Virus record (IMG/VR): IMGVR_UViG_3300022912_000002
Origin: a virus
Strand: one strand, 5' to 3'
DNA: 50,100 bases
The notes beneath the pieces are model-generated. The model was given only the letters and a program-made list of their open reading frames with translations, was not told the DNA's origin and did not search any database. Positions 1-50,100 of this stretch are shown here, one piece after another. Positions within the stretch are counted from its first letter, which is position 1. Every line of letters begins with the position of its first letter. Both the position numbers and the translations under genes were made by a program.

Positions 1-127
1 TCGCGCACCAAGCCTTTAAGTAATGCCCACCACAAATTAATGTGATGGGCATAAAGGATTAGCACAATGGGTGCTACCAGTTAAACTCCTGCCTTTGTGC
101 AGGTATGGAATCCGTGCCGACCATCTG
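1..127. repeat. Terminal overlap copy 1, identical to 49974-50100. Marks a closed genome of about 49,973 bp.
   Basis: Read directly. TCGCGCACCAAGCCTTTAAGTAATGCCCACC... at position 1 recurs base-for-base from 49974 to the end of the window, exactly 127 nt. Confidence 0.95.
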
Positions 128-424
128 GAAAGCACGAATGTTATGCCAGACACCCTTTTCACCAACAAAAGGCTCATATTCCACACCAGTAAGTGAAAGC
201 ACAAGCTTTTCACCCTCAGGCACGTTCTCCAAAGCTTTCTCTGCTTTAGCAATCTGCTTGTCATAGCATGCAAGCTTGACTGAAGATTTACGAACGCCAT
301 CAGGGTCAATCACATAACCGATTAAGTTACGGACTTTTCCAGCTTTCCCCGTACGAGGGTTCTTGCAGGATGCGACCTCTGTGAAATGGTTAATTACAAA
401 TGCAATAACATTCTCATTAGACAT
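74..424 (-). CDS. Hypothetical early protein (116 aa from MSNENV...); first gene of the leftward arm
   Basis: ORF 74-502. The internal ATG at 424 has GAAGGAG 5 nt upstream. No recognisable motif. Confidence 0.7.
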   Translation of the reverse strand: MSNENVIAFVINHFTEVASCKNPRTGKAGKVRNLIGYVIDPDGVRKSSVKLACYDKQIAKAEKALENVPEGEKLVLSLTGVEYEPFVGEKGVWHNIRAFQMVGTDSIPAQRQEFNW

Positions 425-937
425 ATTGGCTCCTTCGCCATTTACGGCATGGATTAATTCCACACCATAAAGTGGCTGAAGAAATGGACACCAGAACCAC
501 ACAATGGGGGCATAAAGAGCGATGGATGCGGTGTATAGTAAATCCTTAACGTGAAGTAGTGAGGGCTATAATACGCCTGCCACATAGCCATGTATGTAGG
601 GAGCATACATAGCTACGGTGCGTGCGCGACTGCCTCATTTAAACGCATGAACAAAAGAAGCAGGAGCGCGTCAGAACGTAAACACGACCCCATGACCCCT
701 ATTGCAAGGGGGGCTACTGTGAATAGAAAGCCACGCAGACATGTTTGGGCAATTTTTTTGAGAAATAGGTTTCACTACCTGTGACAAATTTTTATCGTTG
801 TAGCACGCTACTAAGTTCCTAGAGTTCCTAAAGCTCCCTACTTCACTTGGAGTAGTATTGTTAATCTTTTAATTAATTACTAAGTTCCTAACGCTACTAG
901 GCACCTAACTCTTTAGGGTCTAAATTTTTTTTCGGTT
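425..937. promoter_or_regulatory. Divergent intergenic control region between the early (-) and late (+) arms, with iterated short repeats
   Basis: 513 bp without a convincing ORF. AGTTCCTA occurs at 814-821, 823-830 and 883-890, with variants GCTCCCTA at 833-840 and GCACCTA at 901-907. ACGCTACTA occurs at 805-813 and 891-899. CTACTTCAC at 838-846 has an inverted copy at 551-559. TATAAT at 567-572 has TTAACG 15 nt upstream. Confidence 0.6.
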
Positions 938-1930
938 GTGATTTTATTCGTTGAGGGCGTGACAAAAGTATATGTTTTTTCAATGCGCGACCCGAGACAC
1001 ACGCAATTTGATAATTTGAGACAAGCTCACCCATTTACCTTAGACGAGATTTCCTACATGGTCAAGTCGGGGGGTATCAGCCGAGTAATTCAGCACCGAG
1101 ATGAGCGCGGAGCAACCGAATATTGGTGTTTACCCCCTGATGTCGCTGATTTGATCCACCTCAGGTACGAACCAAAGGGGAAGTTTGCCACCTGCAAGGA
1201 CTTCCCCAACTGGTTTCTCACGGATGATGGATTAGTTGCTCAGATTGACAAAGTACGAAGCCACCTGGACAAACGATACAAAAACAAAGTACGAAAATTC
1301 TGGTCTGGTGCCTTAATCAAGGGCTATGACGATGGATACAACAAGCCTACCCTGCTATTTATCAATTCTAAAATGTTCAAAGATGGAAAAGTTATGTCGA
1401 AGGGTCATGTTGTTGCCCACCGATGGGATAACAATGATATTACTGAAAAAGACCCTCGCATTGATGCTTTTCTTACCTTAGTATTGGCACATGGCGACCC
1501 TGGGCTTGCGTATAGAGAATCTTTTGGTTCATTTAATGAGACTGGTTCCATTAAGGCAGCGAATCGTTTACTTGGACATGCTTATATTGCTAAAAAATTG
1601 GAGAGAAAATTGAAAGATAAAATCAAGGCAATACTTAAAGAACGAGGATTAGAGATAGACCCTGAATCTTTTGTGATTGGGAAGCGACTTGATTTGCTTG
1701 AAAAGGCGATAAGCACCCCTGAGGGAAAAGGGCTTGCGACTGCGACGAAACTGCTTGAGGGGTTAGAGGACATGTTGAAGATTGAGAAGGGTTCCCCCAA
1801 GACCACTAAAAAGATTGTTAGAAAGTTGACCGCGGAGAGTACCCCAGGTCCGAACAAAGAGAAGTTGCTTGGCACCGCGACTGAAACCACCGAGATTACA
1901 ACTGAAACCAATGAGGAAATAGATGAATAA
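938..1930 (+). CDS. terS: Putative terminase small subunit or DNA-binding packaging protein. Start uncertain: GTG 938 or ATG 983.
   Basis: First gene of the late arm, upstream of terL. The segment GSIKAANRLLGHAYIAKKLERKL resembles the conserved helix region of Terminase_2-type small subunits. The C-terminus is charged and coiled. Confidence 0.45.
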   Translation: MILFVEGVTKVYVFSMRDPRHTQFDNLRQAHPFTLDEISYMVKSGGISRVIQHRDERGATEYWCLPPDVADLIHLRYEPKGKFATCKDFPNWFLTDDGLVAQIDKVRSHLDKRYKNKVRKFWSGALIKGYDDGYNKPTLLFINSKMFKDGKVMSKGHVVAHRWDNNDITEKDPRIDAFLTLVLAHGDPGLAYRESFGSFNETGSIKAANRLLGHAYIAKKLERKLKDKIKAILKERGLEIDPESFVIGKRLDLLEKAISTPEGKGLATATKLLEGLEDMLKIEKGSPKTTKKIVRKLTAESTPGPNKEKLLGTATETTEITTETNEEIDE

Positions 1931-2336
1931 GCTCACCCTTCAGACTGTGAAATATACGAAGTATGGAACTTTTGGTGTATTTATTTTGGACAACGGAATT
2001 CCTGCGCTAGTTACTGTTGAGCGTGAGTGGAAGGATAATCGGCCATATATTAAGGGTAAGCAATCTGGATCCTGCATACCTGCGGGTTGGTATGATGTTG
2101 AATTCTACATTCATCCGACTTGGGGTAAGACTTGGGTGGTTAAAGATGTGCCGAATAGAAGTGATATTATGATTCATCCTGCGAATTACATGAAACAGCT
2201 TCAGGGCTGTGTAGCACCTGGGATGAACTATGGTATAGTGAAAGGTCATTATGGAGTACATAGCTCCCGAGTTGGTATTGAGCTACTTCATGACCATTAT
2301 GGCGAAGAACCGTTTTCATTAGAGGTGATTAGATGA
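1923..2336 (+). CDS. DUF5675-like protein (YkuD/L,D-transpeptidase-like His...Gly-Cys signature)
   Basis: GAGGAAATAG lies before the ATG. The motifs GTFGVF...IPAGWY...VPNRSDIMIHPANYMKQLQGCVAPG fit the remembered DUF5675 pattern (IP.G.Y ... R..ILIH.GN....T.GCI..G). Confidence 0.55.
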   Translation: MNKLTLQTVKYTKYGTFGVFILDNGIPALVTVEREWKDNRPYIKGKQSGSCIPAGWYDVEFYIHPTWGKTWVVKDVPNRSDIMIHPANYMKQLQGCVAPGMNYGIVKGHYGVHSSRVGIELLHDHYGEEPFSLEVIR

Positions 2337-2911
2337 CAGATTTTAAAGATTCAGAGTTTCCGCTTTACAAATGCCACAAGATGGTAAAGGCTGCCCTTAT
2401 ACTTGGTTTATGCAAGGATGAGGATGATGGTGCCTATGACTTAACCTTATTCAATGTTTCGATTGGTTTTCCATCTGTATTGCGAATCCCTGCCAATTGG
2501 GTTGAGCGTTTCAAGCCTGAGGTTGGCGGTTATTATGTGATGTATAAAGATGGGTACACTTCATTCAGCCCGAAAAAAGAGTTTGAGGATGGGTACAACA
2601 TCATGGGGCTTATGGAGTTTGACCAGTCAGATGTTGAGCAGTTACAGGAGGAAGCCGCAAAACAGTTTATCAAGGGTCAAATGCCAGTTGAGGAATATCT
2701 TGATATTGCCATTCCTGCTGACCCCTGGAAGCTCCGTTCAAAAGGCATGTCATGTGCTACCTGTATGTGGTCAGTAATGAAAGAAGCCATCGACCCCAAT
2801 AGAACGCCACTTGGTCGTTGTCGAAAAAACGCTCCCACAATGGATGGTTACCCTGCTATATTCGAGGATGATTGGTGTGGTGAGCATAAATTGGATGAGA
2901 ACAAGATATGA
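2333..2911 (+). CDS. Hypothetical protein with a Cys-rich C-terminal module
   Basis: ATGA overlap with the upstream gene. N-terminal GGYYVMYKDGYTSFSPKKEFEDGY. C-terminal CATC...GRCRKNAP...DDWCGEHK (4 Cys). Confidence 0.7.
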   Translation: MTDFKDSEFPLYKCHKMVKAALILGLCKDEDDGAYDLTLFNVSIGFPSVLRIPANWVERFKPEVGGYYVMYKDGYTSFSPKKEFEDGYNIMGLMEFDQSDVEQLQEEAAKQFIKGQMPVEEYLDIAIPADPWKLRSKGMSCATCMWSVMKEAIDPNRTPLGRCRKNAPTMDGYPAIFEDDWCGEHKLDENKI

Positions 2912-3222
2912 AAATCCCTAATTCAAGGTCGCAAATGATAGCCGATTTGAAGCTTATCAAATGCGACCTACTGGCTGACTTGGAATTAGTTGATCACATG
3001 CTTGGGTTTCATGGTGATGAGCCTAAGCCTGCTGATTTCAGGCAACATGAACGAAATGTCAGCATGATTAAAGCTCAGACTATTGCCATGATTATGAGTT
3101 CTGCTGACACCGCGAAGCGGTACAGGGCTCACATGGATGCTTTTGCAAAGTCTGGTGGTCTTGAAGCGATCAAATCTCACCCTGATTATCTTGCAAAAAT
3201 GTCAGGTGTTGGGAACGCATAG
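2908..3222 (+). CDS. Hypothetical protein
   Basis: ATGA overlap with the upstream ORF. The ORF ends immediately before the terL start. Confidence 0.65.
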   Translation: MKIPNSRSQMIADLKLIKCDLLADLELVDHMLGFHGDEPKPADFRQHERNVSMIKAQTIAMIMSSADTAKRYRAHMDAFAKSGGLEAIKSHPDYLAKMSGVGNA

Positions 3223-4827
3223 TTGACAAAATTAGTTGAAGCGGAAGTAGCTGGCCTTTACGAAGAAGTTGAAGTAGAGGTTGATGAATTCGGGTTTACT
3301 CCCGAAGAAAAGCAACAAGCGAAAGATAATATGGGGTTAAATCTCCAACTCATGGCTGAGACGATTGCAGGGCTAGCCATGACACATTTATCGCCACCGT
3401 TTCACGCTGAAATATATAAAGCATGGCTTGAAGCCCTCACGCCCAAAGGAAGAAAGAAAATCCTCACAGTAGCCCCTCGCTACCATGCCAAGAGTACGGT
3501 AGCAGGGCTATTTTTGGTTTTACACCACATCTTTTATAGAAAAGGTCCGAAAGTTGTGGTCATTGTTTCAAGGACTGCATCCCACTCCGTTCGCGTGCTT
3601 AATACTGTAAAAGAGGCACTAGATGGTGAGGGTAGTGAAACCCTGAAATACTTCTACGGTGACCACGGCCCACATACTGCGATTAAATGGACTGAATCTG
3701 AAGTTCAGCTTTCCGATGGAACTTTAATTGTTGCCCTGGGTACTGGTCAGCAAATTCGCGGTATCAAACACGGTTACCAAAGACCCACATTCATTCTACT
3801 TGATGACCCTGAGGATGAGGAAAACACCAAAACAATCGATTCCATGAATCAGAATTTTGAATGGGTGGTTGGTGCTGCTATCCCTGCCCTTGCCGTTGAT
3901 GGAATTATGGTTGTGATTGGTACGGTATTGCATCAATATTGCATTGTCCGAAGGTTGAAAAAGGCTGAAAAACAATGGACTGTGTTGTGGTATCAGGCGA
4001 TTGTTGATGAAGCGAAGAAATTGACATTATGGCCTGATTTATGGCCGTATGAAGCCATTATGGATAAAAAGAATGAAGCTCGCGCACTTGGCAAGCTTTC
4101 TACTTGGTATCGAGAATGGATGAATATGATTGTTGCCCCAGAGCATCAACCTTTCCAAGAACATATGTGGAAAACCCGTTGGGGCGGTGAAGTCAAGAAC
4201 TATAAAGACGAGCGATATGCTGAAATCAGAGTTGAGCAAGATGGGAGTTGGTGGTGGATTCCTGTTTTTCTTTACATGGGTATAGATCCTGCGCGTTCAA
4301 AAGAGGAAACTGCTGATTTCTCAGCTATTCGTATCATCGGTAAGGATGCTGAAGATCATGTTTGGTCGATTTACACATGGAAAGCTCGCGTTTATCCCAT
4401 GGAACTTGCCGCTAAAATCATGGAAGTGAGCAAGGAATATGCTATTCGTGGTATCAATATCGAGACAGTTGGCTATCAAGAAATGCTCAGAGACTACTTG
4501 AAGCATCAGAAACTATGGTTGCCAGGTATTGAGCGTAAAAATCAGCCAAGAACGGCTAAAAATGACCGACTTCTTGGGAATCAACCAAGATATTCTCAGG
4601 GTGGAGTCACTTTGCGTGAGAATGGTGATGAGCCTTTGATTGATGAAATGGTTGTATTTGACCCATCGAAAAAGAACAATATTGACGACTGTATGGATGC
4701 TGACTGGTATGCTTTGAAGGATGCCCACAAATGTCCATATCCCAAGCGTTTGACATCGATTCCTCGCCCAGAGAAGCAAGGCGTTCGCAAAAAGCGTAAA
4801 ATCAGAATTGGTGGTTGGCAAGCGTGA
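3223..4827 (+). CDS. terL: Terminase large subunit
   Basis: Walker A-like VAPRYHAKST, Walker B-like PTFILLDDPEDEEN, and a C-terminal RNaseH-like nuclease segment GIDPARSKEETADFSAIRIIGKD. TTG start at 3223. 534 aa. Confidence 0.9.
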   Translation: MTKLVEAEVAGLYEEVEVEVDEFGFTPEEKQQAKDNMGLNLQLMAETIAGLAMTHLSPPFHAEIYKAWLEALTPKGRKKILTVAPRYHAKSTVAGLFLVLHHIFYRKGPKVVVIVSRTASHSVRVLNTVKEALDGEGSETLKYFYGDHGPHTAIKWTESEVQLSDGTLIVALGTGQQIRGIKHGYQRPTFILLDDPEDEENTKTIDSMNQNFEWVVGAAIPALAVDGIMVVIGTVLHQYCIVRRLKKAEKQWTVLWYQAIVDEAKKLTLWPDLWPYEAIMDKKNEARALGKLSTWYREWMNMIVAPEHQPFQEHMWKTRWGGEVKNYKDERYAEIRVEQDGSWWWIPVFLYMGIDPARSKEETADFSAIRIIGKDAEDHVWSIYTWKARVYPMELAAKIMEVSKEYAIRGINIETVGYQEMLRDYLKHQKLWLPGIERKNQPRTAKNDRLLGNQPRYSQGGVTLRENGDEPLIDEMVVFDPSKKNNIDDCMDADWYALKDAHKCPYPKRLTSIPRPEKQGVRKKRKIRIGGWQA

Positions 4828-4961
4828 CAAACTTTGACAAAAACTAAGAATCTTCACCTTTTTTACCCCATATACCTTTAGAACTTAATACTTTAAGGTT
4901 TTTTATTCAGATACCTTAAATATTCTTGCCCATGTTATGACAAAGCATCTTTTTATATGTA

Positions 4962-7142
4962 ATGTTAACTGAACAAGAAAACAACTACACCGACAACGCC
5001 CCGATTCTCGACCCGAGATGCGTTGAATCGGAACGTCAACTTCGACTTTATCTAACTGCTTCCCAAGATTATCGCCAAGACCAACAACAGTGGTATTCGT
5101 TCACTTATGGTGACCAGTGGCAGGAAGATGTCCGAAAGCTATTGGAGAGCAGAAACCAAGCTCCAATCATGTTCAATTACATTGCGCCTGCCGTTGAGCA
5201 GGCGATTGCATATCTAACAGCACGTTCACCTGGCTTTTCCGCTACTGGAAGGGATGATTCGGATGTGAAAACTGGCCGTGTTATGGCTGACTTCCTTTCC
5301 TACCTCTGGTATAGGTCTGATGGTGACCTTCAGTTTGTTCGGGTTGCGATGGATTACTTCGTTCGTGGCTTGGGGTATTTGGTCGTTTGGCCTGATAAGA
5401 ACGCAGATCATGGTAGGGGCGAACTCAAAGTTGAGTATGCAGATACCAATAATATAGTCGTTGACCCTTCCACTACGCATCCTCTACATGATGATGCCGC
5501 GAGTGTGATATATTTCCGTGACATGACCACCGCTGCTTTCAAGAACAAATTCCCAAAACACCAAGACTTGCTAGAAAAAGCCATGCCTGCGGGTCCAAAT
5601 GAGGCTCCCGATGCTGAGAATGAGAATGATGGTGGTGGCAATACTCTCAGGAATAACCCTGGCAACTACGTTCAAGAACCTGAGAAAATCGTTCGTGTAA
5701 CATCTCGATATACCAAAATTCCTGCTCAATACAACCGTGTGCTAGACACGCGAGATGGAAAAGAGCAAATCAAGTCTGAAGCAGACTACAAAGCTTTTCT
5801 AGCTGAACCCGTGTTTGCTATAATCACGGCTGATTCAGTCGATTATTTTGACAGTCAAGCCCAAGCCATGCAGACCCTTATCCAGTACCAATCTCAGAAT
5901 ATTATTGTTCAAGGGTTGGAATCTAATCGCCAAAAGATGGTTACTGAGGGGATTTACAAGACTGTACTCTATTTTCAGGAACGTGTCCAAGACATTACTG
6001 ACGTTGGTGGTCAGCTTATGTGGGATAATGTGCTTCCTATTTCTTACTATCCAGTAATCCCTTTCCACAACAAGCATACTGGAACCCCATATTCATCCTC
6101 AGATGTATCAATGGTGATCAGCGTTCAGCAGTTTGTGAACAAGCTGACTTCACTTGTAATTGCATACATGCAGGCCGCTACAACCATGAAACTATTGGTT
6201 CCCGAAGGTTCTGTTGAGGATATTGAAAAGCTTGAGGAAGATTGGAAACGGCCTGATGCTGTGATTCCTTTCGATGCTTCCTATGGAACTCCCCACGCAT
6301 CCGTTCTGCAGCCCCTTTCCAATTCAGTCTTTCAGCTAATCCAGATGGGTAAGCAGATGATTGAGTATGAATTTGGAATCTTTGAATCCATGATGGGTAA
6401 TGGCGCTGAATCGCCTGAGACTTTCAAGGGTACTATGGCTGTGGATGAATTTGGTCAGCGCAGGATTCGCTATAAACTGAGACAGATGGAACGCTCTCTC
6501 AGGCGTGTTGGTCAGGTTCTAATGGAATGGTCTGGCGATTTTTACACCACCGAGAAACTATTTAAGGTTATTGCTCCGAACGGTGATGTTGAGCAAGGCA
6601 TGGTAAATGTACCCAAGTATGATGATAAGGGTGCATATGTTGAGACTCTATTCGATGTCAATAATGACTATGATATTATCATCATGGGTGGATCTACTCT
6701 GCCTGTTAATCGTTGGGCAGAATATGAGACTTACAAGGATGCCTATACGATTGGACTGATTGACCAAGAAGAAGCTCTCAAGAAAACTGAAATCTTTGAC
6801 CGTGAGGGTGTACTTGCCCGAACGAGTAAACTGAAACAAATGGCAGGCCAGATTGAAGGCTTGACCAAAGAATTGAAGAAAACTACTGGCGACCTGCAAA
6901 CGGCACAACGCGAATCCACACATGATAAACAGCGAGTGGAAATTGAGAAATTCAAGACTGATTTGAATAAGCTCATGGCAAACCTAGAAGCAGGCGGAAA
7001 ATTAGACGCGAAGAAGCTTGAATTAGCTGTGAAAGACCTACTTGGTGATATTAAGTCGTCAATGATTACGCAGGACACCCCTGAAGGAGATAGGAAGAAA
7101 GCTCCCAGGACTTCTGCGAAAAAAACCAAGAAGGAAGAATAA
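4962..7142 (+). CDS. Portal protein (podovirus-type head-tail connector)
   Basis: 726 aa, located immediately after terL and before the scaffold and capsid genes. The C-terminal tail is coiled-coil and basic. The call rests on size and synteny. Confidence 0.8.
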   Translation: MLTEQENNYTDNAPILDPRCVESERQLRLYLTASQDYRQDQQQWYSFTYGDQWQEDVRKLLESRNQAPIMFNYIAPAVEQAIAYLTARSPGFSATGRDDSDVKTGRVMADFLSYLWYRSDGDLQFVRVAMDYFVRGLGYLVVWPDKNADHGRGELKVEYADTNNIVVDPSTTHPLHDDAASVIYFRDMTTAAFKNKFPKHQDLLEKAMPAGPNEAPDAENENDGGGNTLRNNPGNYVQEPEKIVRVTSRYTKIPAQYNRVLDTRDGKEQIKSEADYKAFLAEPVFAIITADSVDYFDSQAQAMQTLIQYQSQNIIVQGLESNRQKMVTEGIYKTVLYFQERVQDITDVGGQLMWDNVLPISYYPVIPFHNKHTGTPYSSSDVSMVISVQQFVNKLTSLVIAYMQAATTMKLLVPEGSVEDIEKLEEDWKRPDAVIPFDASYGTPHASVLQPLSNSVFQLIQMGKQMIEYEFGIFESMMGNGAESPETFKGTMAVDEFGQRRIRYKLRQMERSLRRVGQVLMEWSGDFYTTEKLFKVIAPNGDVEQGMVNVPKYDDKGAYVETLFDVNNDYDIIIMGGSTLPVNRWAEYETYKDAYTIGLIDQEEALKKTEIFDREGVLARTSKLKQMAGQIEGLTKELKKTTGDLQTAQRESTHDKQRVEIEKFKTDLNKLMANLEAGGKLDAKKLELAVKDLLGDIKSSMITQDTPEGDRKKAPRTSAKKTKKEE

Positions 7143-7143
7143 A

Positions 7144-8136
7144 ATGAACGATACCCTGCACACTCCACCAGTAAACAACGACACCCCAGTGGATAACGAC
7201 CCATCGTTAGTGGCAAATTTGCCCGATGATGATTTTAACCCAATGGACTCTGAGTTTAATGGAGAAGATGATTCAGACACCCCTCTTTATCAGTTAGAGG
7301 ACTTTGATGATGAGAGCCAGGAACCCAATCAGCCGAACACACCTGAACCGCAGACACCAACCGATGGTGACCAACCCCCTGCAACTCAGGATAACGCCAC
7401 TCCGACTGGCGGGAAGAATTGGGAAGAATCAGCAAAGCACTTTCAGAGCGAAACCGACAAGCTGAAGAATACGCTTCAAGGTTACGAGCAAGTAAAGCCT
7501 TTGTACGATTTGGTGACTTCGGACCCTGAGATTGCTCAGAGGGTCACCCTTGCGATTATGAACCAGCCGCAACCGCAGTCAACAGGCGAAGTTGTTGCAC
7601 CTCAAGGTCAGCCCGCACCTCAGGCTACCCCTGAATTAGTTGCCCCCGTAAAACCCGATGACTATGATGCTTTTGAAGCGAGAACAAATCCTGAATCAGC
7701 CTCGTACAAATTTGAAGAACAGTTGTCAGAATTTCGGGTACAAAAGGCCATACAATCCACCCTTGAACCAATCTTAGGGCAGGTGAATAAGGTCAATTCA
7801 GTTTTGGAGCAACAGCAACAAGCCCAGGCTTACCAACAGCAGCAGGTAGCATGGAAGCGAGACTTTATGGCACAAGGAATGTCTGCAACGGTAGCAGACA
7901 ACTTGGTTGGTTTCATGTCAAGTGACGCATCTCTGACCCCTCAGGGTTGGAATCAGTTCTTGAGTGGAATGAACCAAACACCTGATAACTCAAATCAAAA
8001 TCCACCTACGGATTTCGACCAGGCAGATCACGCATCCCGCACCAATGGTGCTGGCGGTGGCGGTGGCGGTCCAACTACGCCCCCACCAACATTTGATTCT
8101 TCCTTTAAGTCGGAAGCCGAAAGCATGGATTACTAA
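7144..8136 (+). CDS. Scaffolding protein
   Basis: Lies between the portal and major capsid genes. The N-terminus is acidic and Pro/Gln-rich, there is a QQQQAQAYQQQQ stretch, and a poly-Gly tract is present. Confidence 0.65.
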   Translation: MNDTLHTPPVNNDTPVDNDPSLVANLPDDDFNPMDSEFNGEDDSDTPLYQLEDFDDESQEPNQPNTPEPQTPTDGDQPPATQDNATPTGGKNWEESAKHFQSETDKLKNTLQGYEQVKPLYDLVTSDPEIAQRVTLAIMNQPQPQSTGEVVAPQGQPAPQATPELVAPVKPDDYDAFEARTNPESASYKFEEQLSEFRVQKAIQSTLEPILGQVNKVNSVLEQQQQAQAYQQQQVAWKRDFMAQGMSATVADNLVGFMSSDASLTPQGWNQFLSGMNQTPDNSNQNPPTDFDQADHASRTNGAGGGGGGPTTPPPTFDSSFKSEAESMDY

Positions 8137-8153
8137 AGAAGGAGTAATTCTTT

Positions 8154-9437
8154 ATGGCACCAACTATTGGAGTCAAGGATTCGTTTGCAGGGGGTAGCCT
8201 CGGCACACTTTATACAGACCGTAGAAATTTCTACTTAAACCCGAACATGGTTACTGAGCTATGGCCTAGCTCAATTCCTTTTACCACTTTCTCGCGGAAG
8301 ATGAGTAAGAAGAAAACTGGTGATCCTGATTACAAAATGTTCAAGCATGACAGCGAATGGGAAGATATGAAATTCGTTGTTAAGGCTGGCTACACTGATA
8401 CGGCTCTCCCTGCCGCTAAATCATCCCTCGCGGATGTCGATGTTGACATTGACGGTTCAACCTCCATCGTGCCTTACGTTGGATTGAAGGTTGACATCTA
8501 TGATTCAACACTCGCGACCTATAAAGGTCAGGCAATTGTGAAATCAGTCGATACGGCTGCTGACCACATTGATATCGTTGTTACCGACCGTTCTGGTACT
8601 CCCGATGTTGTTGCTGGTGACTACATGTTAGTTACTGGTCACGCTTCTGAGGAAGGCAGTGGAAGTCCTGAAGCCTGGGCAGACGACTTGGAAACAAGTT
8701 GGAACTCCGCAGGTATCTTCAAGACTTCTGTTGAAGTTACTGGAACACTCTATGAAATGGCACTCCGTGGCTATTCCAAAGAGTTTGCACGTTTACAGGT
8801 TCAGAAGCGACACGAACATGCGATTAAAGAGGAAAAAGATTATCTTTTCTCACGCAGAATTGGTGGAACCGCTTCTGCTCCTGATCATGCTGTTGGAGCC
8901 AACGGCAAACTGATTCGTACCACTCATGGTGCGGTGCCAATCCTCAAGGGTGAAAGTCGTAACTACACCGTTGATACTTCAAGTCCATCTGAAGGAAGTG
9001 TATGGCAACAGTTTGTGAAAACTGCCAAAGATTCTATCTTTGAATACTCCAATGAGAAGGGTATCAAATACGGATTTGCAGGAGATGGATTCCTGTATGA
9101 AGTAGACAAGATGGTTGATGCGAAAGTCACTCGTTTTGTCAAGGGTAAAGAGAACCGCTTCGGTTTCGATATCCGTACCCTGGAAACACCCTTTGGTATC
9201 CTGAAGCTTGTTCGTAGTCCTTTGCTGACTCGAACTCACGGTGGGATCTATACCAACGAGTGTTTGATTGTTGACCCCGAAACCATTTCTCACGTTACCT
9301 ACCGTCGCTCAAAGTACCAGAGCAACATTCAGGCTAACGATATTGATGGTCAGAAAGATCAGTATTTTTCTGATTCGGGTATTGCGATTACTCAACCTAA
9401 GAAATCCTGTATGGTGAAATTCGCCGCAGTAGCTTAG
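8154..9437 (+). CDS. Major capsid protein
   Basis: Strong SD (AGAAGGAG). 427 aa, located after the scaffold gene. The N-terminal DPDYKMFKHDSEWED segment is typical of HK97-fold capsid proteins of this gene order. Confidence 0.8.
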   Translation: MAPTIGVKDSFAGGSLGTLYTDRRNFYLNPNMVTELWPSSIPFTTFSRKMSKKKTGDPDYKMFKHDSEWEDMKFVVKAGYTDTALPAAKSSLADVDVDIDGSTSIVPYVGLKVDIYDSTLATYKGQAIVKSVDTAADHIDIVVTDRSGTPDVVAGDYMLVTGHASEEGSGSPEAWADDLETSWNSAGIFKTSVEVTGTLYEMALRGYSKEFARLQVQKRHEHAIKEEKDYLFSRRIGGTASAPDHAVGANGKLIRTTHGAVPILKGESRNYTVDTSSPSEGSVWQQFVKTAKDSIFEYSNEKGIKYGFAGDGFLYEVDKMVDAKVTRFVKGKENRFGFDIRTLETPFGILKLVRSPLLTRTHGGIYTNECLIVDPETISHVTYRRSKYQSNIQANDIDGQKDQYFSDSGIAITQPKKSCMVKFAAVA

Positions 9438-9520
9438 GCTAGTCTTTCTTCGCGTGTGGTGTGGGGGGTGTTTCGGCATCCCCCTAATCCATATACAACA
9501 ATCAAATATCCGAGGGTCTT

Positions 9521-10174
9521 ATGAACGTGTTAGCCATGCTCAATCGACTTCGCCATAGGCTAGAGGATCCAAATGACCGCACATGGGAAGCCGACGACAA
9601 GATTGATGCCTTAATCGATGCAGAATCGATTGTATTATCCAGGGTACGCCCTGAGATAGTAAAGCAAGTTTTAGGTACAACCGCTGACCAGACTTTAGCT
9701 GGTTCTGTTCCGAATACTACTTTCCCTGCTGACCTTTTTCGTGATGCTATTACGAGTATCACCTATTCAGCCTTTGCCAACTATGCCTTTAAGCTTATTG
9801 ACCGTGACGATTCCGCGAAGTACACGAATAAATTTTTAGTTCCCTCTAGGCGTAAACCGATTGGCTTTGTTGATAACAATGTATTCTATTCATTGGTTCC
9901 CAATGATGCAGGCCAATCAGTTAAGTTGAATTATATCAGACAACCAAAGACACTTGTGTTGAACTCCCCAGGTACAGGTGAAGTGGACACTTCTGAGCTT
10001 CCTGAGAATCTTCATGTTTTGATTTGCTTAGTTGCTGAGTCAATTTGTTGGAGAGCAGACGATGAGCCTGAACGTGTTGCATTGTCGGATAGAGCAGCTG
10101 AAGTGATCTTCCAAGATTTAGTCAGGCGTGAAACGGCTAGTGAAGTCAAAAAAGATGAAAGGCCGAACCGATGA
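9521..10174 (+). CDS. Hypothetical virion protein (possible head-tail adaptor)
   Basis: Position directly downstream of the capsid gene. 217 aa. Confidence 0.6.
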   Translation: MNVLAMLNRLRHRLEDPNDRTWEADDKIDALIDAESIVLSRVRPEIVKQVLGTTADQTLAGSVPNTTFPADLFRDAITSITYSAFANYAFKLIDRDDSAKYTNKFLVPSRRKPIGFVDNNVFYSLVPNDAGQSVKLNYIRQPKTLVLNSPGTGEVDTSELPENLHVLICLVAESICWRADDEPERVALSDRAAEVIFQDLVRRETASEVKKDERPNR

Positions 10175-10500
10175 CCACTCAAGATCTATATGATGCAGTT
10201 GAATTGCGGTTCCCCGATATGACCCCTGCGTTATTCTATGAAGCTGTGAATTTAGCAACTTCTGAGATTATTAATGGGAGTTTGCTACTAAGGGAAACGG
10301 CTTCAGTCGTAACAGTAAAAAATCAGCGATTCTATGCCTTGCCTGATGATTGCATCCAGATAGATAGAATCCATTTAGCTGATGAAGAAATCTTTCCAAT
10401 CAGCCCTACCCTCGTAGACGGTGCAGGAAATGTGGTGGAACCACCAGTTTCAGAGATACCCGAGTGGACTGGGCCAATTAGAGTCGGAGGAGAATCATAA
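10171..10500 (+). CDS. Hypothetical virion protein
   Basis: ATGA overlap with the upstream gene. Lies in the structural block. Confidence 0.6.
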   Translation: MTTQDLYDAVELRFPDMTPALFYEAVNLATSEIINGSLLLRETASVVTVKNQRFYALPDDCIQIDRIHLADEEIFPISPTLVDGAGNVVEPPVSEIPEWTGPIRVGGES

Positions 10501-11633
10501 TGACTTGGGCAAAAAATGTGAATGGTGACCTCGTTGTTATCGAGACTTTAGATGCAATTCCTAATGGTGTTGCATTTGTTAAATCTGAGAAGAATTTTAC
10601 TGCTGCTTTAGAGTCGAAACTCATAGCTCTTTCCGCTACACCTCAAACGGCTGATGAAGTTGTTACCCTGCTGAATACTGCTTCATTGAAGATGAGCGCA
10701 GATGTATTGGAAGCAGGCACAACCAATAAGCTCTTGACTGCTACGGCATTGGCAGGCGCAGACCTCGCGGCTACTCACCTTGAAGCGGGTGGAGTCAAGT
10801 CAACGGCTCAGATTGGTGGAACTGTTGCAAGTGATATTGAAACGAAGGCCAATGATGCTTTCCAAAAAGGTTCTGATACACTTGATGATGTTGTTGAAGG
10901 AACCTTAAAGAAATCTGTAAATGCTGAGTATGTTGGCACAAGTGGTGAGATTACTGCAATCCATGATGGAACCACTAAACGTGGTGTTGGGGTTGCAAAC
11001 GGTATTCCAATTATGGATGCTAACGCTCGCATTGGCTCAACCACACTTCCAGAAACCGCTCTCGTTGCTGATGGTGGTGGAAAAATTGTGAAGTCCGATG
11101 GTGGGGCTACACCAATGAAGATTGATGATTTGGCCTTTACTGGTGATTATAAGCCAGTTAAAACCAAAACTGGTGAAGAAGATTTGCGAACGAATACCTT
11201 GTTTAGTGATCCTCTGCTCTCACTTACTGGTGGAGCAACCCAACGATTGTATAACACTCAGTCTACGGCATGGACAATGTTCTGTGCAATTCCAGTAGTG
11301 TTTGACAACCTTGATTTGAATCTGAAAATGAAGATTCTTGGTCGTCTTGTTGCTGGTTCACAAACCCCAAAAGGCTACATCCGAATTATCTGCCGTGACG
11401 ATGATGGTGGAAAACCTGATGATAGTGTATTTGTGAACAATTACACCGAGATTGAAATCACGGATGCTGTATTTAATCGTGGTGACATAACCAAGTTAGA
11501 CTTCTTTAATGCGTGGAGCTTAACCGAGGGTGAAATGTACTGGCTGACCATCGAGGGTAAGGTGGATGATGCTAGTGATGAACTTGAAATGGCGGGTCCA
11601 CTTATCTACACTGAATCAAAGATTCTCTCATAA
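10500..11633 (+). CDS. Fibre-like structural protein
   Basis: Shares the motif EKNFTAALESKL (nt 10587 onward) with TEKNFTSALKSKLDGI of the 1764-aa fibre (nt about 16550). The middle is Ala/Gly/Thr-rich and a C-terminal globular domain follows. Confidence 0.55.
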   Translation: MTWAKNVNGDLVVIETLDAIPNGVAFVKSEKNFTAALESKLIALSATPQTADEVVTLLNTASLKMSADVLEAGTTNKLLTATALAGADLAATHLEAGGVKSTAQIGGTVASDIETKANDAFQKGSDTLDDVVEGTLKKSVNAEYVGTSGEITAIHDGTTKRGVGVANGIPIMDANARIGSTTLPETALVADGGGKIVKSDGGATPMKIDDLAFTGDYKPVKTKTGEEDLRTNTLFSDPLLSLTGGATQRLYNTQSTAWTMFCAIPVVFDNLDLNLKMKILGRLVAGSQTPKGYIRIICRDDDGGKPDDSVFVNNYTEIEITDAVFNRGDITKLDFFNAWSLTEGEMYWLTIEGKVDDASDELEMAGPLIYTESKILS

Positions 11634-11649
11634 ATATGTGGGGTAAAAT

Positions 11650-11994
11650 ATGACACAAGCTTATAGATGGTATGTGAGTAACACAAACGGAATTGGAATA
11701 GCAAGATTCGTTGAATCTTCCAACGTATGGCAGTCTCCCCAGGAAACTGACTTGACAATTCGGCTTCACTATCGCAAAGACCATCCTCTTGTAACATCGA
11801 TGGAAACTCCCATAGAAATACCTCGAAGGTATCACGGGATATTGCTTCATGGTGTGATTGCCAATCTTACTGAGATACTTGGTGGGAAATCTGGTATTAA
11901 TCGACAACACTTTGACAGGGGTATCATGCAGATCAAAAAGGATACGATGAAGGGTGTTAAAACAAGACATACAATGGTGAGTTACAATATCTAA
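11650..11994 (+). CDS. Hypothetical structural-module protein
   Basis: ORF in the same-strand, tightly packed block. Confidence 0.55.
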   Translation: MTQAYRWYVSNTNGIGIARFVESSNVWQSPQETDLTIRLHYRKDHPLVTSMETPIEIPRRYHGILLHGVIANLTEILGGKSGINRQHFDRGIMQIKKDTMKGVKTRHTMVSYNI

Positions 11995-12248
11995 TGATTA
12001 ATCAGCTCCGAACAGAAGTCAACCGTATTAAATCGGGCAACACCAAAGTAGGTGCTGCAAAAAGTGCTGATGATGCAAACAAGCTTGAAGGCTCAACCAA
12101 ACAAGAAGTTATTGACCTAGCAAGAAGCGAAGTCGACTTAGATGGTGTTGAATTTGTTCGGTTCAATAATGTGGTTTCACTTGGGCCACCAGTAGAGGGC
12201 AAAACAATGTTTTCAGGTTCGAGTCAATACATAGCGATTAGCGAATAG
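11994..12248 (+). CDS. Hypothetical structural-module protein
   Basis: The start overlaps the upstream stop (TAATG). 84 aa. Confidence 0.5.
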   Translation: MINQLRTEVNRIKSGNTKVGAAKSADDANKLEGSTKQEVIDLARSEVDLDGVEFVRFNNVVSLGPPVEGKTMFSGSSQYIAISE

Positions 12249-12256
12249 GAGCAATT

Positions 12257-13132
12257 ATGGCTATACAATGGAAAAAAGTATTATTAAGTGGTGATGTGGT
12301 CAATGCCGATATCAATGCAAGTGCCGCAATCGCAACCTCAAAACTTAGTGGGGCGTTAACCGCAGTCGCGAATCATGGTCTTGGAACTGTGGCAGGGCTT
12401 GACACTGGCCTTATTGCAGGTACAATCCCAATTATCGGTGCTGGTGGGCTTGAAGCTGAAGAAGTTTTGGTTATTAATGGCGCGGGAACCGAGATGGTGG
12501 GTGTTGCTCAATCCGATGCTTTTAACAAACCATTTGGTACGATTGCCAACACTATTGCCGAGGGTGATCATACTCACTCATTGTTAAGTCACTCTTTTAC
12601 GAATCATTCTGACATCGCAATCAACGCTCCATCAGCAGGCCATGTGATTTACTATAATGGTGGTACCTGGCTAAATGCAACTATCGCGGGGGCTGGTCTT
12701 GCCACAGCAGGTCACAATCATACTGGAACCTATGCCCTGCTTGCAGGTGACATTACACAAGATTTCTCAGTTAAAAATCTGACCGTTGCAGGCGATATTA
12801 CTCAAACTACGGTTTCTGAATTACAAGTATCTGACAAGCTTGTTACTCTCGCCTATGTAGATGGTGGGAATGGAACCCCTGCTCTTGGTAATGGTGCTGG
12901 AATCCAAGTTGATACTTCTAGTGATGAAGCTGAATTTCCAACAATCTATTGGGATTCCACAACAGGTTGGAAACTCAAACAAGGATTTGACATCGATGGT
13001 AATGTTGAAAAAGCTTTGCCAACAGTTCGCTCTCATGCGACTGCCGCACCAAGCTCTACAAGTGGCGTTAACGCTGGCGATTTATGGAATAAAATTAATA
13101 CCAATGAAATGTATATAGCCGTAGGCGGCTAG
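12257..13132 (+). CDS. Tail fibre protein (short, 291 aa)
   Basis: The N-terminus MAIQWKKVLLSG is shared with the 1764-aa fibre. HxH motifs GDHTHS and GHNHTG are present. The LQVSDKLVTLAY...AGIQVD...IYWDSTTGWKL segment is typical of phage fibre shafts. Confidence 0.75.
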   Translation: MAIQWKKVLLSGDVVNADINASAAIATSKLSGALTAVANHGLGTVAGLDTGLIAGTIPIIGAGGLEAEEVLVINGAGTEMVGVAQSDAFNKPFGTIANTIAEGDHTHSLLSHSFTNHSDIAINAPSAGHVIYYNGGTWLNATIAGAGLATAGHNHTGTYALLAGDITQDFSVKNLTVAGDITQTTVSELQVSDKLVTLAYVDGGNGTPALGNGAGIQVDTSSDEAEFPTIYWDSTTGWKLKQGFDIDGNVEKALPTVRSHATAAPSSTSGVNAGDLWNKINTNEMYIAVGG

Positions 13133-13165
13133 TTTACCCTATAACGCGAAGAAAAAGGAAAAAAG

Positions 13166-13387
13166 ATGAACGACAAGAAAAAACCCGAAGCACCAGTAGA
13201 AGTACCTACGTTGGAAATGCCTACCTTTGAGCCTCAGGAATGGAACTTCATTTCTCAGTCGGTAGCTTCAGTTTCAATCCCCGCCAACAGCGCAAAAGCT
13301 TTTGTAGCGTTGCAGGACAAGCTTGATGTAGTGAGAGATTACTTGATTCAGGAAGGTCTTGTTCTCCCCGAAGGCATCGAGGGATAG
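13166..13387 (+). CDS. Hypothetical small protein between the two fibre genes
   Basis: AAGGAAAAAAG lies before the ATG. 73 aa, acidic. Confidence 0.55.
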   Translation: MNDKKKPEAPVEVPTLEMPTFEPQEWNFISQSVASVSIPANSAKAFVALQDKLDVVRDYLIQEGLVLPEGIEG

Positions 13388-13393
13388 TATTAA

Positions 13394-16300
13394 ATGGCGA
13401 TACAATGGAAGAAAGTTCTTCTATCGGGTGGTGCCTATACCGACCTTTCTGATTCTAGCAAGATTGGTGCAGGTTCCACCCAAGTCGCCCCAGGTATTCA
13501 CACCCACAAGACTGTATGGAGTGATGATACAAGAAGCACCGACCACCTTCCCAATTCGCTTGAGCGTGGTATCTATCCTCATTTCAAGGGGAATGGTACT
13601 GATGGTCTGAATGATGGCGGTACTTATCACGGAGTGATCCATTGGAAATCCTATGGTAGTGCTTCTGATATGTCGGGTGGCTATCCGATGCAACTTGCCT
13701 ACACAGCCAATGGCAATCTTCATGCTCGATTCGGTGCAACATCTTCAACCTGGAATAGTTGGAAAAAGCTTTCATGGGATGGTCATACCCACACTGTTAA
13801 TGGAAATGATTGGTCTGGTGCAGACCTAGCCATAGTGGATGGTGGAACAGGTGCTTCTAGTGCCAGTTCTGCCCGAACTAATCTAGGTGTTGACTCATCG
13901 GGTGAGGTAGATACGAAGGTTGCCACCAAGCTAGGTGCATCTTCATCCCCAACTTTAACTGGATACTGGACTTTTAATCAGGATCTAAAAATAATTGGTA
14001 GTCACTCTCTTGACATGTTCGATGGTGGAACAGGCTTCTATCACCAAGATGCAAGGCAAGACACAGGCGACCTAGCACCGAAAATCCACAAGTACCGTGT
14101 CAAAGATGGTGGTGGATATGTCACCTATAAAGAAAAATGGTACGATGGGTCAGCTTACCATGAGCTAGAAATGACACCATCGGGGCTAGAATTGGATGGA
14201 ACGCTTGTGTCGCTTGATGGTCACAACCATGACTCTCGATATTATACCGAACTAGAAGTAGATGATGCCGTTGACCTTCGCCTAGCCAAAACAGGTGGTC
14301 AAATCACTGGTAATGTCAAGGCTACTGGTGAGGTATGGGCCAATTCATCTGTTGATGCCAATGAAGGCATCATGATGCGTGTCACCAATACCACTGATAA
14401 CAATGTTTCTAGCCAGTTATTCTTTGTTGAGAATGATGCCCTTAATTATGGATTCAGCTTTGACTATAATGGTCACTCCACTAATGTATTCTCGCTCAAG
14501 TCATACAATGCTTCAACTACTGGGTTGGACATTTTTGACGTTCAGCGCAATTCACGCGTATTAGACTTCAAGGTTGCACCGACGATAAACGGTAGTTCGC
14601 TTTCGTCGCTCTATCTACCCCTAACTGGCGGCACACTTTCGGGGAACCTATCAATCTCAAGGGGCGCAAATTCCAATCAGCTTTTACTCGAATCTAACGA
14701 AGGACAATGGAAGTACCTAAGATTCAGAGACGAAAATGGAGACTCTTATTATTGGGATATTGGGTACAATCAAACCGATGGTTCGGGCGGCTTCCAGATA
14801 CGCCCGTCAGGGTCAGGAACAAACGCCCTGGTTTATAGCAAGACAGGCAATCTTTCAGTCTCCTCTATTACGCTACCAACCACTAAGCCAGTATATCTTT
14901 CTGCCGATTTGGATACATATATTCGAGAGTATTCTGATAATGTAATTCAGCTAGTTACTGGTGGAACAGAAAGGGTTAGGATAGACAGTAGTGGTATAAA
15001 GGAAAATGGCACTTACCTTTCAACTAAATATGCCCTAGCTCACACACACCCATACAACAATTACGTTCATCCAACGACCCCTGGGAACAAGCATATCCCA
15101 GACAATGGTAGTGGTGGGCAAATACTCTTATACTCAGGTGATGGTACTGTTGCATGGCATACACCCACATGGAATAACTATGTATTGACCAAAGCAGGGG
15201 TTGAAGCGGTTCTGACTGGTGCCATTAGTTCGCACACTCACTCATACTTGGGATTGACTGCTAAAGCAGCCGACTCCGAAAAAGTGGATGGTATCAATGG
15301 TGCATCCTTACTTCGGTCTGATTCTGAAGATGCCTACACGCCTAAACGTCTAAATATTGGTGCTTCCTCAAATTGGGATGTTGGCAATCTCAATGGTTCA
15401 AATACTTCAATCACCAACCTTCACTTTCAGGGTCACGGAGACTTTTGGATAGGTGCGGGTAATTCAAGTTGGCATACAACCCCAGTTACGTCACATCACG
15501 ATTTATTAATTAATACAATGCAGGATAGTGGAAGTAATATTCGGGGAATAACTTTTACTGCCAGTCTGTCGGGTTCTAGCGTGTATAAGCTAGGTCGTTG
15601 GTTCTCAAGCACTTCCGCCGCAGGATCTAGCCTTGCTGTCTATGGCGCACTAACAGTCGCACAGAATTTAACAATCAGCAAGCAACTCATTTCCTCTATT
15701 GCAACTGGTACTGCACCATTCACAGTCGCTTCAACCACTAAGGTCGCTAACCTAAATGCAGACCTACTGGATGGTCTTAGTTCAACACATCTTGTTAGAC
15801 AAGACACCTATGGAACCAATACCATATACAGTAATCATATCATGGTATCAGATGGTGGCACATCGAATAGAGACTACATTCGCCATGATGATTCCCTAAA
15901 CCGATGGCATTTAGTCAGTGATGGTGCAACAGGCGCAACTGGCAATTCAGATCTACAAATCAAAAGCCTTTATGTCTCTGGCACGGTAGATGGCAGAGAT
16001 GTAGCAACAGATGGTTCAAAGCTTGATGGGATTGCTGCAAGTGCTAACAACTATTCGCATCCTGCATCTCACGCCATATCATTCATTACTGGGCTACAAA
16101 CCGCCCTAGATGGTAAGCAAGCTACTCATAGTCATCCATATCTCGCTTTAGCAGGCGGTACCATGACTGGACTAATCACTTCTACCCCAGGGAACAACAA
16201 GGCTTTCTTCACCTATACTGGCAAGGGGTCTACTGGACTCACTACGAATGTCATAAATTTTGGTGGTGCTGAAGCTATTGGCATCCCAGGTGTTTCGGAT

Positions 16301-18688
16301 AGATATGAACATGGCTTTCTTATTAACACTGGTGCCGCCCCTCGCAATTTCCATATAAAGGCAACGACTGGCTCAGTCAATCTCAAAACTGACCATATTG
16401 AACTAACTGGAAATGTTGTTTTGGGCGGATTGGTAGATGGTCGGAATGTTGCCACCGATGGTTCAAAACTGGATGGTATTGCTACTGGTGCCACAAACAC
16501 TTCAGCGCCGTACTACACTTCTGCGATTTCTGTTGGGGATGCAGGGCTTACAGAAAAGAACTTTACTTCAGCTTTAAAATCCAAGCTTGATGGCATTTCA
16601 GCAAACGCTAATAACTATTCTCACCCTGCCAACCACGCCATATCGGTGATTACTGGTTTACAAGCGGCATTAGATGGCAAACAGGCAACGCATACACACC
16701 CTTATTTGAGAAATGACATTGAGACTGAAGCCACAATACTCAATGTTGGTGGTGAAATATCACCAACTTCATCCGCGAAGTTCCAGGTCTATGGTTTCCA
16801 ACGAACTGGCCCGATTATGCTCGCAGAGGGTCACACTGGTACAACTACTTGGAATACGACCAATGAAATCTGGTTGAAAAACTCAGGTGGTAGGCTTTAC
16901 GCTGACACGGCTTCAGGGGATACTTACTCCAACAAGGTCGCCTTCCTTGATGGTATTGAGACTGTCACTGCCGCTTGGACATTCAATGCAACTGCGAATC
17001 TCAGTGATGGTAAACCCTTGTTTCAATTATCTGGTGATGATGCTTACTTTGGTTCCAATACAAGGAATGATTTAGTATTAGCCTCAATCAATACTCCACA
17101 ATGGAGAAATGCCACAGCCTATGTAAACTTGGCAACCGAACCCTGGGTTACTGCAAACTTCAACAATTACTCACACCCTGCTAACCATGCAATCTCGGTT
17201 ATCACAGGACTTCAGACTGCCTTAGATGGGAAAACTACTGAAGCATGGGTAACGGCTTATGCTTACGATAAACAGTCAACTGATGATCTGCTCAACTTAA
17301 AATTAGCTGCAAGTCACGCAACTACACACCCTGCCCCCACTACGAGGGATGCAAGGAATCAAGTAGCAGGAAGTTACGCTTCTGGTTCCCATGACCATGA
17401 CGATGCCTATGTAGGTCTTGCCCACACCACTACGCACCCCGCGCCAACGAACAGAGACACTAGGAACCAGATAGCAGGAACATATAATAATTATGTCCAC
17501 CCCACTACGGCAGGGAATAAACACATCCCCACTGGTGGAAGTGGCGGGCAATACCTTACCTACTCTGCAAGTGGTACTGCACAGTGGTCGAACATGCACA
17601 GTCATCCTTACCTATCTAGCTCACACGATGCTAGTAACGTAACAAGTGTACTTCGCGGTCAATGGGGAACAGCATACACCCATAGCCAAGCTTCACATGC
17701 TCCAAGTGATGCCAATAACTATACTCACCCTACAACTGCGGGAAATAAGCACATCCCAACTGGTGGGGCTGGTGGACAGTATTTAGTCTATTCGGCAAGC
17801 GGTACTGCTTCTTGGGCAAATATGCACTCTCATCCATACTTGTCATCCACCCATGATGCTTCAAATGTTACAAGCGCACTCAGGGGTAACTGGGGTACGG
17901 CATATACTCACAGTCAGGCATCCCACGCGCCAAGTGATGCGAATAATTACAGTCATCCTGCCAATCATGCAATCTCGGTGATTACTGGACTCCAAACTGC
18001 TCTCGATGGGAAGTTAGCCTCAAGCCATGCGACCACTCACCCTGCACCAACCAATAGGGATACGAGAAACCAAGTAGCAGGGTCTTATGCAGGCTCTACT
18101 CATGGTCATAATGTTACAGATGTGAATTGGGATTCATTTGCAACTGATAATGGTGCCATACTTGGCTTTTTTGGTGTCACCACACCAACTGGTGGTGGAG
18201 ATCCAACCCTACGGACTAAAGCAGAGATGCAGACCGACTTGGATATTGACGACAAGCTTGATACTGCTGATGCTGAAGCGGGGTGGCATGGATCTGCAAC
18301 ACGCATTAAGATACTTCCCCAGGACTTTCAGGCTAATGACGACAATTCCTATTACAACGTAGCATCACTAGACAATGGTGGTCAGATAAAAGTCATGACA
18401 GCTTCCCTAGAAGCTTATGTCTCCATACCTATCCCCACTGGCTACAAGGCAACTCAGGTCAGGCTCTATGGTAATGATTCAACTAATCAAATTGGATGCT
18501 ATGAGGGCAATATTGCCAATGCAACTGCGACTTCCAAAATGCCACCGATCACTTGCTACGTCAATTCCACCTATACGCTCAATGGTGCGGTGACTAGCTC
18601 TACAACCAATTATCTAATTATCAAATGGATTCCAACAGCTACCACAGATTACCTCTATGGTGGCTACATCACGATTGAGAAAGTCTAA
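13394..18688 (+). CDS. Long tail fibre / receptor-binding protein (1764 aa), internally repetitive
   Basis: N-terminal MAIQWKKVLLSG. LPLTGGTLSGNL and LAGGTMTGLI motifs. Four copies of NNYSHPA(N/S)HAIS(F/V)ITGLQ(T/A)ALDGK. Three copies of NNY.HPTT.GNKHIP..GSGGQ. At least 10 HxH motifs. A distinct C-terminal globular domain. Confidence 0.9.
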   Translation: MAIQWKKVLLSGGAYTDLSDSSKIGAGSTQVAPGIHTHKTVWSDDTRSTDHLPNSLERGIYPHFKGNGTDGLNDGGTYHGVIHWKSYGSASDMSGGYPMQLAYTANGNLHARFGATSSTWNSWKKLSWDGHTHTVNGNDWSGADLAIVDGGTGASSASSARTNLGVDSSGEVDTKVATKLGASSSPTLTGYWTFNQDLKIIGSHSLDMFDGGTGFYHQDARQDTGDLAPKIHKYRVKDGGGYVTYKEKWYDGSAYHELEMTPSGLELDGTLVSLDGHNHDSRYYTELEVDDAVDLRLAKTGGQITGNVKATGEVWANSSVDANEGIMMRVTNTTDNNVSSQLFFVENDALNYGFSFDYNGHSTNVFSLKSYNASTTGLDIFDVQRNSRVLDFKVAPTINGSSLSSLYLPLTGGTLSGNLSISRGANSNQLLLESNEGQWKYLRFRDENGDSYYWDIGYNQTDGSGGFQIRPSGSGTNALVYSKTGNLSVSSITLPTTKPVYLSADLDTYIREYSDNVIQLVTGGTERVRIDSSGIKENGTYLSTKYALAHTHPYNNYVHPTTPGNKHIPDNGSGGQILLYSGDGTVAWHTPTWNNYVLTKAGVEAVLTGAISSHTHSYLGLTAKAADSEKVDGINGASLLRSDSEDAYTPKRLNIGASSNWDVGNLNGSNTSITNLHFQGHGDFWIGAGNSSWHTTPVTSHHDLLINTMQDSGSNIRGITFTASLSGSSVYKLGRWFSSTSAAGSSLAVYGALTVAQNLTISKQLISSIATGTAPFTVASTTKVANLNADLLDGLSSTHLVRQDTYGTNTIYSNHIMVSDGGTSNRDYIRHDDSLNRWHLVSDGATGATGNSDLQIKSLYVSGTVDGRDVATDGSKLDGIAASANNYSHPASHAISFITGLQTALDGKQATHSHPYLALAGGTMTGLITSTPGNNKAFFTYTGKGSTGLTTNVINFGGAEAIGIPGVSDRYEHGFLINTGAAPRNFHIKATTGSVNLKTDHIELTGNVVLGGLVDGRNVATDGSKLDGIATGATNTSAPYYTSAISVGDAGLTEKNFTSALKSKLDGISANANNYSHPANHAISVITGLQAALDGKQATHTHPYLRNDIETEATILNVGGEISPTSSAKFQVYGFQRTGPIMLAEGHTGTTTWNTTNEIWLKNSGGRLYADTASGDTYSNKVAFLDGIETVTAAWTFNATANLSDGKPLFQLSGDDAYFGSNTRNDLVLASINTPQWRNATAYVNLATEPWVTANFNNYSHPANHAISVITGLQTALDGKTTEAWVTAYAYDKQSTDDLLNLKLAASHATTHPAPTTRDARNQVAGSYASGSHDHDDAYVGLAHTTTHPAPTNRDTRNQIAGTYNNYVHPTTAGNKHIPTGGSGGQYLTYSASGTAQWSNMHSHPYLSSSHDASNVTSVLRGQWGTAYTHSQASHAPSDANNYTHPTTAGNKHIPTGGAGGQYLVYSASGTASWANMHSHPYLSSTHDASNVTSALRGNWGTAYTHSQASHAPSDANNYSHPANHAISVITGLQTALDGKLASSHATTHPAPTNRDTRNQVAGSYAGSTHGHNVTDVNWDSFATDNGAILGFFGVTTPTGGGDPTLRTKAEMQTDLDIDDKLDTADAEAGWHGSATRIKILPQDFQANDDNSYYNVASLDNGGQIKVMTASLEAYVSIPIPTGYKATQVRLYGNDSTNQIGCYEGNIANATATSKMPPITCYVNSTYTLNGAVTSSTTNYLIIKWIPTATTDYLYGGYITIEKV
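17486..17941 (+). repeat. In-frame tandem duplication (2 x 228 nt = 2 x 76 aa) inside the long fibre gene
   Basis: NNYVHPTTAGNKHIPTGGSGGQYLTYSASGTAQWSNMHSHPYLSSSHDASNVTSVLRGQWGTAYTHSQASHAPSDA starts at 17486. The near-identical NNYTHPTTAGNKHIPTGGAGGQYLVYSASGTASWANMHSHPYLSSTHDASNVTSALRGNWGTAYTHSQASHAPSDA starts at 17714. Confidence 0.9.
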
Positions 18689-19062
18689 TGAACGATAACA
18701 TTCCAGTACAACCCCGCGAGTTAAAAGCGGTTCACTCTCGCCTTGATGAGATAGGCAAAAGTCTAACTGATCACATCCTTGCAGGGGCTATTCAGCATCA
18801 AGCCACTATGGATGCTTCAAAATTGCGTGACGACGTTCTGCAGCAGATCCTTGACCAAGCAACAAAAACCAATGGTCGGGTTAATATCATCTACAAGTGG
18901 AAGGACCGAGTAATGTTCGGGCTGATGGGGATGTCACTTGTTCTGTCATTGATATTTGGTGGAATAAAGCTTTACAAGTCTATGTTGGATATTGAAGTAA
19001 TTGAAAAGCCAATTACTATCCAGCATGATTATACAACAACCGAAGAAAAGGAAAACCCATGA
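18688..19062 (+). CDS. Membrane-anchored protein (single TM; possible lysis or holin-like function)
   Basis: TAATG overlap with the fibre stop. One hydrophobic segment VMFGLMGMSLVLSLIFGGIKLY is followed by a charged tail. Confidence 0.5.
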   Translation: MNDNIPVQPRELKAVHSRLDEIGKSLTDHILAGAIQHQATMDASKLRDDVLQQILDQATKTNGRVNIIYKWKDRVMFGLMGMSLVLSLIFGGIKLYKSMLDIEVIEKPITIQHDYTTTEEKENP

Positions 19063-19286
19063 ACTGGTTTAAAGCAATTGTAGTCGGATTTCAGATAGCA
19101 CGAAACCACAAGGCTTTGGTGCCTGAAATTAAAGAAGCCTATGACGCTTATGTGGATGCGCGGGCTGACAAGAATGTAACTCTGGCTGAAACACGGAAGA
19201 TCATGGAGGAAGTCTTTGACGTTCTCGCATTGGCAATCCCCGCGTTTCGTGACTTAAAATCTCTCAAAGATAACACCACAAAGTAG
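19059..19286 (+). CDS. Hypothetical small protein
   Basis: ATGA overlap with the upstream gene. 75 aa. Confidence 0.5.
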   Translation: MNWFKAIVVGFQIARNHKALVPEIKEAYDAYVDARADKNVTLAETRKIMEEVFDVLALAIPAFRDLKSLKDNTTK

Positions 19287-19472
19287 ATGAGGGAGTGTGA
19301 TAATTGCGGTTCCCCAGGTGCAACTCAGTACGGAGCATTGGAGTTGTGCAATGATTGTCACATTGAAATGGTGGGGAATGAAGCTGAAGAATTGGCAGAA
19401 AAGGCGAAAAGACAAGAGGGTCGTAAAACGAATACTACAACAGTTGGCGTTAAAGGGAGTAATAACGTATGA
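19287..19472 (+). CDS. Small zinc-ribbon protein
   Basis: CDNC...CNDC (two CxxC pairs) followed by a basic tail. The ATG directly follows the upstream stop. Confidence 0.55.
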   Translation: MRECDNCGSPGATQYGALELCNDCHIEMVGNEAEELAEKAKRQEGRKTNTTTVGVKGSNNV

Positions 19473-20260
19473 CCGCAAAGCTCGCACTTATAATCCCCGA
19501 CCAACATATTCGGGAACACGACACGAAAGCCCTGAGCATAATTCTGACAGCGATTCGGGTACTGAAGCCTGATACAGTAATAAATATAGGTGATATTGGT
19601 GAAAACGAAGGTTCAAGTCATTGGAAGTGGAAACGTAGAGCAAAGCCCCCATTGGAATACATCATTCCCGATGTGGATGAGGATTTGCGCGTCACGAATC
19701 AATGGCTTGACCTCCTTGACGATGCCATGCGTGAAGCCAAAACGAAAAAGAAGGTACTTACTTGCGGTAACCATGACAAATGGCTTGATTACATGTGTGA
19801 AAGTTATCCAGTGTTACTCAAACAAGGTTATGGTGTAAGAGATGCGTATAAGCTCGATGCTAGAGGCTACGAATTTGTGGAATATGGCCACTATCACCCT
19901 CTTGGCGACTGGTTGTTTTATCATGGCGGCCACTATACAAACATGCACCACACTAAATCGCATCTCGAACGTGTTGGGCAAAACATCATGTACGCCCATC
20001 ACCACAACTATCGATACTGGTCTATCGCTAGAATGGAAGGATTCATTGAAGCACATTGTCTTGGGTTCCTGGGAGCCTTTGAAAAGGAATTCTTACAGGG
20101 AAACCTTACTGACTGGCAACACATGTTCGCTACGGTTGCCTACGATGATGAGATGCACGGAACTGTCCATATTTACAGAATCCAAGATGGACTATGTGAA
20201 ATCAATGGTAAGGTATATGATGGAACAAATGGAGAAGCGGAATGTCTAAATCAATTCTAA
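19469..20260 (+). CDS. Calcineurin-like metallophosphoesterase
   Basis: The ordered motifs IIPDQH (DxH), NIGDIGENEG (GD), CGNHDKW (GNHD), YHGGHY and YAHHH match the metallophosphatase signature. Confidence 0.8.
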   Translation: MTAKLALIIPDQHIREHDTKALSIILTAIRVLKPDTVINIGDIGENEGSSHWKWKRRAKPPLEYIIPDVDEDLRVTNQWLDLLDDAMREAKTKKKVLTCGNHDKWLDYMCESYPVLLKQGYGVRDAYKLDARGYEFVEYGHYHPLGDWLFYHGGHYTNMHHTKSHLERVGQNIMYAHHHNYRYWSIARMEGFIEAHCLGFLGAFEKEFLQGNLTDWQHMFATVAYDDEMHGTVHIYRIQDGLCEINGKVYDGTNGEAECLNQF

Positions 20261-23085
20261 ACATTAGAGAAATCATTGGGCAGTACACCACAAAAGGAAC
20301 AGACATGCCCGAGAACATGGCACATAGGCTGAAGAATCTTTTTGTGGACACTAAGGCTGGAATGGCTGAAGGAGCGCGTGATTACACCGATATTAGCATA
20401 GGTGGCACCGCAGGCACAACCTTCCAATCAAGTCTTGGTGGAAAGCCAGTCAAAGAAGCTGTATTCTTTTCCCCAAGCAAAGACTTTGAAATTAATGGCG
20501 AGCAGTACACCCGAATGTTGGTCATATTGGTGCATAGTGGCACTTACCTTTTAAAATTTTATGGAATCCCTGACTCTGGCGATTTCGACCTCGTTTATGA
20601 CCCAACAACAGATGTGAACTTGGGAACTGGTGCTGATACTGAAAATACTGAACTGGTGTCTACTGGTGATTCACTTCGCATTGTAACTGGTGATAGAGTT
20701 CGATGGTTCGGACATCTTCAAAAAAACATGCTTTATGTGGATGGAGATGCAACCCTGACAACAGTTGGTTGGTTCCTTGAAGATGCCATAGTTGATACTG
20801 ATGGGATTAGTATTGATGTCGCTGAAACTGATAGACCGCTTTATGATGATGATGATACTATTGACAGAATCTATACCTATGCAGTTTCCGTGGTTTATGA
20901 TTATACTCAGGATAGTTCCTACCTGACTTCAAGAGTGATCAAGACTCAGAACATGCCCAGGCTGACTATTGGAATCGATACTTCCAGAATTGCTAGACGA
21001 ATCACAGGTATCAAGTTGTGGCGTAAAGTTGGTGAAGAAGGCAATATTTACTCATCAATGGATTTTGAGTTATACAAAGATTACGGTGTATCATATGATA
21101 CAAATGACGACTACGACTATGTAGTTTTCCGCGCACTTCCCAAGAAGCTGAAGTGTTTGACTTCCCTTGATTTCTACTTTTCATGGACTTCCGATAAGTG
21201 GGAAGCCGAGGGGAATGATTCTCATATCAATAATGGCTCCATTACCTATGGCGACAATGAGGAACTACGCAGACATTACCGTTTCCCACAATGGTCTTAC
21301 GTTGTACCCCTTGACCCAACCAAGAACAATTTCAGTCCTCAGGAAGATAAGGAATACTTCCTCAGTGTAGATCCTGGCAACGAGGCAAGCTTTGAGGATT
21401 TTGATAATCGGGCTATCTATAAGCCTGATGTGAATACTGGCTATGAAACCAAACCCATGTGGAAGTTTAAACAACCTGAGCTTCAGTCCTCTTTTGAGTT
21501 TTCTGCTATTGCTTACAAGCTCTGGAAGATTGAAGTCCATGACGATTATTTTATTGCTACATTGGTCTATGGTCATTGTCTCGATGGTGGAGCTACCGCT
21601 ACAAAGGATATGATTCAATCCAACTATGCTCCATTCATGAATTTCCAAGCCCCTTATGATGGTCGATATCGTATCTACTCATTAAAAAATGGCATATATC
21701 TTGACTATGCTTCTTCACTTCGATTATACCCAAAAGAGCTTACGGCTGATGATGGAAGTGGTACATCCTCTATCGCTGAACATGCGATTTATTCAAATAA
21801 GGTCTTACCAACAACCCTTGATGGCAATCTGCTTCGGATAACTGGTGATGTTCGTTCTTCTGCGACTGGTTCAGATCCCCTAGTAAGCGCAAAGATAAGC
21901 TATGCAGATGGAACGCGGGTGGATGATGTGAGTGATTCCCTGAGACTTATTTTCAGCGATGATGACCTTCCGTTGTTCTCACCCAAGCCTTATTCATTGA
22001 TGGTTCCAGTCTACAATGATACACTTGGGCTAGTTGGTGGGGTAAATGAAAATTTAGACAATGTTGCAGGAGATACATCTATTGTTCAGGAAATTGAAAC
22101 ATTGGGTGGCATCGTTACTGAAGCTTCTGGCGCAATAGTCGACTTCCAAACTTCTCCTGCTGAAAATGTTATCAACATGGTCGTGGATGATCAATCAAAA
22201 GATGATGTTCACACCAACCGCTTTTACTCTGAGGAAGTTGGATTCGACCCTAAGAATCTTGTGGTAAGCTATAAGCACCCTGTACTCTTTGGGAATAGGC
22301 TGTTTGTGGTTGATGAATCTACCCTACGGTGGAGTGAATCTTTTAAATATGATTCCTTCCGACCTGAATCAGTTTATGAAGTAAGTTCAGAACCGACCAA
22401 GATTTTACCTCATCATGATGCTCTATTGCTCATTTACGAGAATAACATTGATGTATTAAATTACTCTGGTACCAAAGAAACATGGCGTACCTCTGATTCG
22501 TTGAACAAGCTTGGCACCACCCTGACAAACAGTATTCTCTCAACCCCAGCTGGTGTGTTCATGGTCACCCGATATGGCATCTTCATGATTAATAGTCCAG
22601 AGACAGCAGGAAAAATGAGCTACTACAAGCAGACTCGAATTGATAGAGCTATTGAGGGTGAAATTGACCTTGAATCTGCAACCCCAAATGACATCGTTGC
22701 CTATTGGGATTCAGAATGGGAACGCATTGTTTTGATAGATAATCGCACAGAAAAACATTGGGTGTTCAGTTTGAAAAAGGGATGGATGCCAATTGAGGGA
22801 AGTGCGTATAGCAGTTTTTCCCACATTATTCCAATCCATGATATGTTGAATTTGGGGCTGGCGCGGAAAGCATCGGCACCTATCATTTCTAAACTGCGTT
22901 ATGATGGTGAGAATCTTGGAGACTATGAATTTGAATCTGGATGGATAACCATGAAGGAACCTTCTGTTTTCAAAAAATTCAAAAAAGTTTATCTTATAGC
23001 GGAGATTCCATCGGCTACCGCAATCGCTGACCCTGGCCTTACTGATCCAGATGATGCACAACCTCCAAGACCGAGGGCGAACTAA
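20242..23085 (+). CDS. Large virion structural protein (947 aa; possibly tail tube/nozzle by position)
   Basis: Long ORF directly upstream of the internal-protein-like cluster, as gp12 precedes gp13-16 in T7-type order. No motif recognised. Confidence 0.45.
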   Translation: MSKSILNIREIIGQYTTKGTDMPENMAHRLKNLFVDTKAGMAEGARDYTDISIGGTAGTTFQSSLGGKPVKEAVFFSPSKDFEINGEQYTRMLVILVHSGTYLLKFYGIPDSGDFDLVYDPTTDVNLGTGADTENTELVSTGDSLRIVTGDRVRWFGHLQKNMLYVDGDATLTTVGWFLEDAIVDTDGISIDVAETDRPLYDDDDTIDRIYTYAVSVVYDYTQDSSYLTSRVIKTQNMPRLTIGIDTSRIARRITGIKLWRKVGEEGNIYSSMDFELYKDYGVSYDTNDDYDYVVFRALPKKLKCLTSLDFYFSWTSDKWEAEGNDSHINNGSITYGDNEELRRHYRFPQWSYVVPLDPTKNNFSPQEDKEYFLSVDPGNEASFEDFDNRAIYKPDVNTGYETKPMWKFKQPELQSSFEFSAIAYKLWKIEVHDDYFIATLVYGHCLDGGATATKDMIQSNYAPFMNFQAPYDGRYRIYSLKNGIYLDYASSLRLYPKELTADDGSGTSSIAEHAIYSNKVLPTTLDGNLLRITGDVRSSATGSDPLVSAKISYADGTRVDDVSDSLRLIFSDDDLPLFSPKPYSLMVPVYNDTLGLVGGVNENLDNVAGDTSIVQEIETLGGIVTEASGAIVDFQTSPAENVINMVVDDQSKDDVHTNRFYSEEVGFDPKNLVVSYKHPVLFGNRLFVVDESTLRWSESFKYDSFRPESVYEVSSEPTKILPHHDALLLIYENNIDVLNYSGTKETWRTSDSLNKLGTTLTNSILSTPAGVFMVTRYGIFMINSPETAGKMSYYKQTRIDRAIEGEIDLESATPNDIVAYWDSEWERIVLIDNRTEKHWVFSLKKGWMPIEGSAYSSFSHIIPIHDMLNLGLARKASAPIISKLRYDGENLGDYEFESGWITMKEPSVFKKFKKVYLIAEIPSATAIADPGLTDPDDAQPPRPRAN

Positions 23086-23324
23086 TGGCAACAAGACGCA
23101 GATTCTACACCGTAAAACTTTATTACAAGAGTGAAATGGATGCGACTTGGCAAGGGCCATTCTTGTTTCGTGGTGCCGATACTGACATCCAAGTTGATAT
23201 GGAAGAATACATGGCAAGAATTGGTATCAAAGCCAAACGGCTTAAAATAAAGATTGAAGCGACTTGTCCAGGGTTGCTTATCGATCATATAGGAATAGTG
23301 TTCCAACCTAAACGAGTGAAATAG
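23085..23324 (+). CDS. Hypothetical small virion-module protein
   Basis: TAATG overlap with the upstream gene. 79 aa. Confidence 0.5.
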   Translation: MATRRRFYTVKLYYKSEMDATWQGPFLFRGADTDIQVDMEEYMARIGIKAKRLKIKIEATCPGLLIDHIGIVFQPKRVK

Positions 23325-23334
23325 GAGATTAGAG

Positions 23335-23982
23335 ATGAAAAACAGAATTGAAAATTTTCAAGAAGATTGGACAGGTGGAGCATACGCCCCAGGTGGACAA
23401 TACGAACAATCCGCAGACCCTAAAGCTGATGTAATGGCTTTGTTTGGTGGTGATATGAACAAATACAATGCTTGGTACAACAACCTACGCCCCGAAGATA
23501 GACCCAAGAATTGGGATGATGCTCTCATTGGTGCGCGTGGAAGCATGGGTGCTGGTGCCTTTAAAGGCGGTCAGGTTCGTACTGGTCAGCAGACTGGTGT
23601 TCAGCCCCTTCAAAATCCTCAGGCACAGCCAATTGTTCCACAAGGGCCACAGGCTATTGGGATGCAGAAACAAGGTTTCGGTGCCAAGATGGGTGGCATG
23701 TTGGGTCAGATGATGCAACGTGCTGACTATGCAGGCGCAGGCGTTCGTCAAAAACTTGGTCAGGTATTCGGTGGTGGACAACAACAGCAACAGGCTCCAT
23801 ACATCCCAAGTGGCCCTGCACCACAACCAGCGGCATATGAAGATGGTCAAATGGCACCAAGCGCATTTCCAAATCAAGCCCCTGCGCAAGTACCGCCACA
23901 AGCCCCTCAAGATAATTCTGCTTTATTAAGACAGCTTGCCAGTTGGATGCAATCTGGCGGTGCCCCTAATATTGGAGGTTAA
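23335..23982 (+). CDS. Gln/Gly/Pro-rich low-complexity protein (candidate internal/ejection protein)
   Basis: GGAGATTAGAG lies before the ATG. Composition includes QQTGVQPLQNPQAQPIVPQGPQ and GGGQQQQQAPYIPSGPAPQPAA. Confidence 0.55.
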   Translation: MKNRIENFQEDWTGGAYAPGGQYEQSADPKADVMALFGGDMNKYNAWYNNLRPEDRPKNWDDALIGARGSMGAGAFKGGQVRTGQQTGVQPLQNPQAQPIVPQGPQAIGMQKQGFGAKMGGMLGQMMQRADYAGAGVRQKLGQVFGGGQQQQQAPYIPSGPAPQPAAYEDGQMAPSAFPNQAPAQVPPQAPQDNSALLRQLASWMQSGGAPNIGG

Positions 23983-23984
23983 TC

Positions 23985-24566
23985 ATGGGTTGGAATTTTA
24001 AAGATGCAGGCGGTGGGGCAGCACAAGGCGCGTTGGCAGGCGGTTCGATGTTCGGGCCCGCAGGCGCGATTGGTGGTGGACTACTAGGACTCGCCATGGG
24101 AGGCATGCACAGTGGGCCACCTACGGCAGAGGAAATGGGAGTTAACCCCCTCGACATAAACGCTGAAGCTCAAGCATTGATGCCTAACCAATCTGAAACG
24201 AACAATCAGCGGAATGAATTCAATGCGGGTCTTGATGGTGAAATAGAGAAATATCGCTCTCAACTCATAGCGAGTGGAATGGATCCAACTCAGGCCGCGC
24301 AATTGGCTCAGAATAAATTCATGTCTCAGAGGAATCGGTTTGGTATAAGCCAACAGCAGGGTCAGGCAAATATGCACCGTGGGCTAATGGCTCAAATGCT
24401 TCCTGCAAAACTTCAAAGAGATGAAGATATTTTGAATATCAACAATAACCAAAAGTTCGCACCAAGCTTCAATCAATCTATGGCACCCATGACAGCGGGT
24501 TTCGGGTTGCAGGGAATCTTTGACAGAACGAATGGAACTGGTTTCTTTAAGCCAGAAGGAGAGTAA
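23985..24566 (+). CDS. Gly-rich hydrophobic N-terminus protein (candidate internal/ejection protein)
   Basis: Contains the glycine-zipper-like segment GGGAAQGALAGGSMFGPAGAIGGGLLGLAMGGM. Confidence 0.55.
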   Translation: MGWNFKDAGGGAAQGALAGGSMFGPAGAIGGGLLGLAMGGMHSGPPTAEEMGVNPLDINAEAQALMPNQSETNNQRNEFNAGLDGEIEKYRSQLIASGMDPTQAAQLAQNKFMSQRNRFGISQQQGQANMHRGLMAQMLPAKLQRDEDILNINNNQKFAPSFNQSMAPMTAGFGLQGIFDRTNGTGFFKPEGE

Positions 24567-24568
24567 TC

Positions 24569-25135
24569 GTGGCTATTAATGTTCCGAATAACGACCAAAT
24601 GTTAAGCCAGTTGTCAGCGGTTGTTGGTGGTGTACTTGCTAATAAAATGGCTACCGAACAAGCGACTGCCCAACGTGGTCATGAGTTTCAATTGGCGCAA
24701 CTCAACAATCAGAATCAAATGGCTATGATTACCAAAGATTATGAGATGCGTAAACAGCTAGGTGATGAACAGCGGAAAGCTATGCTTGAAGCCCTTCCTC
24801 AACAGTTACAAGCTTGGGGATTGAATATGCAAGATATGTTACCGAAAGAGGAAAAGCCTGCAAATTGGATGGAGCATTATGGTTCCCGTATCGCAGGTGG
24901 AGCCGCAATCGGTGGTGGTATTGGCTTGGCAGGTGCGGGTGTTGGGGCTATCCCTGGCGCACTTATTGGTGGAGCCGCAGGACTTATTGAAGCTGGTGGC
25001 GCACACCTCCTGAGTGGCATTGGCAAAGAGGACAAAGAAGCCAAGAAGAAATCTGAATTGGCACTACGTCAAATGCAGACAATCGCTGCTTTGAATCAGA
25101 TGATGGGTATGAACCAAATGGCACCAGGCTTATAG
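24569..25135 (+). CDS. Gly-rich hydrophobic segment protein (candidate internal/ejection protein)
   Basis: GTG start after GGAGAGTAATC. Contains IAGGAAIGGGIGLAGAGVGAIPGALIGGAAGLIEAGGAHLL. Confidence 0.55.
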   Translation: MAINVPNNDQMLSQLSAVVGGVLANKMATEQATAQRGHEFQLAQLNNQNQMAMITKDYEMRKQLGDEQRKAMLEALPQQLQAWGLNMQDMLPKEEKPANWMEHYGSRIAGGAAIGGGIGLAGAGVGAIPGALIGGAAGLIEAGGAHLLSGIGKEDKEAKKKSELALRQMQTIAALNQMMGMNQMAPGL

Positions 25136-25145
25136 GGGTAAAATC

Positions 25146-28100
25146 TTGAGCGAAAATCCTTATGTCGAGATAGCAGATGTAATAGAGCAAATGAAACCAC
25201 AGCTTTCACCTCATCAGGTGGGGGCTGTTCGTGATTATGAGAAGGCTCTATATGGTGAAGATGAATTTTTTCTGAGGGAAACAGGGCGACTACTTGGGCA
25301 GATACCTACGGGTTTTGCTGAAGGGATGTCAACCGTTAATCTCCAATTCATTGAACCGCGTACTGAAGCTGAGAAAATTGCTCGGTCATTAGGTTCCTTG
25401 CTTGGTTTCGTGGGATATATCCCCAATCCATCTGCCCTTGCTCTAAAGGTTGCTGGAAAGACCAGTAAAAAGGGTGCGTTAAAAATACTCGGGAAACAAT
25501 GGAACAAGCCTAATTCAGCAGGTCGATGGGCTGAAATGCAGGCTATGTCTCTGGATGATTTATACAAGACTGCCATTGAAGGTGTTCCCACTAATCTCTC
25601 TAAAGTAAAATCAGTGCCGATGTATCTCACTGATATGATCACTAAATCCTCGGTTGGTAAAAAAGCAGGGAAAGCATCCCTAGACTTGCTTAACAAGTCG
25701 AAGTATATCAACTCAAACAAATTCCTGGCACCGCGTATTGGTGATTTTGGGGAAGGAATGATGCACTTGGGTCTGGCTTCTGCCATTTCCGCAGGTGGTA
25801 TCAATCCTTTCCAATGGAAGGAACGTGTTGATTCTGTACTCCCTGCTTTCGCTCATGGTGCTGCCTTTGGTGGTGCCTTTCGTGGTATTGGGCAACTTGG
25901 TAGCGTTCTAAACTGGACTACCGCTAGTGGTTCTCCAAAGACTGCCGCGAAGTTGTTGCAAGCAGTTGCAGGCTCTATGGTTCAAGGTATTCCTTCAACC
26001 ATGCGAAACGACTCTACTGCTGAACAGATTTATGAATACTTACTTGGTAGTTGGTTTGGATTTCATGAAGTTCCCTATGTTAAAAGAGTAGCAGGGAAAA
26101 AGGAACATGAGATTCAGATTGAAGGTCAGAAGTCACAGGGCGTTCATACCAGTTGGCATTATCGCAATAATCCTGAAGCCTTTAAGCGGAATTTTGGTTG
26201 GGATAAGATGCCAAAAGAAGCACAGGACATTGTTGACCTATGGCTAAAAGACCAGTATAACGCAAATAGTCCTGAGCTTTATGACATCATGACTCAGGCA
26301 AATGAAGAAATCGCAGTTAGACGCGAAGCTGGTGAAGATGTTCCCTTTATTATTCCCAATCGTGTTGGTGTCGTAAAAGCTCCTGATGCACATGGTCTTG
26401 AATTTCAGGTTCCAATTTATCATCGTGATGCTCTCAGCGAAGGTAAGCCAATTAAAAATGGTGCCATGTTTGACCGTCAAGGTGGTCGAATCATTATTGA
26501 CCCTGAGTATTTTGAGCGTAATGACCCTATCTGGAGAAAAGAGGGATTCGGTCCTGACATCGATTCAACATTTCTTCCCACAAAAGCTGAACGCCAACGG
26601 TTCATGATACTTCATGAGTTCTATCATAAATTTTACAAGTCTGAAGATTTAGCTAATGTGGTCGCTGCCTTTGAAGTAAAGCGGGAACTTGGTAAAGAAG
26701 CTGAAATTCCTGCTAATTGGATTCTTCCTCAAAGACTCTCTCCGCAGGAAAAGATTGAGTTTCAGCGATACGTTGATAAGCTTACGATGGAAACCTATAC
26801 TAAAGGTGAAGTCATTCCCGATGGAACCTACGTCAATATGCACCTCAGGACTGAAATGGGTCAGATGTATGGGCATCGTGGGTATGTGGTTGAAAAAGCA
26901 GAGGAAGCTAATGTTTTCCGCATGCTGATTGAACGACCCGCGGAAAATGGAAAGCCTGGGGAATATGTCCTCGATGATCATACTACCTTAGTCGGCCAAG
27001 ACCTTATCACTGGAATATGGCGTGATAGACACATTTCTGAGTTAGACCGCGAAGCATCCCTTCCTACTGGACATGATAATGAAGGGAATTTCAATTGGGA
27101 GGGTGGTAAGCCCACCAAAACGCCAGAAACACCGCCTAAAGCTCCTGTAAAGCCAAAAGCGACCATTGAACCGCCTAAGCCTAAAAAGGCTCCTGAGAAG
27201 CCTAAACCGCCTAAGGCAAAGAAGGTCAAAAAGCTCACCAAGAAACAAGCCAATCAGGTTGCAAATGTCGAGAAGGAAATCAAACTTCTTGAACGGATTG
27301 AGCTAGAGCAAACCGAGAAGATGAAGAATGGCGAGAAGCCAGATGATGCAGTTGGCATGGATTTCCTTCGGAGACAAGAGCAGTTAGGTGACTTCCTTGC
27401 TCGTAATGATGAAGTATTTTCCAGGATTGTAGAGAAACAGAACAATGACCTAGTTGAATATGGTAAATACCTACAAGAAAAGTATGGCAAGGAATATGAA
27501 AATTCTGACCTATCTCCCAAAGACCTAGCCCGACTCAAAGAGTTTAAAACTTTCCAAAAACGATTGGAAATGTTGATGGCAGTAGGGCAATCCCGATTGA
27601 TTAATAAGGGAAAACCTACCCCTGAGACTAAGGAATTACCTGAGGCCAAGATTAACAAAGAGGGTGAGCTTGAAATCACTATTGAAGGTGGTGAGAAGGA
27701 AGCTCAAGAGTTAATCAAAAAGGGTAAGCTCGAAGTCAAAGAGATTCAGAACGACGAGTATGTTCATCATTCAGGTGGTGCCAAAGGTGCTGATACTGGT
27801 TGGGATATGGCAGGGCGTAAATATGGCGTGAAGTCAAAACATTATCGGGAACCTGGGGCAAAGAGCGTTGACAGTCCTACCCTTAAAGGCGAGGGTGTTA
27901 AACCAGTTGAGATGTCAAAAGCTGAGTTTAAAGAAGGTACTGAGAAAGCTACTAAGGCAGCGCAACGTCTTGGTCGCCCAATGTCTGCCAAGTTCGCACA
28001 TTATCAGATTCGGAATTGGAACCAAGTCAAACATGCTGATGCGGTATTCGCAGTCGGTAGAATCCTCGATGTGGGTGAAGCAGGCGCAAAGGGTTTCCCC

Positions 28101-31100
28101 AATAAAGCCAAAAAGCAAACGGTGGATGGTGGAACTGGATATGCGGTTGAAATGGCTATTGGTGAGGGTAAGCCAGTATTCGTCTTTGACCAAGCTAGGA
28201 AGAAGTGGCATACTTGGGATGGAAAAGAATTTGTTCAAATCGATACTCCTACCCTGACACCCAATTTTGCAGGGGTTGGAACTCGGGAACTTACCAAAGG
28301 TGGCATGAAAGCCATTGAAGCAGTATTTGAGAAAACCTTTGGCAAGAAAACTGAACCTGAACCCGAAGTAGAAGTAGATCCCTGGGATGCGCTTGATGAG
28401 AATGGCAAGATTGAACCTAGTGCCGATGAACTAAATGTCCTCGATGGATGGGAGAATAAAGCACCAGTTGGTGAAGATGGTCGCCCACTCACATCTGATG
28501 TTCCTGAGCGTTCTGCAGAATACTCCGAACGAATTGAATCATCCTACACACCCCACTTGAAAGAAGTCGGTGTGAAGAATGGTATCAAAGATGACATGAA
28601 CGTGTCTAAGTGGAAATCTGAACTCCGTGAAAAACTCGGGAACTACGATGATGCGAATTTAGTCATTGAAGAATTTCAGCACCAGTATTCTCAGATTGAC
28701 ATGGGTGGCAAAGCCAACAAAGATGGTTGGACTAAAGGCCAGTTAGAGTTCATGAAGTTGGTCGAGGAAGCACACCCAGGACTATCAAAACAAGCTTTGA
28801 TGGAATACCATAATCAGGTTGAGATTGATACTATTTCCTTGAAAGGTAATGGCGCTGAGTTAGGTCGAGCATACATCACAAACGCTAAGATTCATAGGCT
28901 GTTTGACCATAAACGGTTTGTGGCACTTGAACCTAAGTTGATTGATAAGATTTATGAGGGTGCTGGACTCTACAATGAAGCGGGTCTATACACTATTCGT
29001 GAACTGCTTGCGAAAAATGAGCCTGCTGAAGCATACTTTGAGCGCATGGGTGTTGATTTTGGACACATCTATGACATGAAGCATCCAGTCGGAAAATATG
29101 CCCGACTCTTAATCAAATATGAACCACACATGATCACAGAGCTTAGAGCCATTGAAGCTTCTGAAAAAGATGGTCGTGCATCTGATAGATACCTGAACCA
29201 AAGAGATATTTTTGAAGCTCAGATTCATCGGGAAATCTTTGAAGCCGCGCAAGGCAAACAGTACACCCAATGGGCTACTGAAGGAACAATTCCTTACGCC
29301 ATGTATCAGGCTAATTACAATGAGTGGAGAGAGCAAAGGGCTGAACAGAACAAGCCTAACTCAAAGGTTGCCTATGAACGATTCCTCAGAGATAAAGGCA
29401 TCAAATCACGCGCTGATAAAATGATGAAGTATTTTGGTCAGGCCAATACCAATGCCTATTACTCTCCGAATAAGCGGAAGATGAATTATGTCGTAATCAA
29501 TGACGGAACATGGATAAAGAAATTAGCCAAGAATTCTGTGTATCAAAAGTGGTTGAAGTCTGATACTAAAAGTCGTCAAGATGGTGCTATCTACATTTCC
29601 AAAGCACAACTTGAAAGGCAGAATGAAAGGTGGAATCTTCCTGACGATACCGTGAATATGAAAACGGTTATCAATCATCGCTCTGGTGATGATGTATTTA
29701 TTGGAAAGGGTGAGACTTTTTACCATGAGGGTCTAAACGAGTTCATGGAAGCGAATGGGTTGGATTTTGTAATCTTTGACTCAGGTGCTAAAATCCGTGC
29801 CGACAAAACAGGGGTGAACTGGCCTATCATGGAAAACATGACCTTTGCTGATATGGCAAAAGGTCGTAAGGGTGCTGATGGGAAACGTAACTTTAAATAT
29901 CCTGAGATTGCAGAAAACATGCGTTCAGATATTGGTGAAGATGCCGTTGGGTTTATCAAGATGGACAAGACCAAAGGCAAGGGTCGCGTAACAGTCACAC
30001 CTCAGGTTTTGGATTCGTTCATGAATCATGATGTTGCCAATGAATATATCGAAGCCTATGTGAAGGATGAAGTCAAAGCAGTCGAGCAGATTCAGAAGTC
30101 GATTACTCGCCCAAAAGCTTTTGTCAATGCGCTTATCCATTATGGACTTGGTGCTAAAATCAAACGTGATGCGAAGGGCAAGCGTTTCGTTGAGGGGAAC
30201 TTCTCTGAATCGAATGAAGCCTATGTTCGGAAATTAATGGATGGAGCAAATCCATTCTCCGCACCTTTGATTGAGCAGACAAACAATACCTTTAGACAAG
30301 TTTTAGGCCACATCGCCAAGCCAAGAACTGCATCGGGGGAATGGGTGACACTCGTTCCTGAAAGTGGTTTTGCATGGAAAAAAGGCGGTAAGGCTGAAGA
30401 ACATGAGCTGAAAGAGCGTACCTTCAGGGACTACTCTGGTGAAAGAGTTGTAGTCCCTGGGGAGGCTCGCGCTCCTTATAGCTTTTCAAAGAAACTAGAG
30501 AAGCCTGAAAATATCACGCTGTTTGATCATGAGACAGGGAAATATGTAAAATACGCTGACCATTTTCCAGCCACACCAGTTGGTGGGAATGGCAAGATGA
30601 GATATGGTGATGCGTGGGAAGCCACCAGAAGCCAATTCTTCACTCGTAAAAATGCCGAGGGCAAAGATGAACAGGTTCGGAAATATGACCTAATCATGAA
30701 TTTCCAGACCTCTCCAAAATCTAAGCCTGAAGATATGCTTGTAATGGCGGTTGATGTTTTCCTTCCCAAGACTCGCGGAAATGCACTTGAAGCCAATACT
30801 CTCGATGCGTCTGTTGCTGCTGAACGTGATTGGGATGGTGATGCAGGGGCAGGATTCATTCACATGCCTGAAGGTATGATGCGTGAATATACGAAGGACA
30901 TACTTGGCCCCGATGGTGAGTTTCGTGTTGGTATCACCGATGTTGGAAAAGCGACGAATCCGCAGGTCGACCTTTTGGATCCTCAGTGGTATCGTGAAAT
31001 GAATGACAAGATTCGCACCGTCAATAAGAAGATTGGTGAAGTTGTAAATAGGCGGTCTGGATTCGATGCCATTGTCAAAGGCAACATGAGTATCAATTGG

Positions 31101-34100
31101 CTTGGAAATAGATTAACTGCAATCAAAGCTGACAGTGAAGCATATTCAGGCTACATGTCTGAATTTGCTGGTGAAGTCCAGGTGACGGTTGATGGTCCGA
31201 AAGCTGACCTTCTTTCCCGACCTGACCTACTCAGAGGAAATTACTCAATGCTTGCTCGCGGTAGAGCCTTTCTTGAGTTCTCGCGAAAAGACCCGATTCA
31301 CAAGATTCTCGCAAAGGTAGCCAGTTACTTTAAAGAGCAGGCTGGCCGAATGGTGAACAGTAAGAATTTCGATGGTGAAGCAAAGAACGCATCACTAAAA
31401 GCGGTTCACCAAGCTGTGCATGAACATCGAGTGCTTGAAGCAGCTGAGAACAACGAGCTATTCACATTGGGCGGGGTTCCCATCAAGACCGATCAGGTGT
31501 ATGGCGTTGTCTGGTGGAAGCAGGCAGTTCCTTCCCTGAATAAAGTGACTCAGGCTATTCATAATATCACATCTGAATTAACTCTCTCTGAAGTAACTCG
31601 CGAGGGAACATTCCCTGAGAAGAAATACAACAAAAACAAACGTGTCGCAATTCAAGCTCTCAAGAAACGTGTGAAGGATTCTGAGGATGGTCGAGCCTAT
31701 GGCGTGAATGAGCAGGATATGGCCTATTGGGAAATGTATGAAGCCAGCCTTAGTCATGGTGCTATGCAACTCCGTTGGGGGCCTGCAAGTGAAGCCAAGA
31801 AATATGACATGCCTACTGCCATTCGTGACATGCTGATTGCTGAAGATAACCCAAGTAAGAAGTTCCTGCTTGAAAAGCATGACCACAATAACCGAACTGA
31901 ATATTCTGATACCATTGTATTACCATTCTTGAATGTGAAAGGCAACCATTCAACAAGTCCGAAACAACGATTGCTGAAGAAGCTAATCGCTGCCTATCCT
32001 GACCCATTCAAACTGCATGACCCGACTCCTATCAATTTTCATGTTGGTGGAACTGGTGGTGGTATGCACACGACTCGAAGGGCTGACCAAATCAGAACTT
32101 CCATGTTGGCATCCAGAAATAATGAAGCTCTCTATCGTATGATTGCCGATAAACACCCTGAGATATTTGAGGGAATCGACTACAAATCCAGTAAAGGTTG
32201 GACTATCCCTAAACGCATCCTTGAGTATTGGGGTGAGAAGAATAAGGCCAAAGCGAAACAAATTGCTGAGATGTGGGCTTTGCGTTCAATGCGTGATAGC
32301 TTGCCCTTCCAACGGCCTAGAGATTTTGCATCAGTCGAAGAATTAAAGATGAATGAGAATAAGGTTCAGACCAAATTTCGCTTTTTCATCGAGACTAATG
32401 GGTTAGAGCCTATACTCTTTCCCAAAGGTATTCCTGAGAATCTAGGGGAGTACCTGGATAAGTACCGCATCGAAAGTCAAGATGGTGGGAAGCAGTTTGA
32501 TTATACCTCTCTCGATGCGCGTATCCAGTCCTTGTGGGATAAAGGCACCAGAGACATCCGAACATTTTTCATGCCTGACCCAATGGTTTCCAAAACTGGC
32601 AGTTTGCATGGCTCGTTTACTGAAGCCGTTAGTATCAACCGAAGTTTGTGGGACCAATTCTCGAAGGACAAAGCTCACCAAAGTTGGATTAGACACTACG
32701 ATGATGTGGTATCTGACCAAGATGGGATGGGGCATAGATATACGGAAGCATCGAGGAAAAGGGCTGACCTACTCCTAAGAGGGGTTGAACCTAATGAGCT
32801 TTTCTTCCCTTATGGTGGCCGTGAAGAAGCACTTGGGGTAATTAAGGATATGAGTAACGGTACAATCCCAATGACTCCTGGGCAACGTGCTGACTTCCAG
32901 AGACTATTTGCTGAATATCCTGAAATGGCTTCTCAGTTTCGCAGGGTTCTACTTGGCCTTATTAATAAACCTCACCTCGATAACCACAAAGAGATTGACT
33001 TTGTTATCAAAAAATTGAGCGCATTGGGTTCTGGCGATCCTAGACTTGGTGTGATTCAAAGACAACTCATGCCAAATAGAGTTCAACGTGACTTCCTGAA
33101 GTTTGATGTCATGTGGCCTGAGTCTGAAGTGGTTGGAACTGGTATGCACGCCTTGAAGCCAGTTAGTGGATTCGGTAAGGTTTTTCAACATCAGCTGGAA
33201 TCACATGCTGAGATTCAGAAGGAAGAACAAAAAGGGCAAATCTTACTAAACTCTATTTTCTATCTGGAAAAGCTACCCGAGTGGGTTTCCAAAGAGTATG
33301 GTCTTGAGAATGGATCTATGTTCACCAAAGAGGAATCTACCTACGTCGAACAATGGAAAGAAATGTTTAAAGCTGATGTTGGTGCTGTAAAGGACTTGTT
33401 TGACATCGCGGCTCACATCTACCCAGTTGAGTATGGCGGTAAAGAGCATTTCAAAGGAATGTCCTCTGAGCATAAAGCTGAAATCATGGATAGATACAGA
33501 AATGCTAAAGCTCAGTTGGAATCTCTTGACCATGATGCAGGTCGAGCAAAACGACATTATGTGAAATATATCATGAGACAGCAGAACAAGCTTGCTGACT
33601 TCATCCATAACACTTATTGGGAACATTCTTCAGGCAAGAAATACTCTATCCATTGGAATAATCAGGAAGTGAAAAGGTATCACTTACCCAAGCAGATTAA
33701 AGAATTGAACAAAGAAATACTCCGACTGCAAAAGGAATCTTCAAAGCTGACTGGTTCCGATGCCAAAGAGATTCAGAATATTATTGAAGCGCGGACCGAG
33801 ACGATGCACATGTTGGAAAACCTAGCCAAAAAGCTAGACAACTTGAATCGTATGAAGCTTGTTGCAAAGGGTGATAAGTTCATTACTCCTGACCGAATCG
33901 CTGGCTACCTCCCTCACATTTGGGATTCACCTGAGTTGATGGTAAAAGCCTATGAGGAATCATATGTCAGAACCATTAATGCAACTAAAGACCCCAAGCT
34001 GAAGAAAGCACTTACAATTGACATGCAGAAGAAGCTTGAAGATTTAGGCCGAACGATGGTTGAACCACCTGGAAAAGAGTTCTTTGATGCGAAGGCTGAT

Positions 34101-35663
34101 CAATTCGATTGGTTCTCCAAAACAAGAAATCCTGCCGAGCGTGAGCGTAACATGCAGTTAGGCGGGTGGTCTACTGAGCTTCCTATGGTCTGGATGAAGT
34201 ATTGGAAAGATACTGTGAAACAGGCTGTTGGGCTTAAATATAGTGTTGAAAGTCGCAGAATGATTGACGATTTCAGTATGCGAATGGAGAAGAAATTCGG
34301 TAAGGAATCTGAAGGTCAAGTAAAGCGAATTGCTGAATTTATGAATGTATATTTGCGTGACTCAATGGGCTACATACCTGAGTTCAATAAGCGACCCAAG
34401 CTACTGAAATATATGCTTGCCAAAGCATCAGGTAAAAAGCCTGACGATAATCCCGATGCTTATGAAGAATTCTTTTCCGATTCTACTGTAATTGATTTTT
34501 GGAATAAACGCTCTAAGTACAAGTTGCCTGCATGGAAAATGCAACAACTAGCTAACCTTGAAGCCAAGTACGAATATCTGACCTTGCTGACACATCCTAA
34601 ATATCCACTTGGAAATATTCTTGGCGGTACAACCAACATGCTAGTCTATGGTGGAATCAAACGATTCAAGCAAGCCAATCAACTGTTGGGTCAAAAAGAC
34701 GGTGAATATAAGGCGATGATGAAATCTCAGGGAGTGTTGCCCGAGTTAATGGCCTATGAGTTCGATGTTGCTGCTGGCCCTTACAAAGTGGAAATAGGCG
34801 GTGCCTATGAAGCCGTGAAAGAAGTGGCATTATCCAACAAAACTAGAGCGCAGAAAAGGGAAGCTTTACTTGAAATAAATCGCAAGTATAATATTGGCAG
34901 GAAAGCTATGGATATTGCAGGGAAATTCGGTACTCCTGCTGAAACATGGCTAAGAGAACGTGCATTTACTGTTGGGTATATCATGGCAGAAGAAATGGGC
35001 TTGTCAGGTGATGCACAGATTAAGTTTTCCAGGGATGTTGTAACTGGTACACAGTATCTTTACCACAATGGGGTAAGACCTGAATTTGCTAGAACTGGAT
35101 TCGGTAAAATTGTTACTCGATTTATGATGTACTTCTTTTCCACCATGAGCTTTCAAAAGCAGATTCAACTTGATGCACAGAAATTGAACCTAACTCCTGA
35201 GTCTGAAGAACACAAACGCATGCAAAGATGGACTTCGGTTGCATCGGTCATGATGGCCTTAGCATCGATCTACCCATATTCAATATTTGATTCAGCTTTG
35301 CCACCTCACCTGGATGCCATGAAGGATGCGAGTGAAATGATGTTCGGTGATGATGATGATAGGAAGCGTGCTTTCTTCGGTACCTATGGTTTGAACGTAA
35401 TTACCGCACCAATGCCCTCAAGATTAATTCTAAGGCCATTAGTCACAATCATGAATCAAGACTATCAGCGGTACTTAAACAGCGAGATATACAGTTGGTT
35501 CCCCTTTGGCAGATTTGCTAAGAGTTCCATGCGAATGTTACGCAATCCTATCTATGGATTAGAGACTTTCGCAGGTGTTCCACAGATTTCCGCAAGTCGG
35601 GATGTGAAGCATATTCAGAAGGGAAAAGAAAAAGGGACTGACAGTTATCAATCCCCAGGTTAG
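25146..35663 (+). CDS. Giant (3505 aa) virion/ejection-type multidomain protein with a candidate two-barrel RNA polymerase core
   Basis: Uninterrupted 10.5-kb ORF with a TTG start. HEFYH at aa 490-494. Pro/Lys linker (nt about 27108-27250). SLOG-like HHSGGAKGADTGW...DGGTGYAVEMAIGEGKPVFVFD (nt about 27756-28240). QDGAIYIS (nt 29577-29600). SPKSKPEDMLVMAVDV ... DWDGD ... FIHMP (nt 30711-30870). Hydrophobic segments at both ends. Confidence 0.85.
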   Translation: MSENPYVEIADVIEQMKPQLSPHQVGAVRDYEKALYGEDEFFLRETGRLLGQIPTGFAEGMSTVNLQFIEPRTEAEKIARSLGSLLGFVGYIPNPSALALKVAGKTSKKGALKILGKQWNKPNSAGRWAEMQAMSLDDLYKTAIEGVPTNLSKVKSVPMYLTDMITKSSVGKKAGKASLDLLNKSKYINSNKFLAPRIGDFGEGMMHLGLASAISAGGINPFQWKERVDSVLPAFAHGAAFGGAFRGIGQLGSVLNWTTASGSPKTAAKLLQAVAGSMVQGIPSTMRNDSTAEQIYEYLLGSWFGFHEVPYVKRVAGKKEHEIQIEGQKSQGVHTSWHYRNNPEAFKRNFGWDKMPKEAQDIVDLWLKDQYNANSPELYDIMTQANEEIAVRREAGEDVPFIIPNRVGVVKAPDAHGLEFQVPIYHRDALSEGKPIKNGAMFDRQGGRIIIDPEYFERNDPIWRKEGFGPDIDSTFLPTKAERQRFMILHEFYHKFYKSEDLANVVAAFEVKRELGKEAEIPANWILPQRLSPQEKIEFQRYVDKLTMETYTKGEVIPDGTYVNMHLRTEMGQMYGHRGYVVEKAEEANVFRMLIERPAENGKPGEYVLDDHTTLVGQDLITGIWRDRHISELDREASLPTGHDNEGNFNWEGGKPTKTPETPPKAPVKPKATIEPPKPKKAPEKPKPPKAKKVKKLTKKQANQVANVEKEIKLLERIELEQTEKMKNGEKPDDAVGMDFLRRQEQLGDFLARNDEVFSRIVEKQNNDLVEYGKYLQEKYGKEYENSDLSPKDLARLKEFKTFQKRLEMLMAVGQSRLINKGKPTPETKELPEAKINKEGELEITIEGGEKEAQELIKKGKLEVKEIQNDEYVHHSGGAKGADTGWDMAGRKYGVKSKHYREPGAKSVDSPTLKGEGVKPVEMSKAEFKEGTEKATKAAQRLGRPMSAKFAHYQIRNWNQVKHADAVFAVGRILDVGEAGAKGFPNKAKKQTVDGGTGYAVEMAIGEGKPVFVFDQARKKWHTWDGKEFVQIDTPTLTPNFAGVGTRELTKGGMKAIEAVFEKTFGKKTEPEPEVEVDPWDALDENGKIEPSADELNVLDGWENKAPVGEDGRPLTSDVPERSAEYSERIESSYTPHLKEVGVKNGIKDDMNVSKWKSELREKLGNYDDANLVIEEFQHQYSQIDMGGKANKDGWTKGQLEFMKLVEEAHPGLSKQALMEYHNQVEIDTISLKGNGAELGRAYITNAKIHRLFDHKRFVALEPKLIDKIYEGAGLYNEAGLYTIRELLAKNEPAEAYFERMGVDFGHIYDMKHPVGKYARLLIKYEPHMITELRAIEASEKDGRASDRYLNQRDIFEAQIHREIFEAAQGKQYTQWATEGTIPYAMYQANYNEWREQRAEQNKPNSKVAYERFLRDKGIKSRADKMMKYFGQANTNAYYSPNKRKMNYVVINDGTWIKKLAKNSVYQKWLKSDTKSRQDGAIYISKAQLERQNERWNLPDDTVNMKTVINHRSGDDVFIGKGETFYHEGLNEFMEANGLDFVIFDSGAKIRADKTGVNWPIMENMTFADMAKGRKGADGKRNFKYPEIAENMRSDIGEDAVGFIKMDKTKGKGRVTVTPQVLDSFMNHDVANEYIEAYVKDEVKAVEQIQKSITRPKAFVNALIHYGLGAKIKRDAKGKRFVEGNFSESNEAYVRKLMDGANPFSAPLIEQTNNTFRQVLGHIAKPRTASGEWVTLVPESGFAWKKGGKAEEHELKERTFRDYSGERVVVPGEARAPYSFSKKLEKPENITLFDHETGKYVKYADHFPATPVGGNGKMRYGDAWEATRSQFFTRKNAEGKDEQVRKYDLIMNFQTSPKSKPEDMLVMAVDVFLPKTRGNALEANTLDASVAAERDWDGDAGAGFIHMPEGMMREYTKDILGPDGEFRVGITDVGKATNPQVDLLDPQWYREMNDKIRTVNKKIGEVVNRRSGFDAIVKGNMSINWLGNRLTAIKADSEAYSGYMSEFAGEVQVTVDGPKADLLSRPDLLRGNYSMLARGRAFLEFSRKDPIHKILAKVASYFKEQAGRMVNSKNFDGEAKNASLKAVHQAVHEHRVLEAAENNELFTLGGVPIKTDQVYGVVWWKQAVPSLNKVTQAIHNITSELTLSEVTREGTFPEKKYNKNKRVAIQALKKRVKDSEDGRAYGVNEQDMAYWEMYEASLSHGAMQLRWGPASEAKKYDMPTAIRDMLIAEDNPSKKFLLEKHDHNNRTEYSDTIVLPFLNVKGNHSTSPKQRLLKKLIAAYPDPFKLHDPTPINFHVGGTGGGMHTTRRADQIRTSMLASRNNEALYRMIADKHPEIFEGIDYKSSKGWTIPKRILEYWGEKNKAKAKQIAEMWALRSMRDSLPFQRPRDFASVEELKMNENKVQTKFRFFIETNGLEPILFPKGIPENLGEYLDKYRIESQDGGKQFDYTSLDARIQSLWDKGTRDIRTFFMPDPMVSKTGSLHGSFTEAVSINRSLWDQFSKDKAHQSWIRHYDDVVSDQDGMGHRYTEASRKRADLLLRGVEPNELFFPYGGREEALGVIKDMSNGTIPMTPGQRADFQRLFAEYPEMASQFRRVLLGLINKPHLDNHKEIDFVIKKLSALGSGDPRLGVIQRQLMPNRVQRDFLKFDVMWPESEVVGTGMHALKPVSGFGKVFQHQLESHAEIQKEEQKGQILLNSIFYLEKLPEWVSKEYGLENGSMFTKEESTYVEQWKEMFKADVGAVKDLFDIAAHIYPVEYGGKEHFKGMSSEHKAEIMDRYRNAKAQLESLDHDAGRAKRHYVKYIMRQQNKLADFIHNTYWEHSSGKKYSIHWNNQEVKRYHLPKQIKELNKEILRLQKESSKLTGSDAKEIQNIIEARTETMHMLENLAKKLDNLNRMKLVAKGDKFITPDRIAGYLPHIWDSPELMVKAYEESYVRTINATKDPKLKKALTIDMQKKLEDLGRTMVEPPGKEFFDAKADQFDWFSKTRNPAERERNMQLGGWSTELPMVWMKYWKDTVKQAVGLKYSVESRRMIDDFSMRMEKKFGKESEGQVKRIAEFMNVYLRDSMGYIPEFNKRPKLLKYMLAKASGKKPDDNPDAYEEFFSDSTVIDFWNKRSKYKLPAWKMQQLANLEAKYEYLTLLTHPKYPLGNILGGTTNMLVYGGIKRFKQANQLLGQKDGEYKAMMKSQGVLPELMAYEFDVAAGPYKVEIGGAYEAVKEVALSNKTRAQKREALLEINRKYNIGRKAMDIAGKFGTPAETWLRERAFTVGYIMAEEMGLSGDAQIKFSRDVVTGTQYLYHNGVRPEFARTGFGKIVTRFMMYFFSTMSFQKQIQLDAQKLNLTPESEEHKRMQRWTSVASVMMALASIYPYSIFDSALPPHLDAMKDASEMMFGDDDDRKRAFFGTYGLNVITAPMPSRLILRPLVTIMNQDYQRYLNSEIYSWFPFGRFAKSSMRMLRNPIYGLETFAGVPQISASRDVKHIQKGKEKGTDSYQSPG

Positions 35664-35681
35664 TCAGGCTTTCAGAAAAAA

Positions 35682-35707
35682 GAAGCCCCTCTGAATCGAG
35701 GGGTTTC
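35682..35707. terminator. Bidirectional intrinsic terminator between the convergent late and early arms
   Basis: GAAGCCCCTC-tgaatc-GAGGGGTTTC forms a 10-bp stem with one G-U pair. It is flanked by AAAAAA upstream and TTATGTGTTTT downstream, so there is a U-tract on both strands. Confidence 0.75.
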
Positions 35708-35750
35708 TTATGTGTTTTAGGGGTAGTATGTCCACAATCTCTGGACTTAC

Positions 35751-36056
35751 TCACCTTGCTAATGTCATTTCCCACATATGAGAAATATGGTGAGGAACAT
35801 CATCAGGTGCATCTAACGAAACCTCGAAATAGTCAGGTCGCCTACCTTCCCACATCAAGCCTCTAGTGGTTCTACCCACAGCAAAGCTTTCCTCATGTTC
35901 AGGCGCACCAGTTTTATTCCACCACACGAATTTCACGTTCCCTGGCAGTTTGTTTTCTGGTTCGTTATTTTTTCCCCAAATCCTCTCATAGTTTTCACCA
36001 TAAGATTTTTGGTCAACCTTTTGCTGGGTGTTTGCGATTCTGTTCATCCTTAGCAT
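35751..36056 (-). CDS. Hypothetical protein (last gene of the leftward arm)
   Basis: ORF that ends just before the bidirectional terminator. 101 aa. Confidence 0.55.
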   Translation of the reverse strand: MLRMNRIANTQQKVDQKSYGENYERIWGKNNEPENKLPGNVKFVWWNKTGAPEHEESFAVGRTTRGLMWEGRRPDYFEVSLDAPDDVPHHISHMWEMTLAR

Positions 36057-36204
36057 CCCTTCTCTTTTGTAGCTCTTTTACCATTCGTGATGCGGCATGG
36101 CAACGGATTCCCCATTCAATAGGCTTGTCGTTGCCTCTTTCATAAACACCATAACCTGAGCCATGTGGCCCTGATTTTATAGATTCATAATGTTTAGTTT
36201 TCAT
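36013..36204 (-). CDS. Hypothetical small protein (63 aa from MKTKHYES)
   Basis: ORF 36013-36300. The internal ATG at 36204 has GGAGGAATAAG upstream and sits right after the stop of the upstream gene at 36206. Confidence 0.5.
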   Translation of the reverse strand: MKTKHYESIKSGPHGSGYGVYERGNDKPIEWGIRCHAASRMVKELQKRRDAKDEQNRKHPAKG

Positions 36205-36205
36205 C

Positions 36206-36442
36206 TTATTCCTCCGTTCCATCAGTGAATGTACTGTTTTCTTTACAAGCTGAACATCTTCCATAGTGTTCAATGATAGGTTCACCATCATCGGTTTCAT
36301 CTACTACCTCACTATGAATTTCACCATAGGCGTTAGCCGTACAGCATAGGGATAACAATTCATCATCATCCTCTATTATCGGTTCAGGCGGTGGGTCGGG
36401 TGGGTCAAAATTAGAACCAAGCTGATAAATTGCTTCACTCAT
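36206..36442 (-). CDS. Small acidic Cys-containing protein
   Basis: 78 aa. Contains PPDPPPEP, LCC...RCSAC and many D/E residues. Confidence 0.5.
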   Translation of the reverse strand: MSEAIYQLGSNFDPPDPPPEPIIEDDDELLSLCCTANAYGEIHSEVVDETDDGEPIIEHYGRCSACKENSTFTDGTEE

Positions 36443-36711
36443 TTTAAATCTCCATTCTCATCCAGATAAGGGTTTCCCGCATTACCGCTTCTATCATGAT
36501 AGACATCTGGATGCCTTTCGGTAATCGGGTCGAGAGCCATAAGTTGACGTTGAACTTCGGCTTCTTCACCTTTCAATAATCTCAGATTAGTTAGGTGCTT
36601 GTGGATCTTCCTGTGAAGTCGAAAGGCCGCTTTGGGTGAATTGGAATTTATCCTTTCAATCCACCCACCTTCACCAGTATTAGTGTTGGTTGACATAATG
36701 AAATAAATCAT
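36439..36711 (-). CDS. Hypothetical protein
   Basis: ATGA overlaps at both ends (36708-36711 and 36439-36442). Confidence 0.55.
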   Translation of the reverse strand: MIYFIMSTNTNTGEGGWIERINSNSPKAAFRLHRKIHKHLTNLRLLKGEEAEVQRQLMALDPITERHPDVYHDRSGNAGNPYLDENGDLK

Positions 36712-37100
36712 CTAGTCGCTGCCGTATCTGATTCACAGTTTTTACAATAAAAAGTGTCATAGGTATCCTCAACCTCAAAATCTTGAATTTCTTCAGACCA
36801 TGAAATTGTGGCATCCATGACAATGTTGGTTGAATCACATTGGATACATTTATAAGGTAGCATCTTGCTTTTATTCTTGTGCATGTTGTAAATGCCCCTA
36901 AGAGTACGAACAAGGGATGGGAGCATTTCATTTGGAATAAAAAGGACACAGGACTTCGACACCCCACGCGAATTAATGGGGGAGAGAATTGCGCTCTCCC
37001 CCTCATAATTCGAGGACACGACATCGATTCCAAGTAGTTTACCTACCCGATTCCGACCTATGTACTTGCCTATTTTATTCAGGCGAATCCACTTCCTCAC
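36708..37100 (-). CDS. Hypothetical protein with a C-terminal zinc ribbon
   Basis: The CIQC...CKNC pairs are 35 aa apart. 130 aa. Confidence 0.55.
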   Translation of the reverse strand: MRKWIRLNKIGKYIGRNRVGKLLGIDVVSSNYEGESAILSPINSRGVSKSCVLFIPNEMLPSLVRTLRGIYNMHKNKSKMLPYKCIQCDSTNIVMDATISWSEEIQDFEVEDTYDTFYCKNCESDTAATR

Positions 37101-37443
37101 CAGCCTTCAGTTTCTCAGAGTTGATGAGGGCGATCTTGTAAGCTGACGTTTTAGTTAGCTCACCGACTTCCTCACCTTCCATGAAACATTGTGCCAGTAA
37201 CCAACTTGCTTCCCCTTGAGTAAAGCCAGTTGGGTCGGAGTCGACTGCTATTCGCATAGCTTCATCGATTCCTTGTGCGTGTACTTCCTTGTGAACAGGA
37301 ATAGTGACATTAAATCCGATTCTAAACTTCAGCAACTTCGCTTTCGATTGGGTCGGCTTTTTCGCTTTCTGTTTCTTCGGTGCTTTCGGTGTAATCGGTT
37401 TCGATTTCTTCTGCAAAGGTTGTTTCTCCTTCCTCTGAATCAT
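37075..37443 (-). CDS. Hypothetical small protein. The true start is probably the internal ATG at 37257.
   Basis: The upstream 120 nt of the ORF overlap the end of the ParB-like gene. The ATG at 37257 would give a 60-aa product, MRIAVDSDPTGF... Confidence 0.4.
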   Translation of the reverse strand: MIQRKEKQPLQKKSKPITPKAPKKQKAKKPTQSKAKLLKFRIGFNVTIPVHKEVHAQGIDEAMRIAVDSDPTGFTQGEASWLLAQCFMEGEEVGELTKTSAYKIALINSEKLKAGEEVDSPE

Positions 37444-39208
37444 CTTCAGTTTCTACATCGGTTGTTTCAAATTTACTCTGATGAACTAGAGCAAAGCCAG
37501 GTTCAGTTATGGTACTATAATTATACCATGCTGATAAGAAATCATCACCATGTTGCACATACTGAGATTTCCATTCATGGTCTTTGGTGAGTAGATCCAC
37601 CATAGGCATCTTTGGAATTTCAGCGATTGCAGCAACATAGTCACCCTTCTTAGCAGAAGATTCCATTTCTGCAAATGGTTCCAGGTCACCCTTTGTGAAC
37701 AATGCTGTAATAGTTTCACGGAGGTGCTTATTAGCAGTCCACTCTTTCAGCAGTTCAAGGTTTATATCAACATCAATGCCATTTTCGACCATGATGTGTT
37801 GAAGTTCGACCAGTTCAGAAAAGCGACCTGCTTCAACAATCTTGTTGCGAATAACAGCAATCCGAAGATTGTGCATCGTTCCCATCATGTCAAAGGATAG
37901 CCAGTTTTCCTTTGTGTAAACGTGTTTTCTGTGATTCATGCAAACATCACCAATTGCCTGAGCATTGGTTGAGAATAGCATGTGAGCAACGGGGCCAGTC
38001 AGACCAATATCAGAAGCAATTAAATGCTCCCAAAGGTATTCCTTCATATATCCAACTACGAAAGTACGCCATTTAGATTGACTTGAATTGGAAAGCCCTT
38101 TTTCTTCCTCAGGCTCGGTCCCAGGTTCGGTACTGGTGTTAGTTTCCTTTTCGGCTTTGGTGGCTTTAGCGGCTTGACGAAGCAGAATTTCACCTTCACG
38201 GCTAATGTCAAACGCGATTGCGTTCTTGATAGCACCCTTTACTCCACGAGCTTTGGTGTGAAATTCTACTGGGGTAAAGCATTTTACGTCATGATGCCAT
38301 TTGCTCTGGTCGACTTGTGGAACACCAAGCGATTCAGTCAGTTCAGCGATGAAAGCCGTGTACTTTTCACGGTAGCAAGCTTCATCATAACATGGGTTGG
38401 TAACAGATGGTTCGGTATATTCAGCAAACATGCCTAGTTGATCATCGGTGCGAAATTCGCAACCAACACATGACTTGCCTTCACATTCTGTTAGTGTAAT
38501 GTCGAATGGCGCTCTATCCAAAGTCAACTTCTGACTTCTGAGAGTATATTCAGCATCGCTCCAATGGTAAGATTCGATGAAGTCGTATTCTTCAAGCAAG
38601 GTTTCCTGTGTTTTCTGTGAATAGGATGCAATGCTTACAGCATCTTCAAGGAAGTCTTTGTAATCATCAGATTCGTTTAGGGCTTTCAGTAAGACAGGAT
38701 GTAGGTTGGCAAGCATACCGAAGTTTCTTACCCAGGCAACAGTTTTGCCAAAGACAACAGCGATTTGTTTCTGATTCATGCCGTCATTCGTCATTGTCAC
38801 CACAAGAGAAACCATATCGAGCAGGTTCATGTCTTGACGGTGGATGTTTTCATGTGATTGTACTTTGGTAAGTTCTTCATTCGTTGCTGTGATAATACTG
38901 ACAGCTACATCAAAGTCAGCCTTCCCATGAATCTTCTTCAAGGCAGCGAATCGCCTGTTACCTGAAATCAGTTCATATATCTGACGTTCTGGATCCTCAC
39001 GAACAGTCAAAGGGTTTAACAAGCCAACAGCTTTTATGGATTTCACCAATTCACTGTCAACCTTTACTTTTCCAACACGGACATTTCCTAATGGTTCTAT
39101 CAGATTGATATTAACCATTCCAAGTATTGCTTGAGCTTCCAAAATAGAGGCTCCTTTCTTCGGTTTTTTAATAATTATAGAAGGTGTGGGGTAGGCTTTG
39201 CAACCCAC
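37322..39208 (-). CDS. ParB N-terminal-domain (ParB/Srx-like) protein with a long C-terminal extension and acidic tail
   Basis: LLNPLTVREDPERQIYELISGNRRFAALKKIHG carries the GxRR ParB-box motif. The C-terminus TEDDSEEGETTFAEEIETDYTESTEETESE is strongly acidic. The start is uncertain (an upstream TTG or ATG is possible). Confidence 0.7.
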   Translation of the reverse strand: MGCKAYPTPSIIIKKPKKGASILEAQAILGMVNINLIEPLGNVRVGKVKVDSELVKSIKAVGLLNPLTVREDPERQIYELISGNRRFAALKKIHGKADFDVAVSIITATNEELTKVQSHENIHRQDMNLLDMVSLVVTMTNDGMNQKQIAVVFGKTVAWVRNFGMLANLHPVLLKALNESDDYKDFLEDAVSIASYSQKTQETLLEEYDFIESYHWSDAEYTLRSQKLTLDRAPFDITLTECEGKSCVGCEFRTDDQLGMFAEYTEPSVTNPCYDEACYREKYTAFIAELTESLGVPQVDQSKWHHDVKCFTPVEFHTKARGVKGAIKNAIAFDISREGEILLRQAAKATKAEKETNTSTEPGTEPEEEKGLSNSSQSKWRTFVVGYMKEYLWEHLIASDIGLTGPVAHMLFSTNAQAIGDVCMNHRKHVYTKENWLSFDMMGTMHNLRIAVIRNKIVEAGRFSELVELQHIMVENGIDVDINLELLKEWTANKHLRETITALFTKGDLEPFAEMESSAKKGDYVAAIAEIPKMPMVDLLTKDHEWKSQYVQHGDDFLSAWYNYSTITEPGFALVHQSKFETTDVETEDDSEEGETTFAEEIETDYTESTEETESEKADPIESEVAEV

Positions 39209-39225
39209 CCCACGGTGCGAAACGC

Positions 39226-39642
39226 TTAATCGTCAGATGGTGGAACGTCACGTTCCTCAACTTCTTCCTTTACAGCGGTAGGAATTTGAGTGAGCGTACA
39301 TTCCAAATCAGCCTTTGCGGTACTAAGCTGTTCTCTGGTAAGGTCAAGAGCAGTTGAAGTTTCCTTCAATTCATCTTTCCGATATTTAAGGGATGCTTCT
39401 TTTGATTCGATCTCCTTCTCAATTGCAGTTAGTTTGGCTTCATCACCAAGTACAATTTGAGAATCGTTAACAAATTCCACGGTAATACCCGTAGCTTGTT
39501 CCTTGTGCGGGAACCAGACTTTATCTTTCCCATAACCCTTTGTGTCCATCTTAAATCCATTTTCAATGAACTCCATAATCTTCATGGCGGTTACTGAATC
39601 AAATAACATTTCTGAATAGTCAAACTTTATCGCGATTTTCAA
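39226..39642 (-). CDS. Hypothetical coiled-coil protein
   Basis: 138 aa. Contains a heptad-like segment, EKEIESKEASLKYRKDELKETSTALDLTREQLSTAKADLE. Confidence 0.55.
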   Translation of the reverse strand: MKIAIKFDYSEMLFDSVTAMKIMEFIENGFKMDTKGYGKDKVWFPHKEQATGITVEFVNDSQIVLGDEAKLTAIEKEIESKEASLKYRKDELKETSTALDLTREQLSTAKADLECTLTQIPTAVKEEVEERDVPPSDD

Positions 39643-39950
39643 TGTGTTTCCTCCTTTAGAGGGTTGTGAAGATGAATTATTTCATCCTCATGAATAAACC
39701 AAGTCACGTTATCATAATCGATAAGGTGAACTTTACTACACGGCTCGCCTGTGATTATTTCCATAAGGGAATCACAAACATCACCAAAGCGTTTTACATC
39801 ATCATTTTCCATGTAAAAGTTTAGGTCTTTTAAGCTGATGGTCGAGGGGAATAATCCAACTGAGCTATCCCCATCCCAACTCAACACAGCTTCTTTTAAC
39901 TGAAATTGTGCATCTGGCTTGAAAGTTCCTTGAGCGAATTGGAATTTCAT
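39639..39950 (-). CDS. Hypothetical protein
   Basis: ATGA-type overlaps with both neighbours. Confidence 0.55.
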   Translation of the reverse strand: MKFQFAQGTFKPDAQFQLKEAVLSWDGDSSVGLFPSTISLKDLNFYMENDDVKRFGDVCDSLMEIITGEPCSKVHLIDYDNVTWFIHEDEIIHLHNPLKEETH

Positions 39951-40240
39951 GATGGTTTGTCAATGAATTCTTCAGGAAGTGTGTCGAAAAACATCTGTGT
40001 CCTGATGTTGGTGACTGCATCCTGATTAAGCGAATCGATGTGCTTTTGTACTCGACGTGTAACTTCTATCTGAAGTTCAGTCGGCCACTTATCATCCGTG
40101 AGAATGTGTTCTGCACGGAATTTGGGGCGGTTTCGGGCATTAGCCAATCTGGACTTTTCAAAGATAAACTCTGCAACAGCCAGTGTGCCATATACTCCAA
40201 TACATTGTGTCTTGTTTCCATTTACAACGATGAATCTCAT
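39947..40240 (-). CDS. Hypothetical protein
   Basis: Tightly packed same-strand ORF. 97 aa. Confidence 0.55.
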   Translation of the reverse strand: MRFIVVNGNKTQCIGVYGTLAVAEFIFEKSRLANARNRPKFRAEHILTDDKWPTELQIEVTRRVQKHIDSLNQDAVTNIRTQMFFDTLPEEFIDKPS

Positions 40241-40254
40241 AAGGGATTCCGATC

Positions 40255-40470
40255 TTAGTTGTGTATTGACTTATAATCATCAATAGTTAATCCCTGTTTC
40301 TTTCTCAGGGCATCTTTTTTACGAACTCTATCAATCCTACGTTTCCGAATAAGAGCTTGTTGAGATTCTTCGCGAATCCATCTCTGCAATCGCTTAATTT
40401 CAAAGTAGCTTAATTTTCGCATAGCAGATTTAATGCGCTTCTCGTTTGTCAGGTCACTACGGCCTATCAT
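40255..40470 (-). CDS. Small basic protein
   Basis: 71 aa, Arg/Lys-rich (RKRRIDRVRKKDALRKKQ). Confidence 0.5.
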   Translation of the reverse strand: MIGRSDLTNEKRIKSAMRKLSYFEIKRLQRWIREESQQALIRKRRIDRVRKKDALRKKQGLTIDDYKSIHN

Positions 40471-40697
40471 TTCTTCTTTTTCCTTCGGGTCGGGATGATA
40501 GTTTTCTTGGGTAGATCTAAATTCTTGAACTTTTCCTTCATTTCCTCAATTGTCATGTTTTGAGATTGAATTTCTTCAATTAATTGATCATCGGTGGTTA
40601 CAATAAGCGAAAGTAAAGTGAAGATTCCTTGTATCTGGTCGTCATGTAGCTTCAGAGTGTCTTTGATGCGAACTTTCCCATCTTTATCTCTTATCAT
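40467..40697 (-). CDS. Hypothetical small protein
   Basis: Overlapping stop/start with the neighbouring genes. 76 aa. Confidence 0.5.
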   Translation of the reverse strand: MIRDKDGKVRIKDTLKLHDDQIQGIFTLLSLIVTTDDQLIEEIQSQNMTIEEMKEKFKNLDLPKKTIIPTRRKKKK

Positions 40698-41091
40698 TTG
40701 CTTTCTCCATTCTAGCCACTCTATCCCGAAGTGACTTGTTCTTTTTTTTCAGGTCGTTATTCTCCCTCTGAAGTTCCCGAATCAACATCAATTCTTTTCC
40801 TTCCATGAGAGCAATTCTTTTTCCCGTTTTCACATTGGATTCCCTTAATGCGGTGATAAAATCTTGCCATTTAATGGACTTTAGGGCGTGTCTAATGTCA
40901 GTATCTTCAGCATAAGTGAGCAAATCCAGCAGGGAAGTAAAATACTTGTTGGTAGATTGAGCAGGTGTTCCATCAGCTTTTTGCTTTGTTTCCTGAAGTG
41001 TCCAGCGATGCCCTGCCAAAATCTCATATCCTGTGACCTTGTTGTTTATTTCAATATGCCAAAAGGCAATACTGTTCGGTTTTATTCTCAA
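40684..41091 (-). CDS. Hypothetical protein with a C-terminal coiled coil
   Basis: TTG start preceded by AAGGAGATTGAA. 135 aa. Confidence 0.55.
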   Translation of the reverse strand: MRIKPNSIAFWHIEINNKVTGYEILAGHRWTLQETKQKADGTPAQSTNKYFTSLLDLLTYAEDTDIRHALKSIKWQDFITALRESNVKTGKRIALMEGKELMLIRELQRENNDLKKKNKSLRDRVARMEKANDKR

Positions 41092-41114
41092 TTCAATCTC
41101 CTTCCTGGGTTAAT

Positions 41115-41178
41115 GTAAAGGGGAGCAATTGCTAAACTCCCCTTTACGCGATAAGTGGTGATTTTCCGCAACACCACT
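41115..41178 (-). promoter_or_regulatory. Two tandem stem-loops in a 143-bp intergenic gap
   Basis: GTAAAGGGGAG-(11 nt)-CTCCCCTTTAC at 41115-41147 has an 11-bp stem, and its loop contains the palindrome GCAATTGC. AGTGGTG-(11 nt)-CACCACT at 41154-41178 has a 7-bp stem. No U-tract follows either hairpin. Confidence 0.5.
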
Positions 41179-41234
41179 CGACAAGTGGGTTTAGCCTTTT
41201 AGGAATAATCTGGAAGTGTGTGCAGGACCAAATT

Positions 41235-41507
41235 TCAAGGCTTTATTTTTTCATAGTCACCACCTCCAATCCCCGTTGTAGTGTAAACAGATAATAATGC
41301 TAGACTTCGATTTTGAGTATATTTACCCATCCGACTTTCCAGACTGGTAAGGCGTTTACTCATCATCTGTATTTCTTGTAGTTTGTGATTTAGTTCTGTG
41401 TCTTTCGCTTTCTGCTTGAACGCTATTGATAGCAGGACAATCAGCAGAATCATGTTCAGCGTGAAAAGCATGCCTACAATGATTCGGTTTCGTTTAAGCT
41501 TTTCCAT
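41235..41507 (-). CDS. Small membrane-anchored coiled-coil protein (90 aa from MEKLKRNRI)
   Basis: ORF 41235-41585. The ATG at 41507 has GGAG 7 nt upstream. TM segment IIVGMLFTLNMILLIVLLSIAF. Confidence 0.55.
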   Translation of the reverse strand: MEKLKRNRIIVGMLFTLNMILLIVLLSIAFKQKAKDTELNHKLQEIQMMSKRLTSLESRMGKYTQNRSLALLSVYTTTGIGGGDYEKIKP

Positions 41508-41805
41508 AAAATGGCTCCACAGTTCCGTAGTGAGTTGAAAGCACTTCAGCCCACTTCTCATTGATGTTTCGATATACGACCACATAAGCGTTTCGTGCTT
41601 TTAGCTCATTTGCAAGCTCAATGGTATCATTCTCAGTTGCATACGATTTACTGCATCTGAGAAGATGCCTAGTGCGTTTCCGTACCATAGTTCGGTCAAA
41701 CTCCCACTTCCGAATAAAGGCACCTCGTTGAGAAGGCCATTTAAAAGCGACAGTTGCAACCACTTCATATGGTTTTTCAGTCTCGCTGCTCATTGGTCGG
41801 CTCAT
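41494..41805 (-). CDS. Hypothetical protein
   Basis: 103-aa ORF in the packed leftward operon. Confidence 0.5.
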   Translation of the reverse strand: MSRPMSSETEKPYEVVATVAFKWPSQRGAFIRKWEFDRTMVRKRTRHLLRCSKSYATENDTIELANELKARNAYVVVYRNINEKWAEVLSTHYGTVEPFYGKA

Positions 41806-42352
41806 CGGGTTTCTTTTTCCCGAGTGTCCGCTTCTTTGACCATTCTAGGACATCGTTTATTGCTGACCATTCCCTATAAATCGTGGTGTTTTTCGCCATA
41901 GATTTAACAGCATCGGTATAGTCAGTTGTACCTCTAACAAGAATAGCAGCTTTGTCAGGTTTCGACCAGATCCACAAGTGCTTGTTTGAAGTGAGTCGTA
42001 TGTTTTCCCATGCTTTGATGATTGTCATTTTCTCATCATGAGATAAGCGTGAAGCTGACCCTTTGTTGATAAAGAAATTGAAAGCACCTCGCAACGAATA
42101 TGGATTGGTGATTTGGTTGCGAATTGCATGGTCTAACTTTGCCCAAACAGCTTCATAGGTGAAATTAGGTATAATCAAGTAGCTTTTAACCAGACAGCTT
42201 CGTGAATCAGTTTGACGTTTATGGCGTGTAACTTCATTCTCACAATCCCGACATTCGCCACGATAGTAGCGTTTGCCTTTTGTGATATGACTACGGAATT
42301 CATGTATATCCTTTTCAGTCTTACATGTCCCCTTGCATAGTTTCTTTAGCAA
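41777..42352 (-). CDS. Cys-rich (zinc-finger-like) N-terminus protein
   Basis: ORF 41777-42412. The TTG at 42352 is preceded by AAAGGAGGGAATACCAGA. Contains CKGTC...F...GKRYYRGECRDCE. Confidence 0.5.
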   Translation of the reverse strand: MLKKLCKGTCKTEKDIHEFRSHITKGKRYYRGECRDCENEVTRHKRQTDSRSCLVKSYLIIPNFTYEAVWAKLDHAIRNQITNPYSLRGAFNFFINKGSASRLSHDEKMTIIKAWENIRLTSNKHLWIWSKPDKAAILVRGTTDYTDAVKSMAKNTTIYREWSAINDVLEWSKKRTLGKKKPDEPTNEQRD

Positions 42353-42701
42353 TCTGGTATTCCCTCCTTTCTCTGAGGATTTGCCTGAGTGAATCCCAGG
42401 GTAGCGTTGCATACGTTTCCGATCGGTTACGAGTGAAAACTACCACTGGATGAGTTCCATCAAGACAGTTTGCTTCTGCCTGCTTCATAGCCGCCCAGAT
42501 GTTGAGCGATTCTTGATTTTTACATTCGGGGCTGATAGGACAAGCTTCGATAGCTTTAGCTGACATTTGCACATCAACACCACCAGCTCCCATAGATGTA
42601 CTGACTACATCGGTTTCAGGTAGATAATGGTCATTTTGAATATCGGTGGCTACTTTTTGCTGTAATCTCCGACCTTTAGCTTTTGCAGATGATGTTTTCA
42701 T
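42321..42701 (-). CDS. PD-(D/E)XK nuclease, Holliday-junction-resolvase-like
   Basis: The N-terminal SAKAKGRRLQQKVA, then GAGGVDV (Asp) and PECKNQ (E-x-K), are in the order of the PD-(D/E)XK motif seen in small phage resolvases. Confidence 0.6.
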   Translation of the reverse strand: MKTSSAKAKGRRLQQKVATDIQNDHYLPETDVVSTSMGAGGVDVQMSAKAIEACPISPECKNQESLNIWAAMKQAEANCLDGTHPVVVFTRNRSETYATLPWDSLRQILRERREYQIAKETMQGDM

Positions 42702-42973
42702 TCATCCTCCACTATATAGAAAGTAAGCTTCCCTGCCCATTTTATGAATCTGAGTTCAAGGGCAATTGCCCAATTCGTCTCAAATTCACTGGTTCGGCTC
42801 ATTAATTTGCCGAACCATTTTCCTGCGCGTGTGGTGGGAAGCTTACGTTTTCTGTTTGACACTTTATGAACGATTGTAAAGTACACAGCCACCCATAGCA
42901 ATTTGAGATGAAGGACAAAACTTTCATCATTATTGAATTTGCCAAAAGCTATGAGTGGAAAGAAATGTGTCAT
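42698..42973 (-). CDS. Hypothetical protein
   Basis: ATGA overlap with the downstream gene. 91 aa. Confidence 0.5.
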   Translation of the reverse strand: MTHFFPLIAFGKFNNDESFVLHLKLLWVAVYFTIVHKVSNRKRKLPTTRAGKWFGKLMSRTSEFETNWAIALELRFIKWAGKLTFYIVEDE

Positions 42974-43608
42974 TATTTCACTGTGACTTGGGCATCACGT
43001 TCTAACACAATTCCATATTCTGCCAAGCTCTCGCCAGCCTTTAGTGCCACAGCCGCAGTTTTCTTGTCCAACTCAGGAATGTATGCTTTATCTTCCCGAA
43101 TAACAGCGTTTGGCACATCTTTGTAACGAGTGAATTTGGGTGGTAAAGGAAAACCTTCTTCCTGAACAACCCTTCCAGGTGTAAGCTTGGCGGTAAACGC
43201 TTGACCATTAATGATCACTTTGTGAGATGTAGGCGAGATTTGTTCTCCCATGGCCATAACGATGTTGTAGGTCAGCAGTTTGAATTTCTTGGCGGTGTTT
43301 TTGATACGTTCAAGCTTCGCCTTCTCTGCTTCAAACGCAGATTTAAGCATATCCATGCGCCCCTGGATACTTCCAGCCATCATGTTCAGACTGTCAGTAC
43401 CTTCCTGTAACGCTTGGGGTTTATCCATCAGGTGAGTGGTGAGTTCTTCTTCGGTTACCCCGAATTGCTCAACACCCATTTCAAGCATTGTGAGGATGTT
43501 TACGGTATCTTGCTCCATGTAATAAATGAGGCTTCCGTGTGGTAATGCAGAGGGCATCATTACTTCTGTGATTCCTAACTCTCTGACTTGTTCTGATTCT
43601 TCAGTCAC
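42973..43608 (-). CDS. Siphovirus Gp157-like protein
   Basis: The middle is coiled-coil. The C-terminal LPPKFTRYKDVPNAVIREDKAYIPELDKKTAAVALKAGESLAEYGIVLERDAQVTV matches the remembered Gp157 C-terminal pattern (lP.ef...kpdk.aik.alk.G..vpGa.le). Confidence 0.5.
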   Translation of the reverse strand: MTEESEQVRELGITEVMMPSALPHGSLIYYMEQDTVNILTMLEMGVEQFGVTEEELTTHLMDKPQALQEGTDSLNMMAGSIQGRMDMLKSAFEAEKAKLERIKNTAKKFKLLTYNIVMAMGEQISPTSHKVIINGQAFTAKLTPGRVVQEEGFPLPPKFTRYKDVPNAVIREDKAYIPELDKKTAAVALKAGESLAEYGIVLERDAQVTVK

Positions 43609-43619
43609 GTTAATCCTTT

Positions 43620-45437
43620 CTAGAATTGCGCTCTAGTCTCATGACTAGGCCGTTGAAAACGAAAATTCTTAAATACAGCATCAAACTCAACACTGTCTCC
43701 ATCACGATTCTTGGCTATTTGTATGTTCCTTTCAGGGTACGCGGGGTCACCCTTGACAATTAAAACCATGTCAGCATCTTCACCAATTGATGAGTTTCCT
43801 GAACCTGAGTAAGCATCCCATATGGCGTTGCGAGCAACACCTTTAGATACCTGACTGACCTCGATAATGATAAGGCCGTGTTCAAGTGCTATTTCTTTCA
43901 TGGTTCTTGTAATATCTGCTATTTTACGCATGTCGTCATTCCAGTTTCCAGAGACAAGCTTGATATGGTCAATGACCAGAACTTGAAACTGTCCTGCCCA
44001 CTGTGTAACTGCACTAGCAAGATCATCAAGCGATAATTTGTAGTCTCTTGTCCACATTATGTGGCCTGCGTGTTTCTGGTAATCTATCACTCCTGCAAGT
44101 ATCTTTTCACCCACAGCCTTCTTATCCTCACCATTGATAGTTTGGATTAGCCTGCGTTGCATCTGTTCTGCTGATACTTCCATAGTGGAATAAATGGTAG
44201 GTAGCAATCCATCCAAGACAAGTTGAGTTGCCATAGCGGATTTACCTATACCAGTGGGTCCCATCACCACGATAACATTTCCAGGGTAAAGTTTTATATC
44301 TTTGTCAGGTAGCTCGAATTGTTTGGCTATGTCTATAATTCGACCTGTCCAATCTGTTCGGTAATGTTTTACAAGGTTGTCATGAGTTTCAGCAATTGTG
44401 AGCAGTTGCATTGACTCGCCTCCTTCATAGTTTTGTTTCCTATAAAATACACAATCATGGTTACATCTTGATTTGAGTATAGGGTCATTACATCCAAAGG
44501 TGTAGCCCTTCTCATAGACGCTTTTAATTGATGTCGCAATTTCCTTTTCGGGTAAGTCAACCCGAGCAGCCCAATCACGCATTAGCATTTCAGAAGCATC
44601 CTGAGGGATTCCGTTTCTTCTGTAATGACTGATGATGCGAGTAGCCGAATTGTTTCTTTGTTCAATCTGCTCCCCTCTCCATAAGTCAGCAATACACATA
44701 GCTACTTTAGTATGATTTGGGGATGAAACAATTGGCTTATTAAAATGATAAGTTAATGGTTCCCGAACCTCATCTGCTAATACAGGTTCAAATACCTCAC
44801 GCCATTCTTTCTGAGATTCATCGGGGTTACGAGGACTCTGAGCAAGTAGGCGAACATCTTTCATGGGCATGTCACGAAGCTCACGCAAGGTGAGTGGAAT
44901 CTTATACAATCCAGATTTCTCATTCAGCGTGTTTAGTACACGGTAGATCCTTCCTGCATCGTAAATGTTATCAATGTCATCACCGAAGATGCTTTTCATT
45001 GTTTCCTTTACGCGAGCAGGTAGGTCATTCGCTGGCTTGAATCCATCACCGAATAGAGCAGCAGGCAATAGAATATTGTAACCAGTTCCTGAAAAGGTGG
45101 GTAAGATGTTCATATCGGGAACACCCAAGTCTGACAATTGTAGCATGATACCTTCCACTAGCTGTTGGGTATGGTTGTCAGAAATATCATCAGGGTTATA
45201 CTTGTCACCCAAGTAATCAATATCAATGTCAACAACATCAAGGTGGTAATCACCATTGAAGAATCTAAGACTATTGGTTCGATTAGAGTGTTCAAGCATA
45301 TCCTGACCCCAGTACCACATCGATCTGTAAGCGTAGCGGGCTTGTCCATAGACTGAGCGTAACTCATTCATTCGGACTAACCCGCCACGTTTCCAGAAAG
45401 CATCCAAGACCAATTCAATAAAATAGTCTTGGCTCAT
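43620..45437 (-). CDS. Bifunctional primase (AEP/prim-pol-like) and DnaB/RecA-type helicase
   Basis: The N-terminal half has VVDIDIDY and TFSGTGYNILLP (AEP acidic and sGxGyH-like motifs). The C-terminal half has Walker A VVMGPTGIGKSA and Walker B VLVIDHIKLV. Confidence 0.8.
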   Translation of the reverse strand: MSQDYFIELVLDAFWKRGGLVRMNELRSVYGQARYAYRSMWYWGQDMLEHSNRTNSLRFFNGDYHLDVVDIDIDYLGDKYNPDDISDNHTQQLVEGIMLQLSDLGVPDMNILPTFSGTGYNILLPAALFGDGFKPANDLPARVKETMKSIFGDDIDNIYDAGRIYRVLNTLNEKSGLYKIPLTLRELRDMPMKDVRLLAQSPRNPDESQKEWREVFEPVLADEVREPLTYHFNKPIVSSPNHTKVAMCIADLWRGEQIEQRNNSATRIISHYRRNGIPQDASEMLMRDWAARVDLPEKEIATSIKSVYEKGYTFGCNDPILKSRCNHDCVFYRKQNYEGGESMQLLTIAETHDNLVKHYRTDWTGRIIDIAKQFELPDKDIKLYPGNVIVVMGPTGIGKSAMATQLVLDGLLPTIYSTMEVSAEQMQRRLIQTINGEDKKAVGEKILAGVIDYQKHAGHIMWTRDYKLSLDDLASAVTQWAGQFQVLVIDHIKLVSGNWNDDMRKIADITRTMKEIALEHGLIIIEVSQVSKGVARNAIWDAYSGSGNSSIGEDADMVLIVKGDPAYPERNIQIAKNRDGDSVEFDAVFKNFRFQRPSHETRAQF

Positions 45438-45440
45438 GGG

Positions 45441-46037
45441 TTAAAATGGTAGCGGTTCGTCGTTGGATGTTGCACCAGCTGGTGTATCAGCAGGAGTGTC
45501 AACTCCTGGAATAGCACCATCAGCGGGAACAGCAGATTCCCGAATCTTGTTCTGAAGCCAATCATCAGTATCGAAAGTGGCTTGCACAACATTGTCGGGA
45601 GTTTCCAGAGGGAATAGGTCATATACATCTGTATATTTCCCTTTAACAAAGAACAATGTCTTTGCTTGACGACCAATGAGATCAGCAGGCTCGGTTTTCA
45701 CCTTACCCTTTGCATCACGGGGTTTATTGGCAAATACGCCTGTTGCAGCATATAGGTTGCCAATCTTCCACATGGTTTTCTGACCACCATAGATAATCTT
45801 GCGGTACTGTTGACCATCGACCTCAAGTAAGACTTGCAATACAGCAATATTCTTGGGGTCATTTCGTACCTTTGTAATCAAGGAATCGAGTTTGAGCTTT
45901 TCAATCTTTTCCTTGTTGGCAGGTAGCTTTAAGTCCATTTGAAGCAAGTCAAAGGCATCAACAATGCGAACATTCGCAATACCAGTTCTACGTTTCGGGG
46001 TGCCAGAGACTTCATTTGGATCAAATTCGTAACTCAT
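45441..46037 (-). CDS. ssb: ssDNA-binding protein (DUF669-like) with an SSB-type acidic C-terminal tip
   Basis: Ends in ...SNDEPLPF, compared with the bacterial SSB tip DDDIPF. The tail before it is Pro/Ala/Asp-rich and flexible. It sits between the primase-helicase and the Sak4-like ATPase. Confidence 0.6.
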   Translation of the reverse strand: MSYEFDPNEVSGTPKRRTGIANVRIVDAFDLLQMDLKLPANKEKIEKLKLDSLITKVRNDPKNIAVLQVLLEVDGQQYRKIIYGGQKTMWKIGNLYAATGVFANKPRDAKGKVKTEPADLIGRQAKTLFFVKGKYTDVYDLFPLETPDNVVQATFDTDDWLQNKIRESAVPADGAIPGVDTPADTPAGATSNDEPLPF

Positions 46038-46052
46038 TAAGAGTCCTTTCTA

Positions 46053-46361
46053 TTAAGAGTGGAATACATGGTTGCCTTTCTTCGTGGCAATAAGTGATCG
46101 CTTGGCCCTAACCTTAGGGTCAACTTGTGATTGTAAATCGGGGTTTAACTCAAGAGCTTTTCTTCTAGCTCGGGTGATTGACTCACCGCTTGGCATCATT
46201 TTAAACACCTCCCAGGGCATGAGTTGTGTACCCTGAGAAAATAGGTGACCGTAGTGGTTCACGGCATAACGCCAAACTAAGGCTTTGTCAGATGAAAGGG
46301 TTACTGGATGCTTTTTAAGAATATCCAATACTTTATCATAGGTCGAATTTCTCTTGCCCAT
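46053..46361 (-). CDS. Hypothetical protein
   Basis: 102-aa ORF between the ATPase and SSB-like genes. Confidence 0.55.
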   Translation of the reverse strand: MGKRNSTYDKVLDILKKHPVTLSSDKALVWRYAVNHYGHLFSQGTQLMPWEVFKMMPSGESITRARRKALELNPDLQSQVDPKVRAKRSLIATKKGNHVFHS

Positions 46362-46363
46362 GA

Positions 46364-47065
46364 CTACTCAGATGTTTTGTAATAGTCGATAATTGCTGTC
46401 ATTACAGCGTTGTAGTCATTGGGAATAAGGCGTTCTTCAAACATACCTCTGGGTGCCTTTGCAGGCCGTTCACCATCAGTACGAGTCATGAATAGGTGAA
46501 CAGGTTCACCCTCACGCATTTCGATCATGCTCCACAGAACAATTGCGAACTCTTTCTCGATTAAGCCTTTCCAGCGTTTACCGAATGTGCGAGTACGACG
46601 TTCACGCATACCATCATCTGCCATGAGTAATTCTTCGTGACCAATGAATATGACATTCTTGCCCGATTCCTTAGCCTTCTGCAGAATACTACCTAGCATG
46701 GTGTTGTAATTGTTCCAGACTGCATATGGATCTACTGCTTTCCATTGAGCAATACAATAAGTTTCCAATGCTTCGGTAACCGATGTGAGACTGTCAATAA
46801 CGATTGTTTTGACATCCTTGTGGTCGATTAGCTTTCCGTAAAAGCTATGGAACTCAAGATAGTTCGTTGGATAGACTTGCATTTTAAAGTCTCTAGCCCC
46901 TGGGAAGGGTAGCAACTTTCTCTCGACATTGATAACAGCGGTTGTTTTCGTGTCAAGGTGTTCGATAGCCGTGGATTTACCAGAGCCAGGTTGTCCAGTG
47001 ATGAGCAGGACAGGTGATAAATCAGTCAATCCCTTTGGTTCGGGAGTGGTCTTTTTGTCAGGCAT
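46364..47065 (-). CDS. Sak4-like / AAA_24 P-loop ATPase (RecA-fold recombination accessory)
   Basis: Walker A LLITGQPGSGKST and Walker B-like TIVIDSLTS. About 230 aa, as is typical for the family. Confidence 0.7.
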   Translation of the reverse strand: MPDKKTTPEPKGLTDLSPVLLITGQPGSGKSTAIEHLDTKTTAVINVERKLLPFPGARDFKMQVYPTNYLEFHSFYGKLIDHKDVKTIVIDSLTSVTEALETYCIAQWKAVDPYAVWNNYNTMLGSILQKAKESGKNVIFIGHEELLMADDGMRERRTRTFGKRWKGLIEKEFAIVLWSMIEMREGEPVHLFMTRTDGERPAKAPRGMFEERLIPNDYNAVMTAIIDYYKTSE

Positions 47066-47141
47066 TTAAGCCCCTTTCTTCGCTATAAGTTTATGGTCAT
47101 GAGCCTAACAATAGCAATTTGTCAGGCATACCGCAAAGGGT

Positions 47142-47318
47142 TTATTTGCGTTCTTCTTTGATGAAATATGTGACTGGTTTAGAGCAGTAAGGACATTCCT
47201 TTTGGTCATGGAAGAAGGTAATTTCACATTCTTCGCAGATGATTACTGTTGGATTCTCAAAGAAGAAAACAATCTGCTTATCACAAGCGCAGCTTTTAGG
47301 CTTCTCCATCCCACTCAT
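47142..47318 (-). CDS. Unlisted small zinc-ribbon protein (58 aa)
   Basis: Hand translation gives MSGMEKPKSCACDKQIVFFFENPTVIICEECEITFFHDQKECPYCSKPVTYFIKEERK. The ATG overlaps the upstream stop (TCAT at 47315-47318 on the + strand, read as ATGA). Below the ORF-track length cut-off. Confidence 0.6.
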   Translation of the reverse strand: MSGMEKPKSCACDKQIVFFFENPTVIICEECEITFFHDQKECPYCSKPVTYFIKEERK

Positions 47319-48133
47319 GATGTAACCCCCATCTGTCTGAGAGCAATATTGACTTGTGCCATGATACGCTCTGAACGCACATCATTCATCCAATATCCAT
47401 CAACTTTCTCTTTCATGTTCGCGGACCAATTAGCGATGTAGTCCTTTGCAGAAAGATGTTCCAAGCCAACACCGTTGGCGAGTATGAAGGAAAATGATTC
47501 AGCTTCTAACTCATGTGCAGGGTAGCTTTGATCATCTTCCAAATGCTTCATGGAAGCGTGACCCCACTCATGAAATAGCGTGAGCAACATGCCTGTATTC
47601 TGTTGTTCCTCACCCCTATCTGTTATCCAGATAGTCTTACCATCAGTCTTGCCGTTCGCTGATACATATTTGTTGGTCGTGATTTCCACGGGAAAAGGGC
47701 AAGCTTCAATAGCTTGGTCAAGGGTAACAATTGATTGCCCCATGACATCATCTACAATGCCAGGAATAGGCACATCCTCACCCTCAGTTTGACATAAATC
47801 GAAAACAGCCACAGCTTTAAACCCGCGAATAGTTTCTTCTTCTGTCTTTTTCTGGTAAATCATAGGTGCCATGATTCGCAAGGCTTTCTCGCCTGCCTTC
47901 ACATGACGCTTGAACTGCCCCCATTGTTTGAATCCTCCAACAAGCGTTGGTTCACCCATTTGCCGATAATCCATCTGAATTAGCAGTAATAGGTTATTGA
48001 GAAATGATAAACGTGATGAGTTCAGCTTGTTAGCTCCACCTCCACGCCATTTAGCAACATATCGAGCCATGCGCTCTGGATCCAATATGAGTGAGTCAAA
48101 GAGTTTTGTCAGCTCTTGTTTCAAGTCCTTCAT
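47315..48133 (-). CDS. ardC: ArdC-like protein (N-terminal ssDNA-binding domain plus HExxH metalloprotease)
   Basis: ORF 47315-48292. The ATG at 48133 is preceded by GAAGGAGG. GGFKQWGQFKRHVKAGEKALRIMAP matches the ArdC-N/DUF1738 pattern. LLTLFHEWGHASMKH carries HExxH. Confidence 0.7.
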   Translation of the reverse strand: MKDLKQELTKLFDSLILDPERMARYVAKWRGGGANKLNSSRLSFLNNLLLLIQMDYRQMGEPTLVGGFKQWGQFKRHVKAGEKALRIMAPMIYQKKTEEETIRGFKAVAVFDLCQTEGEDVPIPGIVDDVMGQSIVTLDQAIEACPFPVEITTNKYVSANGKTDGKTIWITDRGEEQQNTGMLLTLFHEWGHASMKHLEDDQSYPAHELEAESFSFILANGVGLEHLSAKDYIANWSANMKEKVDGYWMNDVRSERIMAQVNIALRQMGVTS

Positions 48134-48347
48134 GGGGTTCGACCTCCTTCCATTCAGGTTCAAACTGTTGGTGTAAACAGTCAGGGTTATTACAACTCGC
48201 CCACTTGCTGTTAGTGGATACGAGTTGAAAGTTTTGGTTGATTCGGTTGTACCTGGTAGTATTGTGATGAAATACAATATTGGAACTACCACATGCAGTA
48301 CACACAGGCCAATGGTCAGGCTTATGTTTCGACCTATTCATTTCCAT
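48096..48347 (-). CDS. Small zinc-ribbon protein
   Basis: Contains the CTAC...C..PDC cysteine pairs. SD GGAGGACATTC precedes the ATG. 83 aa. Confidence 0.55.
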   Translation of the reverse strand: MEMNRSKHKPDHWPVCTACGSSNIVFHHNTTRYNRINQNFQLVSTNSKWASCNNPDCLHQQFEPEWKEVEPHEGLETRADKTL

Positions 48348-48375
48348 GAATGTCCTCCTTGTTGTTTACCGCTTA

Positions 48376-48413
48376 CAAAGAAAAATGCCTACTCAATTAG
48401 CGAGTAGGCATTT
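48376..48413 (-). terminator. Intrinsic terminator inside the leftward arm
   Basis: TGCCTACTC-aattagc-GAGTAGGCA forms a 9-12-bp stem. On the - strand it is followed by TTTTTCTTTG. It lies 19 nt downstream of the stop at 48432. Confidence 0.7.
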
Positions 48414-48431
48414 CGTGTAGTGACGACTAGG

Positions 48432-48602
48432 TTATTTACGCGGGAAGTCGTCTTTTAGGTGGGTAGCAAAAGCTTTAAGTTTCTCAGGCTTTACCCTTCC
48501 GAAAACTCTGCGAGCGATGTGTTTAGCGGAATCAGGACAATTACCAGAATGGTAATCTTCCTCGGTGACAACCTGAGCTTGTGGTGTGATTATGTATTTC
48601 AT
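48432..48602 (-). CDS. Unlisted small protein (56 aa)
   Basis: Hand translation gives MKYIITPQAQVVTEEDYHSGNCPDSAKHIARRVFGRVKPEKLKAFATHLKDDFPRK. ATGA overlap with the upstream gene at 48599-48602. Confidence 0.5.
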   Translation of the reverse strand: MKYIITPQAQVVTEEDYHSGNCPDSAKHIARRVFGRVKPEKLKAFATHLKDDFPRK

Positions 48603-48850
48603 CGTTTCTTCGCTTTCTTAGCAAGCCAAAAGTCTGACTTCTTTTTGCGAAAGATAGATGTGTGAAAACCAATCTCACCATCTGTACGTTTGTAAGGCCA
48701 TTTAGAAACATGAATAGTTCTACCGCGATTGTCAACTGCTGCACGACTGGCGGCCTGACGAGCGCGATACTCTTTCATGCTTTCACCGTGATAGCGTTTA
48801 GGCTCATGAAGTTCACGATTCAATACAAAGCGTTTCATTTTCTCGAACAT
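48599..48850 (-). CDS. Small basic protein (83 aa from MFEKMKRF)
   Basis: ORF 48599-48889. The ATG at 48850 is preceded by AAGGAGACAGACCC. Confidence 0.55.
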   Translation of the reverse strand: MFEKMKRFVLNRELHEPKRYHGESMKEYRARQAASRAAVDNRGRTIHVSKWPYKRTDGEIGFHTSIFRKKKSDFWLAKKAKKR

Positions 48851-48993
48851 GGGTCTGTCTCCTTCTTGTATTTGCGTAGTCGGCACCATTGCACATCACC
48901 TCTGAGTCGAGCATAATATCTCAAGTCAGCAAGTGTGAAGTTAGCAATCTTTGGCTGCTTACTACGTTGAATCAACAAATCTTTAATAGTCAT
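48835..48993 (-). CDS. Small protein (52 aa from MTIKDLL)
   Basis: ORF 48835-49071. The ATG at 48993 is preceded by AAAGGAGATCTACCC. Confidence 0.5.
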   Translation of the reverse strand: MTIKDLLIQRSKQPKIANFTLADLRYYARLRGDVQWCRLRKYKKETDPCSRK

Positions 48994-49677
48994 GGGTAGA
49001 TCTCCTTTGCAAGTCAAGAGAGAGGGATACTCGCGTCGTAAAGTGTTGCAAGCACCACCTCCCTCCATCATTACTAATACATTTGGTTCATTCTGTTGCC
49101 AGCGATACCATACGCCCGAGTCTTAGTCAAATTCTTTGCGAGTACATGATCGGTAGCTCTCAACGCTACAACTCCACATGAGACATTCGGCCACTCCTTG
49201 TCTAAGGGAACAACCTCAACCCGCAAACCTGCAATATTATATAAAGGACACCAGCAATAGCAGGGCTAAATAAATAACCCTGCCTAATTGCGTGAGACTG
49301 CCCATAATCTTAAATCCATTCAAGGGGTGGCTGAAGAAGTGGCTGTTGGCGCGTGTAGCAAAAAAGCCCAACGGTGCCACTGGCGTATACCAATGGCACC
49401 TATTTTAGTCTCTACTATCTTTTCATGATGCTACTCCTTGTTACAAAAAATCAAGCTAATGTGCATGCCTCAGGTAAGTACGTCTACTATCATCGGTCTT
49501 ACAGTGTTCACATTAGCTATGAAATATTTGTTCCTGACCACCTATCGGGAGTTAACCCTGGCGTGGTGATTCCGCGACTCCTATCAGGAACGCTTAGAGG
49601 ACAGCCGTAGAACAAGCTAATGAGTTGAGGTCATTAGGATGTGTACTGTCAGCTACTAACCCAGAGGGTCAGCATAG

Positions 49678-49884
49678 TTAAATTGTTTTCATGCCAAAAT
49701 ATAAGTCTTTAGCACTAAGGAAGGTTGGGCAAACTGTCGTATAGGTGCGATGGTCTGCATTGTCATCATGGATGAATAGCCACACATCAGTTCCACTTAT
49801 GCGAACAACTCTGATTGAGTTACCATTCTCCTTGTTGACTGCGAATAATAAAGGCTGAGTCTGCACATTAACTGTGATGTTCAA
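49678..49884 (-). CDS. Hypothetical small early protein (68 aa)
   Basis: ORF 49678-49965. The TTG at 49884 is preceded by AAAGGAGACAGCT. Confidence 0.5.
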   Translation of the reverse strand: MNITVNVQTQPLLFAVNKENGNSIRVVRISGTDVWLFIHDDNADHRTYTTVCPTFLSAKDLYFGMKTI

Positions 49885-49973
49885 AGCTGTCTCCTTTAGC
49901 TGTTGGCGAGAGTTGCAAAAAAACCTGAGGGTGGGCAGGCCACCAAGCGCGAGATGCGTTAGCATCTATGTAC

Positions 49974-50100
49974 TCGCGCACCAAGCCTTTAAGTAATGCC
50001 CACCACAAATTAATGTGATGGGCATAAAGGATTAGCACAATGGGTGCTACCAGTTAAACTCCTGCCTTTGTGCAGGTATGGAATCCGTGCCGACCATCTG
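49974..50100. repeat. Terminal overlap copy 2 (identical to 1-127)
   Basis: Read directly. Identical to the first 127 nt, and it truncates a second copy of the 74-424 gene at the window end. Confidence 0.95.

What the first reader, a model, noticed from the sequence alone, without database searches (positions are those of the whole stretch)
25146..35663. A 10.5-kb single ORF (21% of the genome) with a mosaic ejection-protein architecture
Reading along the ORF shows these parts in order:
- A Gly/Ala-rich hydrophobic N-terminal region (GLASAISAGGINPF, AFAHGAAFGGAFRGIG).
- An HExxH motif.
- A Pro/Lys linker (KPTKTPETPPKAPVKPKATIEPPKPKKAPEKPKPPKAKK, nt about 27108-27250) followed by a Lys/Glu coiled coil.
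- A SLOG-like Rossmann module.
- A roughly 600-aa helical region.
- The RNAP-like core.
- About 1500 further residues ending in hydrophobic segments (FGKIVTRFMMYFFSTMSF, WTSVASVMMALASIYPYSIF).

It follows three Gly/Gln-rich small proteins and a 947-aa structural protein. That order parallels T7 gp12, then gp13-15, then gp16.

Fusing several enzymatic modules to a putative membrane-inserting ejection protein would be unusual. It suggests a toolbox delivered ahead of the DNA.
Basis: partly seen in the sequence, partly recalled or inferred. Interest (0 to 1): 0.7.

Follow-up and report, generated by a model that had tools for sequence, protein, structure and literature searches.

The report
Giant injected phage RNA polymerase protein
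This 3,505-residue phage gene most likely encodes a giant protein carried in the virus particle and injected with the DNA. Its centre is an RNA polymerase of the crAss-phage type, and it belongs to a large family known only from uncultured phages.

Summary
The identical protein occurs on at least 24 independent contigs, so the ORF is not a merging artefact.

The "RNAP-like core" is real and can be specified. Residues ~1412-2005 form a single-chain two-barrel (DPBB) RNA polymerase.
- It has an invariant Asp triad, DWDGD 1895-1899.
- The family profile matches the crAss-like phage virion RNAP gp66 (hhalign 96 %, E 8e-9).
- An AF2 model (pLDDT 75) finds PDB 6VR4 (gp66) first, then QDE-1 and RDR2.

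The protein belongs to a family of at least 479 clusters at 50 % identity, with no match among the cultured phage records searched. Family members share three fixed parts:
- a conserved N-terminal module;
- the RNAP core;
- a C-terminal module whose core is homologous to the "PLxRFG" tail of giant DarB-like proteins of F116/LASTA-type podophages.

The SLOG and HExxH modules are optional inserts in the linker between the N-module and the core. The family is almost free of cysteine (0.005 %).

However, it is not unprecedented (N4 vRNAP, crAss gp65-67), and the T7 gp16 analogy is only functional. Verdict: a new variant of a known kind.

The parts
25146..35663 (+). Giant ORF, 3,505 aa with a TTG start and no cysteine. 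It is the last gene of the + strand structural operon.
   Evidence: The identical protein occurs on at least 24 contigs.
25134..25138 (+). Shine-Dalgarno-like AGGGG, 7 nt upstream of the TTG start.
   Evidence: Read directly from the sequence.
25197..26135 (+). Family-defining N-terminal module, aa ~18-330. Invariant residues include G56, G60, T63, G238, G242, Y296, Y298 and L299. Its function is unknown and no homologue was detected outside the family.
   Evidence: BLAST coverage in 52 of 56 homologues. hhalign confidence 8-9. Invariant columns in A5. Present in 112 of 113 full-length representatives. No relation found to the N4-like NTD, gp65, gp67 or PLxRFG giants.
25746..25892 (+). Gly/Ala-rich, moderately hydrophobic segments inside the N-module, aa 201-249. 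They are a candidate membrane-interacting element.
   Evidence: KD19 about 0.96-0.98. Their position resembles the membrane helices at residues 224-278 of the N4 gp50 NTD (PMC13434306). This is an analogy only.
26136..27065 (+). Optional HExxH (zincin-like) module, aa ~331-640. The HEFYH motif is at aa 490-494 (nt 26613-26627).
   Evidence: The motif is conserved in 10 of the first 52 members, with a downstream Glu. The module occurs in 7 of 113 representatives. The Pfam Peptidase_M78 hit has E = 0.13, below threshold. The match to the gp65 zincin covers the motif only.
27108..27224 (+). Pro/Lys low-complexity linker, aa 655-693.
   Evidence: It is analogous to the ~100-aa low-complexity NTD-RNAP linker of N4 gp50.
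27225..27725 (+). Lys/Glu-rich region, aa 694-860. A coiled coil was not tested.
   Evidence: K+E fraction 0.24-0.25. No family hit.
27738..28370 (+). Optional SLOG-superfamily Rossmann module, aa ~865-1075. Its motifs are SGGAKGAD, DAVFAVG and GGTGYAV.
   Evidence: phrog_768, E = 1e-5. Alignment A4. Weak member hits all fall in the SLOG clan: DprA, cpYpsA, YAcAr and LDcluster4. The same module occurs in the N4-like Pylas vRNAP and in a crAss-like giant. It is present in 18 of 113 representatives.
28371..29378 (+). Unassigned region between the SLOG module and the RNAP core, aa 1076-1411. It is alignable only within group 1.
29379..31160 (+). Two-barrel (DPBB) single-chain RNA polymerase core, aa ~1412-2005, arranged barrel A, connector, barrel B.
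   Evidence: hhalign against the gp66 family: 95.2-95.7 %, E 2.8e-8 / 8.4e-9, with clean controls. AF2 model with pLDDT 75.3 and pTM 0.74. Foldseek finds 6VR4 at E 1.3e-8, followed by QDE-1, RDR2 and multisubunit RNAPs. The best BFVD hit has E 1.6e-20.
29571..29801 (+). First conserved island, putative barrel A, aa 1476-1552. It holds the near-invariant residues D1479-G1480, K1506, K1521 and K1549.
   Evidence: The segment is beta-rich with pLDDT 65-91 in both models.
30828..30842 (+). Catalytic metal-binding motif DWDGD, aa 1895-1899. It is preceded by the T/R1855-x-P1857 strand.
   Evidence: It is the only DxDxD in the protein. The Asp triad is invariant in 52 of 52 members and in 39 of 39 aligned sequences. 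It aligns with the gp66 motif 1361-DFDID-1365.
31161..34142 (+). Post-core region, aa 2006-2999. It has a conserved island at aa ~2600-2700. Its function is unknown, and it may hold further RNAP elements or regulatory domains.
   Evidence: No detectable extension of the gp66 homology. Only weak hits of a coiled-coil kind.
34143..35615 (+). Family-defining C-terminal module, aa ~3000-3490.
   Evidence: Present in 112 of 113 representatives.
34890..35363 (+). PLxRFG-like core of the C-module, aa ~3249-3406. It includes both hydrophobic segments (aa 3319-3336 and 3362-3381).
   Evidence: NCBIfam NF032893, E = 1.1e-9 at 37 bits against a cut-off of 100. hhalign against 12 PLxRFG domains: 97.2 %, E 4.7e-11, 146 columns, with clean controls.
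35680..35709 (.). Bidirectional intrinsic-terminator-like hairpin between the convergent operons.
23335..25135 (+). Three small Gly/Gln-rich, cysteine-free proteins (215, 193 and 188 aa). Two of them carry glycine-zipper hydrophobic runs. They are candidate co-ejected membrane or periplasm proteins.
   Evidence: Syntenic small genes precede the giant gene in L004 and L005.
20242..23085 (+). 947-aa protein of unknown function upstream of the small proteins.
   Evidence: No PHROG or PDB hit.

Best explanation
The ORF encodes a giant protein that is packaged in the capsid and expelled into the host with the DNA. It works as a virion RNA polymerase combined with an ejection protein.

**Shown**
- Residues ~1412-2005 are a single-chain two-barrel RNA polymerase core homologous to the virion RNAP gp66 of crAss-like phages.
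- The catalytic Asp triad is invariant across the family.
- The core sits between a family-specific N-terminal module and a C-terminal module.
- The C-module core is homologous to the PLxRFG tail found on giant DarB-like proteins of F116/LASTA/POI1126-type podophages.
- The SLOG and HExxH modules are optional inserts in the variable linker between the N-module and the core.
- The whole family avoids cysteine.

**Inferred**
1. Late in infection the protein is made as the last product of the structural operon. It is loaded into the procapsid, with the C-module and/or the N-module serving as the packaging and ejection chassis.
2. At infection it follows the three small glycine-zipper proteins through the short tail, partly unfolded. 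The absence of cysteine prevents disulfide trapping in the periplasm.
3. The Gly/Ala-rich N-module and the hydrophobic helices of the C-module associate with the inner membrane.
4. The refolded RNAP core then transcribes the first phage genes, independently of the host RNAP, as shown for gp66 and N4 gp50.
5. The SLOG module (nucleotide or ssDNA binding) and the zincin-like module (protease or peptidoglycan peptidase) act as co-delivered accessories, for example in counter-defence, envelope penetration or self-processing.
For: **RNAP core**
- Profile-profile match to 55 gp66-core homologues: 95.2-95.7 %, E 2.8e-8 / 8.4e-9. The match is collinear over barrel A, connector and barrel B, with DWDGD placed on DFDID. 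Controls give at most 0.4 %.
- AF2 model with pLDDT 75. Foldseek top hit is 6VR4 at E 1.3e-8, then QDE-1 and RDR2, and all of the top 50 are two-barrel RNAPs. BFVD returns giants of uncultured viruses and crAss-like giants.
- The Asp triad and three Lys residues are invariant.

**Packaging and ejection (indirect)**
- gp66 is virion-packaged and translocated (10.1101/2020.03.07.982082).
- The C-module matches the PLxRFG domain. H66 gp60 carries a virion mass-spectrometry note.
- The gene is the last of the structural operon and is followed by a terminator. This synteny is conserved.
- The query has 0 Cys in 3,505 aa, P about 1e-8 against its own proteome.
- The family has 17 Cys in 345,917 residues.
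- Known or suspected ejected giants show the same bias: Pylas vRNAP 0, POI1126 0, LASTA 0, H66 gp60 1, and gp65/66/67 1-2 each.

**Modularity**
- 111 of 113 representatives have N-module, core and C-module. SLOG occurs in 18 and HExxH in 7, always in the linker.
- The same SLOG module sits inside an N4-like vRNAP and a crAss-like giant.

**Layout**
- The layout parallels N4 gp50: a lipid-binding NTD, a low-complexity linker, the RNAP, then a CTD (PMC13434306).
Against: - There is no direct evidence of virion association for any member of this family, and no cultured representative was found.
- Foldseek TM-scores to solved RNAPs are modest (0.36-0.39, rmsd about 10 A).
- The bridge helix and trigger loop were not identified, and homology to gp66 does not extend beyond the two barrels.
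- The match to the PLxRFG model covers only ~150 of 680 positions and falls below NCBIfam's cut-off.
- The N-module has no detectable relative.
- Its hydrophobic segments are too weak to be called transmembrane helices.
- The HExxH module's peptidase assignment is sub-threshold.
- Template specificity (DNA versus RNA) cannot be read from the sequence. QDE-1 relatives can use both.
Confidence: 0.72

Rival explanations
1. The protein is a polyprotein precursor. The giant product would be cleaved, perhaps by its own HExxH module or by a head protease, into separate virion proteins: an N-terminal membrane protein, accessory enzymes, the RNAP and a C-terminal protein. These would correspond to the separate gp67/gp66/gp65 of crAss-like phages. 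This is a variant of the main explanation, not a contradiction of it.
For: [quoted passage not shown] The query has an HExxH module and long low-complexity linkers.
Against: Only 7 of 113 representatives carry the HExxH module, so self-cleavage cannot be general. N4 gp50 functions uncleaved as beads on a string. No relation between the N- or C-modules and gp67 or gp65 was detected.
Confidence: 0.2
2. The protein is a T7 gp16-like ejection or channel protein whose main role is structural and envelope-penetrating. On this view the two-barrel domain is a degenerate or non-transcribing remnant, or makes primers or RNA for another purpose.
For: Its position follows small membrane-active proteins. 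The PLxRFG relatives carry wall hydrolases, with SleB/MepK-like hits in POI1126 gp30. One family member has a YkuD domain.
Against: The Asp triad is invariant in 52 of 52 members, and DxDxD occurs in 110 of 113 representatives. The Lys residues of barrel A are also conserved, which argues for a catalytically active polymerase. No lytic transglycosylase or other T7 gp16 domain is present in the query.
Confidence: 0.08
3. The protein is a non-virion RNAP or replication enzyme that happens to be encoded at the end of the late operon and is not packaged.
For: No proteomic data exist for this family. P23-45 and jumbo phages also encode non-virion two-barrel RNAPs.
Against: The gene lies in the late or structural operon. 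Cysteine avoidance is extreme and is shared with packaged giants. The C-module is shared with giants, one of which carries a virion mass-spectrometry note. The nearest solved relative is a virion enzyme.
Confidence: 0.06
4. The long ORF is an assembly or sequencing artefact that merges several genes.
For: None was found.
Against: The identical 3,490/3,505-aa product occurs on at least 24 contigs from different samples and assemblers. At least 111 full-length homologues have the same collinear architecture.
Confidence: 0.01

Closest known systems
gp66, the virion-packaged DNA-dependent RNAP of the crAss-like Cellulophaga phage phi14:2 (PDB 6VR4), with its partners gp65 (zincin-like) and gp67
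   Same: - It has a single-chain two-barrel core with a connector and an aligned catalytic DxDxD.
- It is the last large gene of the structural operon, and a metallophosphoesterase lies in the same operon.
- A zincin-type HExxH module is associated with the RNAP.
- It is cysteine-poor.
   Different: - The motif here is DWDGD (family GGADxDGD), not DFDID.
- The genome is 50 kb rather than ~100 kb, and TerL, portal and MCP show no BLAST-level similarity to phi14:2.
- Here one 3,505-aa chain carries family-specific N- and C-modules that are undetectable in gp65 or gp67.
- Homology is limited to ~490 residues.
gp50, the vRNAP of coliphage N4 and other Schitoviridae (including Klebsiella phage Pylas gp65)
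   Same: - It is a single ~3,500-aa chain arranged as a membrane-associated NTD, a low-complexity linker, the polymerase and a large CTD.
- It is the last gene of the late operon, preceded by small ejection proteins.
- The Pylas vRNAP carries the same SLOG module at aa ~983-1160.
- The Pylas vRNAP has 0 Cys.
   Different: - The N4 core is a T7-like right-hand single-subunit RNAP, whereas the core here is two-barrel.
- No NTD or CTD homology was detected.
PLxRFG-domain giant proteins (NCBIfam NF032893), annotated as DarB-like antirestriction proteins, of F116/H66, LASTA, PEp14, PBC5 and POI1126-type podophages
   Same: - They are giant (1,900-4,900 aa) and are the last gene of the structural module, taking 19-24 % of a 44-66-kb genome.
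- They are nearly cysteine-free.
- The homologous C-terminal core includes the two hydrophobic helices.
   Different: - Their cargo is methyltransferase, SNF2 helicase, PLD and wall hydrolases, with no DxDGD RNAP.
- Only ~150 of 680 positions of the PLxRFG model match, below the curated cut-off.
- The N-module is not shared.
gp96 of Thermus phage P23-45, a tape-measure protein fused to a virion RNAP
   Same: It fuses a two-barrel virion RNAP to a protein that is ejected and forms the DNA conduit.
   Different: It belongs to a siphovirus tape-measure protein, the RNAP is at the N-terminus, and it falls in a different RNAP clade. It did not appear among the Foldseek top 50.
T7 gp14/gp15/gp16 ejectosome
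   Same: The gene order places small membrane-active proteins before a large internal protein, and the presumed role is in trans-envelope DNA delivery.
   Different: No sequence, profile or fold evidence of homology was found. There is no lytic transglycosylase, and T7 gp16 has no polymerase.

Membership tests
Two-barrel (DPBB) RNA polymerase superfamily, single-chain gp66/QDE-1/RDR clade | Metal-binding Asp triad (DxDxD / DbDGD) in one barrel | tested here: met
   DWDGD at aa 1895-1899 is the only DxDxD in the protein. The triad is invariant in 52 of 52 members, in A3 and A5, and occurs in 110 of 113 representatives.
Two-barrel (DPBB) RNA polymerase superfamily, single-chain gp66/QDE-1/RDR clade | Second barrel upstream carrying conserved basic residues, joined to the first by a connector in the same chain | tested here: met
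   K1506, K1521 and K1549 are invariant or near-invariant within the beta-rich island at aa 1476-1552. The hhalign path is collinear and runs from the region upstream of the gp66 Connector through to barrel B.
Two-barrel (DPBB) RNA polymerase superfamily, single-chain gp66/QDE-1/RDR clade | Fold similarity to solved two-barrel RNAPs | tested here: met
   An AF2 model (pLDDT 75.3) gives 6VR4 at E 1.3e-8, 2J7N at 3.8e-7 and 7ROZ at 1.3e-4 in Foldseek. All of the top 50 hits are two-barrel RNAPs, although TM-scores are only 0.32-0.39.
Two-barrel (DPBB) RNA polymerase superfamily, single-chain gp66/QDE-1/RDR clade | Bridge helix and trigger loop | tested here: inconclusive
   They were not located. 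Homology to gp66 is not detectable beyond aa ~1905, and the model of aa 1351-2550 was unreliable (pLDDT 43).
Two-barrel (DPBB) RNA polymerase superfamily, single-chain gp66/QDE-1/RDR clade | Template-dependent RNA synthesis | not testable with these tools
   This requires a biochemical assay.
Crassvirales virion RNAP (gp66 orthologue) | Crassvirales genome context: related TerL, portal and MCP, and a transcription block of separate giant proteins | tested here: not met
   BLASTP found no similarity between the window's structural proteins and those of phi14:2. TerL is at most 26 % identical to any cultured phage. The product here is a single chain.
Crassvirales virion RNAP (gp66 orthologue) | Virion packaging and translocation into the host | not testable with these tools
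   There is only indirect support: operon position, cysteine avoidance and the PLxRFG-like tail.
Schitoviridae (N4-like) vRNAP gp50 | T7-like right-hand single-subunit RNAP core | tested here: not met
   No Pfam or PDB sequence hit. The core fold is two-barrel.
Schitoviridae (N4-like) vRNAP gp50 | Homologous NTD and CTD | tested here: not met
   hhalign of the family N- and C-profiles against the Pylas vRNAP gave Prob 0.1 %. The template was a single sequence, so sensitivity was limited. Only the SLOG insert is shared.
PLxRFG domain-containing proteins (NCBIfam NF032893 'tail-700') | C-terminal ~680-aa domain scoring above the curated cut-off of 100 bits | tested here: not met
   The query scores 37.4 bits (E 1.1e-9) over profile positions 299-445 only. 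P0040 has no hit. POI1126 gp30 scores 923 bits.
PLxRFG domain-containing proteins (NCBIfam NF032893 'tail-700') | Homology of the domain core (distant relationship) | tested here: met
   hhalign of the family C-module against 12 PLxRFG domains gave 97.2 %, E 4.7e-11 over 146 columns. Controls gave at most 0.4 %.
SLOG superfamily (SMF/DprA-LOG) | Rossmann-like module with a Gly-rich loop after beta-1 and a GGxGT-type motif, plus profile hits to SLOG families | tested here: met
   The motifs SGGAxGxD and GGTGW/YAV are invariant in A4. phrog_768 gives E 1e-5. Member hits to DprA, cpYpsA, YAcAr and LDcluster4 have E 0.006-0.05. The query segment alone has no Pfam hit, and the PDB profile search was negative. 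Membership therefore holds at superfamily level only.
Zincin metallopeptidases (e.g. M78/ImmA-IrrE, crAss gp65 zincin-like) | HExxH with a third ligand, plus profile or fold similarity to a peptidase family | tested here: inconclusive
   HEFYH is conserved with a downstream Glu across 10 members. The Peptidase_M78 hit has E 0.13, below the cut-off. The gp65 match covers 28 columns at E 0.13.
T7 gp16-type internal core protein | N-terminal lytic transglycosylase and homology to gp16 | tested here: not met
   No such Pfam, PHROG or NCBIfam hit in any segment.

The most novel reading that the evidence does not exclude
The conserved N- and C-terminal modules, the latter PLxRFG-like, may form a general "injection chassis" for giant, cysteine-free cargo proteins of short-tailed phages. 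The central payload would then be evolutionarily swappable:
- a crAss-type two-barrel RNAP in this family;
- DarB-like methyltransferase/helicase and wall hydrolases in F116/LASTA/POI1126-type phages;
- shared plug-ins such as the SLOG module, which also occurs in N4-like vRNAPs and crAss-like giants.

If so, this family would be the missing link showing that virion RNAPs of different folds were recruited independently onto a common delivery scaffold. It would bear directly on the question posed in the 2026 N4 paper of how crAss-type and N4-type ejected polymerases relate.
Probability: 0.35. Interest if true: 0.8.

Novelty: new variant of a known kind. Interest (0 to 1): 0.62.

Why it matters
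**Precedents.** Virion-packaged RNA polymerases let a phage start transcription without the host enzyme. According to the 2026 N4 paper, only two have been characterised structurally: N4 gp50, which is T7-like, and crAss phi14:2 gp66, which is two-barrel. P23-45 gp96 is a third case.

**What this locus adds.**
- It defines a large family of at least 479 clusters at 50 % identity, from ~40-50-kb phage genomes, with no match among the cultured phage records searched.
- The family places a crAss-type catalytic core inside an N4-like single-chain layout.
- Its C-terminal module is shared with the enigmatic 400-500-kDa "PLxRFG/DarB-like" giants of cultured podophages.

**Testable ideas that follow.**
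- The PLxRFG tail may be a packaging or ejection signal.
- Near-total cysteine avoidance may serve as a sequence signature for recognising ejected phage proteins.
- Modules such as SLOG may be exchangeable, pre-delivered accessories, possibly for counter-defence.

**Practical use.** The family extends the known distribution of gp66/QDE-1-type polymerases beyond Crassvirales. It also offers many compact sequences for structural work on how a ~390-kDa enzyme passes through a podovirus tail.

Tried and rejected
**Negative searches with the query**
- The full-length protein found nothing in Pfam or in PDB sequences.
- A megablast of 24 kb against phages found no match.
- tblastn of aa 1-1000 and 1001-3505 against cultured phages hit only the SLOG module.
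- A typical group-2 member (P0023) had no match at all.

**Attempts that failed or gave little**
- The first AF2 attempt used a gappy full-length alignment of aa 1351-2550. It failed (pLDDT 43) and was not used.
- An HMM of the core against PDB sequences returned only spurious helical-repeat designs.
- A second homologous-protein search with alignment A1 was swamped by word candidates and returned 2 proteins, so it was wasted.
- Iterative HMM searching could not bridge group 1 and group 2 cores. Profile-profile comparison was needed.
- The pattern-based locus search for gp65 and for the Pylas NTD retrieved only self or close relatives, so no deep profiles could be built for those.
The scan with A5 gave only 4 loci with unreliable host hints.

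**Relationships tested and not found**
- The N-module and C-module against the Pylas NTD and CTD, gp65, gp66 and gp67 gave no signal, and the N-module gave none against the N-termini of PLxRFG giants.
- The HExxH module matches the gp65 zincin over the motif only.
- The SLOG profile against the PDB was negative.
- Homology to gp66 could not be extended beyond the barrels. An earlier run of the same test timed out.
- The 947-aa protein has no PHROG or PDB hit.

**Interpretations rejected**
- N4-type (T7-like) core.
- Membership of Crassvirales.
- Homology to T7 gp16.
- Assembly artefact.

Full report
**1. The observation**

Window 25146..35663 (+) is a single ORF of 3,505 codons. It starts at TTG, 7 nt after an AGGGG element and 10 nt after the stop codon of the preceding gene.

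- Gly/Ala-rich stretches at aa 209-249
- HEFYH at aa 490-494
- the Pro/Lys linker at aa 655-693 (nt 27108-27224)
- two hydrophobic segments at aa 3319-3336 and 3362-3381

The first and last 127 nt of the window are identical. The window is therefore a circularly assembled genome of 49,973 bp, and the ORF is 21 % of it.

The ORF is not an artefact. The identical protein is recorded on at least 24 contigs from ENA, Logan and JGI assemblies, including 50,114-bp MEGAHIT circles. The same collinear architecture is seen in 111 of 113 full-length representatives of its family.

**2. Genomic setting**

The + strand carries these genes in order:
- TerL (3223-4827)
- portal (4962-7142)
- a major-head-protein-like gene (8154-9437)
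- a 1,764-aa tail fibre
- a metallophosphoesterase
- a 947-aa protein with no recognisable relative
- three small Gly/Gln-rich proteins
- the giant gene

A bidirectional terminator-like hairpin (35680-35709) follows. After it, a convergent minus-strand block encodes ParB-like, Gam-like, primase-helicase and Sak4-like proteins.

TerL is at most 26 % identical to any cultured phage. No stretch of the genome matches GenBank phages at the DNA level.

**3. A family with a fixed frame and a variable interior**

A first search returned 57 proteins, most of 2,700-4,500 aa and a few of 2,085-6,121 aa, from ~40-50-kb contigs, with no informative source names.

BLAST aligns only the first ~320 and the last ~500 residues in nearly all of them. 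The middle aligns only in four close relatives. Profile-profile comparison of the two subgroups nevertheless gives one collinear alignment. It has conserved islands at these positions:
- aa ~1400-1650
- aa ~1850-2000
- aa ~2600-2700
- aa 3000-3490

Every one of the 52 full members has exactly one D-x-D-x-D, usually GGADxDGD.

An exhaustive HMM search of 1.84 billion cluster representatives with the core profile found 479 clusters at E <= 1e-3 and 308 at E <= 1e-30. Among 113 full-length representatives (median 3,070 aa):
- 111 contain the N-module, the core and the C-module.
- The distance from the N-module to the core varies from 278 to 1,073 aa.
- The SLOG module occurs in 18 and the HExxH module in 7, always in that linker.
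- Other members carry cpYpsA, YkuD, DUF4326 or 2OG-Fe(II) oxygenase domains, according to the Pfam hits precomputed for them.

**4. The core is a two-barrel RNA polymerase of the crAss/QDE-1 type**

A trimmed alignment (A3, aa 1455-2005) shows invariant K1521, K1549, P1857, D1895, D1897 and D1899. Near-invariant positions are D1479, G1480, K1506, Q1620, P1726, R1855 and F1872.

Sequence profiles alone do not reach any PDB entry. I therefore built a profile of 55 homologues of the gp66 core of Cellulophaga phage phi14:2 from IMG/VR. hhalign between the two profiles gives:
- 95.2-95.7 % probability, E 2.8e-8 / 8.4e-9, over 307-385 columns
- query aa ~1442-1905 aligned with gp66 aa ~912-1371
- "RVPxDSxSG...GFT...LGGADxDGD" placed on "YRIPNQGQSS...VGIL...TGSDFDIDK"

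Cross-pairings and reversed templates score at most 0.4 %.

AlphaFold2 on A3 gave a usable model (pLDDT 75.3, pTM 0.74). Foldseek results were as follows:
- In the PDB, the best match is 6VR4, the virion-packaged RNAP of phi14:2 (E 1.3e-8, 529 columns).
- It is followed by QDE-1 (3.8e-7), RDR2 (1.3e-4) and the largest subunits of cellular, ASFV and AR9 RNAPs. All of the top 50 are two-barrel RNAPs.
- In BFVD, the best hits are segments of giant proteins of uncultured viruses (E 1.6e-20, TMq 0.58), followed by crAss-like phage giants.

TM-scores to solved structures are modest (0.32-0.39). Homology could not be extended beyond the two barrels. The bridge helix and trigger loop therefore remain unlocated.

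The phage is not a conventional member of Crassvirales, because its TerL, portal and MCP show no BLAST-level similarity to those of phi14:2.

**5. The C-terminal module links the family to PLxRFG giants**

The last 515 residues hit NCBIfam NF032893 ("tail-700", PLxRFG domain). The hit has E 1.1e-9, but only 37 bits against a cut-off of 100, and covers profile positions 299-445.

Genuine PLxRFG proteins occur in 73 cultured podophage records: F116/H66, LASTA, PEp14, PBC5, POI1126 and others.
- They are 1,900-4,900 aa and are the last gene of the structural module.
- They are annotated as DarB-like antirestriction protein, methylase, Snf2 helicase, transglycosylase or "internal virion polymerase".
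- POI1126 gp30 scores 923 bits and carries SleB/MepK-like, methyltransferase, SNF2 and PLD-like regions.
The same phrase for gp64 ends "of the virion".
- The Lastavirus literature calls the protein a 495-kDa product of unknown role that takes 19 % of the genome (PMC9505181).

hhalign of the family C-module against 12 PLxRFG domains gives 97.2 %, E 4.7e-11 over 146 columns. This corresponds to query aa ~3249-3406 and includes both hydrophobic segments. Controls are clean.

None of the PLxRFG giants examined has a DxDGD motif. The tail is therefore shared while the cargo differs.

**6. The N-terminal module**

The N-module (aa ~18-330) is the best-conserved part of the family. It has no detectable relative in the Pylas vRNAP, gp65, gp67 or PLxRFG giants. 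The only match is a 23-residue Gly-rich patch with POI1126.

Its Gly/Ala-rich segments are only moderately hydrophobic. Their position (aa 201-249) resembles the putative membrane helices of the N4 gp50 NTD (residues 224-278), which inserts into nanodiscs (PMC13434306). This is an analogy, not homology.

**7. The accessory modules**

*SLOG (aa ~865-1075).*
- phrog_768 "DprA-like" gives E 1e-5.
- The motifs SGGAxGxD, DAVFAIG and GGTGW/YAV are invariant.
- Weak member hits fall only in SLOG-clan families.
- The query alone has no Pfam hit, and the PDB profile search is negative.
- The same module (31-54 % identity) sits at aa ~983-1160 of the N4-like Pylas vRNAP.
- It also lies near the C-terminus of a 4,328-aa crAss-like protein.
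- It also matches unannotated 460-735-kb uncultured phage records.

*HExxH (aa ~331-640).*
- The motif and a downstream Glu are conserved.
- The only profile hit is Peptidase_M78 at E 0.13.
- The match to the gp65 zincin is limited to the motif.
- The assignment is therefore plausible but not established.

*Pro/Lys linker and Lys/Glu region.* These were checked by composition only.

**8. Cysteine avoidance**

| Protein or set | Length (aa) | Cys |
|---|---|---|
| Giant protein (query) | 3,505 | 0 |
| Rest of the query proteome | 10,587 | 55 (0.52 %) |
| 113 full-length family representatives | 345,917 | 17 (0.005 %) |
| Pylas vRNAP | 3,819 | 0 |
| POI1126 gp30 | 4,841 | 0 |
| LASTA giant | 4,433 | 0 |
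| H66 gp60 | 3,787 | 1 |
| gp65 / gp66 / gp67 | 1,421 / 2,180 / 1,797 | 1 / 2 / 1 |

- Against the query's own proteome, the probability of zero Cys in 3,505 residues is about 1e-8.
- The three upstream small proteins also lack cysteine.
- 105 of the 113 family representatives have no cysteine at all.

My inference is that proteins which cross the tail channel and the oxidising periplasm in an extended state are selected against disulfide-forming residues. I found no statement of this in the papers read ("cysteine" has 0 occurrences), so it rests on inference.

**9. Most likely mechanism**

The protein is made late, packaged, and ejected after the small glycine-zipper proteins.
- The N-module, and possibly the PLxRFG-like helices, hold it at the inner membrane.
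- The two-barrel core transcribes the first phage genes, as shown experimentally for gp66 (10.1101/2020.03.07.982082) and for N4 gp50 (PMC13434306).
- The SLOG and zincin-like inserts are delivered as extras.

Shown: the fold and homology of the core, the C-module relationship, the modular architecture, the synteny and the cysteine bias. Inferred: packaging, ejection, membrane association, early-gene transcription and the roles of the inserts.

**10. Comparison with what is known, and novelty**

The concept is established:
- N4 vRNAP.
- The crAss gp65-67 set, for which Drobysheva et al. already note fusion into "a single huge polyprotein" in some phages and a zincin-like domain.
- The P23-45 TMP-RNAP fusion.

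What appears new is the combination:
- a crAss-type core in an N4-like single-chain layout;
- in ~50-kb genomes that are not crAss-like;
- with a PLxRFG-like tail shared with DarB-like giants;
- in a family of hundreds of clusters with no cultured member.

I found no paper describing this family. The searched library is incomplete, however. The "23 RNAP families" of Drobysheva and Chaban could include it, and I could not check that. I therefore rate it a new variant of a known kind, with interest 0.62.

Noticed in passing
window 1-127 and 49974-50100: The two ends of the window are identical over 127 nt. The window is a circularly assembled, complete 49,973-bp genome. The same genome appears as 50,114-bp MEGAHIT (k141) contigs in other samples.
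   Followed up: yes
window 23335-25135 (three genes): These are three cysteine-free, Gly/Gln-rich small proteins. Two have long glycine-zipper hydrophobic runs, for example AGGAAIGGGIGLAGAGVGAIPGALIGGAAGL. The 188-aa protein has a precomputed PF21724 (DUF6861) hit. Similar small genes precede the giant gene in homologue contigs L004 and L005. They are candidate co-ejected channel proteins.
   Followed up: partly
window 35680-35709: A GC-rich hairpin with T-runs on both strands looks like a bidirectional terminator. It lies between the convergent structural and replication operons.
   Followed up: partly
window 19469-20260: A metallophosphoesterase gene is embedded in the structural operon and overlaps the start of the 947-aa gene. 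phi14:2 has a metallophosphatase (g075) at an equivalent place, although BLAST similarity is only E 0.005.
   Followed up: partly
Whole family. Cys counts: P0002-P0054 (except P0044) and P0066-P0208, Pylas vRNAP (L006:6052-17511), POI1126 gp30 (L090:768-15293), LASTA giant (L097:2766-16067), H66 gp60 (L098:2686-14049): Giant phage proteins that are known or suspected to be ejected avoid cysteine almost completely. The values are 0.005 % in the family, 0 in the Pylas vRNAP, POI1126 gp30 and the LASTA giant, and 1 in H66 gp60. This could be a usable sequence signature of ejected proteins.
   Followed up: partly
L006:9001-9530, L007:9001-9530, LR745206 / LR7565xx records: One and the same SLOG module (31-54 % identity) is inserted in giant proteins of unrelated phages. 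It occurs in an N4-like vRNAP and a crAss-like 4,328-aa protein, and it matches unannotated 460-735-kb uncultured phage records. The giants P0044, P0055 and P0056 (4,928-6,121 aa) share only this module with the query, though each also has an HExxH motif.
   Followed up: partly
P0016 core segment; P0004, P0005, P0017, P0019, P0033, P0048: Family members carry other accessory enzyme domains. These are a GNAT-like insert next to the RNAP barrels (seen by eye in P0016), cpYpsA, YkuD L,D-transpeptidase, DUF4326 and 2OG-Fe(II) oxygenase.
   Followed up: no
L111 (Prochlorococcus sp. AG-436-M02 contig QCPL01000010.1, 46,061 bp): A family member lies on a 46-kb contig in a Prochlorococcus single-cell genome. 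Others are binned with Flavobacteriales, Arcobacter and Saccharibacteria MAGs. These are possible but unreliable host hints.
   Followed up: no
window 13394-18688: The 1,764-aa tail-fibre-like protein has four separate stretches matching phrog_24456 and further matches to other fibre families, which suggests internal repeats.
   Followed up: no
window 37322-39208 (-), 47315-48292 (-): The minus-strand block holds a large (628-aa) ParB-N-domain protein and a protein with an anti-restriction-like PHROG hit. No DNA polymerase was seen among the ORFs scanned.
   Followed up: no
L004:1-7568: In the contig of homologue P0014, a second giant gene (3,441 aa) lies upstream of the small proteins and the RNAP giant. 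Two genes therefore take about 40 % of a 47-kb genome.
   Followed up: no

Follow-up and report, generated by a model that had tools for sequence, protein, structure and literature searches.

The window analysed here, a 50,100-nucleotide stretch of viral DNA, contains a giant open reading frame (25146..35663, + strand; 3505 aa with TTG as start codon) that closes the + strand structural block. We find that aa ~1450-2030 of its product very probably constitute a single-chain two-barrel RNA polymerase (RNAP), in fold and by homology. Since this fold is predicted in a late-gene giant protein, the phage probably enters the cell with a transcription enzyme of its own. The explanation as a whole, i.e., a two-barrel RNAP that is packaged in the virion, injected, and active in early transcription, is in our judgment a likely one, and the role as injected early-transcription enzyme, argued from analogy, is reasonably likely.

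The giant protein combines a predicted polymerase core with family-wide terminal modules

The start of the giant gene is placed by other gene callers at Met16 (ATG at 25191), which gives a protein of 3490 aa. Its terminal position in the structural block is kept in the related contigs L003 and L004. BLASTP mapping shows that an N-terminal module (aa ~20-320; 25203..26105, +) is common to almost all homologous giant proteins, and we infer for it a role in packaging or ejection. Further along the chain lies the HExxH motif HEFYH (aa 490-494; 26613..26627, +), which has a Glu downstream and is kept in the relatives P0002-P0006. A Pfam scan gave no match for this region; by analogy with the metallopeptidase (MPTase) of the N4 vRNAP (PMC5512222) and with crAss gp65 (bioRxiv 10.1101/2020.03.07.982082), it is a candidate zincin-like metallopeptidase. 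A DprA/SLOG-like domain follows (aa ~865-1080; 27738..28385, +; phrog_768 match over aa 865-1024, E 1e-5), a domain that recurs in P0055 and in two gp66-like giant proteins, P0044 and P0056 (36-42% identity by BLASTP).

The modelled polymerase core (aa 1452-2030; 29499..31235, +), predicted with AF2 and compared by Foldseek with PDB and BFVD, comprises two barrels, a helical connector between them, and long helices thereafter. The chain ends in a C-terminal module (aa ~2500-3505; 32643..35660, +), of which the last ~400-500 aa are common to almost all giant homologues; Pfam and PHROG scans gave no match for this module, and a Kyte-Doolittle scan of it revealed no strongly hydrophobic segments. 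Altogether, 57 protein clusters have the N- or C-terminal modules in common or, in three cases, the SLOG-like domain only, and another ~58 clusters (at 50% identity) have the polymerase core in common. The family occurs in small, uncultured, partly marine phage genomes.

Putative catalytic motifs of the two barrels are conserved among distant homologues

The initial annotation had read a two-barrel signature from three motifs, and translation confirms that all of them lie in frame at the spacings it quoted. QDGAIYIS starts at aa 1478, the first residue on translating 29577-30870; SPKSKPED opens the segment SPKSKPEDMLVMAVDV at aa 1856-1871 (nt 30711-30758); and DWDGD (aa 1895-1899; 30828..30842, +), the predicted Mg2+-binding triad of D1895, D1897, and D1899, is followed by AGAGFIHMP. 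The initial annotation likened QDGAIYIS to a DGxGxIS motif of the RDR family. D.DGD occurs once across the six reading frames of the window. It also arises in ~4.7% of residue shuffles of the giant ORF, so the motif by itself is weak evidence.

Its conservation is more telling. In an alignment of 19 sequences, with homologues 11-38% identical to the query, the residues D1479, G1480, K1506, K1521, K1549, P1857, D1895, D1897, D1899, and D2016 are invariant; DWDGD thus does not lie in a non-conserved loop. Among 116 related segments from giant metagenomic proteins, the column of P1857 holds Pro in all 116, that of K1549 Lys in 113 of 116, that of K1521 Lys in 104 of 107, and that of K1506 Lys in 104 of 113, with Asp in 110 of 112 at D2016 and in 94 of 110 at D1479. 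The catalytic Asp residues are present in 116/116 by construction, because the three Asp served to pick the segments. Some 50 distant giant homologues carry the pattern vRvPxDSxSGxxxLxFxGFTGxxGxGxxxHxxxxxxLGGADxDGD, located ~430 aa past the first-barrel match. Position 4 of the catalytic motif is Gly in the giant protein and in its close relatives as well.

One residue departs from the expected pattern: the Arg of the RxP motif, near-universal elsewhere, is Thr (T1855) in the giant protein; P0002 and P0003 have Ser there. This substitution, together with the crystallisation of gp66 with its active site in an inactive conformation (bioRxiv 10.1101/2020.03.07.982082), would suit a degenerate polymerase fold that is non-catalytic and retained for a structural or ejection role. 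We consider such degeneration improbable: the Arg is retained in the relatives P0004, P0005, and P0058; K1858 and K1860, which adjoin the missing Arg, are invariant; and invariance of the three catalytic Asp, the first-barrel Asp, and three Lys at 11-38% identity is hard to account for without catalysis.

Structure predictions match two-barrel RNAPs

The AF2 model of aa 1452-2030 reached a pLDDT of 71.2 and a pTM of 0.62, with the catalytic loop at only ~58-62 pLDDT. Searching PDB with this model by Foldseek returned 12 matches at E < 1e-3, all of them QDE-1, gp66, or RDR2 (E 4e-8 to 6e-4, probability 1.00). QDE-1 was the best (E 4e-8), and gp66 (6vr4) matched at E 2.1e-7 over 551 aligned columns; TM-scores were low (0.30-0.37) and rmsd values were 10-16 A. 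The next matches were largest, beta-prime-type subunits of multisubunit RNAPs, both cellular (Rpo1/Rpb1/beta-prime) and from jumbo phages (AR9 and PhiKZ nvRNAP subunits), so that two-barrel enzymes alone were matched in PDB. In BFVD, the matches were crAss-like phage proteins, "putative RNA polymerase" entries, LEF-9, and P23-45 (E 0.13). A first AF2 model, built from a 5-sequence alignment, was set aside: its pLDDT was 50, and Foldseek gave no significant match with it (QDE-1 at E 2.5-3.9). With QDE-1 and gp66 among the best matches of the predicted barrel and DWDGD invariant, the two-barrel reading of the initial annotation is supported, and the polymerase is predicted to share a structural clade with crAss-like gp66 and eukaryotic QDE-1/RDR.

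These results also bear on the simplest alternative, namely that the motif arose by chance in an unrelated protein without a polymerase fold. The shuffling frequency and the lack of any library HMM match speak for it, but the motif is conserved and the structure matches almost exclusively two-barrel RNAPs and same-fold giant phage proteins. A chance motif is already contradicted by this conservation and by the PDB and BFVD structure searches, and we give it hardly any credence.

The predicted two-barrel polymerase can be followed along the chain. The first, beta-like barrel (DPBB1/DPBB-B; aa ~1478-1556; 29577..29813, +) is delimited by invariant columns and predicted strands, and contains QDGAIYIS with D1479, K1506, K1521 (in FIGKGE), and K1549 (in DSGAKIR). 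Its strands are predicted at pLDDT 74-86, and the Foldseek alignments, which span 458-590 columns, cover it; by sequence, the first barrel alone was not significantly similar to gp66 (hhalign, P 0.1). In two-barrel enzymes, the beta-like barrel contributes one catalytic Asp and Lys/Arg residues that hold the RNA 3' end and the NTP, exemplified by D709, K743, and K767 of QDE-1 and by K979 and K987 of Rpb2 (PMC9508822). We infer that the invariant D1479 stands at the place of the fourth catalytic Asp of two-barrel polymerases, D709 in QDE-1 (PMC9508822).

The connector between the barrels (aa ~1557-1757; 29814..30416, +) is confidently helical in its C-terminal half (pLDDT 80-89 at model residues 181-280) and of low confidence over its first ~75 residues, from aa ~1557; the connector of gp66 and QDE-1 measures ~140 residues (bioRxiv 10.1101/2020.03.07.982082). 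The second, catalytic barrel (beta-prime-like, DPBB2/DPBB-A; aa ~1758-1905; 30417..30860, +), placed by hhalign to the gp66 profile, includes Q-T-S-P-K-S-K-P-E-D (nt 30705-30734). Past it, the AF2 model has two long helical segments (aa 1946-1978 and aa 1998-2023). In two-barrel RNAPs, the bridge helix and the trigger loop come after the catalytic barrel. The polymerase region probably extends to aa ~2400, with aa 2030-2400 not confidently modelled by AF2.

Sequence profiles link the core to gp66 at most moderately and to YonO not at all

Scanning the entire giant protein with Pfam and PHROG yielded only the DprA-like match and none to a polymerase, and no RdRP match appeared in the Pfam scan at E up to 1. 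A sequence-profile search of PDB gave spurious matches only, e.g., a U1 snRNP protein aligned on SPKQKPED; an alignment of this type is probably the reason for the "snRNP-like" name that JGI gives to fragments. Megablast and tblastn searches with the polymerase region, and with the relative P0037, found nothing among deposited phages.

Using query-subfamily profiles from which the gp66-like P0044 and P0056 were left out, hhalign against the gp66-family profile gave P 5e-5 to 6e-4 and probabilities of 28-67%, with an alignment that ends on DxDxD in register and puts DWDGD on D1361-D1365 of gp66 (1361-DFDID-1365). A higher probability, 91.6%, was discarded as inflated because P0044 and P0056 had been part of that query profile. 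The profile of distant homologues (P0006-P0057, excluding the query subfamily) scored 0.7% against gp66 (P 0.083), and six family profiles compared with YonO gave P 0.1-0.58, i.e., no link. Of the phage precedents named initially, gp66 has a profile link that is only moderate (P about 1e-4), and YonO has no sequence link; the Pfam, PHROG, and PDB sequence searches are blank.

Genome context is consistent with an injected enzyme of a short-tailed phage

Positions 1..127 (no strand assigned) repeat 49974-50100 exactly, an assembly overlap that makes the window a closed circular genome of 49,973 bp; there are independent contigs with 50,114 nt, which is 49,973 + 141. No close deposited relative of this genome was found. 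Its portal protein is of P22 type, and its capsid and adaptor proteins are of SU10 type. The capsid protein has four matches in deposited phages, all non-crass and at most 25% identical, and the TerL matches listed are likewise all from non-crass phages (at most 26% identity). The nearest capsid-protein relatives include a siphovirus-named phage, vB_VspS. From its size, the lack of crass affinity in TerL and capsid, and its SU10/P22-type head genes, the phage is not a crassvirus.

Among the ORFs of 100 aa or more in the complete genome, none was recognised as a further RNAP or as a sigma factor, so the earlier statement to this effect held. The podovirus position that had been ascribed to the giant gene is consistent with the P22-type portal, the SU10-type adaptor and capsid, and the placement of the gene at the end of the structural block. 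An 11-mer enriched in intergenic regions (7 matches versus 0.75 expected) was rejected, being without extended conservation or consistent orientation; these regions yielded no promoter-like motif in common. Early promoters would be expected in the non-coding stretches 503-937 and 49072-49677.

Two further alternatives concern delivery. In the first, the protein would, like its counterpart in Thermus phage P23-45, be a fusion of the tape-measure type, setting tail length and bringing the polymerase through a long tail. The P23-45 precedent (PMC10770324) and the siphovirus name of the capsid relative favor this. We nevertheless regard it as very improbable, given that the portal, adaptor, and capsid types indicate a short-tailed virion, that tail tube, sheath, and chaperone genes were not detected in the genome, that the giant gene comes after the tail-fibre genes rather than before distal tail genes, and that the polymerase is central in the chain, not N-terminal.

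In the second, the enzyme would be an active two-barrel polymerase that is produced in the course of infection and not carried in the virion, like YonO or P23-45 gp64, or that makes primers or other RNAs. Packaging is argued here from gene position and analogy, the genome showed no gene for a DNA polymerase, and QDE-1-type enzymes accept ssDNA and RNA templates (PMC9508822), all of which would accommodate this possibility. On the other side, the gene lies last in the structural block, its product includes modules common to a family of giant late proteins, the phage has its own primase-helicase, and a chain of 3505 aa in which HExxH and SLOG-like elements accompany the polymerase fits the "polyvalent" pattern of injected proteins (PMC5512222). 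We consider a non-injected polymerase unlikely.

The preferred reading, an injected two-barrel RNAP, suggests the following mechanism. The giant protein would be a late product that podovirus-type virions carry in their capsid. Its ejection along with the DNA would use the N- and C-terminal modules found across the family and may follow processing by the HExxH domain of the same chain. In the cell, the beta-like barrel with D1479, K1506, K1521, and K1549 would face the beta-prime-like barrel, whose loop D1895-W-D-G-D1899 would bind the catalytic Mg2+ ions, and the enzyme would transcribe the first phage genes without the host RNAP, as the N4 vRNAP, phi14:2 gp66, and P23-45 gp96 do.

Implications

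It is possible, though at present doubtful, that the giant proteins define a large group of uncultured aquatic phages with short tails and genomes of ~40-50 kb, partly known from Tara Oceans marine metagenomes, and that each of these phages injects a self-sufficient Gly-type (D[W/Y]DGD) two-barrel RNAP, structurally as close to QDE-1/RDR as to gp66 of crassviruses. If true, the phage ancestor of RNAi polymerases would have a better living model in this enzyme than in gp66, and the enzyme would represent a third independent way, after N4 and crAss, to package a transcription enzyme in a podovirus head. Its canonical-Gly active site can be compared with the unusual site of gp66, and, for the origin of RNAi polymerases in phages, it supplies one more data point. 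For phages seen repeatedly in metagenomes, the prediction is early transcription without host RNAP. Standard HMM libraries miss the polymerase of the giant protein, and its motifs make annotation of such genomes possible.

We found no description of this giant-protein family in the literature consulted; a prior mention among the alignments of "23 RNAP families" (PMC10770324) is possible. Virion-carried two-barrel RNAPs were previously known from crassviruses and one Thermus siphovirus. The initial description of the protein as a new lineage or architecture is fair, with the qualification that two-barrel virion RNAPs are not unprecedented, because gp66 and the polymerase fused to the P23-45 tape measure protein (TMP) are known.

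Comparison with known systems

The principal comparator, gp66, is the virion RNAP of the crAss-like Cellulophaga phage phi14:2 (PDB 6VR4; GenBank Phi14:2_gp077; bioRxiv 10.1101/2020.03.07.982082). Like gp66, the giant protein is predicted to hold a single-chain two-barrel RNAP within a giant late/structural protein, with the barrels in the order beta-like to beta-prime-like and a long connector between them. A zincin-like element lies beside the polymerase in both, as the neighboring gene gp65 in phi14:2 and as the fused HExxH motif here, and both genomes have a metallophosphoesterase gene in the structural block. The two differ in motif position 4, which is Gly here and Ile/Val in all crAss-like phages (DFD(I/V)D; bioRxiv 10.1101/2020.03.07.982082), in genome size (50 kb versus ~100 kb), and in the 3505-aa length, family-specific N- and C-terminal modules, and Thr in place of the RxP Arg of the giant protein; their profile similarity is marginal.

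SPbeta YonO and P23-45 gp96 are likewise phage single-chain two-barrel RNAPs, the P23-45 match being weak in BFVD. YonO is an 839-aa non-virion enzyme. In P23-45 gp96, the polymerase is N-terminal in the tape measure protein of a Thermus siphovirus (PMC10770324).

By inference, the layout also resembles that of N4 gp50 (Schitoviridae), with a ~3500-aa podovirus protein, a polymerase in mid-chain, and an HExxH region in the same chain. N4 gp50 is ejected with the DNA and starts transcription, and its chain includes a metallopeptidase-like HExxH region (PMC5512222, PMC13434306). The polymerase of gp50 is, however, a T7-like right-hand enzyme of unrelated fold, and no T7-like polymerase domain appears among the Pfam, PHROG, and Foldseek matches of the giant protein.

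QDE-1/RDR enzymes (PDB 2J7N, 7Y7Q, 7RQS) differ in that the giant protein is viral, embeds its polymerase in a virion-type chain, and resembles them in structure only, the Pfam RdRP match being absent. As the best structural match, they have in common with it D(Y/W)DGD with Gly and probably a first-barrel Asp with basic residues, which in QDE-1 hold the product and the NTP (PMC9508822).

Conserved motifs and homologues of the giant protein

The ORF at 25146-35663 (+) encodes a 3505-aa giant protein from a TTG start, or 3490 aa from Met16, the alternative start of other gene callers. When we translated 29577-30870, we recovered the three motifs on which the initial annotation had based its proposal of a two-barrel RNA polymerase (RNAP), each at its reported position: QDGAIYIS at aa 1478 in the putative first (beta-like) barrel, and SPKSKPEDMLVMAVDV at aa 1856 and DWDGD at aa 1895, followed by AGAGFIHMP, for the catalytic, beta-prime-like second barrel. 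D.DGD occurs once across the six frames of the window. Since ~4.7% of residue shuffles of the giant ORF contain this motif, it is weak proof alone.

Homologues form 57 clusters in the protein collection, all unnamed and 2.1-6.1 kaa long, part of them from Tara Oceans marine samples. The N-terminal ~300 aa and C-terminal ~400-500 aa of the query recur in nearly all of these clusters, and four (P0002-P0005) additionally share its middle. In the alignment of these four with the query, invariant first-barrel residues include the DG of QDGAIYIS, K1506, F1518, K1521, and G1522; Q1854, S1856, P1857, K1858, K1860, D1863, E1893, D1895, D1897, G1898, D1899, and A1900 are also invariant. The invariance of D1895, D1897, G1898, and D1899 contradicts the possibility, raised at the outset, that DWDGD lies in a non-conserved loop. 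Approximately 50 remoter members match the query profile in the first barrel and carry, ~430 aa further, vRvPxDSxSGxxxLxFxGFTGxxGxGxxxHxxxxxxLGGADxD(G/I/A/S)D, the classical beta-prime barrel signature (RxPxxH...NADFDGD). In addition, we searched 1.84 billion cluster representatives exhaustively with a profile and retrieved 63 proteins, mostly giant, with the common motif R.P(R/S)(T/N)(R/K)P(N/S)D...GF...GN...N..D......E(G/A)D(Y/F)D.D, of which Q-T-S-P-K-S-K-P-E-D...E-R-D-W-D-G-D in the query is one variant.

Across 116 aligned segments, chosen using the three catalytic Asp residues, conservation (query numbering) was 94/110 for D1479, 104/113 for K1506, 104/107 for K1521, 113/116 for K1549, 116/116 for P1857, and 110/112 for D2016. 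The Arg of RxP at position 1855 (30708-30710), present in 110 of the 116 segments, is Thr in the query, Ser in its two closest relatives, and Arg in other relatives; the neighboring K1858 and K1860 do not vary within the subfamily. This Thr is the sole worrying deviation in the predicted active site.

JGI fragments of the giant protein (P0118-P0120) carry the annotation "snRNP-like protein". This public name is probably an artifact, because a PDB profile search likewise matches U1 snRNP, spuriously, on the SPKQKPED stretch.

Profile and structure comparisons

As a reference for gp66, the virion RNAP of the crAss-like Cellulophaga phage phi14:2, we used GenBank Phi14:2_gp077 (2180 aa, 1361-DFDID-1365) and 23 homologues. 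The hhalign comparison of the 116-sequence profile with this family gave 91.6% probability (E 8e-7) over both barrels, with P0044 and P0056 included, two giant proteins of gp66-like type (YRIPxQ...GSDFDIDK) whose only common part with the query is a SLOG-like domain. Once these two were removed, profiles containing the query's subfamily gave 28-67% probability (P 5e-5 to 6e-4), and the alignment end always had the DxDxD motifs in register. Distant homologues alone gave no hhalign signal against gp66 (0.7%, P 0.083). Taken by itself, the first barrel was not significant (P 0.1); its best local alignment placed QDGAIYIS opposite gp66 TDAQAWITP. Of the relatives proposed initially, gp66 had only a marginal profile link, and YonO had none.

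Built on the five-sequence alignment, the model was poor (pLDDT 50) and matched no fold significantly. A trimmed-segment alignment of 19 sequences yielded a model of aa 1452-2030 with pLDDT 71.2 and pTM 0.62, reaching pLDDT 75-91 in the two beta-rich domains and in the C-terminal half of the connector, and about 60 in the catalytic loop. In the Foldseek comparison that the initial annotation had advised, this model had 12 PDB matches with E < 1e-3, each at probability 1.00 and each a single-chain two-barrel RNAP, namely the eukaryotic RNAi polymerases QDE-1 (2J7N, E 4e-8, and further entries) and Arabidopsis RDR2, and gp66 (6VR4, E 2.1e-7, 551 columns). The following ~25 matches were archaeal, Pol II, and bacterial RNAP largest subunits and the AR9 and PhiKZ non-virion RNAPs. 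TM-scores against PDB were modest (0.30-0.37), as expected for a multidomain and partly uncertain model. Against BFVD, the top matches were unnamed UniProt viral proteins (E 3.8e-19, TM 0.53); the best matches also included crAss-like phage proteins (one a "Putative RNA polymerase"), the protein of phi14:2, jumbo-phage and giant-virus RNAP subunits, LEF-9, and, weakly, P23-45. As modelled, the region belongs to the two-barrel superfamily and is predicted to be closest to the gp66/QDE-1 structural clade.

Genome and gene setting

The first 127 nt (1-127) and last 127 nt (49974-50100) are 100% identical, and MEGAHIT assemblies of this virus from other samples independently gave contigs of 50,114 nt (49,973 + 141, the k141 overlap), so the window represents a circularly closed 49,973-bp genome. 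On the + strand lie a large terminase (3223-4827, PHROG match), a P22-type portal (4962-7142; PF16510, E 1e-51), an SU10-type major capsid protein (8154-9437; PF17236, E 9e-20), two SU10-type adaptor proteins (9521-10500, PF24175), tail-fibre proteins (12257-18688, PHROG match), a metallophosphoesterase (19469-20260, PHROG match), a 947-aa protein without database match (20242-23085), and three small proteins (23335-25135), only the third with DUF6861; the giant gene closes this structural block. TerL and capsid protein are at most 26% and 25% identical, respectively, to those of deposited phages, and neither shows crassvirus affinity among the matches listed. The types of neck and head protein suggest a virion with a short tail, which makes the proposed podovirus internal-protein position of the giant gene reasonable, albeit unproven.

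Convergent on the - strand are ParB-like, RusA, Gam-like, primase-helicase, Sak4, and ArdC-like anti-restriction genes, the first five being the replication/recombination set. A few small ORFs precede the ArdC-N gene (47315-48292, -; weak MPTase-PolyVal match) near the far end of the block. No RNAP, sigma factor, or DNA polymerase matched among ORFs of at least 100 aa, in agreement with the initial view that the genome has no other RNAP or sigma gene.

We also observed several repeats. The 1764-aa tail-fibre gene (13394-18688) contains internal direct repeats (a 228-nt tandem at 17486-17941 and a 71-nt unit x4), and its first ~40 nt are shared with the preceding 291-aa gene (12257-13132), which points to a pair of fibre proteins that have their N-terminal anchor in common. 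Two copies of a 35-nt direct repeat, 80% identical, lie at 49342-49376, within largely non-coding 49072-49677, and at 49899-49933, within a small called ORF (49678-49965); we saw no obvious conserved hairpin.

Other segments of the giant protein

HEFYH (HExxH; 26613-26627, aa 490-494) and a downstream Glu are conserved in P0002-P0006; the segment has no Pfam match and may be a zincin-like metallopeptidase. A low-complexity linker (27063-27725, aa ~640-860; 40 K, 33 E, and 18 P among 230 residues) separates the N-terminal part from a DprA/SLOG-like domain (27738-28385, aa ~865-1080; phrog_768, E 1e-5). The latter is 36-42% identical to domains of P0044, P0055, and P0056, giant proteins otherwise unrelated, and looks like an accessory domain that moves among ejected giant proteins.

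Predicted mechanism and comparison with known polymerases

Two-barrel polymerases such as QDE-1 coordinate two cations with three second-barrel Asp and one first-barrel Asp, and their first-barrel lysines grip the 3' end of the product and the phosphates of the NTP (PMC9508822). The query matches this set, order included (D1479, K1506, K1521, and K1549; D1895, D1897, and D1899), with all seven residues invariant in homologues (19-sequence alignment), from which we predict a working, canonical Gly-type active site. The giant protein would be packaged in the virion and then ejected, because its gene ends the structural block, synteny is kept in relatives, the genome lacks any other polymerase, and N4 gp50, phi14:2 gp66, and P23-45 gp96 are analogous (PMC13434306, PMC10770324). 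We found no candidate promoters in the intergenic regions of the window.

In the literature covered, which excluded the published "23 RNAP families" alignments, we found no description of the giant-protein family. HMM comparisons place the query outside the RDR, YonO, and N4-type families, and it also falls outside the gp66 family. The initial claim of a new lineage or architecture is fair, but with virion two-barrel RNAPs established by now, the find is less surprising than claimed. We nevertheless consider this polymerase a solid, useful discovery.

By analogy, the query is predicted to work like the crassvirus virion RNAP. It differs from the gp66 family in that its profile similarity is only marginal, its phage is not a crassvirus, and motif position 4 is Gly rather than the Ile/Val that imposes an inactive conformation in the gp66 crystal (bioRxiv 10.1101/2020.03.07.982082). 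The HExxH motif has parallels in N4 vRNAP, which carries a fused metallopeptidase (PMC5512222), and in the zincin protein encoded next to gp66. Finally, the structural block contains a metallophosphoesterase gene here and in phi14:2 (gp086), which may be coincidental or a common trait of phages that eject two-barrel RNAPs.
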